Below are positions 1-52,166 of a stretch of DNA of 52,166 bases, one piece after another. The first letter of the stretch is position 1; the number at the start of each line of letters is the position of its first letter. The notes under the pieces were generated by a model. The model saw only the letters and a list, made by a program, of their open reading frames with translations, was not told the origin of the DNA and ran no database searches. The DNA is from a virus (taxonomy: Duplodnaviria; Caudoviricetes): positions 1 through 52,166 of the IMG/VR virus record IMGVR_UViG_3300032288_002130. One strand, given 5' to 3'. A program made the translations under genes and the position numbers.

Positions 1-1743
1 CCTAGTACATTTACAGATGCTACTGATTCGACCAGCACAAGCACAGGGTCGGTTGTTATTTCTGGTGGATTAGGTGTAGCCAAAAACTTATACGTAGGTG
101 GAAACTTAATTGTATCCGGCACTACAACTACTATTAACACAGCTAATTTAAACATTGCCGATAATCTTATAACTTTAAACAGCGATTTTACCAGCGGTAC
201 ACCTACTGAAAATGCAGGTATTGAAGTTAAACGTGGCGCACAAGCTACCACTGCAATTCGTTGGTTAGAAAATGGAACCAGCGGTAAGTGGCAAATTACC
301 AATGACGGAACAAACTATTACGATATCCGTTTTGGTTCAGCAACTATCAGTTTGAGTACAGAAACATCTGGAAATTATGTGGCCGCAGTATCCGCAGGAA
401 CAGGTATTACAATTAGCGGTAGCGGAGCAAGCAATGCTACTGTTACTGTTACTAACGCAGGTGTAACCAGCAACGTAGCAGGTACAGGTATTAGCGTAAG
501 TGGAGCAACTGGCGCTGTTACAATTACCAACACAGGCGTAACTAGTATATCTGCTACAAGTCCAATTGTGGCCAGTGCCAGCACAGGCGGTGTTGCACTA
601 AGCCACGCAAACAGCGGTGCTGTTAGTGGAACATACGGAGCTGGTAATGCTATTCCAGTTATTGCAGTTAACGCTACTGGACATATTACAAGTCTAAGTA
701 CAACGACATTAAGCGCACTACAAACAGTACAAGCAGTCGATAGTGATAGTGGATATTCATGGAGCTCAACTGGAACCAGCGCAGTTGGAACTAACCTCCG
801 TGTAGTCAGCGGTACTGGTATTGACGTTGACGTAGATACTGCTAACGTTGCTTTACGTGTAACTAACACTGACAAGGGTAGCAGTCAAAGTATTTTTAAA
901 AATATTGCGGATAGTGGCGGCACAGTACAATTCAGTGCAGGATCAAACAGCGACAATCTAAGATTTGCAGGAGGCGGCATTGCTAGTGTAAGTTTTAATA
1001 GTACCAATAAGTCAGTAACTATTACAGCAACAGAAGCAGATACATTAAGTAGCGTAACTGGCCGCGGCAATAGTACAGGTAGTGCAATCAGTATTACTAA
1101 TACAACAGGTAGCTCAGGTACAACTACTGGTGCTTTAGTAGTCAGTGGCGGTATTGGAGCAGGCTATAGTAACTTTGCTGGCCTAGGCACAACTGCAAAA
1201 ATTACACCGCGTATGACAGGTGTGTCATTGGCCTCAGGCAACAGTAGTCAACTTGAAATTAACAACGCAGGTAGCGGAGCATGTAACATCAGTTTCCATA
1301 GAGAAGGCGTATACGGTGCTCACTTTGGTTTAGACACCGATAACTGGTTCAGCACATATGGCTGGAGTGCAGGCTCTGGTTATACAGCTATGCGCCACGG
1401 TGAACTAGATGTTCGTGGCGGCATTACTGCTACAGGCGAAGTTACTGCTTATTCGGATGTTAGACTAAAAGAAAATATTCAGTTAATTCCAGATGCTCTA
1501 AACAAAGTCCTTCAACTTCGTGGTGTAACATTTACTCGTATTGACACTAAAACACATGGCACTGGTGTAATTGCTCAGGAAGTACAAAAGGTATTACCAG
1601 AAGCAGTTAAGGTTGGACATGAAGATGATATTCTAACTGTTAACTACGGAAGCATGGTAGGTCTATTGATTGAAAGTATCAAAGACCTTAAAGCAGAACT
1701 AGATGCTGTAAAAGCAGAATTAGCAGAATTACGCGGCCAGTGA
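1..1743 (+). CDS. Tail fibre protein with C-terminal intramolecular chaperone (peptidase S74-like), 5'-truncated by window edge
   Basis: Frame 1 is open from base 1 (PSTFTDATDSTSTSTGSVVISGGLGVAKNL...), so the CDS extends beyond the ORF-track start at 352. Gly/Ser/Thr-rich repeats; C-terminal YSDVRLKENI...GVIAQEV...VNYGSMVGLLIESIKDL plus coiled coil is the typical S74 chaperone signature. Confidence 0.88.
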   Translation, partial: PSTFTDATDSTSTSTGSVVISGGLGVAKNLYVGGNLIVSGTTTTINTANLNIADNLITLNSDFTSGTPTENAGIEVKRGAQATTAIRWLENGTSGKWQITNDGTNYYDIRFGSATISLSTETSGNYVAAVSAGTGITISGSGASNATVTVTNAGVTSNVAGTGISVSGATGAVTITNTGVTSISATSPIVASASTGGVALSHANSGAVSGTYGAGNAIPVIAVNATGHITSLSTTTLSALQTVQAVDSDSGYSWSSTGTSAVGTNLRVVSGTGIDVDVDTANVALRVTNTDKGSSQSIFKNIADSGGTVQFSAGSNSDNLRFAGGGIASVSFNSTNKSVTITATEADTLSSVTGRGNSTGSAISITNTTGSSGTTTGALVVSGGIGAGYSNFAGLGTTAKITPRMTGVSLASGNSSQLEINNAGSGACNISFHREGVYGAHFGLDTDNWFSTYGWSAGSGYTAMRHGELDVRGGITATGEVTAYSDVRLKENIQLIPDALNKVLQLRGVTFTRIDTKTHGTGVIAQEVQKVLPEAVKVGHEDDILTVNYGSMVGLLIESIKDLKAELDAVKAELAELRGQ

Positions 1744-2124
1744 TCGGCAAGCTACAAACTTGCCTTTCCAGCGTTTTAACTTCGGCATCCAATATAAAGC
1801 CGCTGGCTCGTATTCTTCATATTGGGAATAATATTGACACCTGCTCATGTCTAAGTCACAGGCACGAATTAAACTTTCTCTGAAGTCGTGATCATAAATT
1901 AGTTGCTTTGATACTGCTGTAGGATTTTCTATATTAAAGCAATGAGATACTTCAAAGTACCATCTTTGAACATAACTGACATTGTCCCGGTAAAGTCGAT
2001 TAAGATAAGGATTAAAAAATTGTTTAGACCAACAATGAAGAAGATCTATACTTCTAAATTCGACTAGTTTATACTGCGGCTGAGCGGGCGGCGTAATAGG
2101 GAATGGTATTACTTTCGCTGTCAT
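1729..2124 (-). CDS. Hypothetical protein
   Basis: 131-aa ORF at the end of the minus-strand gp14/gp15/Nudix run; no recognisable motif. Confidence 0.6.
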   Translation of the reverse strand: MTAKVIPFPITPPAQPQYKLVEFRSIDLLHCWSKQFFNPYLNRLYRDNVSYVQRWYFEVSHCFNIENPTAVSKQLIYDHDFRESLIRACDLDMSRCQYYSQYEEYEPAALYWMPKLKRWKGKFVACRSLAA

Positions 2125-2560
2125 AATCTTTTGTTCTTATATGTTTGATCATTGCATCTAATTTGTTTCTAAAACTTTTACTCAGCAATAAATTTCTAGC
2201 ACCCTGATGCAATGGTTTGGGCCATTGACCTAAATTAATCCAGCAGTAACCTGCACTTTCGTGATTAATATTTGGAATGAATTCTTCTTGAACTACACAA
2301 CAAAAACTGTCATAAACAAATCCGCCGTCTTTGCTTTTATATTGATGCAATGGATATACTTTGATTAAGTCGGGAACAAAACCAACTTCTTCTTGAATTT
2401 CTCTCATTAGTGTTTGAATGGGTCGCTCACCTTTTTCTCTTTTACCGCCCCATAGGCTCCATGTTAAAGGAAAACTAGAATCTGTACTACGCAACTGCAT
2501 TAACACTCTGTTAGTGTCTATGCTATAAAAGATTGCACCAGTTGCGCTAATAGTTTTCAC
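2069..2560 (-). CDS. Nudix hydrolase
   Basis: Complete Nudix box GKREKGERPIQTLMREIQEEVG (GX5EX7REUXEEXG); 4-nt overlap with the upstream gene. Confidence 0.9.
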   Translation of the reverse strand: MKTISATGAIFYSIDTNRVLMQLRSTDSSFPLTWSLWGGKREKGERPIQTLMREIQEEVGFVPDLIKVYPLHQYKSKDGGFVYDSFCCVVQEEFIPNINHESAGYCWINLGQWPKPLHQGARNLLLSKSFRNKLDAMIKHIRTKDYDSESNTIPYYAARSAAV

Positions 2561-3906
2561 AAATACAGTCTCCAGTAACCTTCTTTATAAATGCCTTGAT
2601 AAACATCGATCCATTCGCCGCCAACCCATTTGTATTTTAACATTGTGTTAGCATTAGTAACAATATTTAGTTCCTGTTCTGTTTGACTGTTAAATGCAAC
2701 ATACCAGTTAGTTCCATTGAACTCGATGATATCATTGGCCTTAGCTCCTACATTATTCCACTGAGGAATATTAGGAGTATCTGCAACTAACAAGTAACGT
2801 TGTCCTATAGCCGCGTTAGGCAAATTACCAGTACCGGGTGCATTTTTACTAGGATCAATAATACCATTGACTAAGTCTAGTGTGTCGTTTGGCATAGTAT
2901 TTTGGTCAATAGTAAAATGTAGTCTAGTAGGATCACTGTCATAGGCTATAGTGCCAATGATATCTGTATCTTTGAATCCTGGATTTGGAGATTCGCTGGG
3001 CCTTAGTCTAAGTTGACTAACTCCAGGACGAAGTTCTCCGTACGGTTTAATTTCGTTTAACCATTCTAAGCCAACATTTTGTCCTGTGCTGTTTAACAGA
3101 TATACTTTATTGCCTTCTACTTCTATTTTGCGATTTTCATAAGTCAATACCAGATATGATTTAGTAGTTGGTTCGTCGGTGGTAAAAGTTTCTGGAAAAG
3201 TATCTAAATCATATCCGCTAGTAGCAGTTTGAATGCTACCTATAATGTTATAGATAAGAACTTGACGTTTAACTTTAGCAGGAGGATTGATCCAAATTGG
3301 CATTATAAAAGTTACTGTAGCAAAATCTAGTTGCTCGTCATTGCCTACTGGTAAACTACGATTACTCCATTGCACATTAGTCATTTCAACGTAAGTTAAA
3401 GCACTCCAATCAAACACGTTTCCGCTACTGCGAATATTAACACCAGGATTAAATGCCACTGCCAATTGCTCTAAGATCTGCATTTTTTGGTCAGTATTAC
3501 TGGTACAAATGTCGCAAACAACTTCTAAATCATAAGGTACTGGCATATAGCGTTCAACTGTATAAGTGTCACCGGTACTGCTTTCATATACTCCGAGATT
3601 TTTATTGTAAGTTTTTTCGTAGACTTGTACTTTGTCTTGATAAGTAGGATTGTTTCTGCGAGCCGAATTCATACTAAATGATTGAATATGAACACTGATC
3701 ATGGGCACAGTATTCAATGCATTTTCACTGTTATTGGACAATATATGTGCTACCATTCGACTAGTGTCACCGTAACGCACAGGAACTCGTTGAAAAATTT
3801 CTGTGCCATTTTTATCTACACCCATGCGAACACTTAGTCCTGCAAACAGGCGCATAAATTGTTCTAGATATCTTTTTATCTGCTGATCATAAAAAAACTG
3901 TTGCAT
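2557..3906 (-). CDS. gp15: Tail terminator / sheath stabiliser (T4 gp15-like) with C-terminal extension
   Basis: N-terminal FFYDQQIKRYLEQF...RVPVRYG...PVPYDL...QILEQLAVAFNP resembles gp15; lies directly after the gp14-like gene; about 200 extra C-terminal residues. Confidence 0.72.
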   Translation of the reverse strand: MQQFFYDQQIKRYLEQFMRLFAGLSVRMGVDKNGTEIFQRVPVRYGDTSRMVAHILSNNSENALNTVPMISVHIQSFSMNSARRNNPTYQDKVQVYEKTYNKNLGVYESSTGDTYTVERYMPVPYDLEVVCDICTSNTDQKMQILEQLAVAFNPGVNIRSSGNVFDWSALTYVEMTNVQWSNRSLPVGNDEQLDFATVTFIMPIWINPPAKVKRQVLIYNIIGSIQTATSGYDLDTFPETFTTDEPTTKSYLVLTYENRKIEVEGNKVYLLNSTGQNVGLEWLNEIKPYGELRPGVSQLRLRPSESPNPGFKDTDIIGTIAYDSDPTRLHFTIDQNTMPNDTLDLVNGIIDPSKNAPGTGNLPNAAIGQRYLLVADTPNIPQWNNVGAKANDIIEFNGTNWYVAFNSQTEQELNIVTNANTMLKYKWVGGEWIDVYQGIYKEGYWRLYL

Positions 3907-4913
3907 TAGTTGTCCGCCTTAGGTTTTCTACTGGTAACAATCTTACTAAGGGCTTGTCTTTCTTCAAACTCGCGTTTGCCAATGGCTGTAAGATTTTCGT
4001 TATTAATAAATCCACCGGCATTAATTGTTTTACTGGTCCATGTACTAGTATCAATATTGTCGTACATTCTATGCCAGCGTTTACCTCTGAATTGGAATAA
4101 ACGATGCGGTTTAAAGTCATTGCGAATATACAAGTCACCTTGATTAGGATCTAACGGAAAGCTGTCGCCAATGGGCACCGGTTGGCCAGGCTCCCATCCA
4201 GGAGTTTCATCTGCATAGTTTACTAAATGCTGAGTCAATGGAGTTACTGTCGGACTATTAGATTCCGCTTCAGCAACAATAGCATCTGTAATATCCAATA
4301 AAGTGTTTAGTGTTCCTTGATTAGCAGTAATACTATCGGGATCATTAGGATCGCCTAAAATTTGTTTGTATTCTTGACTGTCTGTTAACGGTACACATTT
4401 AACACGCCAAATATGCGGCCACCAAGTAGGACTATATCCCTCTTGACCTTTGGCCGCATCTTGCACAACGTAAAACTTACGCATAGGCGCTTTGGTAGTA
4501 TCTAATGCTGTATCATCAATTTGATGTGGTAGCTCTAGTACATCACCTGCCATGAGTTTTCTGCCCATGCGAGCTATCATGTCGTTGATATGAAAAGTAA
4601 TAAAAATTGTATCAGTTTGTAAAAATAATCCAAACTGGCTAAGGTCAAAATCAGCATCGCTTACTTGGTAAACACCCCTAAGCTCATAGATATCCTGTTC
4701 ATACTTGCGGTCCCTGTTTTCCATGAAAATAACGTCTTGAATAGTAATTTCAGGGATGTCTTTGTTTTTTATCTTTTGATCGCTGACATCGGGGCCCAAG
4801 TACTTGTGTACATAAACACCAGTACCACCTATTTCAAACTGATTTTTTACGGCACTATCAATGAAATAATAGTCCTTACTTTTATAGTTTCTCCAAAGCG
4901 ATAAACGTGCCAT
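3906..4913 (-). CDS. gp14: Neck / head-closure protein (T4 gp14-like)
   Basis: FDLSQFGLFL...DTIFITFH...GDVLELP pattern; ATG at 4913 with AGGA RBS and a TAAATA box upstream (ORF track start 4931 is a TTG). Confidence 0.68.
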   Translation of the reverse strand: MARLSLWRNYKSKDYYFIDSAVKNQFEIGGTGVYVHKYLGPDVSDQKIKNKDIPEITIQDVIFMENRDRKYEQDIYELRGVYQVSDADFDLSQFGLFLQTDTIFITFHINDMIARMGRKLMAGDVLELPHQIDDTALDTTKAPMRKFYVVQDAAKGQEGYSPTWWPHIWRVKCVPLTDSQEYKQILGDPNDPDSITANQGTLNTLLDITDAIVAEAESNSPTVTPLTQHLVNYADETPGWEPGQPVPIGDSFPLDPNQGDLYIRNDFKPHRLFQFRGKRWHRMYDNIDTSTWTSKTINAGGFINNENLTAIGKREFEERQALSKIVTSRKPKADN

Positions 4914-4931
4914 TTCTTGTCCTAATAGCAA

Positions 4932-4937
4932 TATTTA
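4932..4937 (-). promoter_or_regulatory. Late promoter box TAAATA for the gp14-gp15-Nudix operon
   Basis: TATTTA on + strand about 20 nt upstream of the gp14 ATG; same box precedes other virion genes. Confidence 0.6.
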
Positions 4938-4943
4938 CCTAAA

Positions 4944-4972
4944 TTGACTTTAATAAAAGTATGCGTTATAAT
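4944..4972 (+). promoter_or_regulatory. Sigma70-type promoter
   Basis: TTGACT-17 nt-TATAAT; ATG 7 nt after the -10 box. Confidence 0.75.
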
Positions 4973-4978
4973 AGCAAA

Positions 4979-5236
4979 ATGGAAATCAATACCAGCTTAG
5001 ATTGGGCCAGCGTAAGTGCAAAATTGCGAGAAAACGCTAGTGCAGTCGGATCCGATCCAAAATTTAACAAAATGTTAAAACATTTGGATGACCTTGTGCG
5101 TGTAATAAGTAATTTGGAAGTTGAAATCCGTAGAACCAAAAAAATCCCGTCAAACTATCACAGTTTAGTATCCAAAATTAACGAAGAAATTGCCGAAGTA
5201 GAAATGATACTAATGCTAGCGGCACTTTACAAGTAA
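4979..5236 (+). CDS. Hypothetical helical protein (probably leaderless mRNA)
   Basis: ATG at 4979 (MEINTSLD...) preferred because the 4961 ATG lies inside the promoter spacer. Confidence 0.7.
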   Translation: MEINTSLDWASVSAKLRENASAVGSDPKFNKMLKHLDDLVRVISNLEVEIRRTKKIPSNYHSLVSKINEEIAEVEMILMLAALYK

Positions 5237-5265
5237 TTGACAAAAACTTATTTTGACTATATAAT
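5237..5265 (+). promoter_or_regulatory. Sigma70-type promoter, perfect consensus
   Basis: TTGACA-17 nt-TATAAT, then GGAG RBS and ATG at 5288. Confidence 0.85.
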
Positions 5266-5287
5266 ACTACTTTTACCGGAGACCTGA

Positions 5288-6436
5288 ATGGCAACTCGTA
5301 AGTCTGTAGACCCTAATACCAAACATTTTCCAAAACAAGTTCATGCTAGAACAGGAGAAGCCAAATTTGTAGGCGACGAACCAGTATGGCACGAAATGCC
5401 CTTTAATCGTCAATCCGGATTGCTACGAGCATTAAATTGGTATAATTATAACTGCGACAGCAAACAGGCCAACGAATTTGTCTATCAGTTTCTAGCGCAA
5501 TATCCTAAGCGCAAAAAACAAGCAGATTATTTTAAAGCCAACGGCAGTATTCCTACTACGTTCGGCTGGCTAGCCCGTATGATTCGTATGGGTTGGAAAC
5601 CTACGCTGACTGAGTCAAAACGACTAGTTAAAGCAATTTCTGCCGCTACCCCCGAGACAGTTAAAAAAGTAGAAAAGAAAACTGAAGTAGAAACTTACAA
5701 GCCCAATATTCAAGACCGCTTGCGAGAAATGATGCACGAATGTGCAGGAGACATTGAAGGTGGCATTGATGACTTTGTGCTCAGCGGTTGTAAAGAAGAT
5801 AACATTAGGGCATTTGCTATTTTAAAACAGCACAATTTGCCACAGGTCCAGGCAAATAAAATGCTGACTATGTTTACTCCTAGAATTGCTGAAATTGCAG
5901 AAACTCTCGAAGGCAAAGACAAACAACTAGTAGAAGGCTACAGTAACTTTACTAAGGTACAGCTCAAGGCCCTGCTTAAAGCCTACGGACTAATTGTTAA
6001 AGATATTGAAAGTTACGTCAATACCAAAAAAGTAACAAGAAAGCCTCGCTTGGCCAAGCCCAAGAGCGCGGAAAAACTCACAGCTAAAATTAAGTTCAAG
6101 AAAGAAGATACTGCACTTAAGGTAGTATCGGCACAGCCAACCCAAATTATTGGGGCCAGCGAAGTATGGGTATTCAATACCAAAACACGGAAACTAGGTG
6201 TATACGTAGCAGACAGCATCACGGGGCCGTTGGGAGTCAAAGGTACTAGCATTACTGGTTTTGATACAGCTTCTAGCATTCAAAAAACTATGCGTAAGCC
6301 CGTAGAACAAGTTAAGGAGTTTATGGGTATGACCAAAGCCGGTGCTAGAAAATGGCTTAAAGGTGTACGTAGCGTAGACACAAAACTTAACGGCAGAATG
6401 AACGAAGATATTCTAATTCTCCGCGCATTCAAGTAA
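5288..6436 (+). CDS. Hypothetical basic early protein
   Basis: 382-aa Lys-rich ORF with own promoter and RBS; no catalytic motif recognised. Confidence 0.8.
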   Translation: MATRKSVDPNTKHFPKQVHARTGEAKFVGDEPVWHEMPFNRQSGLLRALNWYNYNCDSKQANEFVYQFLAQYPKRKKQADYFKANGSIPTTFGWLARMIRMGWKPTLTESKRLVKAISAATPETVKKVEKKTEVETYKPNIQDRLREMMHECAGDIEGGIDDFVLSGCKEDNIRAFAILKQHNLPQVQANKMLTMFTPRIAEIAETLEGKDKQLVEGYSNFTKVQLKALLKAYGLIVKDIESYVNTKKVTRKPRLAKPKSAEKLTAKIKFKKEDTALKVVSAQPTQIIGASEVWVFNTKTRKLGVYVADSITGPLGVKGTSITGFDTASSIQKTMRKPVEQVKEFMGMTKAGARKWLKGVRSVDTKLNGRMNEDILILRAFK

Positions 6437-6449
6437 CGACTCCAAGAGC

Positions 6450-6457
6450 TATAAATA
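6450..6457 (+). promoter_or_regulatory. T4-type late promoter TATAAATA
   Basis: Exact T4 late consensus, followed by TAAGGA RBS and the gp13-like ATG. Confidence 0.8.
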
Positions 6458-6475
6458 GTCAATAAGGACTATATT

Positions 6476-7213
6476 ATGGCTCAAAGAGATAAAGTAATTG
6501 ACGAATTAGAACGCCGTTTAGGCGGTAGCATGGTCGACGTTGAACTAGACCGAGAAGACTATGATTTGTGTATAGATAAAGCTCTCTCAAAATTTCGTCA
6601 ACGTTCCAGCCGAGCAGTGGAAGAAGCTTATCTTGTTTTAGATTTAGAACAAGGTAAAAGCGAATATATTTTACCTACTGAAGTTATGGAAGTAAGGGTA
6701 ATATATCGAAGGGTTGCGGGTGGCTTGGCCACAGCAGGACAAGATATCGAGCCTTTTGAAGCTGGCTTTTTGAATACATATTTGCTTAACAGCGCACGAG
6801 CCGGCGGCCTTTTAACTTTCGAACTTTACAGTCAATATCGAGAACTAGTAGGACGTATGTTTGGCGCCCATGTTATTTTTAATTGGTACCCACAGCGCCA
6901 TACCTTACTAATTCATAGAAATATTAGAGCAGACGACAGCGTAATTTTACATGTTTATATGCATCGTCCAGAAGAATATTTGCTAGACGATCCATACGGT
7001 GCTCCATGGATCAAAGACTATGCACTTGCACATTGTAAAATGATATTAGGACAAGCTCGTAGTAAATTTGCACAAGTTGCTGGACCCGGCGGTGGCACCA
7101 CACTTAACGGCGATGCACTAAAAACCGAAGCTCAAGCCGAAATCGAAAAGTTAGAAACCGAACTAACCCAATACATCGAAGGCGGAACACCATATACATT
7201 TATTATTGGTTAA
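6476..7213 (+). CDS. gp13: Neck / head-tail adaptor protein (T4 gp13-like)
   Basis: RRLGGSMVDVEL start; WIKDYALAHCKMILGQARSKF...PGGGTTLNG...EIEKLE C-terminus characteristic of gp13. Confidence 0.85.
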   Translation: MAQRDKVIDELERRLGGSMVDVELDREDYDLCIDKALSKFRQRSSRAVEEAYLVLDLEQGKSEYILPTEVMEVRVIYRRVAGGLATAGQDIEPFEAGFLNTYLLNSARAGGLLTFELYSQYRELVGRMFGAHVIFNWYPQRHTLLIHRNIRADDSVILHVYMHRPEEYLLDDPYGAPWIKDYALAHCKMILGQARSKFAQVAGPGGGTTLNGDALKTEAQAEIEKLETELTQYIEGGTPYTFIIG

Positions 7214-7234
7214 ACTTGTTCTTGTAGGAAATTG

Positions 7235-7274
7235 ACCCCGGTGCTAAAATATATTATTCATACTGGGGTTTTTT
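7235..7274 (+). terminator. Hairpin plus T-tract after gp13, overlapping the promoter and RBS of the dNMP kinase gene
   Basis: ACCCCGGTG (7235-43) pairs with TACTGGGGT (7261-69) using two G-U pairs, then T run; TAAAAT in the loop. Confidence 0.5.
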
Positions 7275-7916
7275 ATGATTATCGGAATTTGCGGTTTTAT
7301 TGGTAGCGGTAAAGATACTATTGCAGATTATCTAGTTAACACACACGAATTCAGACGAGAAAGTTTTGCTAACACTCTTAAAGATGCAGTTAGTTCTGTG
7401 TTTAACTGGGATAGGACGTTATTAGAAGGACGAACTAAACAGGCCCGTGAATGGAGAGAACAGCCCGACGAATGGTGGAGTAAACGTCTAGGACGAGAAA
7501 TTACACCCAGGTGGGTATTACAGTACTGGGGCACAGAAGTTTGCCGTAAAAGTTTTCATGACGACATTTGGATTGCTAGTTTAGAAAATAAAATTAGACA
7601 GAGCCAAGACAATGTTGTTATCACCGACTGTAGATTCCCTAACGAAATTAAAAGTATAAAATCTGCTGGCGGATATATAGTTAGAGTAAAAAGAGGCGAA
7701 GAACCCGAGTGGTACGATGCGGCCCTTAGCTACAACAAAGGCGAATGGTCAAATATGACTTGGGCTCTGAGCAGGGGTAGATTACAGCAATTAAACGTTC
7801 ATGCCAGCGAATATTCTTGGGTTGGTACGGAGTTTGATTTTGTGTTTGATAACAACTCGACGCTAAGTAGTTTATACGATCAAGTAGAATTAGCCCTAGA
7901 TACGATGCAGGCATAA
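7275..7916 (+). CDS. gp1: Deoxynucleoside monophosphate kinase (T4 gp1-like)
   Basis: IIGICGFIGSGKDT P-loop, SFANTLKD, TPRWVLQYWGTE, VITDCRFPNE motifs. Confidence 0.92.
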   Translation: MIIGICGFIGSGKDTIADYLVNTHEFRRESFANTLKDAVSSVFNWDRTLLEGRTKQAREWREQPDEWWSKRLGREITPRWVLQYWGTEVCRKSFHDDIWIASLENKIRQSQDNVVITDCRFPNEIKSIKSAGGYIVRVKRGEEPEWYDAALSYNKGEWSNMTWALSRGRLQQLNVHASEYSWVGTEFDFVFDNNSTLSSLYDQVELALDTMQA

Positions 7917-7938
7917 TTCTAAAAAACCTATGTTTAGC

Positions 7939-8004
7939 TAAATAACCCGGTTTTCCGCTAGGTAGCGATAAATATTTGGACATCCAAGTATTTGGACCTA
8001 AATA
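7939..8004 (+). promoter_or_regulatory. Three TAAATA late boxes upstream of tail sheath
   Basis: TAAATA at 7939, 7969 and 7999. Confidence 0.6.
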
Positions 8005-8018
8005 GAGGAAAACACAAT

Positions 8019-10406
8019 ATGGCAACATTAGTTTCTCCAGGCGTAGCGGTAAGTGTTATTGACGAAAGTGCGTATGCAAGCGCAGGTCAAGGAACAGTTC
8101 CACTTATTATCCTGGCTACAGCGGAAAATAAATCGGTACCTGGCGGAACAGGACTAGCCGCAAAAACACTTAAGAGTGCGGCAGCACAACCTGTACTTTT
8201 AACTAGTCAACGCGAACTAGCGCAATTATTCGGCGCCCCAGAATTCAAGAGTTTAAATGGCACACCATTGCATGGTAGTGAATTAAACGAATATGGTCTA
8301 TTAGCAACTTACAGCTATTTAGGTCTAGCAAACCGTGCTTATGTATTACGTGCAGACGTAGACCTAGCACAATTAGAAGCTACAGCAACTGAACCCGCAG
8401 GATTACCAGCTAACGGCACTTACTGGTTAGACACAGCCGATACAGTTTGGGGCCTATTCGAAGCGTCTGATGACAAATGGATAGCAAAAGACATTACAGT
8501 ATTCGGCGCAGGCCAAGTTACAAATAACAATGTACCTTTAAGCAACTTAGGGGTAAACGGTGACTATGGTGTTGTAGTAACTACCACAGCCAACAACTAT
8601 TTTAAGAAAATCAACGGTGCATGGTTTGACGTTAACAGCGGTGCCCTAACAACTGCTAGAGGCATTTTCACAACAGTTACCGTTGCTCCTCACTATAATG
8701 TTCCTAGTGCAGCCAATGAAGGTGATGTATGGTTTAAAACTACAACACCTAACAAAGGTTTCTCTCCAGCAGTTAAGCGTTACAGTAGCACTACTGGTCA
8801 GTTTGCCAGTGTGCCTGTTAGCGTTTATGACAATGACAATGCAGCCGAAACAGCATTTGGTACAGGATTACAAACAGGTAGTGTTTATGCTAGATCTACA
8901 GCAAACAATGCTCAGTTTGAACTACGTCGTTATAGTGCCGGTGTATGGGATACACTAGTATACGAAGCAAAAGCTACAGAACCAGTTGGCCCAACAGCAG
9001 ACGGCACACTATGGTATAATACTGAACTAGTAGCTGACATTTATGTTAAAGCCAATGGCCAGTGGAGAAGCGTTGTTCAAAATGGTAATAGTGTAACTAT
9101 TGATACAGCTGAACCAGAAAATGCACAAGTAGCTGACATTTGGGTTGATACTAACGATTTAGAAAACTATCCACAAATTAAAGTATATGATGGTAGTGCA
9201 TGGCAATTGCGTAACAATGCTGACCAAACAACTCCTGATGGTGTAGTATTTGCTGACTTAACAGCTACTCCTGCTGACAATAGCATGATGGGCTTTGGAG
9301 CAACTCCATACAGCGAAGAAGATACACCAGATCCATTAACACATCCAGATGGCATGTTACTATGGAACAGCATGGTATCTACTTATAATGTTAAACAGTA
9401 CAATGCAGCCGAAGGTCAATGGCATACTGTCAGTGGTAACATTAGCGCAGGTCCTAAGGCCGGCGCACCTTACATGGGACGTAAAGCACAACGTCAAGTT
9501 GTAGTACGTGCTATGCAAAAAGCTATTACTGAGAACCAACAGATCCGTGAAGAAACAATGGCATTTACATTGATTGCGGCTCCTGGCTATCCTGAATTGT
9601 TAGATGAAATGTTAACATTAAATGTTGACCGTAAAGAAACAGCATTTGTTATCTGCGACAGTCCATTGAGATTAGGACCTGATGCATCGGGTTGGGTTGA
9701 ATGGGTAAACGGTACTAATGCTGGAACAAACGGCGAAGACGGTATTGTTACTAAATCTAGCGAAGCCGCTGTGTACTATCCAAGTGTATTGACCACAGAC
9801 TTGAACGGTTATGATGTAGTTGCTCCTGCTAGCCATGCAGTATTGCGTACCTATGCTTACAACGACAGCATTAGTTATCCATGGTTCGCCCCAGCTGGTC
9901 TAACACGCGGTGTTGTAACTAACTGTTCTAACTTTGGTTATATCAACGGTGAAGGCGAGTTTATGCCATTGGCACTAAACAACGGCCAACGTGATACATT
10001 GTATGCTAACAAGATTAACCCAATGGTTAACTTCCCTGGTACAGGCCTAGTAATATTTGGTCAAAAGACTCTAAGTCCTATTGCCAGCGCACTAGATCGC
10101 ATTAATGTAGCCCGCTTAGTTGCTTACTTGCGTGAACGTTTTGATCCACTAGCTCGTCCGTTTATCTTTGAACCTAACGACACAGCTACAAGAGCAAACG
10201 TTAAAACTCTGTTTGATGGCTTCTTAGGAGACATTTTAACCAAGCGTGGTGTCTATGACTTCTTAGTAGTCTGCGATACAACAAATAACACCCCATCACG
10301 TATTGATGCTAATGAACTATGGATTGATATTGCAATTGAGCCTACCAAGGCCGCTGAATTTATCTATATCCCAGTACGTATCGTTAATACAGGCGCATTA
10401 TCATAA
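8019..10406 (+). CDS. gp18: Contractile tail sheath protein (T4 gp18-like) with large central insertion
   Basis: MATLVSPGVAVSVIDES start; PWFAPAGLTRG, RDTLYANKINP, FGQKTL, LDRINVARL, FEPND, IEPTKAAEFIYI motifs; GAGGA RBS before ATG 8019. Confidence 0.96.
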   Translation: MATLVSPGVAVSVIDESAYASAGQGTVPLIILATAENKSVPGGTGLAAKTLKSAAAQPVLLTSQRELAQLFGAPEFKSLNGTPLHGSELNEYGLLATYSYLGLANRAYVLRADVDLAQLEATATEPAGLPANGTYWLDTADTVWGLFEASDDKWIAKDITVFGAGQVTNNNVPLSNLGVNGDYGVVVTTTANNYFKKINGAWFDVNSGALTTARGIFTTVTVAPHYNVPSAANEGDVWFKTTTPNKGFSPAVKRYSSTTGQFASVPVSVYDNDNAAETAFGTGLQTGSVYARSTANNAQFELRRYSAGVWDTLVYEAKATEPVGPTADGTLWYNTELVADIYVKANGQWRSVVQNGNSVTIDTAEPENAQVADIWVDTNDLENYPQIKVYDGSAWQLRNNADQTTPDGVVFADLTATPADNSMMGFGATPYSEEDTPDPLTHPDGMLLWNSMVSTYNVKQYNAAEGQWHTVSGNISAGPKAGAPYMGRKAQRQVVVRAMQKAITENQQIREETMAFTLIAAPGYPELLDEMLTLNVDRKETAFVICDSPLRLGPDASGWVEWVNGTNAGTNGEDGIVTKSSEAAVYYPSVLTTDLNGYDVVAPASHAVLRTYAYNDSISYPWFAPAGLTRGVVTNCSNFGYINGEGEFMPLALNNGQRDTLYANKINPMVNFPGTGLVIFGQKTLSPIASALDRINVARLVAYLRERFDPLARPFIFEPNDTATRANVKTLFDGFLGDILTKRGVYDFLVVCDTTNNTPSRIDANELWIDIAIEPTKAAEFIYIPVRIVNTGALS

Positions 10407-10449
10407 AAGCAAAACCCGTGGGATGGGAAGAAGCCTAGCAATAGGCATT

Positions 10450-10476
10450 AAAAGCCAGGAGAAATCCTGGCTTTTT
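10450..10476 (+). terminator. Rho-independent terminator
   Basis: AAAAGCCAGGA-GAAA-TCCTGGCTTTTT. Confidence 0.85.
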
Positions 10477-10510
10477 CTATATGTACATAATTTTCTGCTG
10501 AGGTTTTGGC

Positions 10511-10516
10511 TAAATA
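10511..10516 (+). promoter_or_regulatory. Late promoter box TAAATA for tail tube operon
   Basis: GCTAAATA followed by AAGGAG RBS and ATG 10547. Confidence 0.65.
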
Positions 10517-10546
10517 AATGTATGTCCGTAAAGGAGTTATTATAAC

Positions 10547-11179
10547 ATGGCACAATTATCAAAATTCGGAGTTCCTGGTGGCGATTCACCTCTCCTAATG
10601 CCCAAGCTAAAATATAGATTTCGTGTAGTCTTTATTGGTGCAGGTAATGGCTTAATGCCAGGCGCAAACACATTTACTAGTCAAATCGTAAGTGTCGGTC
10701 GTCCACAACTACAGCACCAAGCAGTTGAACTAGACGTTTACAACAGTAAAATCTATGTAGCCGGTAAGCACACATGGAGCCCAATTAGCATTACTGTTCG
10801 TGATGATGTCAGCAACAGCGTAACTAGTTTAATCTCTGCACAGTTAGGTCGTCAGATGGATCACGCAAATCAAAGCGGTCCATTAGCAGGCGCTAACTAT
10901 AAATTTGGTTTGTTAATTCAAAGTCTAGACGGCAGTCAAGACGATGTAACTGGCGTAATCGATACATGGAGCTTAAACGGTTGCTTCTTGCAAGACGTTC
11001 AGTTTGGCGACATGGACTACAGTTCTAGTGATGCTATGACGATTCAGATGACTGTTCAGTACGATGCCGCAGACTATCAGATTGGTAACGCAGTTGTTCC
11101 AAATCTACCTGGTCAGCTAGGCGAACTAGGCTTAGGCCCATCGCTACGTACTACAGGTTCTTCTGCAACAAATGGCTGA
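10547..11179 (+). CDS. gp19: Tail tube protein (T4 gp19-like)
   Basis: Follows sheath; PKLKYRFRV, YVAGKHTWSPISITVRDD, WSLNGCFL...GDMDYS...MTVQYD pattern. Confidence 0.88.
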   Translation: MAQLSKFGVPGGDSPLLMPKLKYRFRVVFIGAGNGLMPGANTFTSQIVSVGRPQLQHQAVELDVYNSKIYVAGKHTWSPISITVRDDVSNSVTSLISAQLGRQMDHANQSGPLAGANYKFGLLIQSLDGSQDDVTGVIDTWSLNGCFLQDVQFGDMDYSSSDAMTIQMTVQYDAADYQIGNAVVPNLPGQLGELGLGPSLRTTGSSATNG

Positions 11180-12647
11180 TTTTGAGCTTAAACAGGATCC
11201 TCACTACGCATTTGGTTATTATATTCCGGGGAATAACAAACCCCCGGAATCCCGTGACAAAGACCTTGCTACAACCAACTGGGTTAAATTTAGTAGGATT
11301 CCTAGACTTAAACATAACTGGACAGTTGGCTTTGAGCTAAGTCCGGGTGCTACTCAGCTTTTGTCTAAAAAAATAGGATCAGATAGAGTTGATCAATTAT
11401 TAAGTGAATTAACTCTTAGAGCGCAAAGTGTAGACTTGCCAACTTGGAATATAACTACACAAACTTTAAATCAATATAATAAACAGAGACACGTTCATAC
11501 TCGTGTTGATTGGCAACAAGTACAAGTAAAATTCCTCGATACTGTTGACAATGCCTTTCAAGCGTTGTTGACGGCCTACATGGAATATTATTTCCCTAAC
11601 AACTTTAATGATGTTGGCTTCAATGCCATGCAACCAGATCAACTTAAATTAGGTTTTAAAGGCGAATACGGTTTAGCCAGTATCAATGATGCAAATAATA
11701 ACTTCTTTATCACTATGGTTGTTAATAGGGAGTACGGTGGTTGGGTCGACCAAACATTATTGATCAATCCTAAGATTACAGCAGTACAACACGATACATT
11801 AGACTATACAGATGCTGGAAGTACACTTACTTGGACTATTACACTACAGTATGAGTCAGTGGTATTTCGTCCTTCTACAGAACACGAAGATCAAAAGAAA
11901 TATAGTTCTGCTAATAGCGCGGCCAACGAACAAGGCGGAGAAATGCCAGATGTCAGTAACGACGATCCTAGCGGCTTCCCTCCCGAAGATGAATGGCCCG
12001 ATGATCCAGAACCAGGCCTGACTGAACAAGAGCCCGGATGGACCACTGGTGGCGCCGGCGATCTTATAACAGGTCCAACTCCTATTCAAGCTCGTGCAGC
12101 CGCGGCGATAGCACAAACTACTGCTACTGTTATAGCAGGAACAGCGGCAGTAGCTGGAGTTATAAGTCCAGGTGGCGCAGTAACAACTCCTAATTTAGGT
12201 AATAAACCTCCTGCAAACTTAGCAGAACAAATAGGCGACAAGTTAAGTCAGTTAAACAAAAATATTACACAACAAGGCGGTCAATTCTTAGATAAAATAA
12301 GTGGCGGAAATATTGGAGTAGGTAAAGCTATTAATCCCACTACTATAGCAGGAGCATTGAGCTTGGTAGCTATGGTCAAACGAAACGGCGTACAAGGCAT
12401 TATTAAGAATCCAGTTGCGGCCGCTGGAATCGCTGTAGCAGTAGCAAAACAACTACCTGCACTAGGTGGCACTAAACTTGGCGGCGGCAATTCATTCGGC
12501 GGACTAACCGACGGCAAAATTAATAAACAAGCAAGCGTATATGAACAGGCCGCGTTAGACTTAGCGGCGGCTTCAGGGAAAAACGTTAGTTCTATAACTA
12601 ACATGGCTAATCTAAGTTCATTGCAAAAATTTATAAAGTTAGGTTGA
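11172..12647 (+). CDS. Tail-tube-fold baseplate protein (gp54/gp48-like) with low-complexity C-terminal extension
   Basis: SVDLP...LNQYNK...VKFLDT...NPKITAVQHDTLDY...ITLQYE is a tube paralogue pattern; acidic/Pro then Ala/Gly tail. Confidence 0.55.
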   Translation: MADFELKQDPHYAFGYYIPGNNKPPESRDKDLATTNWVKFSRIPRLKHNWTVGFELSPGATQLLSKKIGSDRVDQLLSELTLRAQSVDLPTWNITTQTLNQYNKQRHVHTRVDWQQVQVKFLDTVDNAFQALLTAYMEYYFPNNFNDVGFNAMQPDQLKLGFKGEYGLASINDANNNFFITMVVNREYGGWVDQTLLINPKITAVQHDTLDYTDAGSTLTWTITLQYESVVFRPSTEHEDQKKYSSANSAANEQGGEMPDVSNDDPSGFPPEDEWPDDPEPGLTEQEPGWTTGGAGDLITGPTPIQARAAAAIAQTTATVIAGTAAVAGVISPGGAVTTPNLGNKPPANLAEQIGDKLSQLNKNITQQGGQFLDKISGGNIGVGKAINPTTIAGALSLVAMVKRNGVQGIIKNPVAAAGIAVAVAKQLPALGGTKLGGGNSFGGLTDGKINKQASVYEQAALDLAAASGKNVSSITNMANLSSLQKFIKLG

Positions 12648-12648
12648 T

Positions 12649-12963
12649 ATGTTAACTACAATAGCTGGCGACAATCCACAAAATTATGCTATTAATCAGC
12701 AAACTTATGATTTGGTTGTAGCGAATTTAGAAAGAAAAGGAATTACTGCTCCGATGGCCAGAGTATTGGCTTACGAAATTTTGCTTATTTCTAAAATTAC
12801 AGAACAGCCTTACAATGCAATATTATCTAAGATTTCATCAAACGGATTGAATATAGACCAAGAATTTATTGACCAGCTGAATTTATTACGCGGCGCCGGC
12901 AACAAATTAGGAGTCGAGAATTTAGCTAAGACTAATAAGTTTATTTCTCGTGCAATAGTCTAA
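12649..12963 (+). CDS. Hypothetical (probable baseplate) protein
   Basis: 104-aa ORF tightly packed in the tail operon. Confidence 0.65.
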   Translation: MLTTIAGDNPQNYAINQQTYDLVVANLERKGITAPMARVLAYEILLISKITEQPYNAILSKISSNGLNIDQEFIDQLNLLRGAGNKLGVENLAKTNKFISRAIV

Positions 12964-13406
12964 TGGCATCAAATTATAGACAGGGAAGATATACTGTACT
13001 AAACCCAGACAAGTATATCGGCAACAGTACGCCAAAATATCGTAGTGGTTGGGAATTGACGTTTATGCGATTTTGCGATAACCATCCGGGGGTTATCAAT
13101 TGGGCCAGTGAAAGTTTGCGTATACCTTATATAAATCCCTTTACAGGTAAACAAACATTTTATGTTCCTGACTTTGTTATAATGTATCAAAATAAACAAG
13201 GTCAAAAAATGACAGAAGTAATTGAAGTTAAACCTCGTGGACAAGCCAGATTAGAAGAAGCACGTAGTCAACAACAAAAGGCGGCAGTGGTATTAAATAT
13301 GGCTAAGTGGGAAGCCTGCAAAGCGTGGTGTAAAAAACACGGTGCAGTTTTCAGAGTAGTCACAGAGGAAGACATTTACAACAGAATGGGACAGAAGAAA
13401 AAATGA
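12963..13406 (+). CDS. gp4: Head completion nuclease (T4 gp4-like, TnsA-type PD-(D/E)xK)
   Basis: NPDKYIG...YRSGWE...FCD...WASE...IPY...YVPDF...IEVKP...NMAKWEA...FRVVTE. Confidence 0.9.
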   Translation: MASNYRQGRYTVLNPDKYIGNSTPKYRSGWELTFMRFCDNHPGVINWASESLRIPYINPFTGKQTFYVPDFVIMYQNKQGQKMTEVIEVKPRGQARLEEARSQQQKAAVVLNMAKWEACKAWCKKHGAVFRVVTEEDIYNRMGQKKK

Positions 13407-13957
13407 CACGTAAATTAGAAGAATTGTTTGGGTTGCCACCCAATGATTCTACAATTAATCAGCAAGATCCGGAATGGGATCTTGCAAATCAAGATGCAGA
13501 CGTTGAAAAAGAAGTAACAGGTACCGACGTTGTGCCACCGGAACAATTGAAAGCAACTTTAGATTTAGCTGAAAAAATTGAACGTGCATTGCCTCAAGTT
13601 AGAGATGTTGATAGCACCGACGCCGACTTAGACGAATATGCTAAAAAAGCCATGGAAACTTATGATAGGCTAGTTGATTTGGGGATGAATGTAGATGACA
13701 GAAATGCAGGCATGATATTCGATGTTGCCAGTAAAATGATGTCAAACGCAATTACAGCCAAAAACAGCAAACTAGATGCAAAATTACGCAGAATTGAACT
13801 ACAGCTAAAAGCCAGCAAGTTGCAGTTAGACAAAGACAAGTTTCAAAGCGGCAAAACCCCAGGTGCAGGGGATATAGTAGAAGGCGAAGGCTATATAGTA
13901 ACAGATCGAAATGCCCTACTTCAAGGCATAGTTAATAAAATCAAAAACGATAAATAA
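13403..13957 (+). CDS. Putative terminase small subunit (gp16-like)
   Basis: Helical central region, size and position upstream of the large terminase; only weak motif resemblance. Confidence 0.5.
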   Translation: MTRKLEELFGLPPNDSTINQQDPEWDLANQDADVEKEVTGTDVVPPEQLKATLDLAEKIERALPQVRDVDSTDADLDEYAKKAMETYDRLVDLGMNVDDRNAGMIFDVASKMMSNAITAKNSKLDAKLRRIELQLKASKLQLDKDKFQSGKTPGAGDIVEGEGYIVTDRNALLQGIVNKIKNDK

Positions 13958-13975
13958 CACATCGGAGACTATGCA

Positions 13976-14575
13976 ATGAAGACCCTATTAGAATACATAG
14001 AAGCTAACCAAAAAGATTATAAAATTCGCTTAAAATTTGCTTTTGAGCCCAGTAAAGATCAAATGGCAACCTTAGAGCGTCACCTTAAAAAGTATGACGT
14101 TAAAGACGTTAGTAATGTAGCACGACTAATGCTACAAAGCCAACCAACAGATTTTCCCGACTATAAAGGATACGAAATTTATTTGGTAGATGCAGTAACA
14201 GCATTGCCTGTTAGTTATGATTCTTTAAAGCAAGAAATTTGTGATTTATTATGTGTAGATCCTAGTCAAATTAAAGTACGTAATCCTGACGCTCCACGTG
14301 AAGAAGAAGTAGACCAAGAAGAAGCCAAAGAAGAAGAGTATGTACCTAGACTAACAGATGAAAAATATTCTGAAATAGAACAAACAAAAACAAAGCCTGC
14401 ATTTGGCGATGACTTTAATGCAAGTTTTCTAAAAGACTTAGCTGGGCAAAAGCGCAAGCAAGAGTTTGCTAAACGTCCCGACGTTAAACCTTCTAAGCCT
14501 CTCAAAGCAGAGAAATCCTTAAGTCCGATCAGCGGAAGAAATACTATCCCTGATCCAATGAAGATAGGAAAATAA
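13976..14575 (+). CDS. Hypothetical head-associated protein with capsid-targeting-like N-terminus
   Basis: TAAATA at 13951, GGAG RBS; begins MKTLLEYIEA, similar to the T4 internal-protein leader MKTYQEFIAE. Confidence 0.7.
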   Translation: MKTLLEYIEANQKDYKIRLKFAFEPSKDQMATLERHLKKYDVKDVSNVARLMLQSQPTDFPDYKGYEIYLVDAVTALPVSYDSLKQEICDLLCVDPSQIKVRNPDAPREEEVDQEEAKEEEYVPRLTDEKYSEIEQTKTKPAFGDDFNASFLKDLAGQKRKQEFAKRPDVKPSKPLKAEKSLSPISGRNTIPDPMKIGK

Positions 14576-14578
14576 ACC

Positions 14579-15760
14579 ATGGCATTTAAAGATAACAAAA
14601 CAGTAGGCGAAGAAGTATCTAACATCCTACGTCTAGCTAAAGTAAAGTTCAATGAATCCGCACTAAAAGAATGCGGTATGGATTGGCAAGCTCCTTTAGA
14701 TCAACAACAAGAAGATCGTTACAATCTAACAATCACAACCAAAGACAAAACTGTTACAGTTAATACAACCAATCCCGAAGACATTATTCATTTAATGAAG
14801 CTAGGCGGTATGGATGTTGGCAGTCATACAGTTGCCCCAGCACCAGTTGCTGATATTGGATTTGGCTCAGGAGAACTAACAGGCCTAGGACTTCCAGGCA
14901 TGTCCGGAGAACCAGCAGCCGAAGGTATCCCTGTACAGATTGATGTATTAAGTGACATGGGTGACGAAGAAGGCGAAGAAGAGCACGGCGACATGGATAT
15001 GGGCAGTGACGAAGAAGGTGACGAAGGCGATGAAGAAGCCGAAGACGATGAAGATGAAATGAAAGAAGAGTCTGCTGACTGGGCCAATACCCCTGCAGGC
15101 TCTGATGGCCAGCAACGCAGTCATGGCGATATCGCTGATCAAAGTGCGGCTGGCACAGGCGAAGGCAACAAAACTTATGGACAAAATAAGGCCCCAGGTC
15201 AAGGAGACAATCCATTGGCCTATGAATCAATGATGGAAAGTTATAAACAATTCAAGGCAGAAAGTGCAGATATGGATAAGATCCCTGCATACATTAGAAA
15301 AGCTAAAGGCAAAAGTCAAGAAGTAGCACAAAAAGAAATAGATAAACTAAACGACAAGTCTGGTGCCAAAGTTTGGAGCAGTCCTCGTTTACCAAAAGGC
15401 AAAACTAACGAAGCAGACATGGAAGAAGGCAACGAATTCTCCGGTGAATTAGCGAAAGCTAAAGCCAGCGGTAAAGAAGAGTTCGAAGTCGACGGCAAAA
15501 AGTATAAAGTCAAAGAAGCGGCCAAGCCCGACTTCCTAGACGTTGATAAAGATGGCGACAAAAAAGAACCAATGAAAAAAGCAGCCAAAGACATGAAGGC
15601 TCCTCAGGCAAAAGTAAGTCAACATAGTCTATTGAAGCCGACAGGCAAATCAAAGAATGGGCTCTCAGGACAAGTTCCCCAGGACAAAGAAGAAGATAAG
15701 AAAACTAACGAATCAGCAGAACAATTGGCATACATGCGTAAACTAGCAGGCTTAAAGTAA
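14579..15760 (+). CDS. Acidic/charged prohead core- or scaffold-like protein
   Basis: Long D/E tract, DVDKDGD motif, many hydrophobic-x-E sites, ends MRKLAGLK. Confidence 0.6.
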   Translation: MAFKDNKTVGEEVSNILRLAKVKFNESALKECGMDWQAPLDQQQEDRYNLTITTKDKTVTVNTTNPEDIIHLMKLGGMDVGSHTVAPAPVADIGFGSGELTGLGLPGMSGEPAAEGIPVQIDVLSDMGDEEGEEEHGDMDMGSDEEGDEGDEEAEDDEDEMKEESADWANTPAGSDGQQRSHGDIADQSAAGTGEGNKTYGQNKAPGQGDNPLAYESMMESYKQFKAESADMDKIPAYIRKAKGKSQEVAQKEIDKLNDKSGAKVWSSPRLPKGKTNEADMEEGNEFSGELAKAKASGKEEFEVDGKKYKVKEAAKPDFLDVDKDGDKKEPMKKAAKDMKAPQAKVSQHSLLKPTGKSKNGLSGQVPQDKEEDKKTNESAEQLAYMRKLAGLK

Positions 15761-15775
15761 ATTAACTAAAACATG

Positions 15776-15800
15776 GAAAAGGTGCTCAGCACCTTTTCTT
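15776..15800 (+). terminator. Rho-independent terminator
   Basis: GAAAAGGTGC-TCA-GCACCTTTTCTT. Confidence 0.75.
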
Positions 15801-15829
15801 ATCTGTGAAAAAGGTTAAATACTTACATA

Positions 15830-17386
15830 ATGGCACACCTTCAAGAAAATATATTAGTCAAAAAACCTTATCAACAAGAACAGTACACGCACGAACAAAT
15901 CGAAGAACTTATTAAGTGCGCCAATGATCCTGTGTACTTTTTGACTACACATGCATACATTCAACACCCCACAAAAGGTCGTGTTAAATTTGATTTATTT
16001 GACTATCAAGTAGAGCTAATTAACTGTTATCACGAAAATCGTTACAGCATTAATATGCTGGGACGTCAAATGGGTAAGTCAACTTGTGCTGGCGGCTACT
16101 TATTATGGTTTGCAATGTTTAAACCAGACAGTACGATTTTAATCGCCGCACACAAACATACTGGCAGTCAGGAAATTATGCAACGTATTCGTTTCATGTA
16201 TGAAAGTTTGCCTAATTATCTGAGGGCTGGTGCAACTAGTTATAACAAAGGCAGTATTGAATTTGACAATGGTAGCCGTATTGTCAGTGCCACAACAACA
16301 GAAAATACCGGTCGTGGTATGTCATTGACACTAGTTTACTTAGACGAGTTTGCATTCGTACCACCACGCATTGCCAGCGAATTTTGGACTTCGTTGAGCC
16401 CTACACTAAGCACCGGCGGTAAGTGTATTATTACCAGTACCCCAAACCAAGACGACGACCAATTTGCACAAATTTGGCGCCAAGCCTGCAAAACAACCGA
16501 CGAGTACGGCAACGATACTGGCATTGGTGCTAACGGTTTTAAAAGCATTAAATTTATATGGAATGCACATCCAGAGCGAGATCAAGCATGGGCCGACGCA
16601 GAACGTTCTAAGATTGGAGAAGAGCGTTTCCGTCGTGAACATTTATGCGAGTTTGTTGTCTACGACGAAACTCTTATTAACAGTCTTAAATTGTTTACTA
16701 TGTACGGTGAGGATCCTTTGCTTAAAGCAGGACAAGTACGCTATTATAAAAACATAGATTCTAGTTGCAGTTATATACTAGGATGGGATCCTAGTTTAGG
16801 CACAGGCGGCGATAATGCAGCCATACAAGTTATTGAGTTACCTACAATGTTACAGGTAGCAGAATGGCAACATAATAAAACAGATATCAGAGGACAGTTG
16901 CGAATAGTTCAAAGTATTCTTGGCTATATAGACCACGAAGTTAAGAAAAGCAGTAAAAAATCAGAAATATTTTGGAGTGTAGAAAACAATACACTGGGCG
17001 AAGCCGCGCTAATGGCTATTAGTGAATTTGGGGAAGAAACTATTGCTGGAACATTTGTCAGCGAACCCGGTAACAAGCGCAGAGGTTTTACTACTACAAA
17101 CAAAAGCAAAATTGCGGCTTGTGCTAAATTAAAACATTGGATCGAAAGCGACAAATTAATACCCAAAAGCAAAAACCTAGTCAGGGAGTTAAAAACATTT
17201 GTTGCTAAAGGAGCTAGTTTTGAAGCTAAAGAAGGAGAAACAGACGATTTAGTAAGTGCTCTATTATTAACAACTAGAGTAATTCAATATCTAAGTAATT
17301 ATGATGAAAAATTGTTTAATGCTTTAACTGATAAATCTGGGCTAAATCCAGACATAATTATGCCCATGCCAATTGGTGTCCTTTAA
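15830..17386 (+). CDS. gp17: Terminase large subunit (T4 gp17-like)
   Basis: LFDYQ, GRQMGKS Walker A, VYLDEFAF Walker B, ITSTPN, nuclease GWDPSLG and DDLVSA motifs; TAAATA at 15816. Confidence 0.96.
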   Translation: MAHLQENILVKKPYQQEQYTHEQIEELIKCANDPVYFLTTHAYIQHPTKGRVKFDLFDYQVELINCYHENRYSINMLGRQMGKSTCAGGYLLWFAMFKPDSTILIAAHKHTGSQEIMQRIRFMYESLPNYLRAGATSYNKGSIEFDNGSRIVSATTTENTGRGMSLTLVYLDEFAFVPPRIASEFWTSLSPTLSTGGKCIITSTPNQDDDQFAQIWRQACKTTDEYGNDTGIGANGFKSIKFIWNAHPERDQAWADAERSKIGEERFRREHLCEFVVYDETLINSLKLFTMYGEDPLLKAGQVRYYKNIDSSCSYILGWDPSLGTGGDNAAIQVIELPTMLQVAEWQHNKTDIRGQLRIVQSILGYIDHEVKKSSKKSEIFWSVENNTLGEAALMAISEFGEETIAGTFVSEPGNKRRGFTTTNKSKIAACAKLKHWIESDKLIPKSKNLVRELKTFVAKGASFEAKEGETDDLVSALLLTTRVIQYLSNYDEKLFNALTDKSGLNPDIIMPMPIGVL

Positions 17387-17399
17387 GATAAATAAAAGC

Positions 17400-18689
17400 A
17401 TGACTGTAAATTACAAAAACGTTAGTAAAAGAATATTTGATCTGTTAACAGGCACAGATCGCAAGTTTATTATGGGCGACGATTCTGCAAAGAAAACTCT
17501 AAACCCAAATGAAGCAGTGAGATTTTATGTTGAGGATTTACATTCTTTAATTTTTGTAGATCAAGCCAATGGAAAAGTCGAGCTAAGTGCTAGCAATCAC
17601 GCTGATCCAGATGCAATCGACCAGTTAAAAAATGCTGTGAAAAATACAGCTGAACATTATATGCTAGGTTTTACAGTTAAAAACTTCGGCAAAAAATTAG
17701 AACCTAAGAATTTTGCATTTATGAACGTTGAACAAGTAGATGAAAGTTTTAGCCCTATGTCAGGCACTAGTCGTAGCAGTTATCAAAATACAGGTTCTGC
17801 ACGACTAATAATTAGACACAGTAAACCAGTCAACGAAGAAATTCGTGGCTCACGTAGTCGCAGTATCAAAGCAATTTACATTGAAAATGCAATAGGCGAA
17901 CGTTTTCAATTTCCTATGCGCTGGCTAACTGGCGCACGTAGTATGGCCCGCCATATTGCTGAAGGCGGCTACCCGCACGATGAACGTGGGCAAATGATTT
18001 TAGGCCTATGCGAACAATACGCTAGTTTGCGTAAGTTTGTACGACATGCTAACGGTCAAGGTTTTATTAACGAAGAAACCAGCGACCTAGTTGAAATGGC
18101 CAATACACGCAGTGAAGAAATTCTACGTGCTATTCGAACAAATAATTTTGAAGCTATTAAATATCAACCTGTTCAATTAAGCGAAACAGATGATGTCAGT
18201 GAAATTACAAATAAATTTACTAGACATACAGTTAGTCAAGCAGTTGAAAGTGCGGCTCCTTTCCTTTACAGCATGGTAAAAGAAAGAGAACAAGTAGAAG
18301 TCAGCCAAAAAGCGTTAAGGGACCTAGTAGATTTAGTGGACAGTAAACCAAAATTTGACATTAGGGATTTGGATGAACATGATCCAGATAATCCAATTAA
18401 TTTGACATTTACTGACCACGATGCTAAACTTAAACACTTGGCACGTTACATCAGTGATCACTTAGCAGACACTGAAGAAAAGAATGTAATCGATTCGGCA
18501 GCTGAACACTATGTTAGTATGGACACTGACAGCAAGAATCAATTTCATGACGCAATTAGAAATCTGATTAGAAAATCTAAAAGCGTAAATAAAGAACACG
18601 TGGAAACACGTAGTTTGGATGAATCAGTTTTTGATTTGGTACGCGGCATAAGCCAAAAGTATTCGGTAAAATCTGTTTTAACCAAATAA
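17400..18689 (+). CDS. Hypothetical late (probably virion) protein
   Basis: ATG at 17400 just after TAAATA (17389-94); about 430 aa; no motif recognised. Confidence 0.75.
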   Translation: MTVNYKNVSKRIFDLLTGTDRKFIMGDDSAKKTLNPNEAVRFYVEDLHSLIFVDQANGKVELSASNHADPDAIDQLKNAVKNTAEHYMLGFTVKNFGKKLEPKNFAFMNVEQVDESFSPMSGTSRSSYQNTGSARLIIRHSKPVNEEIRGSRSRSIKAIYIENAIGERFQFPMRWLTGARSMARHIAEGGYPHDERGQMILGLCEQYASLRKFVRHANGQGFINEETSDLVEMANTRSEEILRAIRTNNFEAIKYQPVQLSETDDVSEITNKFTRHTVSQAVESAAPFLYSMVKEREQVEVSQKALRDLVDLVDSKPKFDIRDLDEHDPDNPINLTFTDHDAKLKHLARYISDHLADTEEKNVIDSAAEHYVSMDTDSKNQFHDAIRNLIRKSKSVNKEHVETRSLDESVFDLVRGISQKYSVKSVLTK

Positions 18690-18697
18690 AAAATAAC

Positions 18698-18727
18698 TTG
18701 ACTTACATTGAGTAGGACAGTTATAAT
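18698..18727 (+). promoter_or_regulatory. Sigma70-type promoter of SSB gene
   Basis: TTGACT-18 nt-TATAAT; TAAGGAG RBS downstream. Confidence 0.7.
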
Positions 18728-18788
18728 CGTGAGACTTACATAAAGTAAGCCTCTCTAGGCAAACAATGGCACATTAAGGAGAAAAATT

Positions 18789-19778
18789 ATGGCATCATTG
18801 GCAGACATTCGCGCAAGACTTCTTCAAGAAGAAAGCAAATCTAAAGGCAACAGCCGAGGCGGTATGGATAATGCAATTTATCCGTTCTGGAACATCCCAG
18901 AAGGTTCGACCGCAACACTTCGTTTCTTACCAGATTTAGACGAAAGCAACACATTCTTTTGGCGTGAGCGTCAAATGATTCGTATTGGCTTTGCTGGTAT
19001 CAAAGGCGGAGAAACAAACAAGCAAGTAACTGTAACTGTACCTTGTGTTGAAATGTGGAACGAAACTTGTCCGGTTCATGCGGCAATTCGCCCATGGTTC
19101 AAAGACAAGCGTATGGAAGAAACAGCACGTAAGTATTGGAAAAAGCGTAGTTACTTGTTCCAAGGTTTTGTTGTTAACAGCCCGTTGGCTGAAGACAGCT
19201 TGCCTGACAATCCAATTCGACGTTTTGTCATCAACTCTAGTATTTTCAACATTATCAAGACCGCGCTAATGGATCCTGAAATGGTTGAACTTCCTACAGA
19301 CTATGTGCAAGGTACAGACTTCCGCCTTGCCAAAACTACTAAAGGTCAATACGCAGACTACAGCACTAGCTCGTGGGCACGTAAAGAACGTAGCTTGAAT
19401 GAAACCGAACTAGGCGCTATCGCGCAGTTTGGTTTGTACAACTTAAACGACTTTATGCCCAAGAAGCCAACCGCAGAAGAACTAAATGCTATCTATGAAA
19501 TGTTTGAAGCATCTGTTGAAGGCGAGCTATACGATCCAAGTCGTTGGGCTAATTTCTATAAGCCCGCAGGCTTTAGTACTGGTAGCGGAACTACTGCTAA
19601 CACAGACGACATGGATGAAGATACACCAGTAGTAGCTAGCCGTCCTGCTCCTGCTCCGATGGCACCTGCACCTGCACCACAAGCACCAGTTGAAACTGCC
19701 AGCGTAACTACCGGCGGCACTGGTAAGCCCAGTGTAGACGATCTCTTAAACATGATTCGTAGTCGTAAACAGGCTTAA
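18789..19778 (+). CDS. gp32: Single-stranded DNA-binding protein (T4 gp32-like)
   Basis: ATLRFLPD, CPV, RKYWKKRSY, GTDFRLAK...YADYSTS motifs; acidic/Pro tail. Confidence 0.88.
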   Translation: MASLADIRARLLQEESKSKGNSRGGMDNAIYPFWNIPEGSTATLRFLPDLDESNTFFWRERQMIRIGFAGIKGGETNKQVTVTVPCVEMWNETCPVHAAIRPWFKDKRMEETARKYWKKRSYLFQGFVVNSPLAEDSLPDNPIRRFVINSSIFNIIKTALMDPEMVELPTDYVQGTDFRLAKTTKGQYADYSTSSWARKERSLNETELGAIAQFGLYNLNDFMPKKPTAEELNAIYEMFEASVEGELYDPSRWANFYKPAGFSTGSGTTANTDDMDEDTPVVASRPAPAPMAPAPAPQAPVETASVTTGGTGKPSVDDLLNMIRSRKQA

Positions 19779-19779
19779 T

Positions 19780-19802
19780 AACAAGGGCTTCGGCCCTTGT
19801 TT
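19780..19802 (+). terminator. Terminator hairpin with UUCG loop
   Basis: AACAAGGGC-TTCG-GCCCTTGTTT. Confidence 0.8.
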
Positions 19803-19849
19803 GACTTATGTTTAAAAAACGATTACTAGCTAAAAGCAGAGAGTATCCA

Positions 19850-20143
19850 ATGACACTACCAGACGAACGATATCGTGCTGTGATGTGGGCCGAAAGATTC
19901 TTAAGAGAACTTGCCCACGATAGAACAAAATATCCTCGTATATCAAAAGCTGTGCGCCGAGAAGCATATAGTATTCTGAGGCATTATCCAAGCAGTTGGG
20001 ATATGCAAAGAGCATCAACTGCCGCTCCGGAAGTATTTCAAGAGCGTATGGAACCAGTGACCAGGATGTTTATGGTATACGACAAAGAACAAAAGGAAGA
20101 ACAAAATGGCGAACAAGAAAACCTCAGTGAAAAAAATCAGTGA
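19850..20143 (+). CDS. Small hypothetical protein (MTLPDERYRAV...LRHYP type)
   Basis: ATG 19850 with GAGAG RBS preferred over 19808. Confidence 0.7.
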   Translation: MTLPDERYRAVMWAERFLRELAHDRTKYPRISKAVRREAYSILRHYPSSWDMQRASTAAPEVFQERMEPVTRMFMVYDKEQKEEQNGEQENLSEKNQ

Positions 20144-20318
20144 CAAGTTGAAAAAAGTCAGCGACTCGTTTACGATCAATATGTACGACAACGGCTATAT
20201 GCTGGAAATCGGCGGTCGAAATCAAAATGATGATTGGGCTAATGCAAAAATTTTAGTTGGAACTATCGAAGAACTAACTGCATTAATTCAAGAAGCTAGC
20301 GAAATGGAAAGGGACTAA
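20106..20318 (+). CDS. Hypothetical protein
   Basis: 70 aa, AAGGA RBS, ends one base before uvsX. Confidence 0.7.
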   Translation: MANKKTSVKKISDKLKKVSDSFTINMYDNGYMLEIGGRNQNDDWANAKILVGTIEELTALIQEASEMERD

Positions 20319-20319
20319 T

Positions 20320-21387
20320 ATGACTAAACCATTTGATGTTAGTAAGTTTAGAAAAACAATTACTAAGAGTATTGAAGGTCTTAGCATTGGTTTTAACGAT
20401 CCTACAGATTGGATCAGCACAGGCAACTATGCATTGAACTATCTTGTAAGTGGCGATTTCCATAGAGGAATTCCATTGGGTAAGGTAACTGTGTTTGCTG
20501 GAGAAAGTGGCGCTGGCAAAAGTTTTATCTGTTCAGGTAACTTAGTGCGTCACGCACAAGAGCAAGGCATTTTTGTAGTTTTAATTGATACAGAAAACGC
20601 ACTAGATGAAGCATGGTTACATGCACTAGGTGTTGATACAAACGAAAGCAAACTGCTTAAATTGAACATGGCTATGATTGATGATGTGGCTAAAATGATT
20701 AGTGAGTTTGTAAAAGAATATAGAACATTGCCCGAAGACGATAGGCCAAAAGTTCTTTTTGTATTAGACAGCTTGGGTATGTTATTGACGCCCACAGATG
20801 TTAATCAATTTGAAGCAGGCGATATGAAAGGTGACATGGGCCGTAAGCCTAAGGCGCTGACAGCACTTGTTCGTAACTGTGTTAACATGTTTGGTAGTTT
20901 AAATCTTGGATTGGTTGCTACTAACCACACCTACGCAAGCCAGGACATGTTTGACCCAGATGATAAAATCTCAGGTGGTCAAGGATTTATCTATGCCAGC
21001 TCGATTGTTGTTGCTATGCGTAAACTTAAACTCAAAGAAGATGACGACGGCAATAAAATTTCAGAAGTGCGAGGTATTCGTGCGGCATGTAAGATTATGA
21101 AAACACGGTATGCCAAGCCGTTTGAAAGTGTTCAAGTTAAGATTCCTTACGAGTCGGGCATGAACCCTTACAGTGGTTTGGTAGATATGTTTGAAGAAAA
21201 AGGCCTTTTAAAGAAAGAAGGCAACAGCTTGGTCTATACTACCATAGACGGAGAAATCATCAAACAGTTCCGCAAAGCATGGGAAAGAAATGACAATCAA
21301 AGCCTTGACAAAGTTATGCAAGACTTTACACTACGTAGCTTAAACGCACCTGAAATAAATAGCGAGCAAACTACTGTAGAGGAATAA
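20320..21387 (+). CDS. uvsX: RecA-like recombinase UvsX
   Basis: AGESGAGKS Walker A, IDTENA, VLDSLG, GDMG, NHTY, SGG motifs. Confidence 0.95.
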   Translation: MTKPFDVSKFRKTITKSIEGLSIGFNDPTDWISTGNYALNYLVSGDFHRGIPLGKVTVFAGESGAGKSFICSGNLVRHAQEQGIFVVLIDTENALDEAWLHALGVDTNESKLLKLNMAMIDDVAKMISEFVKEYRTLPEDDRPKVLFVLDSLGMLLTPTDVNQFEAGDMKGDMGRKPKALTALVRNCVNMFGSLNLGLVATNHTYASQDMFDPDDKISGGQGFIYASSIVVAMRKLKLKEDDDGNKISEVRGIRAACKIMKTRYAKPFESVQVKIPYESGMNPYSGLVDMFEEKGLLKKEGNSLVYTTIDGEIIKQFRKAWERNDNQSLDKVMQDFTLRSLNAPEINSEQTTVEE

Positions 21388-21392
21388 TTGTT

Positions 21393-21668
21393 ATGCACGA
21401 TCCAGATTTTCTAGTAAATCTTTGGCTTACACTAAAGCCTTATATCCAAAAAAAGGAAGCTCTCGAAGCAGCCGTATCTATGCTTAGAACGGCGGAAGAA
21501 TTCGGTGATGTCGAAAGTATCAGCGCCGATATGCGAGGCCAAGACAATACACTAGATTCTGCATTAAATGAGCTTTACGACTATAGCGATCCTGCCGACG
21601 AGTATGAAGACGAGGATGGCTTTGAAAGTGACCTTGCTGACTACGACGACTACGACGAAGACGAATAA
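21393..21668 (+). CDS. Hypothetical protein with acidic C-terminus
   Basis: GAGGA RBS; lies between uvsX and uvsY with a TAATG overlap. Confidence 0.75.
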   Translation: MHDPDFLVNLWLTLKPYIQKKEALEAAVSMLRTAEEFGDVESISADMRGQDNTLDSALNELYDYSDPADEYEDEDGFESDLADYDDYDEDE

Positions 21669-22129
21669 TGTCAACTTGGTTTAACACAGTCACACAAGAT
21701 TTAGCTCAGATAGCAAACTGTATAGAGTACTACGAAGCCGAAATTATTGCCGCAAAAAGCGATATTAGGCTTCGTGGTAACGTCGAAATAGCTAGCAGAG
21801 AAATGCCGGGAATCTTTGAGCATAGGTTTAATCAGCTACAGGATATTGAAGCTATTCTAGAACATCTTAATATTGATTTACGTAAATTACGCAGTGATAA
21901 ATTTAAGAAGTTTATTGAACACTATAACAGAGCACTAACCAGCAGAGACGCTGAAAAGTACGTGGACGGCGATCCTGAAGTAGTAAGCCTAAGCAAATTG
22001 ATCAATGAATTTGCACTATTACGCAACAAGTTTTTGGGTGTAATCAAAGGCTTAGATACTAAGCAATGGCAAATTACTAATATTGTCAAACTCAGAGTTG
22101 CTGGCATGGAAGATGCTACCCTAGGCTAA
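21668..22129 (+). CDS. uvsY: Recombination mediator UvsY
   Basis: Helical 153 aa, AEKYVDGD...KGLDTKQWQITNIVKLR C-terminus; next to uvsX. Confidence 0.8.
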   Translation: MSTWFNTVTQDLAQIANCIEYYEAEIIAAKSDIRLRGNVEIASREMPGIFEHRFNQLQDIEAILEHLNIDLRKLRSDKFKKFIEHYNRALTSRDAEKYVDGDPEVVSLSKLINEFALLRNKFLGVIKGLDTKQWQITNIVKLRVAGMEDATLG

Positions 22130-22164
22130 TAAAATCAGCTAAATAGCTGATTACGGGGTTTTCC

Positions 22165-23754
22165 ATGAATTTACGCAAATACATTGATATTATCAACGAA
22201 GCATCTAAGTCTCCGGACTTATCAGATATCGATCCTGAGTTACAGGACGTAGCAGAATATGTTGTTAGCCATGATATTAGCCAAAACGTTATGGCTAGTA
22301 TGGTTCAGTATCTAACTAAGATGGTACAAGCTGACCAGCAAGCTGATCAGCAACAAGTAGATCAACCCGACCAAGAACCTGTAGAACCAGAAGTAGTGCC
22401 TAGTCCAGAACCAGCAGAAGAGCCAGCTGTAAAAGAAGCCGAAGAAGCAGAAGCTGATCAAGGTACTAAAATGCAATTTCTCAGTCTGTTGAGTCAAGTT
22501 GACCCTAACAGAAAAGACCAAATTTGGGCCTACATGAACAAAGAGCAAATTGAAGATTATATTGTTCCAGCTTTAATAGAAAAAGATATTAATAGAGAAG
22601 ATGATCATCAGCGCATAGTTAGTTTGTTCGTTGAAGCTCCTGGTTCGTTAGAAGACAAGGTTGCTCTTGCAATGAAATTAGATACTACTGGGGAACGTCC
22701 TAACACTGGCGGCGGCATTATCAATACTAAGAAACTTACCACACAAGGTAAGGGTAGTATTAATGATTTAATTAATGTTAAGAAAACTCCTTTAATTGAT
22801 TACATTAAAGAACGTTTGATTAGAATGCGTGTGTATCCAAGTACAACATCTGCCGCAACTGGCGACGGCGAAGCGTTCTTTTTGATTTTAGGTGCTGGTA
22901 TTAGTAAGCGAGGCAAAGGTGACTTAAACGTTGCTAATATGAATAAAAAAGACAAGCTACACAATCCAAGTCCTTTAGAAATTAACGGTAAAGAAGTTGA
23001 AGTTAAAGCTCTGGGCGCACGCCTTAAAGGCTTTGGTGGTAAGGGTACTTACGGTGACGGTGCTTCTTATTACAAAACATTCAATCAAGATCTTATTAAT
23101 ATCATTGGCCAGGAAGGTAACAATTATCTAGGTCAATTATTACCAGGATCAAAAGCCACTGGCGGTTGGGGCAACGGTAAAAACCCATTACACTTTGGAT
23201 TACAAAACCTTCATGCACTATCAACCGTACTAAAAGAATTCTCAAAGAAAAATGGTGCTACACCTAAAGACGTTAGAGCTATGTTCTTAGGAATGATCAA
23301 ACATGTCTATCCTAAAATTGAACCAGACATGTACAACGACTTATTAAAAACTATTGACAAGTTTGGTAGTTTTAACGTCGAGGAGTTCCGCAAGCAATGG
23401 TTCTTAATGACCTACAAGTATTATATGGAAACCAGCAGAGACGATACTGGGCAGACCTATGATGGTATCTTGTTTATTCACCAAGGTGATTTTACTTACT
23501 CTTATATCAAAGGCCCCGAAGCAATGAGTGAACAATGGGGCGATTTTGAATTAAGTACAACATTGTATAACTGGACCGATACGCAAAGTGTTGCTCCGAA
23601 AATTACCTACGGTAAAGAAGACAGACCTAGCAAGAAGCCTAAGAAATCAGCCAAGACAGGATCTCCTACAAAAGATCTAGCACCAGAGTTAGCCAAAACT
23701 ACAGCGGCCCGGACTAAAAAAGCTCCAGTGGCCATGACTCGAACACTAAAGTAA
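22165..23754 (+). CDS. Late-expressed protein with internal-protein-like leader and PD-(D/E)xK-like motif
   Basis: TAAATA at 22140; MNLRKYIDIINEA leader; GDGEAFF...KGDL...EVEVK pattern. Confidence 0.7.
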   Translation: MNLRKYIDIINEASKSPDLSDIDPELQDVAEYVVSHDISQNVMASMVQYLTKMVQADQQADQQQVDQPDQEPVEPEVVPSPEPAEEPAVKEAEEAEADQGTKMQFLSLLSQVDPNRKDQIWAYMNKEQIEDYIVPALIEKDINREDDHQRIVSLFVEAPGSLEDKVALAMKLDTTGERPNTGGGIINTKKLTTQGKGSINDLINVKKTPLIDYIKERLIRMRVYPSTTSAATGDGEAFFLILGAGISKRGKGDLNVANMNKKDKLHNPSPLEINGKEVEVKALGARLKGFGGKGTYGDGASYYKTFNQDLINIIGQEGNNYLGQLLPGSKATGGWGNGKNPLHFGLQNLHALSTVLKEFSKKNGATPKDVRAMFLGMIKHVYPKIEPDMYNDLLKTIDKFGSFNVEEFRKQWFLMTYKYYMETSRDDTGQTYDGILFIHQGDFTYSYIKGPEAMSEQWGDFELSTTLYNWTDTQSVAPKITYGKEDRPSKKPKKSAKTGSPTKDLAPELAKTTAARTKKAPVAMTRTLK

Positions 23755-23783
23755 TTGACAGAAAACCATACTTGTACTACAAT
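23755..23783 (+). promoter_or_regulatory. Sigma70-type promoter
   Basis: TTGACA-17 nt-TACAAT; ATG 7 nt later. Confidence 0.75.
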
Positions 23784-23789
23784 GCAAGT

Positions 23790-24029
23790 ATGGCTACATT
23801 TACTCAATCCAAAACAAAATTGGTTTCGTTAAAGCAAGGCGAACCCGATTTTTTCTTTTCTGACGACAATATCAAACTAGTGCCCAGGGCTAGCGTTGAA
23901 ATTCCCGCAGGAACCCCTTCACACGTTGTTAGTCAAATTGAATACTATGTTAGTCGCGGATATATAAGATCTGTGGCCTATATGACAGAGCAAGAATATT
24001 TGATGTCCAAACTTGCTAAACCCTATTGA
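23790..24029 (+). CDS. Hypothetical early protein
   Basis: ATG 23790 (MATFTQ...) at the predicted transcription start. Confidence 0.7.
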   Translation: MATFTQSKTKLVSLKQGEPDFFFSDDNIKLVPRASVEIPAGTPSHVVSQIEYYVSRGYIRSVAYMTEQEYLMSKLAKPY

Positions 24030-24054
24030 CCTTTAATGCTTAATAAGCTATAAT
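24026..24054 (+). promoter_or_regulatory. Sigma70-type promoter
   Basis: TTGACC-17 nt-TATAAT. Confidence 0.7.
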
Positions 24055-24084
24055 TTGCTATCACTTCCTATGAAAGGATATATT

Positions 24085-24243
24085 ATGCTTGAAGCATTAG
24101 AAGTTCGCAAAGCCAAAAACGGTGTTATCGTTGTTGTTAACACTGAAGACGGGCAAGAGGAATTTGTGTTTGACAATCAACGCAAAGCACTTCGATTTAT
24201 TAAAATTGTAATTGAAACAGATAAAGTTCCTGAAAAGGCTTAA
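24085..24243 (+). CDS. Small hypothetical protein
   Basis: AAGGA RBS then ATG 24085 (MLEALEVRKAKNG...), 52 aa. Confidence 0.65.
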   Translation: MLEALEVRKAKNGVIVVVNTEDGQEEFVFDNQRKALRFIKIVIETDKVPEKA

Positions 24244-24244
24244 T

Positions 24245-24679
24245 ATGAAATTACTAGATGTTGTTACTGCGGCTAATGGTCGAGTATCAGGCGGAGATCC
24301 GTATCTATGGAACAGTTTTGGACCCAATGCACAATACATGGAGTTCAGGGATGCCAATGGTGATGGTTTTGCTCACTGCATTTATGACACTAATAATTAT
24401 GAAGTTTATCAAGTCCATCTAGAAATCCCCGACCAAGACGTTGCACTATTATGGAACAATCCCAAGTATGTGCAACAGTACCTCGATGAGTGTAAAGATC
24501 GAGAAATGGATCCTTATATTGCATGGGATGCTGTTAAATATCAGGTTGTTGACTACGGCGACCTTATGCTAAAATATTTGGCCGATGCGGCCGAAAGAAA
24601 CTACAATAACTTTCCGTTGACCATGGAAATGCCGGGTACGTTGGGTAGTGCTCGCATTGCTATGACCAATAGTTCATGA
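24245..24679 (+). CDS. Hypothetical protein
   Basis: ATG 24245 immediately after the upstream stop (MKLLDVV...). Confidence 0.7.
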   Translation: MKLLDVVTAANGRVSGGDPYLWNSFGPNAQYMEFRDANGDGFAHCIYDTNNYEVYQVHLEIPDQDVALLWNNPKYVQQYLDECKDREMDPYIAWDAVKYQVVDYGDLMLKYLADAAERNYNNFPLTMEMPGTLGSARIAMTNSS

Positions 24680-24849
24680 CATCGGTACTTACTTTTTCTT
24701 TTATATTTTTATTATTTCTAATCAGCAGTTTGGCTTTTAGAAATACTGATCTCCGGGCTCGTTGGTCTTTGGCCAAAGTTTTCGGATTCAGCATAGCATG
24801 TGCTTCGCTGGCTACTATAGCCATGTTGTTGTTTGTAATATTTTATTAA
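24676..24849 (+). CDS. Small two-helix membrane protein (absent from ORF track)
   Basis: ATGA overlap; MTSVLTFSFIFLLFLISSLAFRNTDLRARWSLAKVFGFSIACASLATIAMLLFVIFY, 57 aa, fills the gap exactly. Confidence 0.7.
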   Translation: MTSVLTFSFIFLLFLISSLAFRNTDLRARWSLAKVFGFSIACASLATIAMLLFVIFY

Positions 24850-24853
24850 GTCA

Positions 24854-25060
24854 ATGATAGAACTAACTCTTTATCCTACCGGCGCCCCGTTACTGGTCAA
24901 TTCCAAACACATAGTTGCAGTCAGGGAAAACCCTGCCGATGACCAAGAACAGCCTAATAGGATAATTTATATCAATCACATGATTGACAGAAACTATACT
25001 ATCTTTTATGTGTTCGATACTTACGAGGATATTAAAAGAAAACTGAATGGAAAAACATGA
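24854..25060 (+). CDS. Small hypothetical protein
   Basis: 68 aa; MIELT...LVNSKHIVAV...DTYEDIKRKL; coupled to the next gene. Confidence 0.65.
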   Translation: MIELTLYPTGAPLLVNSKHIVAVRENPADDQEQPNRIIYINHMIDRNYTIFYVFDTYEDIKRKLNGKT

Positions 25061-25437
25061 CTATTGATGATGTTGTTGTACTAGCTGGAATGTTAATTTT
25101 ATTTCAGCTCAAGCATTGGCTTATTGACTTTGTTATGCAGTCTGATGCACAGATAAAAAACAAGGGCATTTACGGAGACTTAACCGGTATTAGTCATAGT
25201 TTTGAACATGCCTTAGGTACTGCTCTAGTACTATTGGTCTTTATTAAAGAATATCCTATACTTTTAATTTTTGTTGCTTTGCTGGACGGAGTTTTGCACT
25301 ATCATATCGATTGGGCTAAATCAAATTGGGGGAACCGAGACATAAGTACAAAACAATTTTGGAGTCATTTAGGCTTAGACCAAATGGCTCATCAAGTTTG
25401 TTATGTATTGTACGTTACAGGACTACTTTTAGTATGA
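25057..25437 (+). CDS. DUF3307-like His-rich membrane protein
   Basis: KHWLIDFVMQ, HSFEH, HYHIDWAK, GLDQMAH motifs with hydrophobic helices. Confidence 0.8.
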   Translation: MTIDDVVVLAGMLILFQLKHWLIDFVMQSDAQIKNKGIYGDLTGISHSFEHALGTALVLLVFIKEYPILLIFVALLDGVLHYHIDWAKSNWGNRDISTKQFWSHLGLDQMAHQVCYVLYVTGLLLV

Positions 25438-25631
25438 TACAAAATTATTCGAATCCAGGCCTAATACATTTTGCCGGACAAAGTCAACAAGAGCTAGAAC
25501 TTAAAAAAGAGTCTTATATGCAAAATACTTCTTATACAGTAAAATGGGACTTGCCTAATTTTGACACAATACGCAATAAGTGGACTATCAAAGGCTACGT
25601 TAATCCACCGGTTGACAATAAATCCAATTAA
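25434..25631 (+). CDS. Small hypothetical protein
   Basis: ATGA-coupled start (MIQNYSNPG...), 65 aa. Confidence 0.55.
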   Translation: MIQNYSNPGLIHFAGQSQQELELKKESYMQNTSYTVKWDLPNFDTIRNKWTIKGYVNPPVDNKSN

Positions 25632-25640
25632 TTGTATAAT
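25612..25640 (+). promoter_or_regulatory. Perfect sigma70 promoter with palindromic spacer, copy 1
   Basis: TTGACA ATAAATCCAATTAATTG TATAAT. Confidence 0.9.
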
Positions 25641-25665
25641 TAGCCTATTGCAACGGAGAACACTG

Positions 25666-25776
25666 ATGCTACGATGGATTGGTATTATTGCTATTATATG
25701 GTTCCTATTCCATTTTGGTATAGCCCAGGCTTTGTTGCTATGGATTGCGGCTTTAGGCACGGCAATTTTTGGTTGA
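25666..25776 (+). CDS. 36-aa hydrophobic membrane peptide
   Basis: GGAG RBS; MLRWIGIIAIIWFLFHFGIAQALLLWIAALGTAIFG; lies between promoter copies 1 and 2. Confidence 0.65.
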   Translation: MLRWIGIIAIIWFLFHFGIAQALLLWIAALGTAIFG

Positions 25777-25801
25777 CAATTAATTCAATTAATTGTATAA
25801 T
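25773..25801 (+). promoter_or_regulatory. Perfect sigma70 promoter with palindromic spacer, copy 2
   Basis: TTGACA ATTAATTCAATTAATTG TATAAT. Confidence 0.9.
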
Positions 25802-25857
25802 ATACACATACTAAGAAAGCAGGGAAAAACCCCGCCAAAACCCCAAAAAACGTGGTA

Positions 25858-25886
25858 TTGACAATAAATCCAATTTATTGTATAAT
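25858..25886 (+). promoter_or_regulatory. Perfect sigma70 promoter with palindromic spacer, copy 3
   Basis: TTGACA ATAAATCCAATTTATTG TATAAT. Confidence 0.9.
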
Positions 25887-25919
25887 ACTTGTATAGAAAC
25901 TACTGCAAGAGGATCAAAA

Positions 25920-26951
25920 ATGGCTGTATACGTTACTATTAAAAACGGCGAGTACCGCAAGTATACTGTAATGAACCGTACCCTGCGTATGGTTCAGGAC
26001 TATCGCGAAGCTAGCAAAGGTGGCTATGTCACTGTTATTGCTGATGACTTTTTTGGCGAATACGAAGGCAAGCAGATTCGCGTGAAAGTTTCTAGTCGCA
26101 AGGACTATGAAATCGCTGAAGGTCAAAACGAACTGGCAGGTGCTATTGCAGGCACTAGCAAAGAATCCAAAGTTGAAGAAAGCGAAGAAGCGGCTATTGC
26201 TCGCATCCGTGACCGCTTTGAAATTCTCAACGAAATGACACAGGCCTCTGTTGATGGTACTGTTCGTGCTATGATTGTTAGTGGCCCTCCCGGTGTTGGT
26301 AAATCCTTTGGTGTTGAACGTGTTCTTGAACAGAACGCTCTGTTTGACAAGATCGCCAACAAACGTGCTCGTTTCGAAGTTGTCAAGGGCGCAATGAGTG
26401 CTATTGGTCTGTACTGCAAACTGTTCAGCTTCGCTGACAGCGGCAACGTGCTGGTGTTTGACGACTGTGACAGCATCCTGCTGGACGACCTGTCGCTGAA
26501 CATTTTGAAGGCCGCACTTGACAGTGGTAGCAAACGTACTATTTCTTGGAACACTGACAGCTCCATGTTGCGTCGTGAAGGCGTGCCGGATCGCTTCGAG
26601 TTCAAAGGTACTGTAATCTTTATTACTAACATCAAGTTCGAGCACGTTCGTAGCCAAAAGCTCAAGGATCACTTGGACGCACTGGAAAGCCGTTGTCACT
26701 ATCTGGACCTGACGCTGGATACTCCCCGCGACAAGCTTCTGCGTATCAAGCAGATCATCCAAGATGGTATGCTGGACAAGTATGATTTTACTGACGACGA
26801 GAAGGCTCGTGTTATTGACTGGGTGTGGGCCAAGCGTGAGCAGTTGCGTGAACTGAGCCTGCGTACTGTTCTTAAGGTTGCTGACCTTGCTAAAATGAAG
26901 CCCATGGGTTGGGAACGTTTGGCAGAGATCACGGTGCTCAAGCGAGCATAA
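25920..26951 (+). CDS. AAA+ family ATPase
   Basis: GPPGVGKS Walker A, VLVFDDCD Walker B, IFITN sensor I, ALESR arginine finger; GAGGA RBS before ATG 25920. Confidence 0.9.
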   Translation: MAVYVTIKNGEYRKYTVMNRTLRMVQDYREASKGGYVTVIADDFFGEYEGKQIRVKVSSRKDYEIAEGQNELAGAIAGTSKESKVEESEEAAIARIRDRFEILNEMTQASVDGTVRAMIVSGPPGVGKSFGVERVLEQNALFDKIANKRARFEVVKGAMSAIGLYCKLFSFADSGNVLVFDDCDSILLDDLSLNILKAALDSGSKRTISWNTDSSMLRREGVPDRFEFKGTVIFITNIKFEHVRSQKLKDHLDALESRCHYLDLTLDTPRDKLLRIKQIIQDGMLDKYDFTDDEKARVIDWVWAKREQLRELSLRTVLKVADLAKMKPMGWERLAEITVLKRA

Positions 26952-26976
26952 CTAATCTACCTTGCAGTAGATCTTT

Positions 26977-27002
26977 GACCCGCTCCGGCGGGTCTTTTTT
27001 TT
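26977..27002 (+). terminator. Rho-independent terminator
   Basis: GACCCGC-TCCG-GCGGGTC then T8. Confidence 0.9.
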
Positions 27003-27065
27003 GACTTTGGTAAAAATAATTTGGAAAAAACTAGGTCAAAAAGCATATATACTATACTACCACTC

Positions 27066-27094
27066 TTGATTCTTCATTAAAGATCGTGTACACT
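27066..27094 (+). promoter_or_regulatory. Sigma70-type promoter of uvsW
   Basis: TTGATT-17 nt-TACACT; ATG 8 nt later. Confidence 0.5.
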
Positions 27095-27101
27095 AGCGAG
27101 T

Positions 27102-28556
27102 ATGACAAATTGCGTAATACAGATTAAAGATGAAGTAAACGTAAAAATACATGGACTCGATCCCGGAATTCGACGGGACTTGGAAAAGAAGCTAAAGTTT
27201 TTTCAGCCTCATGCGTATCATACACCTGCATACAAGTTAGGTCGATGGGACGGATGCGTAGGCTTCTTTAGTTTATCGGGCGCCACTTATTTAAATTTAC
27301 TTGATCGAATACTGCCTACTATTATCGACGAAGGCTATGCAGTAGAAATACAAGACGATAGACCAAGTCACGACTTCAAATTTGATGTTGTTACCGAAGA
27401 GTTTCATGAAGGCAAAGTGTGGCCAAAAGGGCATGTTAAAGAAGGTCAGCCTATTGAGCTTAGAGACTATCAAGTAGAGATTTGCAATAACTTTGCTAAC
27501 AACTTACAATGTATCCAAGAAGTAGCAACAGGCGCCGGCAAAACTATCATGACTGCGACTATGAGCATGATGGTGGAGCCCTATGGACGCACTATTGTTA
27601 TAGTGCCAAACAAAGATCTTGTTAGGCAAACAGAAGAAGATTATATTAATTTAGGATTAGATGTAGGTGTATATTTTGGAGACAAAAAAGACTTAGGCAA
27701 AACACATACTATTGCTACTTGGCAAAGTTTGATGAGCTTAGAGAAACGGTATGCTGAAGGTACCAGCGAGTTGAGCCTAGATGAATTCGCAGAAGGCATA
27801 GTAGCAGTAATAGTCGATGAAGTACATATGGCCAAAGCTGATGTGCTAAAAAAGCTATTATCGGGCTCTTTTGCCAAGTGTCCTATTCGTTGGGGATTGA
27901 CTGGAACCGTACCTAAGGCAGATTATGAACAGGCTACTCTAACAGCCTGCATAGGTAATGTTATTCATTATCTAAGTGCTAGTCAATTGCAAGAGCAAGG
28001 CGTACTAGCAGAGTGTCAAGTAAACATTGTGCAGTTACAAGACACAGTAGAGTACCCAACATATCAAGAAGAACTGACCTATTTAACAACTAACGCAAAG
28101 CGAATTAACTATCTAGCTACACTGATAAAAACTATCAGTGAAAGCGGTAATGTGCTAGTACTAGTAGACAGAGTAAAGTCTGGAGAGATGCTAGTAGAGC
28201 AATTAGATGACAGTGTATTTGTCAGCGGCACAATGAACAGCAAGAACAGAAAGTCCGAATATGACGAAGTTAAAACAGCTACTAATAAGATTATTGTGGC
28301 GACTTATGGTGTGGCCGCTGTGGGTATTAATATCCCTAGGATTTTTAATTTGGTTCTGGTGGAACCCGGAAAGAGCTTTGTCAGAGTTATACAAAGCATT
28401 GGGCGAGGTATTAGGAAAGCAGAAGACAAGGACTTCGTCCAGATCTGGGATATAACTAGTACAGCAAAATTTGCCAAGCGTCACCTAACAGTTAGGAAAA
28501 AATACTACCAAGAGGCCAAGTATCCTTATGTAATAGAAAAAGTACAATATAGATGA
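27102..28556 (+). CDS. uvsW: SF2 DNA helicase UvsW
   Basis: GRWDG, LRDYQ, ATGAGKT, DEVH, GLTGT, QSIGRGIR motifs. Confidence 0.93.
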   Translation: MTNCVIQIKDEVNVKIHGLDPGIRRDLEKKLKFFQPHAYHTPAYKLGRWDGCVGFFSLSGATYLNLLDRILPTIIDEGYAVEIQDDRPSHDFKFDVVTEEFHEGKVWPKGHVKEGQPIELRDYQVEICNNFANNLQCIQEVATGAGKTIMTATMSMMVEPYGRTIVIVPNKDLVRQTEEDYINLGLDVGVYFGDKKDLGKTHTIATWQSLMSLEKRYAEGTSELSLDEFAEGIVAVIVDEVHMAKADVLKKLLSGSFAKCPIRWGLTGTVPKADYEQATLTACIGNVIHYLSASQLQEQGVLAECQVNIVQLQDTVEYPTYQEELTYLTTNAKRINYLATLIKTISESGNVLVLVDRVKSGEMLVEQLDDSVFVSGTMNSKNRKSEYDEVKTATNKIIVATYGVAAVGINIPRIFNLVLVEPGKSFVRVIQSIGRGIRKAEDKDFVQIWDITSTAKFAKRHLTVRKKYYQEAKYPYVIEKVQYR

Positions 28557-29056
28557 GTAGAATTTTAACAATAGACAACGAGTTATTCGATATGAATAAC
28601 TTGCCAGATGAGATAGACGATTTAAGATACGGCGTACTAGATTACAGTGATCCAAACAATGTAGATTATTTGTTTGTACCCTTAGTGTTTTTAGAAAGCT
28701 TCAATGCCCCTAGTGCAGTAATGCGTATAGGTCGTCATCAATTTCAAATGCCATTAGATTGGAGTATGATTATTGGGGAGCCAGAAATAGGAGAACCAGA
28801 AATTGTTCCGATTATGAGTTTGAACGATAGGGGTTTTAAAGCGTTTATCCTAAATCCTTTTACTGCTTACATGCCTAAGTTTGAAACAGTAGAGATTGTA
28901 AATGTCTATCCAGAGATCAAGTGGTATTTTCCTAAACTCAAATACGGACATTTATTAACTGTACCGTTATGCGAAGGACCAAATCCTCCCTGCGCTTATT
29001 TCGTCAAAGAAACACAAAAGTTACCTGAAATACTTGAACTGCATAAACTATTCTAA
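28553..29056 (+). CDS. Hypothetical beta-rich protein (possible degenerate Hint fold)
   Basis: ATGA-coupled to uvsW, 167 aa; fold guess from residue pattern only. Confidence 0.7.
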   Translation: MSRILTIDNELFDMNNLPDEIDDLRYGVLDYSDPNNVDYLFVPLVFLESFNAPSAVMRIGRHQFQMPLDWSMIIGEPEIGEPEIVPIMSLNDRGFKAFILNPFTAYMPKFETVEIVNVYPEIKWYFPKLKYGHLLTVPLCEGPNPPCAYFVKETQKLPEILELHKLF

Positions 29057-29062
29057 TATAAT
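29034..29062 (+). promoter_or_regulatory. Sigma70-type promoter of the mini-polymerase operon
   Basis: TTGAAC-17 nt-TATAAT; ATG 6 nt later, no RBS. Confidence 0.6.
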
Positions 29063-29067
29063 ACAAT

Positions 29068-29544
29068 ATGGCTACCGTAAAAGATCATAAGATTAATCTA
29101 ACAACAATGCTAGGGGCAATGGACCGCCGCCAAGTAGATTGGTTTGATAAGTTAGACGAAGATCAAAAGAAGGAATTTGAGCCGTGGATGGCTATGCGTT
29201 TTTGTAGTAGTGCTGATGGCAGTCAAGGCATCAAAGAGCATTACTTACTATGCACTAATGATTTTGTTAATAAGAATTTCGGTGCTATTAGTCTTAAAGA
29301 ACATAAAGAGTTACACTGGTTAAGTTTGCGTACAGTAGGTATAGGTAAAAGTGTTATACATCCTTTTATCAAACCACCCAAACGTGCTCCAAAAAATAAA
29401 CTACAAACTTGGCTAACTGAACAGTTTCCACACCTTAGCAATGACGAAATAGATCTTATGATTTCTGTTAACACTAAAGAAGCGTTAATGGATTATGCTA
29501 GACAATTAAACCTTGACCCAAAACAAATTAAAGAATTGTTTTAA
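29068..29544 (+). CDS. Putative clamp-loader small subunit (gp62-like)
   Basis: EFEPWMAMRFCS...HPFIKPPK...EQFPHLS pattern resembles gp62-type helical subunits; weak. Confidence 0.45.
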   Translation: MATVKDHKINLTTMLGAMDRRQVDWFDKLDEDQKKEFEPWMAMRFCSSADGSQGIKEHYLLCTNDFVNKNFGAISLKEHKELHWLSLRTVGIGKSVIHPFIKPPKRAPKNKLQTWLTEQFPHLSNDEIDLMISVNTKEALMDYARQLNLDPKQIKELF

Positions 29545-30218
29545 TGCATCAATGTAAGTATTGTAAAAAATCATTTGCCAAAGAGTCTACACTAATGACT
29601 CATATGTGCGAGAAAAAACGTAGGAAAATGGGCGAGTATGATAAAGTTAATCGCTTGGCATTTAACATATGGTTAAAGTTTTGTAAGTTTGCCAGTCCTA
29701 CAAGTAAGAAACAAAAAACATATGATGACTTTATTGACAATAGATATTACACTGGTTTTTTAAAATTTGCCAGACATTGTATGGACCTAAGTCCTTATGA
29801 TTTGGAAAGTTTTGTAGACTTTATATTTCGCAATGCAGTAAAGATGGATGACTGGTGCAAGAACTATGTCTATGAAATGTATGTGAGAGAAAACAATAAA
29901 AAGGAATCTGTTGACAGAGCCGCAGAGCGTGTTATATTATTAATGCAAAACTGGAGCGAACAAACAGGCCATCCTTGGACAGAGTTCTTTGATCAAGTAA
30001 ACACTAATCAAGCTACCCAGTGGATTATTACTGGTAGAATCAGTCCATGGATAATATATGGCAGTCAAGCAGGACAACGATTAGTTGATAGATTAAATGA
30101 AGAACAGTTAATGTTAGTAGCAGAAAACATAGAGCCAAAGTATTGGCAGTTTAGACTAGCACGTAACAAACAAGACACAGAGTGGATTGAACAAACTTTT
30201 AATAAGGCAGGAATATGA
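29544..30218 (+). CDS. Protein with N-terminal C2H2-like zinc finger
   Basis: CKYCKKSFAKESTLMTHMC = C-x2-C-x3-F-x5-L-x2-H-x-C. Confidence 0.75.
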   Translation: MHQCKYCKKSFAKESTLMTHMCEKKRRKMGEYDKVNRLAFNIWLKFCKFASPTSKKQKTYDDFIDNRYYTGFLKFARHCMDLSPYDLESFVDFIFRNAVKMDDWCKNYVYEMYVRENNKKESVDRAAERVILLMQNWSEQTGHPWTEFFDQVNTNQATQWIITGRISPWIIYGSQAGQRLVDRLNEEQLMLVAENIEPKYWQFRLARNKQDTEWIEQTFNKAGI

Positions 30219-30457
30219 ATTCAAATCAGTATAATAAACCTATGCCCAAACGCACACCAACACCTAAGCCAGCCATGCAGGTTGCAGTACTTAACGAAGC
30301 AGTCAAAGAAGTAACCATTGACGGCAAAAGTGTAAAGTTAGCCGACCCCAAGTATGTTAAAAAGTTAGAAACTAGGATTGAAAGACTAGAAACTAAGTTA
30401 GCTAATTTGGCTGAACAAAATCGTTGGCTTATGCAACAAGTTAAGAAAATTAAATGA
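30215..30457 (+). CDS. Small coiled-coil protein
   Basis: Heptad YVKKLETRIERLETKLANL; ATGA overlaps at both ends. Confidence 0.7.
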   Translation: MNSNQYNKPMPKRTPTPKPAMQVAVLNEAVKEVTIDGKSVKLADPKYVKKLETRIERLETKLANLAEQNRWLMQQVKKIK

Positions 30458-31041
30458 TTAACAGTACCGACATTGATATTGACGTAGCAGACAGAGATCA
30501 ACTGCTAAAATTAGTTCCCCATGTGTCGGCAATGCAACGCGACGGAGAACGTCAGCGTAAACATAATACCGGGGTATATTTTCACCAAGCTCCTATTAAT
30601 CCACTAACAGGTATGTGTAGCATCGACTATAACGAAGCCGAGCAAGTTGGTTATTTTAAGATAGACATACTTAATGTTGGACTTTATAAAAACATTACCG
30701 ATCCTAATCACTTAGACAAGTTGGCTGCTCAAGAACCTATGTGGGAGTTGTTGGAGCAACCTGAAATTGTAAGCCAACTGTTTCATTTAAGCAACCACAG
30801 TGAAATTACTTGTGCGATGAAACCCAAGAGTCTAGAAGAATTAGCTATGTTGCTGGCTATCATTCGTCCAGGGAAAAGTCATTTGAGATATAAGCCATGG
30901 TCGGAGGTTCGCAGTCAAGTGTGGAACAAGCCTGAAGATGGCAGTTATTACTTTAAGAAAAGCCATAGCTTTGGATATGCAATGGCCATTGTAGTGCAGT
31001 TGAATTTAATAGTAGAGCAACTATTAAACGCTAAAACTTGA
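30454..31041 (+). CDS. Minimal family-C (DnaE / Pol III alpha-like) DNA polymerase core
   Basis: [51 protein letters not shown] are collinear with the DnaE motifs PDFDVD, KHAGGV, GLVKFDFLGL, VFQL, ALFRPG, YGFNKSH. Confidence 0.85.
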
Positions 31042-31347
31042 TCCGCAACCGCAGGTTGTTTGGGCATTGGGATTGTTAATTACAAACTGCTTGCTCATAA
31101 AGTCGTCCAAGTAATCAATCTGTGCTCCTTCCAAATACTGAGCACTCATACTGTCTACTAAAATATCAATTCCTTCGCGACCTACATTCCAGTCATCTTC
31201 GGCTTTTTCAGTATCTAGAGCAAACCCATATTGAAATCCCGAGCATCCTCCGCCTTGTACAAATACCCTAAGACAGGTTCCAGCAGGTTCTGATACCAAA
31301 ACTTCCCGGACAGCATTTATTGCAGATTCGGTGATAACTAAGTTCAT
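31024..31347 (-). CDS. erpA: A-type Fe-S cluster carrier (ErpA/IscA, HesB family)
   Basis: [17 protein letters not shown] and [14 protein letters not shown] with the three conserved Cys. Confidence 0.93.
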
Positions 31348-31748
31348 TCCATTTTCCTTACTAGTTGAATTTGTCTACGTTTAATTCTCTTGGTAATAAT
31401 ATTGCTAAGGCTAACAGTGGGTCCGTATAAAATTTCAAAATCTTTAGGGTTAAATGTCCTTAGGCTGTAGCTAAAGACTTTAAACTTTTCGCCCAAGATT
31501 AAATTAATAGGCAACATTCGATTGCTGGCCCACCACCACTCGTCTCCCATTTCTAAAAAGCTCTGCTTATGCTCATTGCTGTGCAATAAGTTGTACATAT
31601 ACATAGAGACAATGGTGGAGTCTTGATTTTGTATAATACCTACGTATTCGTTCCCGCCGTACCTGCATAGGCTTAAAAATGGGAATCGATCTAGTAATTC
31701 TTGGTATTCTTCCTTCAATGTTGGCATATTTTGTATAAGTTTATCCAC
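31344..31748 (-). CDS. Hypothetical protein
   Basis: Coupled to erpA; start is GTG 31748 or ATG 31727; minus-strand TAAATA at 31752-57. Confidence 0.7.
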
Positions 31749-31794
31749 ATCTATTTAGCAATAAATATTTTGGAAAAATTAAGGTAAATACAAG

Positions 31795-32343
31795 ATGATT
31801 ACAATATTCCAGCATGTACCACGAATTCAGGTTCTGCTAGCAACCGATCACAAAAACTATAATACGCCTATGAACGACATTAAATTACAAGCAGTCAAAG
31901 GGCTAGACAATCCTTTAGAAATTCAAATATTAAACAGCGACCGAAGGGCTGTAAAATTGCCCGGAAAAACTGTAAAAATGGTACTAAGCAAAGTTGCTGA
32001 CAATAGTGTCTATTTAGAAAAAGCAATGCTAACGGTCAATGCAGATCAGGGAATTTTTCGTAGCGAACTAGCGGGAATTGAGTTAGAAGATGTTCCCGTT
32101 GGGCTAGCACAAATTGCGTTTTATGTGGAAGATCATGCAGGGAAAAAGACTCCGTTAACAAAAAATCTAGCCGGCAAATATGCAGTTGATATCAATATTG
32201 TACAAGGTCCATACACGATTCCTGTAGATGACCTTGAAGATGATTATGGTTTAGTTTCAACAGAAAATAATGCTATAGAAGATTTTGGTTCTATTACAGA
32301 ACCTGTAGAACAATTAGAAGACGAGTTTAGGGATACGCTATGA
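31795..32343 (+). CDS. Putative baseplate / fibre-attachment protein (BppU-like Ig domain)
   Basis: KGLDNPLEIQILN...VKMVL...G.F...L beta pattern; TAAATA boxes at 31762 and 31785; heads the fibre cluster. Confidence 0.5.
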   Translation: MITIFQHVPRIQVLLATDHKNYNTPMNDIKLQAVKGLDNPLEIQILNSDRRAVKLPGKTVKMVLSKVADNSVYLEKAMLTVNADQGIFRSELAGIELEDVPVGLAQIAFYVEDHAGKKTPLTKNLAGKYAVDINIVQGPYTIPVDDLEDDYGLVSTENNAIEDFGSITEPVEQLEDEFRDTL

Positions 32344-35300
32344 CCCAAAGAACAACAAAACAATTAAAATTGCGCCGCGGCAATACAGCCGAGCATTCAA
32401 ATTTTGTAGGAGCAGTAGGAGAAATAACTGTTGATACAGATTTAAAAACCATTAGAGTTCATGACGGTTCTACAGCAGGCGGCTTTCCTTTAATGCGAGG
32501 TGATGCCACTATAAATTCTATACCGTGGACAAGCGTTACTAACCGCCCAACTTTGTTCAGTGGTGCTTATGCTGACTTAACTGGTAAGCCTACATTGTTC
32601 AGCGGTGATTATGCAGACTTAACTAACAAACCTACATTGTTTAGTGGTGATTATGCAGACTTAACTAATAAGCCAACTATTCCTGAAGTTCCAACAGATG
32701 TCAGCGCATTCACTAATGATTCTGAATATGTTACATCTACACAATTGTCTAATTCAACAGCCGGTCTAGTCCAATTGCTAACAAATAGCCTTGCGCTAAA
32801 AGCTAATATTAATCAAATTCCTGTAGTCCCCACCGATGTTAGTGCATTTAATAATGATGCCAACTATGCTACAGAAACGTATGTTAACAATGAAATTAAT
32901 TCACTTATAAATGGTGCTCCTGGTGCGTTAAACACGTTAAACGAACTGTCATTAGCACTGTCGAACGATGAAAACTTTTCAACAACTGTTGTCAACTCTT
33001 TAGCAAACAAAGTAAACTCTGACGATCTTGCACTAGTAGCAACAACAGGTAGTTATACAGACCTAACCAATAAACCGACGGTATTGGCAATTGCTCCGCA
33101 GTGGACTGCCAATCATACATTGTTACCTGGCGGAGAAAATACACGTTATCTAGTAGGAGATGCAGTATATAACAATGGAAATATCTATGTCGCTAATTAT
33201 GAAAACGAAAGCATGCCTGTTAGCGATCCTATATACTGGACAAACATTGGTACAGGAAACCGATTGAATATAGACGGTCGTGATATTCCTAACATTACTT
33301 ACGACCAGTTAACTAATAAGCCAACTATACCAGCTGACGTTAGTGACTTAACTGATACAACTAACTTATTGAGTGGCGGCGGCATTAATACGGGCTATTT
33401 TAGATTTAATAATAACATTTTATATACTAATGCCGGACAAAGCATTTACATTGACCCTAGCAACGACGAAGGAGATACCGGATTTATCTTTGTGCCTGGG
33501 CCAGGCACAGCTGATATAGATCCTGTACAAATTTACAATCAATTGTCAGGCGGTGTACGAATTGGTAGTAGCGATAGTCTTTGGACATTTGGTTCAAGTG
33601 GTACATTGACATTACCAAATAACACAACTGTCGGCAACAATCTAGAAGGTACATATTCAAGTTCGTTCCTTTGTTTACCATGGGGTGTCAACGATCAAAC
33701 CAGCGGACTCTTTTCATCTAATAGTATTACCCGTCCATTGTTTAATCCACTTATCTCCACAATATCCGTTGGATGGTTTGTAAGTGGGCCAGGGTTAAGT
33801 GGCGTTAAAGAAATCACAGATATAGTAGAAATGGGCGAGGGAGATCGAGCATTCATAGTAGATCTAACCGATGGATCACTTTGGGCAGATCTCAGCGTTA
33901 ACATTCCTTACAGATTCTATTCACCAGATTATGCTCTTACACTCAATGGTACTAAATTAACAGTTAATTCAAATGAATGGAAGTTCAATCAAGCCGGTCA
34001 TCTAACTGTACCCGGTGACATTCATGAGAAGGTAGGCAATGATTTAGAAATAGCCGTTCACAATAATCGAAACAATGATGGTACACCCGGTAGTGCAGTT
34101 TTATCATTAACAAATAATGATGCGGTTGACTCCCAGACCTATACAACTCTTGAAGTAGGTGCTTATGGTATTAAGTTAAACACTGACTACGAGGGTGTGT
34201 TTACTGGTGCTAGACGCACATGGGAATTTAAACGAAACGGTACATTAACATTTCCAGATTTAACAGAACAAACTACCGCTTGGACTGGTTCAGTATCTTT
34301 AATAAGTAGCGGACCTACAGCACCCGGTAGTGCTGTTGTGGCTGGAGAAAATGATGTAGATTTTAATTTTAGTGATGGCGTTAGCACAGCAGTTAGTGTA
34401 ACTAGAAACAGTGAAATTGTTTCATCAAAGCCAGCAGGATTAACACTGGCGTCAAATTTTGATGTAAAAATTGTAACAGATTTTACAGATAACAATCGTA
34501 CCTGGACATTTGAAGGCTCAACAGGAAATGTAGAGTTACCGAGAGGTAGTATTATTGGAGAAACAAGCAATACTACAATTATCACACCTCCTACAGCAAC
34601 TCCAGACCAAAGTCTAGTTATTCGTCCAACTGCATCTCAGTGGACTATAGAGTCTAGTGGTTTTGTTGTTTATGGTAGTCCTATTACAATTACTTTAACC
34701 TTGCAAAGCTGGACATACTTTGGAACAGTTAACTATGAAATCACTGGTCCGGGTGTAACCGAGCAATCGCTGGGTCGTCCATTGACTGGTAAATTAATTT
34801 ATGCAGGAGTTTATGGAGGCCCTGATGCACAGTCAGTTACTTGGACTATACCTGCTCAAAGCAATATAACAGAATTTACTTTTACAGTAACTGGAGTTGA
34901 TGGTGTACCATCAACTGGCCCAGGTGAAACAGATCCGGCGTTGTATTATAACTTTGAATTCAATGCAATGCCTACTGGTTATGCTACTACAGTAACTAAC
35001 AACGGCATATCTAACACAGAATTCAGTCATATACATTTAGTAGCCGGAGATCCTGTAACAGTTGACCTTTATCTAGGCGATGACGATCAATATGTTAAGA
35101 TTGAAAAGAATGCTGGCGATGTAGTAATTGGCACTAACGCAAATACTAAAAATTGGAGATTTGGCACAGACGGTATATTAACATTTCCAGGCGGAGCCAA
35201 TATAATAGATCTACCAGGAGCAACATTAGACGATAGTGCATTGATTTTAGGTGCAGGCACTACGATCAATGAAAATGTAAGAGCGGCTCGCATAGCAGTG

Positions 35301-36155
35301 AATGGTAGTGTAGAAGGTGTAGCCATTGGTGCTGGTGCTAATGATTGGACATTTACCAATGACGGCAAACTACATTTGCCCACAGGTGGAGACATTGTAG
35401 ACAGTGGTGGCGTCAGCGTATTGGGCGGTGGTGGTGGCTTTAGCGGTAACTATAATGATCTTACAAACAAGCCAACTTTATTTGATGGAGCTTACAGTAG
35501 CCTAACAGGAACACCCACACTAGCTACAGTAGCAACCAGTGGCGCTTATGCTGACTTAACTGGTAAGCCAACACTAGCTACAGTAGCAACCAGCGGCAGT
35601 TATACTGATTTATCTAATACTCCTGCTCCTTACAGTTTACCAACTGCAACAGGATCAGTGCTAGGCGGTGTTAAGATTGGGCCGGGAATTTCTATCGACG
35701 GTAACGGAGTAATCAGTACCACTAACACCACTAACCAAAATACATCTACAACTAGCAACGTAACATTTAACAACGTTACAGCAACAGGACAGATTGTAGA
35801 AAGTTTCCAAACATACAGTACTTCTATAGGATCCGGAGAAACCGTTACACTTAATTGTGCTAACGGAAATCTATGGAACGTAACAAGTACTGTAGCAGGT
35901 AACTGGACTGCCGCAGTAACTAACTTTGCAATAACCTTAGGACAAGCATCTAGTGTAACATTAATCATTAATCAAGGTGCTACGGCGCATTTGCCAACTA
36001 CATTGACAATTAACGGCACAGCTACAACTATTAACTGGCAAGGTGGCGCTGTTCCTGTAGGTAACAATAACAAAAAAGATATCATGTCCTTTAGTGTTTT
36101 ACAAACAGGAGCAAGTGCATATCTAGTATTTGGTCAATTGGTAACGTTTGGATAA
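32340..36155 (+). CDS. Modular tail fibre protein with Mtd-N-like N-terminal anchor
   Basis: QLKLRRGNTAEH...GAVGEITVDTD...VHDG; SGxYxDLTNKP repeats; APGALNTLNELS motif; six WxFxxxGxLxxP-type repeats. Confidence 0.85.
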   Translation: MTQRTTKQLKLRRGNTAEHSNFVGAVGEITVDTDLKTIRVHDGSTAGGFPLMRGDATINSIPWTSVTNRPTLFSGAYADLTGKPTLFSGDYADLTNKPTLFSGDYADLTNKPTIPEVPTDVSAFTNDSEYVTSTQLSNSTAGLVQLLTNSLALKANINQIPVVPTDVSAFNNDANYATETYVNNEINSLINGAPGALNTLNELSLALSNDENFSTTVVNSLANKVNSDDLALVATTGSYTDLTNKPTVLAIAPQWTANHTLLPGGENTRYLVGDAVYNNGNIYVANYENESMPVSDPIYWTNIGTGNRLNIDGRDIPNITYDQLTNKPTIPADVSDLTDTTNLLSGGGINTGYFRFNNNILYTNAGQSIYIDPSNDEGDTGFIFVPGPGTADIDPVQIYNQLSGGVRIGSSDSLWTFGSSGTLTLPNNTTVGNNLEGTYSSSFLCLPWGVNDQTSGLFSSNSITRPLFNPLISTISVGWFVSGPGLSGVKEITDIVEMGEGDRAFIVDLTDGSLWADLSVNIPYRFYSPDYALTLNGTKLTVNSNEWKFNQAGHLTVPGDIHEKVGNDLEIAVHNNRNNDGTPGSAVLSLTNNDAVDSQTYTTLEVGAYGIKLNTDYEGVFTGARRTWEFKRNGTLTFPDLTEQTTAWTGSVSLISSGPTAPGSAVVAGENDVDFNFSDGVSTAVSVTRNSEIVSSKPAGLTLASNFDVKIVTDFTDNNRTWTFEGSTGNVELPRGSIIGETSNTTIITPPTATPDQSLVIRPTASQWTIESSGFVVYGSPITITLTLQSWTYFGTVNYEITGPGVTEQSLGRPLTGKLIYAGVYGGPDAQSVTWTIPAQSNITEFTFTVTGVDGVPSTGPGETDPALYYNFEFNAMPTGYATTVTNNGISNTEFSHIHLVAGDPVTVDLYLGDDDQYVKIEKNAGDVVIGTNANTKNWRFGTDGILTFPGGANIIDLPGATLDDSALILGAGTTINENVRAARIAVNGSVEGVAIGAGANDWTFTNDGKLHLPTGGDIVDSGGVSVLGGGGGFSGNYNDLTNKPTLFDGAYSSLTGTPTLATVATSGAYADLTGKPTLATVATSGSYTDLSNTPAPYSLPTATGSVLGGVKIGPGISIDGNGVISTTNTTNQNTSTTSNVTFNNVTATGQIVESFQTYSTSIGSGETVTLNCANGNLWNVTSTVAGNWTAAVTNFAITLGQASSVTLIINQGATAHLPTTLTINGTATTINWQGGAVPVGNNNKKDIMSFSVLQTGASAYLVFGQLVTFG
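32547..32678 (+). repeat. 42-nt tandem repeat x3 (PTLFSGxYADLTxK)
   Basis: Visible at DNA and protein level in the fibre gene. Confidence 0.85.
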
Positions 36156-36158
36156 CAT

Positions 36159-36938
36159 ATGGCCTTTGGTATAACATCTATTTTTAGTAAAGGTTTTACG
36201 GCAGGGCAACGTCCTTTAGTTATTTCCGGCGCTGGCCAGCTACCTAATTTGGAAGTTTGGTACTACGCTGATGTTAACACTAACTTAAATGGTATTACTT
36301 CGGGCAGTGATGTAACAGCATGGGCTAACGCTGGCGGACTAACGTCGCACGATTGGAACTCCACCGGAGGCCGTCGACCAACGTGGGTAAGCAACGTTCA
36401 AAACGGCAAAGGCGTTGTTAGATTTAATCCCGCTGGCAGTACAACACAATATCTGTCTATTAATCCAATAGCATATCTACAAGCATTACCTGCGGTTACC
36501 ATGGTTTTGTTATTTAGAACATTATCAACTGCGGCTGGCAGAAGAATTGCAACATCTACAAATACTGGAGGATTCCAGTGGGGCCAAGATGGCTCGCAAT
36601 GGGTCGGCCAGTTTTCCGGAGCTTCGTTTACAGTAGATAATCACACCGTAGACACTAGTTTCCATCATGTAGCAATCACTTTTAACGGGTCTCAAACCGG
36701 TAACACTAACAGACTTAAAGTACGTTTAGACGGCACAGACACTCCTATTACATATCTAACCAACGTTAATGCTACTACTAGCGCCTCGGCGTCAACATTT
36801 TATGGCGGGCTTGATCAAACTGGTAACAGCGGATATTGGCAGGGCGATATCGGCGAACTAATGATTTGGACTAGAGCATTAAACACCGGTGAGATAGTTG
36901 CTGTTGAAGAATACTTAACTAAAAAGTGGAATGTATAA
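36159..36938 (+). CDS. LamG / concanavalin-A-like lectin-fold virion protein
   Basis: LEVWYYAD, FHHVAITFNG, RLKVRLDG, GDIGELMIWTRAL...VEEYLTKKW. Confidence 0.8.
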   Translation: MAFGITSIFSKGFTAGQRPLVISGAGQLPNLEVWYYADVNTNLNGITSGSDVTAWANAGGLTSHDWNSTGGRRPTWVSNVQNGKGVVRFNPAGSTTQYLSINPIAYLQALPAVTMVLLFRTLSTAAGRRIATSTNTGGFQWGQDGSQWVGQFSGASFTVDNHTVDTSFHHVAITFNGSQTGNTNRLKVRLDGTDTPITYLTNVNATTSASASTFYGGLDQTGNSGYWQGDIGELMIWTRALNTGEIVAVEEYLTKKWNV

Positions 36939-36977
36939 CCAATAAATATTGAATACAGTCCAAATCAAGGAAATAAA

Positions 36978-39900
36978 ATGACTACTAAGCAGGTAAGATT
37001 AAGAAGAGGAACTACCCAACAGCACCAAAACTTTACAGGTGTTCAGGGAGAAATAACAGTTGATACAGATAAGAAAACAATTATAGTTCATGACGGTACT
37101 ACTGTTGGCGGAACTCCTTTAGCCACTGAACAGTTTGTTCAAAATAGTTTTGTTGACATAACACAAGGTCCAGTGGGCCCGCAAGGCCCTGCAGGTGTAA
37201 CTATTGCCAGTGCTACTGTTAGTTCACAAGGCAGGTTGTTAGTTACTTTAACAAATAATACAGTAGTTGATGCAGGAAACGTTTCGGGCATTGCTTCAGC
37301 AACAGTTAATGGCGCCGGGCAGTTAATTTTAACAAAACAAGATGGTACCACAATTAATGCAGGCTCACCAATTGGACCTCAGGGCGAACAAGGAGAAGTT
37401 GGCCCCCAAGGACCACCGGGCACTACTGACTATGAACAATTAGTAAACAAGCCCAATTTAGCACCGGTAGCAACTTCTGGTAGTTATAATGATTTGACTG
37501 ACACGCCTAGTATTCCAAGCATTGCTGGTTTGGCAACAGAGTCTTATGTAAACAATGCAGTCAACAATTTAGTTGATGCCGCACCTTCGGCTTTAGATAC
37601 ATTAAAAGAATTAGCAACAGCACTGGGTAACGACAGTAATTTTTCTGCTAGTATTAGTACACAATTAGGAAATAAAGCCAACACCGCAGACTTGGCCGCA
37701 GTAGCAACTTCTGGTAGTTATACCGACTTAATAAACACACCTACACTTTCTTCTGTCGCAACAACTGGAAGTTATACTGACTTAGGGGATGTTCCAGTTG
37801 GCAGATCTGTAAGTTTAGTAAATACGGCCACGTATCAGTGTTCAGGCGAAGTCGAAGAATTGCTAGTTAATTATGCTGGGGACTGTGTAATTACATTGCC
37901 TGTGACCGCTGTAAACGGCATGAAGATTAAAATCAGGGATATCAGTGGTAACTTAGGAAAAATTAAAAAAATACAATCAGCACAATATGGAGTAAGTCGT
38001 CCTGGTTTAAGTATTAGAATTCAAGTAGCAGAAGGATCTAATCATAAAATTGCAGGTCGAGACTATGACGCAGATTACATAGGAGTACCTGCTCCGAATG
38101 CAGGCCGTGAATTTGTGTTCTTTAATAATAAATGGTATTTAGAAAATTTAAACAGTTTAGTAGAAGATTCGTGGTGGCCAACTAAGTTAGGTGGTGTTGA
38201 ATTTATTGACACTAATCAACCAGGCAGTGACTTGGGAGGAGCCGGACTAATACCATTTAATAAAGGTCGTAGCGCATGGGACCTGGAGTTAGGTGCATAT
38301 TCTTCTGATCATATCGATCGCAGTTATTTCATTCCAGGAGATACTTACGGTGCTCCAGAATCATGGTCGAGAATTTGGTTAAGCAATCGCGGAGCTATCA
38401 TTGGCGGACAAATGTACAGCGGCGCTTCGTTGACATTGGCAGGCGGAACATTAAATCTAAAAAGTCCTTTAGATATAACAACTCCTAACGGAATTTCTGC
38501 ATCCAACGTACATGTAGCACCTAGCAACTTATGGGAGTTCGGTAGGGTAACGATCGATTCTGGTCTAAGTTATAGTGATACAACTAGATTAGATTTTACT
38601 AATAGCCGCGGCGGCACAAGATGGATTGCCGTAGGCGGCAGTAGACAAGGTGGACAATATACATTCAGTCCAGATACCACTGGCATTTGGAAATCATTTG
38701 ACGGTATGAACTTTACACCTGTACCAAATCCTTTTAATGAAACTGGATCAAGTGCAAATATAGTAACAGTGGCACATATCAGTACTGGTGGATCATGGGG
38801 TACACTATTAGCCGCAAGTAGTTCTAATAGGTATTTTAAAAGCACAAACGGTGGCGACACTTGGACAGAAGTTACTACTTCGGGTATCGGAGCTCCTACT
38901 CCTGGACAATACTACTTTCAAAGAAAACTATTTGGGGCAGGCACAAGATTTTATTTACTAGAAAGCAGAAACATTTATCAGTCCTTAGATGGTGGTTTGT
39001 CTTGGACTAATGTTGTACCAACTGAAGTCACATTAGATAATCAAATTGTATTAAATGACATGGCTTATAATCCAACATCTAATACAATTATTGTAGTGGG
39101 TGGCCGCTGGGATCCTAGTTCTTTTGGTTGGAAAGGTAGTTATGCTATACGTAGTGATCTAACAGCCACCGACGAAACACAATGGACAACAATCATTGAC
39201 TCTAATGAAGGTGGTATTCTAAGTGTTGCATCTACTACGGATTACGATGGTGTAGATCGTTGGGGCATGGTAAGACAAAAATCTTGGAATGAAAATTTTC
39301 ACGGATGGGGCGTAGCCGCACAATTGTGGAATGAAGGCAATAGATTTACCACTGCACAATTTAGTAAAAAACTTTCTACAGTAATACCAGAAGTAACCGA
39401 CGGAAATAAAGAAATACCATGGTGGGAAAGTGCTCTTGGACGTCAAGGCGGCGGCGCTGGCTGGACTAATCACCCTACATTGAAATGGGAGGATCCTAAC
39501 TTCTGGCAGCAAGAAGTAGTCAAATCCGTTATGTGCATGGACAGAGTTGGAGTGCCCTTGATGTTTGTTGCAACAATGGAATGGATGGGCGGCAGCAGTG
39601 GCGGTAGTGAAGGTGGCGGCGGAGAAAGCACTAGTGTAGTAGTCAGCCATATCTATACAGTACCTGACAAATCAGTAGTAAATCCTCATGAGGATTTAAC
39701 AGAAAGTTTTGTAGCAGGTGCAATCAAAACCCTTGCAGTTCATCAGTCTGGCGTTAACATGTTTGTAATGGCTGACGGGGATTTTGCATTGTATGCGGCT
39801 GGACGATCAGTTTCAGCAGACGGAAGAAACTGGCAAACATGGTGGAGTTTGTCTGGATACTATGACGAATCTGATCCTGCATTTGAGGGAGAACAATACT

Positions 39901-40577
39901 TGGGCTTGCAACGTGCTCCGGTATATGATGTTATTGCGATAGATTCAACAGACGTAACTCAGATTAATGAAGCAATAGTGGGTAGTATTAGTGCAGAACC
40001 AAGTCAAGGTACTTTTAGAATTCAAGGCAAACAAGTTGGATCAGCAGTAATGATTGATACTAGAGATGCTACCGGTGTTTTAAGTTATAATTTAGCCTGC
40101 TACGACAACAAAGTATATGCTAAGAATCTAACCTTAGATGGCGGATTGACATCTATGTCCAACGTTATCAATTTAAATAATTTGACTTATGCTAATATTG
40201 GACTTGGACTAAAAGGACAGTATGGTATATATCATAACCCAACAGGAACAGCTATAACAGTACCAGCCGGGCAACTAGTAACTTTGGCTACATATAGTGA
40301 AAGTTTTACTACTGTTAAGTATTTGGTCAGTGCTTATTCATCGGATGGTGTACATAGTCAAACTTCTGAAATTTTAATCAGCGGTTTAACTTACAATATT
40401 AACAATCCAAATGGTACTGTGACTTCTATTACTAACGATGGCAGTGGTGCTTGGTTAGCATTTGGAATTGTTCGAAATCCTGATAATATAATGCAAATTC
40501 AAATAGTTTGCGCGGCTTCGTATTCATGTAAAGTTAGTATGTTGCCAATTATGATGATTTCGCCACAATACTCATAA
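36978..40577 (+). CDS. Second Mtd-N tail fibre with collagen-like and BNR/Asp-box repeats
   Basis: QVRLRRGTT...GEITVDTD; G-X-Y triplets (GPQGEQGEVGPQGPPG); SFDGMNF, STNGGDTW, SLDGGLSW, SADGRNW Asp-boxes; TAAATA at 36943. Confidence 0.85.
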   Translation: MTTKQVRLRRGTTQQHQNFTGVQGEITVDTDKKTIIVHDGTTVGGTPLATEQFVQNSFVDITQGPVGPQGPAGVTIASATVSSQGRLLVTLTNNTVVDAGNVSGIASATVNGAGQLILTKQDGTTINAGSPIGPQGEQGEVGPQGPPGTTDYEQLVNKPNLAPVATSGSYNDLTDTPSIPSIAGLATESYVNNAVNNLVDAAPSALDTLKELATALGNDSNFSASISTQLGNKANTADLAAVATSGSYTDLINTPTLSSVATTGSYTDLGDVPVGRSVSLVNTATYQCSGEVEELLVNYAGDCVITLPVTAVNGMKIKIRDISGNLGKIKKIQSAQYGVSRPGLSIRIQVAEGSNHKIAGRDYDADYIGVPAPNAGREFVFFNNKWYLENLNSLVEDSWWPTKLGGVEFIDTNQPGSDLGGAGLIPFNKGRSAWDLELGAYSSDHIDRSYFIPGDTYGAPESWSRIWLSNRGAIIGGQMYSGASLTLAGGTLNLKSPLDITTPNGISASNVHVAPSNLWEFGRVTIDSGLSYSDTTRLDFTNSRGGTRWIAVGGSRQGGQYTFSPDTTGIWKSFDGMNFTPVPNPFNETGSSANIVTVAHISTGGSWGTLLAASSSNRYFKSTNGGDTWTEVTTSGIGAPTPGQYYFQRKLFGAGTRFYLLESRNIYQSLDGGLSWTNVVPTEVTLDNQIVLNDMAYNPTSNTIIVVGGRWDPSSFGWKGSYAIRSDLTATDETQWTTIIDSNEGGILSVASTTDYDGVDRWGMVRQKSWNENFHGWGVAAQLWNEGNRFTTAQFSKKLSTVIPEVTDGNKEIPWWESALGRQGGGAGWTNHPTLKWEDPNFWQQEVVKSVMCMDRVGVPLMFVATMEWMGGSSGGSEGGGGESTSVVVSHIYTVPDKSVVNPHEDLTESFVAGAIKTLAVHQSGVNMFVMADGDFALYAAGRSVSADGRNWQTWWSLSGYYDESDPAFEGEQYLGLQRAPVYDVIAIDSTDVTQINEAIVGSISAEPSQGTFRIQGKQVGSAVMIDTRDATGVLSYNLACYDNKVYAKNLTLDGGLTSMSNVINLNNLTYANIGLGLKGQYGIYHNPTGTAITVPAGQLVTLATYSESFTTVKYLVSAYSSDGVHSQTSEILISGLTYNINNPNGTVTSITNDGSGAWLAFGIVRNPDNIMQIQIVCAASYSCKVSMLPIMMISPQYS

Positions 40578-40580
40578 TAT

Positions 40581-40609
40581 TTGACTTATCCTGCACAAGA
40601 GCATAAAAT
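40581..40609 (+). promoter_or_regulatory. Sigma70-type promoter of primase-helicase
   Basis: TTGACT-17 nt-TAAAAT; ATG 7 nt later. Confidence 0.7.
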
Positions 40610-40615
40610 ATATAC

Positions 40616-41626
40616 ATGAGCCTTGTGCAGGATTTTTTACGACAGCATTTACCTAGTCAGAAAGTAAACCCCAGCGGATGGGTTAGCTTTAACTGTCCTG
40701 TCTGCACGAGTAACGGGCAAGCAAGACCAGACACTAAACGTAGAGGCGGCGTTAGATTTCCTGACTCAGACAGCTTTCAATATAATTGCTTTAACTGTCA
40801 TTTTACAACTGGATGGAGCCCGGGCAAAAATCTCAGCAGTAGAGTCAAGCAGTTGTTTAAAGGACTGGGAGTCAGTGAAGCAGACGTTCAACGACTGCAA
40901 ATTGAACTGATGCGAGAAAATGAAACTAAGGCATTTTTAGAACAGTCATTTAAAAATGCCAATAGAGAAAAATTCAATCCCAATTGGAACACAGTTAAGT
41001 TACCCTATGGTAGTGTTCCTATAAACAGTGTCTCTAATGAATACACGCAGGCTGCTCAGCAATATTTGTCTAATAGGAAAATCTTAAATTATGCTGATTG
41101 GTATTGGGCAGACAGCGATGTGCATAATTTATACAATAGAATTGTCTTGCCCTTAACATATCAAAATAACATAGTAGGCTATCATGCACGTTGGATAGGC
41201 AAGCCGCCTACAAAAGAAACAGCTAAGGTTATCAAAGAGCAACCAAGAGATTATGTATACGGTATTGACCAACAAACAGACTTGCGTAAATATGTTCTCG
41301 TCATGGAAGGCGAATATGACGCAGTAGCAATCAGCGGAGTTAGTACTGGTAGCAATCGTATAAGTCGTAATCAAGCTGACATAATCGAAAGCCTTGGTAA
41401 AACAATCATAGCTGTACCTGACAGAGATAGAGCAGGTCGAGACTTTGCAGAAGATGCCATTGAATACGGATGGAGCATTAGTATCCCCGAATGGGACAGC
41501 GGAATTAAAGACGTTGCAGATGCAGTAGAACAATATGGTAGACTGTTTGTGTTAAAAACGATAATTGACAGCCAAGAGTCTAATCCTATAAAATCAAAAG
41601 TAATAGTGAGAACACATTGTGAGTGA
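40616..41626 (+). CDS. gp61: DNA primase (gp61 / DnaG-type)
   Basis: CPVC...CFNC zinc ribbon; TOPRIM VMEGEYDA and PDRDRAG; KDVADA. Confidence 0.9.
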   Translation: MSLVQDFLRQHLPSQKVNPSGWVSFNCPVCTSNGQARPDTKRRGGVRFPDSDSFQYNCFNCHFTTGWSPGKNLSSRVKQLFKGLGVSEADVQRLQIELMRENETKAFLEQSFKNANREKFNPNWNTVKLPYGSVPINSVSNEYTQAAQQYLSNRKILNYADWYWADSDVHNLYNRIVLPLTYQNNIVGYHARWIGKPPTKETAKVIKEQPRDYVYGIDQQTDLRKYVLVMEGEYDAVAISGVSTGSNRISRNQADIIESLGKTIIAVPDRDRAGRDFAEDAIEYGWSISIPEWDSGIKDVADAVEQYGRLFVLKTIIDSQESNPIKSKVIVRTHCE

Positions 41627-43121
41627 CACAAAAGAATATCTAGAAGACATACAAAAACTATTTTTGGAGTTCCTGATCAGCGACAAGGAACTATTAGCAC
41701 GTACTAATGCGATTATTAATCCTGAGTATTTTCATAGGACATTAAGACCCGCTGCCGAGTTTTTAGTTAGCTATGCTAACGAATATACTGCGGTTCCCAG
41801 TCCCGAACAAGTCAAAGCAACCACAGGCGTTGATCTAGCAGTACATCCTACTTTAAACTCGGACCATCATCAGTGGTTTTTAGATGAGTTTGAACAATTT
41901 TGCAAGTACAAAGCCCTTGAGAAAGCTATTCTTAAATCAGCAGACTTGCTAGAGAAAAACGACTATGGTAAAGTAGAACGTCTAATCAAAGAAGCAGTAG
42001 AAGTAGGACTGGCTAAGAGCTTTGGTACAGATTACTTTGAAGATCCCGCAGCCAGACTGCAAGCACTAAAAAGTCGTAACGGCGGAACAACTACAGGTTG
42101 GAAATCAGTAGACGACAAACTATATGGTGGTTTTAATAGGGGTGAGTTAAACATCTTTGCTGGTGGATCTGGCGCAGGTAAATCCTTATTCTTGCAGAAC
42201 TTGGCTTTAAACTGGAGCCAAGCAGGATTTAACGTAGTGTATCTAAGTTTAGAACTTAGTGAAGGATTATGTAGTTTACGTATGGACAGTATGTTAACTG
42301 GGACCAGTACTAAAGAAATCTATAGGAACTTAGACGATGTTGATTTGAAAGTTCGTATGGCAGGCAAAAAGTCTGGAAAATTACAAATTGTACAGTTGCC
42401 AAACGGCATTAACGTTAATGATTTAAAAGCATGGCTTAAAGAATATACCATTCAAAAGGGTGTTAAAGTAGACTGCATTGTCATTGATTACTTAGATTTG
42501 ATGATGCCCGCAGGCCAAAAGATCAGCGTATCGGACTTGTTTATCAAAGACAAACTAGTATCAGAAGAATTGCGTAACTTTGCTATGCAGGGCAATTACT
42601 TTTTAGCCACAGCATCGCAGTTAAACAGGGCCGCAGTAGAAAGTGTAGAATTTGATCATAGCCATATTTCGGGCGGTTTAAGTAAGATTCAAACAGCGGA
42701 TAACGTTATTGGTATCTTTAACAGCATTACTATGCGCGAACGCGGACGTATTCAAATACAGTTTATGAAAACACGTAGTAGTAGCGGTGTTGGCCAAAAA
42801 GTAGAATTAGCCATTGATATTAATACTTTGCGTATTTCCGATGTTGATGAAAATGACGTTGCTCCGCCCAGTAGTGCTGATGTGATGTTTAACAAACTAA
42901 AACGTCAAGCACAGCAAGAAACAGCAGGATCAACTAGTGGTCCGTTGGATGTAACAAAAGCACCATGGGCGGGTGACCGCCCTACTGGCACACCTGCTTG
43001 GGAAAAACCAGCTCAGCAACTGGGCCAACAAGCAGAATTGAATGCTATTAGACGAGAAAATAGTACCGTTTCCTCTGTTATAGACCGCAGTGAGCAATTA
43101 AGAAATCTGTTGAAAAAGTAA
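41619..43121 (+). CDS. gp41: Replicative helicase (gp41 / DnaB family)
   Basis: TTGW, GGSGAGKS, SLELSE, VIDYLDLM, TASQLNR, TADNVI, KTR motifs. Confidence 0.93.
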   Translation: MSDTKEYLEDIQKLFLEFLISDKELLARTNAIINPEYFHRTLRPAAEFLVSYANEYTAVPSPEQVKATTGVDLAVHPTLNSDHHQWFLDEFEQFCKYKALEKAILKSADLLEKNDYGKVERLIKEAVEVGLAKSFGTDYFEDPAARLQALKSRNGGTTTGWKSVDDKLYGGFNRGELNIFAGGSGAGKSLFLQNLALNWSQAGFNVVYLSLELSEGLCSLRMDSMLTGTSTKEIYRNLDDVDLKVRMAGKKSGKLQIVQLPNGINVNDLKAWLKEYTIQKGVKVDCIVIDYLDLMMPAGQKISVSDLFIKDKLVSEELRNFAMQGNYFLATASQLNRAAVESVEFDHSHISGGLSKIQTADNVIGIFNSITMRERGRIQIQFMKTRSSSGVGQKVELAIDINTLRISDVDENDVAPPSSADVMFNKLKRQAQQETAGSTSGPLDVTKAPWAGDRPTGTPAWEKPAQQLGQQAELNAIRRENSTVSSVIDRSEQLRNLLKK

Positions 43122-43153
43122 AAATTTAGCTAGAATTAATTTTAGAAAATAGC

Positions 43154-43159
43154 TAAATA
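43154..43159 (+). promoter_or_regulatory. Late box TAAATA heading the 43181-48944 operon
   Basis: GCTAAATA, then AGGA RBS and ATG 43181. Confidence 0.6.
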
Positions 43160-43180
43160 TTCGAATATCGCAGGATTTCC

Positions 43181-43432
43181 ATGAAAAAGCAAACTAGATC
43201 TATTCTCGAAGAAATCAGTAGCATTATTCCTACCAGAGACGTTCATAGCGTGGTAGAAAGTAAAGCTACTCACGTAATTGCCAGCGTCACTAATCTAGTT
43301 ACTCTCATTGAAAACTCGTATCCCGAAGCTGAGCGAACAGAGTTACTTAAACGTCTGTACAACAGCATCAAAACAGGGGACGAGCGTAAATTTCTGCGTG
43401 GTATAAAAGCCATTAAGGAAAGTAAAAAATGA
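43181..43432 (+). CDS. Hypothetical late protein
   Basis: 83 aa, MKKQTRSILEEI; first of an ATGA-coupled series. Confidence 0.75.
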   Translation: MKKQTRSILEEISSIIPTRDVHSVVESKATHVIASVTNLVTLIENSYPEAERTELLKRLYNSIKTGDERKFLRGIKAIKESKK

Positions 43433-44166
43433 AAATCAATGACTTAGGTATATTGTCCGAAGGTCCTTTAGATGCTCTAAAACAGTTTGGCCGAGCAATC
43501 GTTGACCCCACAGATAAGTCTGGTAAACAAGAATTTTACAAATATAAAACCAGTATGCAGACTCAGTTCCAACGCTGGGCCAATCAAACAGGCGCTGGTA
43601 AGCCAGATTTAAAAAACGAAGAATTGATTTGCCAATGGTTAACTGATCAGTATGGTCTAAGTCAAAAAGAACTAGCTGAAATAGGTTTAAACTGTGCCGC
43701 GGCAAAACCAGGTGCGGAAAAACCTGCAGGACCAAAAGGACAAGAAGAGCCAGGAAAAACTCCTCCCACCGAAGAACCCAAAGGACAAGCTGGGCCAGGC
43801 CCAACTCCAGGCGGCGAAACTCCAGCAGGCGAAGAACCTAAGCCAGGCGAAACTCCAGCAGGCGAAGAACCTAAAGCGGGAGAAACACCTAAGGCAGGCG
43901 AAGAACCTAAAGCAGAAGAAAAACCCGGACAGTTTGATTTTAAAGATCCTGCTAAGTTTAAAGCAGAATACGACAAGTACGTTGCGGCACAAAATGCAAA
44001 AAACAAGTCTAACGGCATGGGACCATTCCAACTTGGATCAGAACCACAATTACTATCTGTATTAAAACAAATGTGGATGCAAACAGGCGGAACAAAAGCA
44101 GAATCGACCACAAATAAAGGTCCAATTCTAAATGAATTTAAAAAGATATTGGCGGCAAAAAAATGA
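43429..44166 (+). CDS. Putative internal virion protein with GETPAGEEPK repeats
   Basis: MKINDLGILSE leader; Pro/Glu/Gly/Lys repeat linker. Confidence 0.7.
   Translation: MKINDLGILSEGPLDALKQFGRAIVDPTDKSGKQEFYKYKTSMQTQFQRWANQTGAGKPDLKNEELICQWLTDQYGLSQKELAEIGLNCAAAKPGAEKPAGPKGQEEPGKTPPTEEPKGQAGPGPTPGGETPAGEEPKPGETPAGEEPKAGETPKAGEEPKAEEKPGQFDFKDPAKFKAEYDKYVAAQNAKNKSNGMGPFQLGSEPQLLSVLKQMWMQTGGTKAESTTNKGPILNEFKKILAAKK
43810..43920 (+). repeat. About 33-nt imperfect tandem repeat (GETPAGEEPKP)
   Basis: GGCGAAACTCCAGCAGGCGAAGAACCTAA recurs about three times with variation. Confidence 0.75.
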
Positions 44167-46973
44167 AAATAAATCAGATTACAATAAACGCTCATAGACC
44201 TTTATTTGAGTCTTATGGTCTAACAGATCAATACTTCGAAACTTGGCAAAGAGATATTCATCCTGTGCTATGTGAAGTAGCAATGGATCCTGCTCAAATT
44301 GAAAACTTATTCAAATCTGTAGAAAAAGGCGCCGGCCGTAGCGGAATAGGTAAAGGGATAGATGCAGTCAAAGGTGCCGCAAGTAAAATCAGTGATGTTT
44401 GGTTTAATAAATTAGGTGGCATGCTACAAAGCAGTGACATTGTACAAGGCTTTGATGCCAAGTGGGAACAAATTAAATCTAGTGTTGCCGAAAAACACCC
44501 TGACCTAGCTAAGTCTTTAGCCAAGTATAAACAGTTTGCAGATAACAACCCTAAAACACAAAAATTCTTATTAGCTATTGCGGCTTCGGTTGCGGCCGCG
44601 GCAGGTGTAGCACTTGCAGGCGGTATTGGTGCTAGTGCATTGGCAATTGGTTCTGGAACCGGTATTGCTGTTGGTATCATTAACATTGCCGATAGATTGC
44701 TAAAAGACGAAAAACTATCTACTGCCGTAGGCCGCGGAGCAACTGCCGGACTTGCAGCCGGTGTTACAGCAATGATTGGCGCAGCCGCGGCAAAAATACT
44801 GGGCGGGATGGTACAAGGTGTTGTCAAAGCAGTAGCAGGCGATGGCCGAGTAATGAAATATCAATTTATTAATACATTCGGGGAAAGTATTTCAGCAGTT
44901 GGTACTCCTGACGATATTAATATGTTTCAAAAATTAGTAAGAAAAATCGCAGATGCATCAAGTGATGGCGCGGCACAATCAGCTGCCGAAGCACTAGTAA
45001 GACTACAACAAAAAATGACTTCTCCTGAATATCTAGAAATGTTAGGTAAGGTAAGAGAAGCCAGAGCACTATTAGGTACAGCTAAAGAAGTAACAAAAGT
45101 TGTTAGTACTCTAGCAACTAGCATTGCAAGCGGTACTGCCGGCACAGCGGCGGCTGGAGCAGGCCAAAAGAAAGAATCAGTGTACCGAGTATCTTCTAGA
45201 AAATTAACAGAAGCTCAACTCAATGAATTATTTGGCATCACAGGTAATAAAGTTGATGCATCGACGTTAATGAAAGCATGGAAAAAAGCCGGTAGTCCAA
45301 CTGACAGCGAAGCAGTAGGAAAACTATTAACAGATAATGGTGTTGACAGTGGAGTAGTTTCTAAAGCATTTACTGATATTGGCGCTGAAGTACCTGCCTC
45401 GGTTAGCGGAACTAAAGCAGAACCTCGAATCGACGATCCTACTGGATCACCCACTGGAGAAACACCAGCACCAGCCCCAAGTGGAGAAACACCAGCACCA
45501 GCCCCAAGTGGCGAAACACCAGCAGGAGAAACACCTGCTCCTAAACCAGGAGAAGAAACTATGCCGGGAGAAACGGACAAAGCACCCGCAGCCTCTAGCG
45601 GAACAATCTTCGATGACTATAAAAAATTATATGTAATGTGGAATGATTACAGAGATAATGACGGTAAAATTATTCCTCAATTCCGCGGAGTTCTAAGAGA
45701 TATCTTATTAACAGCACTAAAAACAGTCGAAGGTAAACAAGTCTTTAACAATGCTGAAAGAATTTTAGCAGAAGCAATATTAAACGAATTAGGAAATAGA
45801 CCTAATGACTCTACTGTCCCAGGAGTTGCAGGCGGCGTTCCTAATGCAGTTGGTAACTTAAAAGACAGACGTCGTCAACGTGCTGATACATTAGCGAAGA
45901 ATCAAGCTAAAGATGCACCAGCACCTGGTCCAACACCTGGTCCAACACCTGGTCCAGCACCAACTCCAACACCTGGTCCAGCACCAACTCCGGCACCTGG
46001 TCCAACACCTGCTCCGGCACCTGCTCCGGCACCAACTCCAGCACCTGGTCCAACACCAGAACCAGAACAAAGTCCTATGCCTGGTCCTGCTAAAGGTAGC
46101 GGCGATTTATGGGATAAGATTGTACAGAGTTTTTATAGGTCTGGTAGAATTACAACTAATCCAAGAGATAACCTAGCACAAAAATTAGGTAACTGGGCTA
46201 CTAAGGCTGGAGGCTATACAGTAGGTTATGATAGCAAACCTGGCACAGGAGACAACCTGGACGGTGACAAAGGTGATACTTACGGTGGCGGCGGCGATAC
46301 AGGCGGAATCAAAAAAGGTGGCGGCTATAACATGGGCGGTCAGCAACAAGGTAATGGCGGGGGAGGCGGCGGCCCAGCCCCACGTCCAGGTCCAACACCT
46401 GCACCTGGTCCAACACCTCCAGGCCCAACACCTCCAGGCCCAACACCTCCAGGCCCAACACCCCCAGGTCCAACACCAGCACCTGCTCCGGCCCCAGGCG
46501 GCGAAACTCCAGCACCTGCTCCAGCTCCAAGTGGCGAAACTCCAGCACCAGCTCCTGGTAAAAAACATACAGGCGGTAAAGTTGCAGGACAGTTAAGTCA
46601 AACTCCAGGCGCAATTAAAAAACGTGCCGCAAGAGCAGCCGCAGGTGGCAAAGCACCAGCAGATGCAGGTGCAAATGCGTTCGGACAAATGGCCACAACA
46701 TTGGGTGGTACAAATACTACAACATCTAGCACAGGTGGAACTACAACAACTACACCAACTGGAAAAGTTCATAAAGCCAGTCCTAACAACCCAAATAATA
46801 CTCAAGCTAAAAAGGCAGAACCAGCAAAGCCCACAGATGATGAAATCGAAGCAGATCGTAATCGTTTAATGGGCAACTTTACAGATAGTTACGATAATCA
46901 AAAAAATCCTGTACTTGAAAGTTTTGCTAGATTAAATAAAGCCATTATAAAAAATATGGAATCTAAGAAATGA
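44163..46973 (+). CDS. Large putative internal / ejection protein with Ala-Gly hydrophobic segments and Pro-rich repeats
   Basis: MKINQI leader; FLLAIAASVAAAAGVALAGGIGASALAIG; three Pro-Thr-Gly-Ala repeat blocks. Confidence 0.7.
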   Translation: MKINQITINAHRPLFESYGLTDQYFETWQRDIHPVLCEVAMDPAQIENLFKSVEKGAGRSGIGKGIDAVKGAASKISDVWFNKLGGMLQSSDIVQGFDAKWEQIKSSVAEKHPDLAKSLAKYKQFADNNPKTQKFLLAIAASVAAAAGVALAGGIGASALAIGSGTGIAVGIINIADRLLKDEKLSTAVGRGATAGLAAGVTAMIGAAAAKILGGMVQGVVKAVAGDGRVMKYQFINTFGESISAVGTPDDINMFQKLVRKIADASSDGAAQSAAEALVRLQQKMTSPEYLEMLGKVREARALLGTAKEVTKVVSTLATSIASGTAGTAAAGAGQKKESVYRVSSRKLTEAQLNELFGITGNKVDASTLMKAWKKAGSPTDSEAVGKLLTDNGVDSGVVSKAFTDIGAEVPASVSGTKAEPRIDDPTGSPTGETPAPAPSGETPAPAPSGETPAGETPAPKPGEETMPGETDKAPAASSGTIFDDYKKLYVMWNDYRDNDGKIIPQFRGVLRDILLTALKTVEGKQVFNNAERILAEAILNELGNRPNDSTVPGVAGGVPNAVGNLKDRRRQRADTLAKNQAKDAPAPGPTPGPTPGPAPTPTPGPAPTPAPGPTPAPAPAPAPTPAPGPTPEPEQSPMPGPAKGSGDLWDKIVQSFYRSGRITTNPRDNLAQKLGNWATKAGGYTVGYDSKPGTGDNLDGDKGDTYGGGGDTGGIKKGGGYNMGGQQQGNGGGGGGPAPRPGPTPAPGPTPPGPTPPGPTPPGPTPPGPTPAPAPAPGGETPAPAPAPSGETPAPAPGKKHTGGKVAGQLSQTPGAIKKRAARAAAGGKAPADAGANAFGQMATTLGGTNTTTSSTGGTTTTTPTGKVHKASPNNPNNTQAKKAEPAKPTDDEIEADRNRLMGNFTDSYDNQKNPVLESFARLNKAIIKNMESKK
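45915..46560 (+). repeat. Two blocks of short coding tandem repeats (PGPT, PGPTP, PAPA)
   Basis: CCTGGTCCAACA 12-mers near 45924-46060 and CCAGGCCCAACACCT 15-mers near 46405-46480. Confidence 0.8.
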
Positions 46974-48298
46974 AAATAAGTGAAATTACATTAGCTGGCT
47001 CACGCAAACGCCCAAAACGTTTGCGTCAAGAGCGTGTTAAACAAAACGACTTAATGATCAAGGAAGCCGCTGAAGGTAAAAATACTCACCTAGAACATTT
47101 AGAAGATGAAATTATTAATAAAGGCTATGCAGGTATTCAACAAGTAACAGATACTTTGCAAGGCCTAAGCAACATGCTGGCCGGTAGCGCAGATAAGAAA
47201 TATAAAATTTCCACTAAGTGGGATGGCGCCCCTGCTATCATTTGCGGTATAGATCCTACTGATGGCAAGTTCTTTGTAGGTACAAAAAGTGTATTTGCAA
47301 AAAATCCTAAGCTAGTAAAAAGCAAACGAGATGTCGCTACAATGTACGGTGAACAACCTGAATTGGCTGCAAAGTTATTAACATCACTGACATACCTTAG
47401 TAAGATTGGAATCGAAGGTGTATTGCAGGGAGACTTGTTATATGCTGGGCCCGAAGATTTAACACAAGCCACTATCGAAGGTCAAGAATATCTTACATTT
47501 AGACCAAACACAATTACATACGCTGTTCCAGCCGGTAGCGAACTAGCTAATAAAATATTATCTACTAAAATGGGCATTGTATTCCACACAGAATATGTTG
47601 GAGGTCCTACACTAGCAGAAATGACAGCGCAATTTGGTTACGATGCTAGTCCTTTTTCCCATAGTAGAAATGTATGGGTTAATGATGCACTAGTCAAAGA
47701 CTTATCTGGCACAGCAACAATGACAGAGGAAGAAACTACCAATGTTAATACAGCGATTGCCAATGTACACAGTGCCGCAGAATCTATAAAACCAGAAACG
47801 TTTGAGTGGATTAATCATGATTTAAGCGGTGTTGATTTTAAAACAGATTTAAAAGCACACATTAACAGTATGATTAGAACTGCTGGTAATTTTGAAAGCG
47901 ACCCAGGGCAGTTTGCAATCGGTTATATCAATCGCTATAGAACTAAAATGCAACAGGCTATCGAAGTTATGAAGTCGGAAAAAGGCCGTCAGGGTAAACA
48001 GCAGGCTCTAGAAGATGGTTTAAATTTTTTAAATAGTCATGTAAATGATCTCAAAGCATTTTATAATTTGTACATGAGAGCAATGACAGCCAAATTATTC
48101 TTAGTTAAAAAATTAGCCCAAGTTAAGAGTTTGGATAGTTTCTTAGAAACAGGCCCAGGTGAATATAAAGTCACACCCGAAGAAGGCAAAGTTATTATTG
48201 ATCATATGGGCAACGCAGTTAAGCTAGTAGACCGTTTAGAGTTTAGTCGTGCTAACTTTACAATGCCTAAAAATTGGGGCGCCAAAGGTGGACAGTAA
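46970..48298 (+). CDS. Ligase-like nucleotidyltransferase (DUF6267-like)
   Basis: KNTHLEHLED; motif I TKWDG; LQGDLL; EGKV; VKLVDRLEFS resemble ATP-dependent ligase motifs I, III, IV, V. Confidence 0.7.
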   Translation: MKISEITLAGSRKRPKRLRQERVKQNDLMIKEAAEGKNTHLEHLEDEIINKGYAGIQQVTDTLQGLSNMLAGSADKKYKISTKWDGAPAIICGIDPTDGKFFVGTKSVFAKNPKLVKSKRDVATMYGEQPELAAKLLTSLTYLSKIGIEGVLQGDLLYAGPEDLTQATIEGQEYLTFRPNTITYAVPAGSELANKILSTKMGIVFHTEYVGGPTLAEMTAQFGYDASPFSHSRNVWVNDALVKDLSGTATMTEEETTNVNTAIANVHSAAESIKPETFEWINHDLSGVDFKTDLKAHINSMIRTAGNFESDPGQFAIGYINRYRTKMQQAIEVMKSEKGRQGKQQALEDGLNFLNSHVNDLKAFYNLYMRAMTAKLFLVKKLAQVKSLDSFLETGPGEYKVTPEEGKVIIDHMGNAVKLVDRLEFSRANFTMPKNWGAKGGQ

Positions 48299-48944
48299 TT
48301 TATTAGAAGAACTAGCCAGTAGGAATATAAGTTCTACTTACATGGAAAGTAAGTTTTATCTATATGCAGGCAACGTTCAAAATATTACATTTAGGGAGTT
48401 AGCAGACTTAGCATTTATGGGTATGCTATCTTTGTATGTTTTATACCAAGAATCTCATACCAGGCAGTTTGCATCTGACTATGCAGAAAATACCATTAAA
48501 TGGGATATGACTGCTAAGTTCAAACCGCATAGAATTAATGCATCAGATCTATACATTACTATGCAAGCTATCATGGATTATGAAAAAAGCATGATAGCAG
48601 GCAAACTAAAATTTACACCCGAAGAAGAAACTATTAGAAACCGATTCAAACCTAGAATTTTAACTGCTGATTTGCGTAGACTTTTAGTAGAAATGAAAGA
48701 TTTACAACTAAGTACACGCGACACTTGGTTACGCTATTTTTGGTTTAAACTAAATCAAGCATTATATGTAGAAGATACTACTATGATGAATTTACGTAGA
48801 AAAGTATCAAGCTGGCACTCTTTACCAAAAAGCGAAAAAATATATGTTATAGCCAGGTTAAACAACTGGTTTAACACTCATGGACGTAGATTTGATCTGC
48901 GCCCTGCACTCAATCAACTAGCTAGAGCTAGGGATATAGAATGA
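48288..48944 (+). CDS. Hypothetical protein
   Basis: Probable GTG start overlapping the previous stop; helical; start uncertain. Confidence 0.65.
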   Translation: MDSNLLEELASRNISSTYMESKFYLYAGNVQNITFRELADLAFMGMLSLYVLYQESHTRQFASDYAENTIKWDMTAKFKPHRINASDLYITMQAIMDYEKSMIAGKLKFTPEEETIRNRFKPRILTADLRRLLVEMKDLQLSTRDTWLRYFWFKLNQALYVEDTTMMNLRRKVSSWHSLPKSEKIYVIARLNNWFNTHGRRFDLRPALNQLARARDIE

Positions 48945-49029
48945 TGCATTTCTTTGGTATAAAATACCAAATCTGCTAAATAAAAGTAACAACCTTGTAA
49001 GGTTATAAAATAATTTAGGAGTCATAATT

Positions 49030-49323
49030 ATGGCAACAGTAACTCGTGTAAACGGCGCAGCCGGTAGTTTTCAGGCTTTCGGCCGTAGCATTCGCTTCTT
49101 GACAGTAGCTCAAAGCGATGCAACAGCTTTAGAATTAGAAGCTATCGTTAGTGCTATCACAGCTCAAGGCTTAACAGTAGAAGCTATCGGTGCTTTCACA
49201 GCCGGTGTAAGCGATACAGTTAACATCATCGTTAGCGGTAACGAAGCAGTAGCTACATCTGCTCTACAGACAGCAGCCGCTGCCGCTGTAGCTGGTACAA
49301 CTGTAAGCGACATGGCATTCTAA
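49030..49323 (+). CDS. Small Ala-rich structural protein (decoration-like), probably abundant
   Basis: TAAATA 48977, AGGAG RBS, strongly biased codons, own terminator. Confidence 0.75.
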   Translation: MATVTRVNGAAGSFQAFGRSIRFLTVAQSDATALELEAIVSAITAQGLTVEAIGAFTAGVSDTVNIIVSGNEAVATSALQTAAAAAVAGTTVSDMAF

Positions 49324-49346
49324 TCCTTAGGATTAATGACATAAAC

Positions 49347-49374
49347 ATACCCTGCTTCGGCAGGGTATTTTTTT
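49347..49374 (+). terminator. Rho-independent terminator with UUCG loop
   Basis: ATACCCTGC-TTCG-GCAGGGTAT-TTTTTT. Confidence 0.9.
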
Positions 49375-49408
49375 GCTAAATATCTATAACTATAATTAGG
49401 TGGTAGAT

Positions 49409-49876
49409 ATGGCTACAGTAATAAAACCAAACGGTACAGCAAGAAGTACAGAAAACATTGGCGGAGACCCAGACTTTTTCACAGTCTATTCTCTAGTCGA
49501 TATAACAGATACAGGTGTTAGTGACAGCAGAGTAACACCTGCCAAACCCTACAACCAGGCACAGAATCTAAACAGTTTAATTCAGTGTGTGAGCCTACGT
49601 GTTCAACCCAACCTTATCAGTGTTGATAAGTTAACGGGAGAAGCAATGGCTGATCATGAATTTGGCTCGGCATTCACTGGATCTCAAACAGTATGGGTTT
49701 TAAAATTTGCCACTGAACGTAGCGGATACACAGACGAAGCAAGACTAAAAATAGATGTTGACGGATTGCCTGTCATAACAGGATTAGATGAAACAGCCAC
49801 TTTAAGTACAGCAGTTTTTAATAGCCTGAGCAATACTAATAGAAATATCTACTTTATACAGCACACAACACTATAA
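49409..49876 (+). CDS. Hypothetical structural protein
   Basis: TAAATA 49377, AGGTGG RBS; MATVIKPNG resembles MATVTRVNG of the upstream gene. Confidence 0.7.
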   Translation: MATVIKPNGTARSTENIGGDPDFFTVYSLVDITDTGVSDSRVTPAKPYNQAQNLNSLIQCVSLRVQPNLISVDKLTGEAMADHEFGSAFTGSQTVWVLKFATERSGYTDEARLKIDVDGLPVITGLDETATLSTAVFNSLSNTNRNIYFIQHTTL

Positions 49877-49938
49877 ATAATAATTAATCTGACTCAAAAA
49901 TGCAAGTTTCCCGAAGAAACGGAGAAAGAATAGAAAAT

Positions 49939-50223
49939 ATGAGTGACTTAGAAAAACAGAATCTAGAAGCGCATGTGGATTTGTGTGCAGAACGATATAA
50001 GAGATTAGAAGAAAAGTTCAACACTGTTGAGCTTCGTTTAAGCTCTTTAAAACAAGATGTTGCACTACTAGAATCCAACATGGATAATAAACATAAAGAA
50101 CTAGTTTCCATGATTCAAGAATCTTCTAGTAGTCGATTTAAAGTGTTAGTTGCCACTACAGGTACCATAGTAGCATCGTTGCTAACAGTATTAGGTTATT
50201 TGATTTTAAATTTAAAACACTGA
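49939..50223 (+). CDS. Coiled-coil protein with C-terminal transmembrane helix (possible holin / XhlA-like)
   Basis: LEAHVDLCAERY coiled coil then VLVATTGTIVASLLTVLGYLIL; TATAAATA at 49872. Confidence 0.6.
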   Translation: MSDLEKQNLEAHVDLCAERYKRLEEKFNTVELRLSSLKQDVALLESNMDNKHKELVSMIQESSSSRFKVLVATTGTIVASLLTVLGYLILNLKH

Positions 50224-50224
50224 T

Positions 50225-50518
50225 ATGTTAATAGAAGATATTGTACAAGAACAAGAACTAATTGTCGAAGCCCGAATGGTTTGGGCCCGCAAAGGAAAGA
50301 AACTTGTTCGCAAAATTCGTTGTACATCGGGACGTAAAAAAGGTCGTACAGTATCCAAAGCCAGTGCATGTGGTAAAGCAATTGATTTAAAAAAGCGTTT
50401 TTTGATGCGTAAACTGTTACGTACCAAAGGCTCACAAATGAGACGCAAAGCATTAAGAACGAAACGTACTAGTGCTTTAAGCAGACGTTTACGTAGCATG
50501 AACAAGAGAAAAAAATGA
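50225..50518 (+). CDS. Very basic small protein with acidic leader
   Basis: MLIEDIVQEQELIVE then Arg/Lys-rich body with two Cys. Confidence 0.75.
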   Translation: MLIEDIVQEQELIVEARMVWARKGKKLVRKIRCTSGRKKGRTVSKASACGKAIDLKKRFLMRKLLRTKGSQMRRKALRTKRTSALSRRLRSMNKRKK

Positions 50519-50718
50519 GAGCAATAACTTTAGAAAACAATACCGCAGTATTGGTAAACAATGAAGAACATAAGTTATACGAGCGCATTGCTGTTGCTCC
50601 GGTGGCTCTTAAAGAATTAGACAGCAGGGACAAAGAAGTCAGTAAGCAGTTATTCATGAAGGGTCTGCTGAAAAAAGTTAAAAACGAAAATACAATTTAT
50701 TTTAAGGCAGTCAAATGA
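50515..50718 (+). CDS. Small protein, possible winged helix
   Basis: LDSRDKEVSKQLFMKGLLKKV...IYF; ATGA overlaps at both ends. Confidence 0.65.
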   Translation: MRAITLENNTAVLVNNEEHKLYERIAVAPVALKELDSRDKEVSKQLFMKGLLKKVKNENTIYFKAVK

Positions 50719-52166
50719 AAGCAAAAAACCTACTAGGCGAAAAAATGATTGACAATCATAAAGCAGCCATTCCTGGTATGTCGAAGTTAAAAACAGATCA
50801 GTACTACGGTACATACCAATGGAGTAAGGATGTTGCCGGTCATGACGGAAAAAAACAAACAGCACCTAAAATTGATAATGATGAATTTAATGATACCGCT
50901 GTAGTAGGTGGATTAAGCAACACAGAACATACCATGGCTAAAAAAGCAGCCAACGGAAAAGTAACAACAGTAACAGGACCTGGAAGTAAAGAAAATAAAG
51001 ACATACAAACTAAAAGTCCACTGACCAAAGTCAAAGAAAATAACATGAGCGAAGCACGTATGAGTGCCGCAGTTAAACTACAACGTGCATGGGAAAGAGA
51101 AAAAGCCAAAAGCGATGCTAGCCGTAAGCGAGGCGAAGAGATAATGGCCCAGGCTAAGAAGGATGCTGAAAAGAAATCTAAAGAGCAAAGTGCGGCGGAA
51201 GGCTTGAATGAAATGGACAAAACACAAACTCCACCAGGACGAGATGGTGATATCGATTGGACTAAGAAACAAATACACTTAGGCCCAGAGCGTATGATGA
51301 AAGCCAAAGATGTTGCCAAACATGCTCTAAAGGCCTTAGACAAGACAATGAAAAAAAGTACACCCAAGAAAAAAGGTGTGGCGGAAGGCGCAATGCCAGC
51401 CAGCGTGATAAAACAAAAAGAAAGTATTCGTTTAGCCAGTGACGAAGAAAACAAAAAACGTTTCAAAGGCAAAACTAAAGCTGAACTAGCACAAATGGCC
51501 CGCAGGCACGGTTACAAAGATAAAAACCCATACGCTAAATTTCACGATGGCATAACAGAATCTATTCAAGGTGTGGCGGAAGGCTTTAACGAATCATTCT
51601 CATCCGACGAACTGTCGATACTGAATCAATACCTAGACGATGAAATCAGTTGGCACGAACTAAAACGAGGTTATAGAGATTTAGTAGTCAAAGCCATTAA
51701 ACGTTTTGATGTTGTGTCAATGTCCGGCGTCCCGATGGAATTTCAGTTCCATGATCGTTTAGTACAGGCCCGTGATGAAGGTGAACTCAGTAAGCAAGGT
51801 GTAACGGAATTTGCTCCTGCGGGTGGCGGCACGCCTCCACGTGGTCCTAAAACTCCTGGTAAAGATCCATGGGGCGGTAATGACGGCCCGGGCGATGATC
51901 CTTACAGCAGACCTGAGCCAGAATATTATAGTCGTAGTATAGACTTCTTTGGAAAGTTTGAAGCAGACCACTTTGACAAAGAAGACTTTAATGAAAAGAC
52001 TGGTGTGTTCAAAGGCTATTGGGAAAATAATGACGGCAGTTTAGTGCAGATTGCTTATTTCAAATTTGATGATCCTCGACAGGCTGCTAGAGAATTTGAC
52101 GACTCTCCTGGCATGGGTTGGTATTACGAGCCCGTTGATGAAAGCGTTAAAGAAGATCCAGACCGC
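50715..52166 (+). CDS. Modular polyprotein-like virion protein with GVAEG linkers, 3'-truncated (absent from ORF track)
   Basis: Translated by hand from ATG 50715 (MKAKNLLGEKMIDNHK...): 484 codons with no stop before the window end. Confidence 0.85.
   Translation, partial: MKAKNLLGEKMIDNHKAAIPGMSKLKTDQYYGTYQWSKDVAGHDGKKQTAPKIDNDEFNDTAVVGGLSNTEHTMAKKAANGKVTTVTGPGSKENKDIQTKSPLTKVKENNMSEARMSAAVKLQRAWEREKAKSDASRKRGEEIMAQAKKDAEKKSKEQSAAEGLNEMDKTQTPPGRDGDIDWTKKQIHLGPERMMKAKDVAKHALKALDKTMKKSTPKKKGVAEGAMPASVIKQKESIRLASDEENKKRFKGKTKAELAQMARRHGYKDKNPYAKFHDGITESIQGVAEGFNESFSSDELSILNQYLDDEISWHELKRGYRDLVVKAIKRFDVVSMSGVPMEFQFHDRLVQARDEGELSKQGVTEFAPAGGGTPPRGPKTPGKDPWGGNDGPGDDPYSRPEPEYYSRSIDFFGKFEADHFDKEDFNEKTGVFKGYWENNDGSLVQIAYFKFDDPRQAAREFDDSPGMGWYYEPVDESVKEDPDR
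51186..51809 (+). repeat. Four dispersed in-frame copies of an ~18-nt linker repeat (consensus CAAGGTGTGGCGGAAGGC)
   Basis: 51186 CAAAGTGCGGCGGAAGGC; 51372 AAAGGTGTGGCGGAAGGC; 51567 CAAGGTGTGGCGGAAGGC; 51795 CAAGGTGTAACGGAA. Confidence 0.85.

Follow-up and report, generated by a model that had tools for sequence, protein, structure and literature searches.

A 195-residue protein of an uncultivated phage as the probable C-terminal unit of a two-piece minimal DNA polymerase III α

The window analyzed here is a 52-kb fragment, corresponding to ~14% of a phage genome, which also encodes a tail sheath, a tail tube, and a large terminase. The ORF of interest (30454–31041, + strand) starts with the ATG at 30454, stops with the TGA at 31039–31041, and specifies a product of 195 amino acids, which belongs to PHROG 11778 and is designated the C-unit. 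The ORF cannot be longer because this ATG is the first start codon past the upstream in-frame stop. An ATGA overlap joins its start to the stop of an 80-aa coiled-coil ORF (30215–30457, +), which was seen only in the closest relatives (loci L009 and L010). The flanking genes form a conserved replication module that opens with a UvsW-type DNA helicase (27102–28556, +), followed by conserved neighbors of 167 aa (PHROG 11279; 28553–29056, +) and 158 aa (PHROG 11758; 29068–29544, +) and by a 224-aa protein with an N-terminal C2H2-type zinc finger (PHROG 11058; 29544–30218, +). Downstream of the C-unit lie a convergent conserved gene for a 134-aa protein (PHROG 11637; 31344–31748, −), a DNA primase (40616–41626, +), and a DnaB-like replicative helicase (41619–43121, +). 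The order from UvsW through the C-unit and the reverse-strand PHROG 11637 gene to the primase and DnaB is kept, and the synteny of the window matches that of phages PAC2 and Phosso; the source is probably a T4-like jumbo phage. PHROG 11058 is encoded upstream and PHROG 11637 downstream in 70 of 73 C-unit loci each, and the three misses in either case had too little flank. At the nucleotide level, megablast of 12 kb around the C-unit gene found no match among phages. A Pfam search of the flanking ORFs with E values up to 0.1 found no DnaE pieces and returned weak matches to zf-C2H2, a coiled coil, and an IscA-type Fe-S domain. Whether the zinc-finger protein could be a DnaE domain lost from the polymerase, or a replication factor of a known type, was also considered, and both readings were rejected: its model (pLDDT 94.3) gave a best E value of 1.4 in Foldseek, and its best Z score across VIA was 4.6, which is within noise. 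The C-terminal domain of T4 gp59 aligned with the same model over 96 residues at a Z score of 3.9, which is a lead only.

The initial annotation had described six DnaE motifs in the DnaE order within 195 aa, with DIDID only five residues from the start, and the sequence bears this out. The residues were mapped onto Escherichia coli Pol III α with hhalign against the single E. coli DnaE sequence (E = 0.0052, probability 6.9%), an alignment used for residue mapping only. The first motif, D6-I-D8-I-D10 (30469–30483, +), is preceded by five residues and corresponds to D401-F-D403-V-D405 of E. coli; D6 and D8 are the counterparts of the first two catalytic aspartates, and D10 is that of the extra aspartate specific to DnaE. 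The palm motif K36-H37-N-T-G40-V41 (30559–30576, +) corresponds to K510-H511-A-G-G514-V515, and K69-I-D71 (30658–30666, +), which contains the third catalytic aspartate (D71), corresponds to K553-F-D555. An L-F-H block pairs with the "vfqle" block of E. coli in the hhalign alignment. The R-P-G portion of the fingers motif R138-P139-G140-K141 (30865–30876, +) matches R639-P640-G641. The last block, F167-K-K-S170-H171-S-F-G-Y175-A (30952–30981, +), is a fingers helix with the steric-gate histidine, equivalent to F756-N-K-S759-H760-..-Y764-A; it was matched by eye and by collinear HMMER pieces against Mycobacterium tuberculosis DnaE1. The catalytic roles of D401, D403, D555, and D405 are as described for the E. 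coli enzyme in PMC3919608, and the steric-gate role of H760 is as described in PMC8485763. Approximately 194 residues of the E. coli D401–A765 span are missing, 88 of them located after the R-P-G motif and before the S-H helix, a loss that could cost nucleotide or template contacts. The interval corresponding to D405–K510 is 79 residues shorter, leaving no thumb-sized insert. The C-unit maps only to E. coli residues 397–784 and has no PHP, thumb, clamp-binding, HhH, OB, or tau-binding parts. It also lacks the G-S nucleotide-binding loop and the first palm strand, as the polypeptide opens at the DxD strand.

The C-unit matched the PHROG 11778 profile with an E value of 2.6e-68 (residues 4–191 on profile positions 6–196 of 197) and the 1190-position DnaE-type profile PHROG 405 with an E value of 1.6e-6. 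Sequence-only statistics against cellular DnaE were weak. The Pfam gathering thresholds were missed (PF17657, 13.9 bits against a cutoff of 22; PF07733, not reported for the C-unit), and the C-unit of one relative touched positions 93–193 of PF07733 below the cutoff (E = 3.6e-4). The single C-unit sequence searched against solved structures gave a chance match only (E = 1.1). A HMMER profile searched against the PDB retrieved M. tuberculosis DnaE1 at an E value of 0.12, level with estrogen-receptor noise, so that only the collinearity of the three DnaE1 pieces is informative in that result. The AlphaFold model of the C-unit (pLDDT 89.7) was then compared with known structures. The 14 best rows in VIA were all C-family polymerases (Z = 9.5–6.2; 174–194 residues; rmsd 4.9–5.9), and the next unrelated fold had a Z score of 4.0. 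Four of these polymerases aligned over 188–194 of the 195 residues: Taq Pol III α (458–841, Z = 9.5), M. tuberculosis DnaE1 (416–854, Z = 9.4), PolC (968–1358, Z = 9.0), and E. coli Pol III α (397–784, Z = 8.8). In Foldseek against the PDB, the 13 best rows were all Pol III α, but the best E value was 1.8e-3. The PHROG 405, Foldseek, and VIA results together place the resemblance to DnaE beyond chance, and the reduced DnaE-type core that had been proposed from the sequence appears in the model as palm plus fingers. The family is already named DNA polymerase in PHROGs and in several GenBank records.

The C-unit was found by tblastn in 96 phage records, with at least 80% of the query covered in 96/96, and identity among the matches listed was 38–53%; the copy in the window is thus at most 53% identical to that of any isolate among them. 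The carriers are jumbo phages of Escherichia, Pseudomonas, Klebsiella, Erwinia, Salmonella, Agrobacterium, and other hosts. In the search of environmental sequences, 7962 of 8000 scored 90%-identity clusters passed an E value of 1e-3, as did 529 representatives at 50% identity, and the family is very common in environmental jumbo phages. Residue conservation was examined in 94 sequences, namely the window copy and 93 representatives that are 29–55% identical to it. Excluded were 57 of the 150 listed representatives, among them 51 fragments shorter than 179 aa, P0070, which alignment A1 already contained, the fusion protein P0191, P0200 and P0236 (177 aa), and three with unrelated sequence at one end (P0210, P0234, and P0253). 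D6, D8, K69, and D71 are kept in 94/94 C-units, H37 in 93, D10 and R138 in 92 each, and H171 in 91. The retention of all three catalytic aspartates, claimed in the initial annotation for this copy, therefore extends to its orthologs. The conserved steric-gate histidine points to the use of dNTPs. Against two orthologs of 85% and 81% identity, dN/dS was ~0.04–0.08 with dS close to saturation, values that indicate strong purifying selection on the C-unit. Its length is 187–206 aa across the 120 best matches. Both results agree with the earlier argument against simple decay. Longer relatives were limited to two apparent artifacts, P0272 with an unrelated N-terminal 160 aa and P0273, a TolB chimera. 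In P0210 (194 aa), the DxD part is replaced by unrelated sequence, and it looks like a chimeric gene call.

The portion missing from the front of the C-unit is found in relatives as a separate protein of 157–189 aa with a G-R-G-S-S motif (PHROG 11127), designated the N-unit. Positions 21–97 of PF07733 match separate N-unit genes of PAC2 (169 aa) and Phosso (177 aa), which lie 44 and 224 kb from the respective C-unit genes; the distance in relatives overall is 22–224 kb. The break point is inside the palm. The N-units terminate at ..E-F-L-K/N, equivalent to F391-L392-N393 of E. coli and seven E. coli residues short of D401, and the C-unit of the window starts five residues ahead of D6. Across the family, N-units end 0–2 residues past E-F-L-K, and C-units start 2–12 residues ahead of DxD. 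No intein halves were found at the break, with no extra sequence at N-unit ends or C-unit starts, and there is no room for them because the two termini abut the conserved E-F-L-K and DxD. The two genes occur together. With tblastn, 98 phage records with an N-unit were recovered, as compared with 96 with a C-unit, and the numbers by genus are nearly identical (N-unit/C-unit: Escherichia 34/34, Pseudomonas 11/11, Salmonella 8/8, Erwinia 8/8, and Klebsiella 10/11). Three of five large IMG/VR contigs picked for an N-unit also carry a C-unit 22–24 kb away; the other two, 47% and 66% complete, gave no C-unit match. Among five large C-unit contigs, at least four, which are 25–50% complete, showed no N-unit; the N-unit look-up on these contigs returned the C-unit itself on two of them and an unrelated 548-aa DnaE-like ORF. 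In the 52-kb window, neither PF07733 (E up to 10) nor the PAC2 N-unit protein as the query detected an N-unit, and we infer from the relatives that this phage encodes one. Rare natural fusions of the two units occur in three clusters (P0191, P0276, and P0277). The fused proteins are 375–376 aa long, with PHROG 11127 at residues 8–180 and PHROG 11778 at residues 190–374, and PF07733 spans the junction. The fused form of P0191 had no relative in IMG/VR.

The complex of the two units was predicted in three runs with the C-unit of the window and a heterologous, non-cognate N-unit from locus L087. The pair scored 0.89 in all three runs, as compared with 0.00 for the best of three controls. This mark was reached by 58 of 80 solved complexes and by two of 110 mismatched pairs, counts that are approximate because our own alignments were used. 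The runs shared at least 94% of contacts, and the pLDDT of the partner was at least 87. In the predicted interface, N-unit residues 137–150, which form the G-V-G-R-G-S-S loop, pack against residues 5–13 and 168–171 of the C-unit. Since the two units are halves of one fold, the score may reflect likeness to solved full-length folds.

Here, we propose that the ORF is probably the C-terminal unit of a two-piece minimal Pol III α of the type found in RaK2/PA5oct/Atu_ph07-like jumbo phages. In the proposed enzyme, the C-unit would provide the DxD strand (D6 and D8) and the third aspartate (D71, near K69) of a pol-β-like palm, together with reduced fingers consisting of the R-P-G motif and the helix that carries the putative steric-gate H171. 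The N-unit, which would be encoded elsewhere in the genome, outside the fragment, would provide the first palm strand and the G-S nucleotide-binding loop. Because neither half carries an intein, the two most likely associate noncovalently, rebuilding one active site of ~365 residues. Template-directed primer extension with dNTPs is the most likely activity of the complex, since the Mg2+ ligands, the triphosphate-contacting lysine, and the deoxyribose-selecting histidine are all kept. As it has no thumb, PHP, clamp-binding, HhH, or OB parts, it may act as a short-patch or accessory polymerase alongside the family B replicase; its tasks would lie in repair, in recombination-dependent replication, or in work on primers or the lagging strand. 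The initial annotation had noted that T4-like phages normally replicate with a family B enzyme, and such a polymerase is indeed present in 5/5 relatives that have both units. The search for PolB, PHP, and other DnaE pieces suggested at that stage yielded none in the 52-kb window (~14% of the genome), and a PHP domain was found in 0/5 of these relatives and in none of the ORFs flanking the C-unit in the window. Against the proposal stands the absence of any thumb, HhH, clamp-binding, or OB element that would account for stable DNA binding.

That same deficit underlies the rival explanation that the units assemble into something other than a template-copying polymerase, such as a terminal transferase, a DNA-end or protein modifier, a maker of a nucleotide signal, or a noncatalytic replisome scaffold. 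The parts with which cellular Pol III α holds the duplex are gone, as are ~88 residues of the fingers, from the R-P-G motif to the S-H helix. These phages already possess a full family B replicase, and our literature searches turned up no biochemical or genetic tests of the N-unit or the C-unit and no activity data. However, invariance of the Mg2+ ligands and K69 in 94/94 C-units makes a noncatalytic role unlikely, 91/94 retain the steric-gate histidine and the fingers helix whose DnaE counterpart faces the nascent base pair, and the gene occupies a fixed place in a helicase–primase module. We regard a nonpolymerase function as rather unlikely on this balance. The initial annotation had offered two readings, a repurposed palm-only nucleotidyltransferase or the catalytic piece of a split polymerase, and the separate N-unit of the relatives and the rare fusions favor the latter. 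A palm-only nucleotidyltransferase acting as the 195-aa protein alone would agree with the confident folding of the C-unit model by itself, the presence of all three aspartates, and the failure to find an N-unit in the 30 kb before the gene or the 21 kb after it. It is nevertheless improbable, and neither a complete minimal polymerase nor a self-sufficient palm enzyme can be upheld for a chain that lacks the first part of the palm and the G-S motif: these elements reside on a codistributed separate gene that is fused to the C-unit in three clusters, and the predicted interface buries C-unit residues 5–13 and 168–171, which are active-site elements. The idea that the ORF is what decay has left of a dnaE captured from bacteria, or one exon of a gene split by an intron or an intein, would fit a length far below that of cellular DnaE and Pfam scores under threshold, but it is scarcely credible in view of the low dN/dS, the constant length, the invariant active-site residues, the absence of other DnaE or PHP pieces in the flanking ORFs and the whole window, and the lack of room for an intein at the junction.

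The two-piece Pol III α proposed here is not a novel system, as a split enzyme of this kind was already described from sequence by Iyer et al. (Viruses 13:63, 2021; PMC7824862). In that paper, a split minimal Pol III α is assigned to group 2.2 (RaK2/PA5oct/Atu_ph07-like) jumbo phages and comprises a "C-terminal Mg2+- and DNA-template-binding" unit and a separate, distant N-terminal NTP-binding unit; the split enzyme is read there in the same way as here, and an ancestral Pol III core is suggested. We equate our C-unit with their C-terminal unit on the basis of their text rather than accessions. The probable phage group, the content of the C-unit, the distant N-unit and the PolB of the relatives, and the absence of other Pol III domains agree with their account, and nothing essential differs; the window copy comes from an uncultivated phage fragment. 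In the literature after 2021, our searches for split or minimal Pol III in phages returned the Iyer paper only, and the PA5oct omics paper does not mention DNA polymerase.

Compared with bacterial DnaE1 (E. coli, 1160 aa; PDB IDs: 2hnh and 5fkv; Taq, PDB IDs: 2hpi, 3e0d, and 4iqj), the pol-β-like palm and the six motifs are common to both, whereas the span 397–784 of E. coli is covered by 195 residues instead of 388, and the G-S loop of the phage enzyme is on another polypeptide. PolC of Firmicutes (PDB ID: 3f2b) shares the C-family fold with the C-unit (Z = 9.0 over 194 aligned residues). PolC carries asparagine where E. coli has D405 (PMC3919608), and the C-unit is DnaE-like rather than PolC-like because 92/94 members have aspartate there. 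A different kind of reduction is illustrated by the PHP-less single-chain DnaE-like polymerases of phages, represented by the 548-aa ORF (locus L086; PHROG 405 region 362–845), which shares a contig with a C-unit. Both are reduced and lie beside DnaB in a replication module, whereas the 548-aa ORF is a single chain that reaches the Pfam thresholds (PF07733, 148 bits; PF17657, 55 bits) and has retained both the G-S loop and a region of thumb size. In cyanobacteria, DnaE is encoded as full-size halves with split inteins, which are joined by protein trans-splicing. Two far-apart genes for DnaE are common to the cyanobacterial and phage systems, but the phage halves are tiny, the break is within the palm, and no intein flanks it.

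The new elements relative to the earlier description are the precise location of the break, the rare fused forms found in nature, the predicted N:C interface, the conserved steric-gate histidine, and the fixed position between UvsW and the primase/DnaB genes. A bolder reading, which we consider unlikely and put forward as speculation, is that the N+C pair is the smallest working C-family polymerase (~365 residues in two chains; 375 when fused) and serves a family B replisome as a dedicated second polymerase, extending primers, for instance, in lagging-strand synthesis or during recombination-dependent replication, with the small, invariably adjacent PHROG 11058 (zinc-finger) and PHROG 11637 proteins replacing the lost thumb, clamp-binding, and DNA-binding domains. 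If this were true, the pair would be an extant model of the ancestral core of Pol III, in line with the suggestion of Iyer et al., and these phages would provide a natural example of a replisome with two polymerases. The C-unit family is the most reduced catalytic core of a bacterial replicase known. Should the N- and C-units prove to be an active enzyme together, they would define the minimum for C-family polymerase chemistry and bear on ideas of Pol III origin, and phages with a eukaryote-like family B replicase would also use a bacterial-type polymerase.

The open reading frame at 30454–31041 (+ strand) encodes a 195-aa protein, hereafter the C-unit. No other start codon lies between its ATG and the in-frame stop upstream, and this ATG shares bases with the stop codon (TGA) of an 80-aa ORF just before it, giving ATGA. 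Residues 6–10 are D-I-D-I-D, and the initial annotation read the sequence correctly. The last 18 bases are shared with the 3′ end of a convergent gene (31024–31347, − strand) for an IscA/ErpA-type iron–sulphur cluster protein (PF01521, E 3.3e-18), which, of 73 loci, accompanies the C-unit at just L009 and L010, the two closest relatives.

In Escherichia coli Pol III α, the catalytic Mg2+ is bound by D401, D403, and D555; one report describes these as absolutely conserved across the C family, and D405 as conserved in all DnaE groups and Asn in PolC (PMC3919608). Another report proposes H760 as the steric gate that excludes ribonucleotides and calls it invariant in Pol III α (PMC8485763). By direct reading, P400-D401-F-D403-V-D405 of E. 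coli corresponds to T5-D6-I-D8-I-D10 of the C-unit, and F756-N-K-S759-H760-S-A-A-Y764-A to F167-K-K-S170-H171-S-F-G-Y175-A. Conservation was analyzed by aligning the C-unit with 93 of 150 listed representatives at 50% identity (29–55% identical to it; 179–231 aa). The 57 omitted rows comprised fragments, a single fused form, and three proteins of which one end is unrelated; P0210, from this last group, has no DxD part and appears to be a chimeric gene call. The three catalytic aspartates singled out in the initial annotation (D6, D8, and D71) were kept in all 94 sequences, as were K69 and P139; H37 was kept in 93, D10 and R138 in 92, and H171 in 91. Retention of the steric-gate histidine, and likewise of D10 as the DnaE-type third Asp, suggests an active site that is DnaE-like and selects dNTPs. 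The span from D401 to A765 comprises 365 residues in E. coli and 171 in the C-unit, which is shorter by 79 residues between D405 and K510 (the interval that we take to contain the thumb), by 10 between K510 and D555, by 17 between D555 and R639, and by 88 between R639 and F756.

The C-unit is DnaE-like, although direct comparison of its sequence with cellular DnaE gives weak statistics. The Pfam match to the Pol III α finger domain was below threshold (13.9 bits; cut-off 22), and a profile of 35 C-unit relatives matched Mycobacterium tuberculosis DnaE1 at an E value of only 0.12, in three collinear pieces, one at the DxD strand, one running from K-x-D to R-P-G, and one at the K-S-H helix. In hhalign, residues 35–141 were aligned with 509–642 of E. 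coli DnaE (E 0.0052, probability only 6.9%), pairing K36-H37 with K510-H511, K69 with K553, D71 with D555, and R138-P139-G140 with R639-P640-G641. The whole C-unit belongs to PHROG 11778 (E 2.6e-68), a family that bears the name "DNA polymerase", and also matches positions 579–679 of the 1190-position DnaE-type profile PHROG 405 (E 1.6e-6). Structure comparison of the AlphaFold2 model (mean pLDDT 89.7, pTM 0.70) settles the predicted kinship to DnaE, as the initial annotation had supposed. The 13 best Foldseek rows against the PDB were all Pol III α (best E 1.8e-3, narrowly missing the significance line). VIA-align placed 14 C-family polymerases on top with 174–194 residues aligned, including those of Taq (3e0d, 458..841, Z 9.5), M. 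tuberculosis (5lew, 416..854, Z 9.4), PolC (3f2b, 968..1358, Z 9.0), and E. coli (2hnh, 397..784, Z 8.8), and the first unrelated fold followed at Z 4.0.

Since the C-unit starts at the DxD strand, two elements of the pol-β-like palm are absent from it, namely the first strand and the nucleotide-binding G-S loop. Positions 21–97 of PF07733 match a separate small gene (the N-unit, PHROG 11127) in Pseudomonas phage PAC2 (169 aa) and Sinorhizobium phage Phosso (177 aa), 44 and 224 kb from the respective C-unit genes. Both N-units contain G-V-G-R-G-S-S and end in E-F-L-K/N, equivalent to F391-L392-N393 of E. coli. The 36 N-unit ORFs read in IMG/VR are 157–189 aa long, except those at loci L116 (94 aa, 5′-truncated) and L119 (216 aa, with a long N-terminal extension), and all stop 0–2 residues past the E-F-L-K/N motif, in a sample biased because one search pattern sits in that motif. 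The N-unit ends and C-unit starts place the break inside the seven-residue loop preceding D401. By tblastn, the N-unit was found in 98 phage records, a few being full-length DnaE genes of Bacillus phages, and the C-unit in 96, with almost equal record counts by genus. The two genes are 31–44 kb apart in RaK2, 121Q, CBB, GAP32, and PA5oct. A "truncated" 172-aa DnaE-like CBB_328 has been reported in phage CBB (PMC5259590); judged by size and description, it is probably the N-unit locus of that phage. The C-unit is the metal- and template-binding half of a split minimal Pol III α, and the suggestion of a catalytic piece of a split polymerase in the initial annotation was right, the G-S loop being on a separate N-unit in relatives.

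Natural fusions of the two units were found in three metagenomic proteins (P0191, P0276, and P0277; 375–376 aa) from different sources and contigs of 2.4–5.9 kb, with 78–81% mutual identity. PHROG 11127 (residues 8–180) is followed by a ten-residue linker and PHROG 11778 (residues 190–374), and PF07733 spans the junction (positions 12–121, E 4.8e-16). Such fusions are rare: the 150 listed representatives include a single one, and IMG/VR yielded none. The C-unit was also modeled with the N-unit of IMG/VR locus L087, a non-cognate partner. Each of three runs gave the predicted complex a score of 0.89, and the best of three controls reached 0.00. This mark was attained by 58 of 80 complexes with solved structures and by 2 of 110 pairs that were mismatched, counts that are only rough because custom alignments were used. 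At least 94% of the contacts were common to the runs, and the pLDDT of the partner was at least 87. The predicted interface places the G-V-G-R-G-S-S loop of the N-unit (137–150) against the DxD strand (5–13) and S-H helix (168–171) of the C-unit. Full-length structures of the fold that the two units make up have been solved, so this pass may only mirror fold likeness. We propose that the C-unit very probably pairs non-covalently with an N-unit encoded elsewhere in the phage, rebuilding one pol-β-like active site, and that the predicted pair would, on balance, add dNTPs to a primer on a template. The main rival, in which the same pair would have another nucleotidyl-transfer or scaffold role, is rather unlikely. 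A palm-only enzyme working alone, entertained in the initial annotation, would possess the three aspartates and is very improbable for a protein without the first palm strand and G-S loop.

A decayed or intein-split gene is extremely improbable, as neither the N-unit end nor the C-unit start leaves room for an intein, and dN/dS was 0.043 and 0.078 against orthologues of 85% and 81% identity, figures that are rough because dS (1.7–2.5) is near saturation. The C-unit is a maintained, strongly constrained gene; its lengths are 187–206 aa among the best 120 matches in a 5.8-billion-protein collection, which bears out the initial argument against simple decay. In that collection, 7962 of 8000 scored candidates passed E 1e-3; among 1.84 billion representatives, 529 matched with E values of 1e-3 or lower, 145 of them with 1e-30 or lower. 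A search of 185,579 species genomes gave only eight loci (L147–L154), each on a contig from a metagenome bin, consistent with a phage-only family. These aquatic bins (Methylophilaceae, Polynucleobacter, Haliscomenobacter, Legionellales, Cloacimonadota, and others) probably contain phage contigs binned together with bacteria. A homologue of 37.7% identity is present in Alishewanella phage vB_AspM_Slickus01 (OQ508957.1), whose genome of 141,644 bp is well under the 200-kb jumbo threshold. The 86-kb IMG/VR contig G005 encodes a 186-aa C-unit of normal type (L086:7649–8209, −) and a 548-aa single-chain DnaE-like protein without PHP (L086:1004–2650, −), adjoining a DnaB gene. The latter matches PF07733 (148 bits), PF17657 (55 bits), and positions 362–845 of PHROG 405, and includes a G-S loop of its own as well as DxD and K-x-D motifs; one phage thus has two different reduced C-family polymerase genes.

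Across the 73 IMG/VR loci, the gene order is UvsW helicase, PHROG 11279, PHROG 11758, PHROG 11058, C-unit, PHROG 11637 (other strand), primase, and DnaB, as also in PAC2 and Phosso. PHROG 11058 upstream and PHROG 11637 downstream were each present in 70 of 73 loci, the three misses for each having less than about 750 bases of flank on the relevant side. The PHROG 11637 protein (31344–31748, −; 134 aa), convergent with the C-unit, had no Pfam match. The PHROG 11058 protein (29544–30218, +; 224 aa) has an N-terminal C-x2-C...H-x-C zinc finger with invariant C4, C7, H20, and C22. Its confident all-helical model (pLDDT 94.3) had no significant structural match (Foldseek best E 1.4; VIA-wide best Z 4.6), and the resemblance between residues 122–224 and the C-terminal domain of gp59, the helicase loader of T4 (Z 3.9, 96 residues aligned), is at noise level and only a lead. 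The neighbors were rejected as lost DnaE domains, since Pfam found nothing DnaE-like in the seven ORFs flanking the C-unit. Elsewhere in the window, large tail-fibre-like proteins are encoded at 32340–36155 (+) and 1–1743 (+), the 1271-aa one carrying several near-identical K-P-T-L-F-S-G-x-Y-A-D-L-T copies close to both ends. The ORFs at 22165–23754 (529 aa), 44163–46973 (936 aa), and 50715–52166 (at least 484 aa), all +, had no PHROG match at E 1e-3.

The protein fits the C-terminal unit of Iyer et al. (PMC7824862), matched by description, not accession. There, the split enzyme is said always to accompany a family B polymerase and to have none of the remaining Pol III domains; the authors suggest that it synthesizes one of the strands or takes part in repair. 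Neither the N-unit nor PolB was found in the window, which spans an entire IMG/VR record (52,166 bases) and is a fragment of about 14% completeness (CheckV) in which absence is uninformative. Of the PolB and PHP genes that the initial annotation proposed to seek, PolB (open frames of 825–1013 aa) was present in five of five relatives with both units and PHP in none, consistent with that account. As the thumb and the clamp- and DNA-binding domains are missing, the pair would serve for short-patch or accessory synthesis alongside the family B replicase, perhaps aided by the conserved neighbors. The C-unit belongs, as an ordinary member, to a family that was described in 2021 and already carries labels in PHROGs and some GenBank records, and is no new discovery; the present analysis adds the natural fusions, the predicted heterodimer, the DnaE-type active site, and the fixed gene neighborhood. 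No experimental work on the split enzyme was found in a search of mostly open-access article texts. Though already described, the split minimal Pol III α is still a good target for biochemistry.
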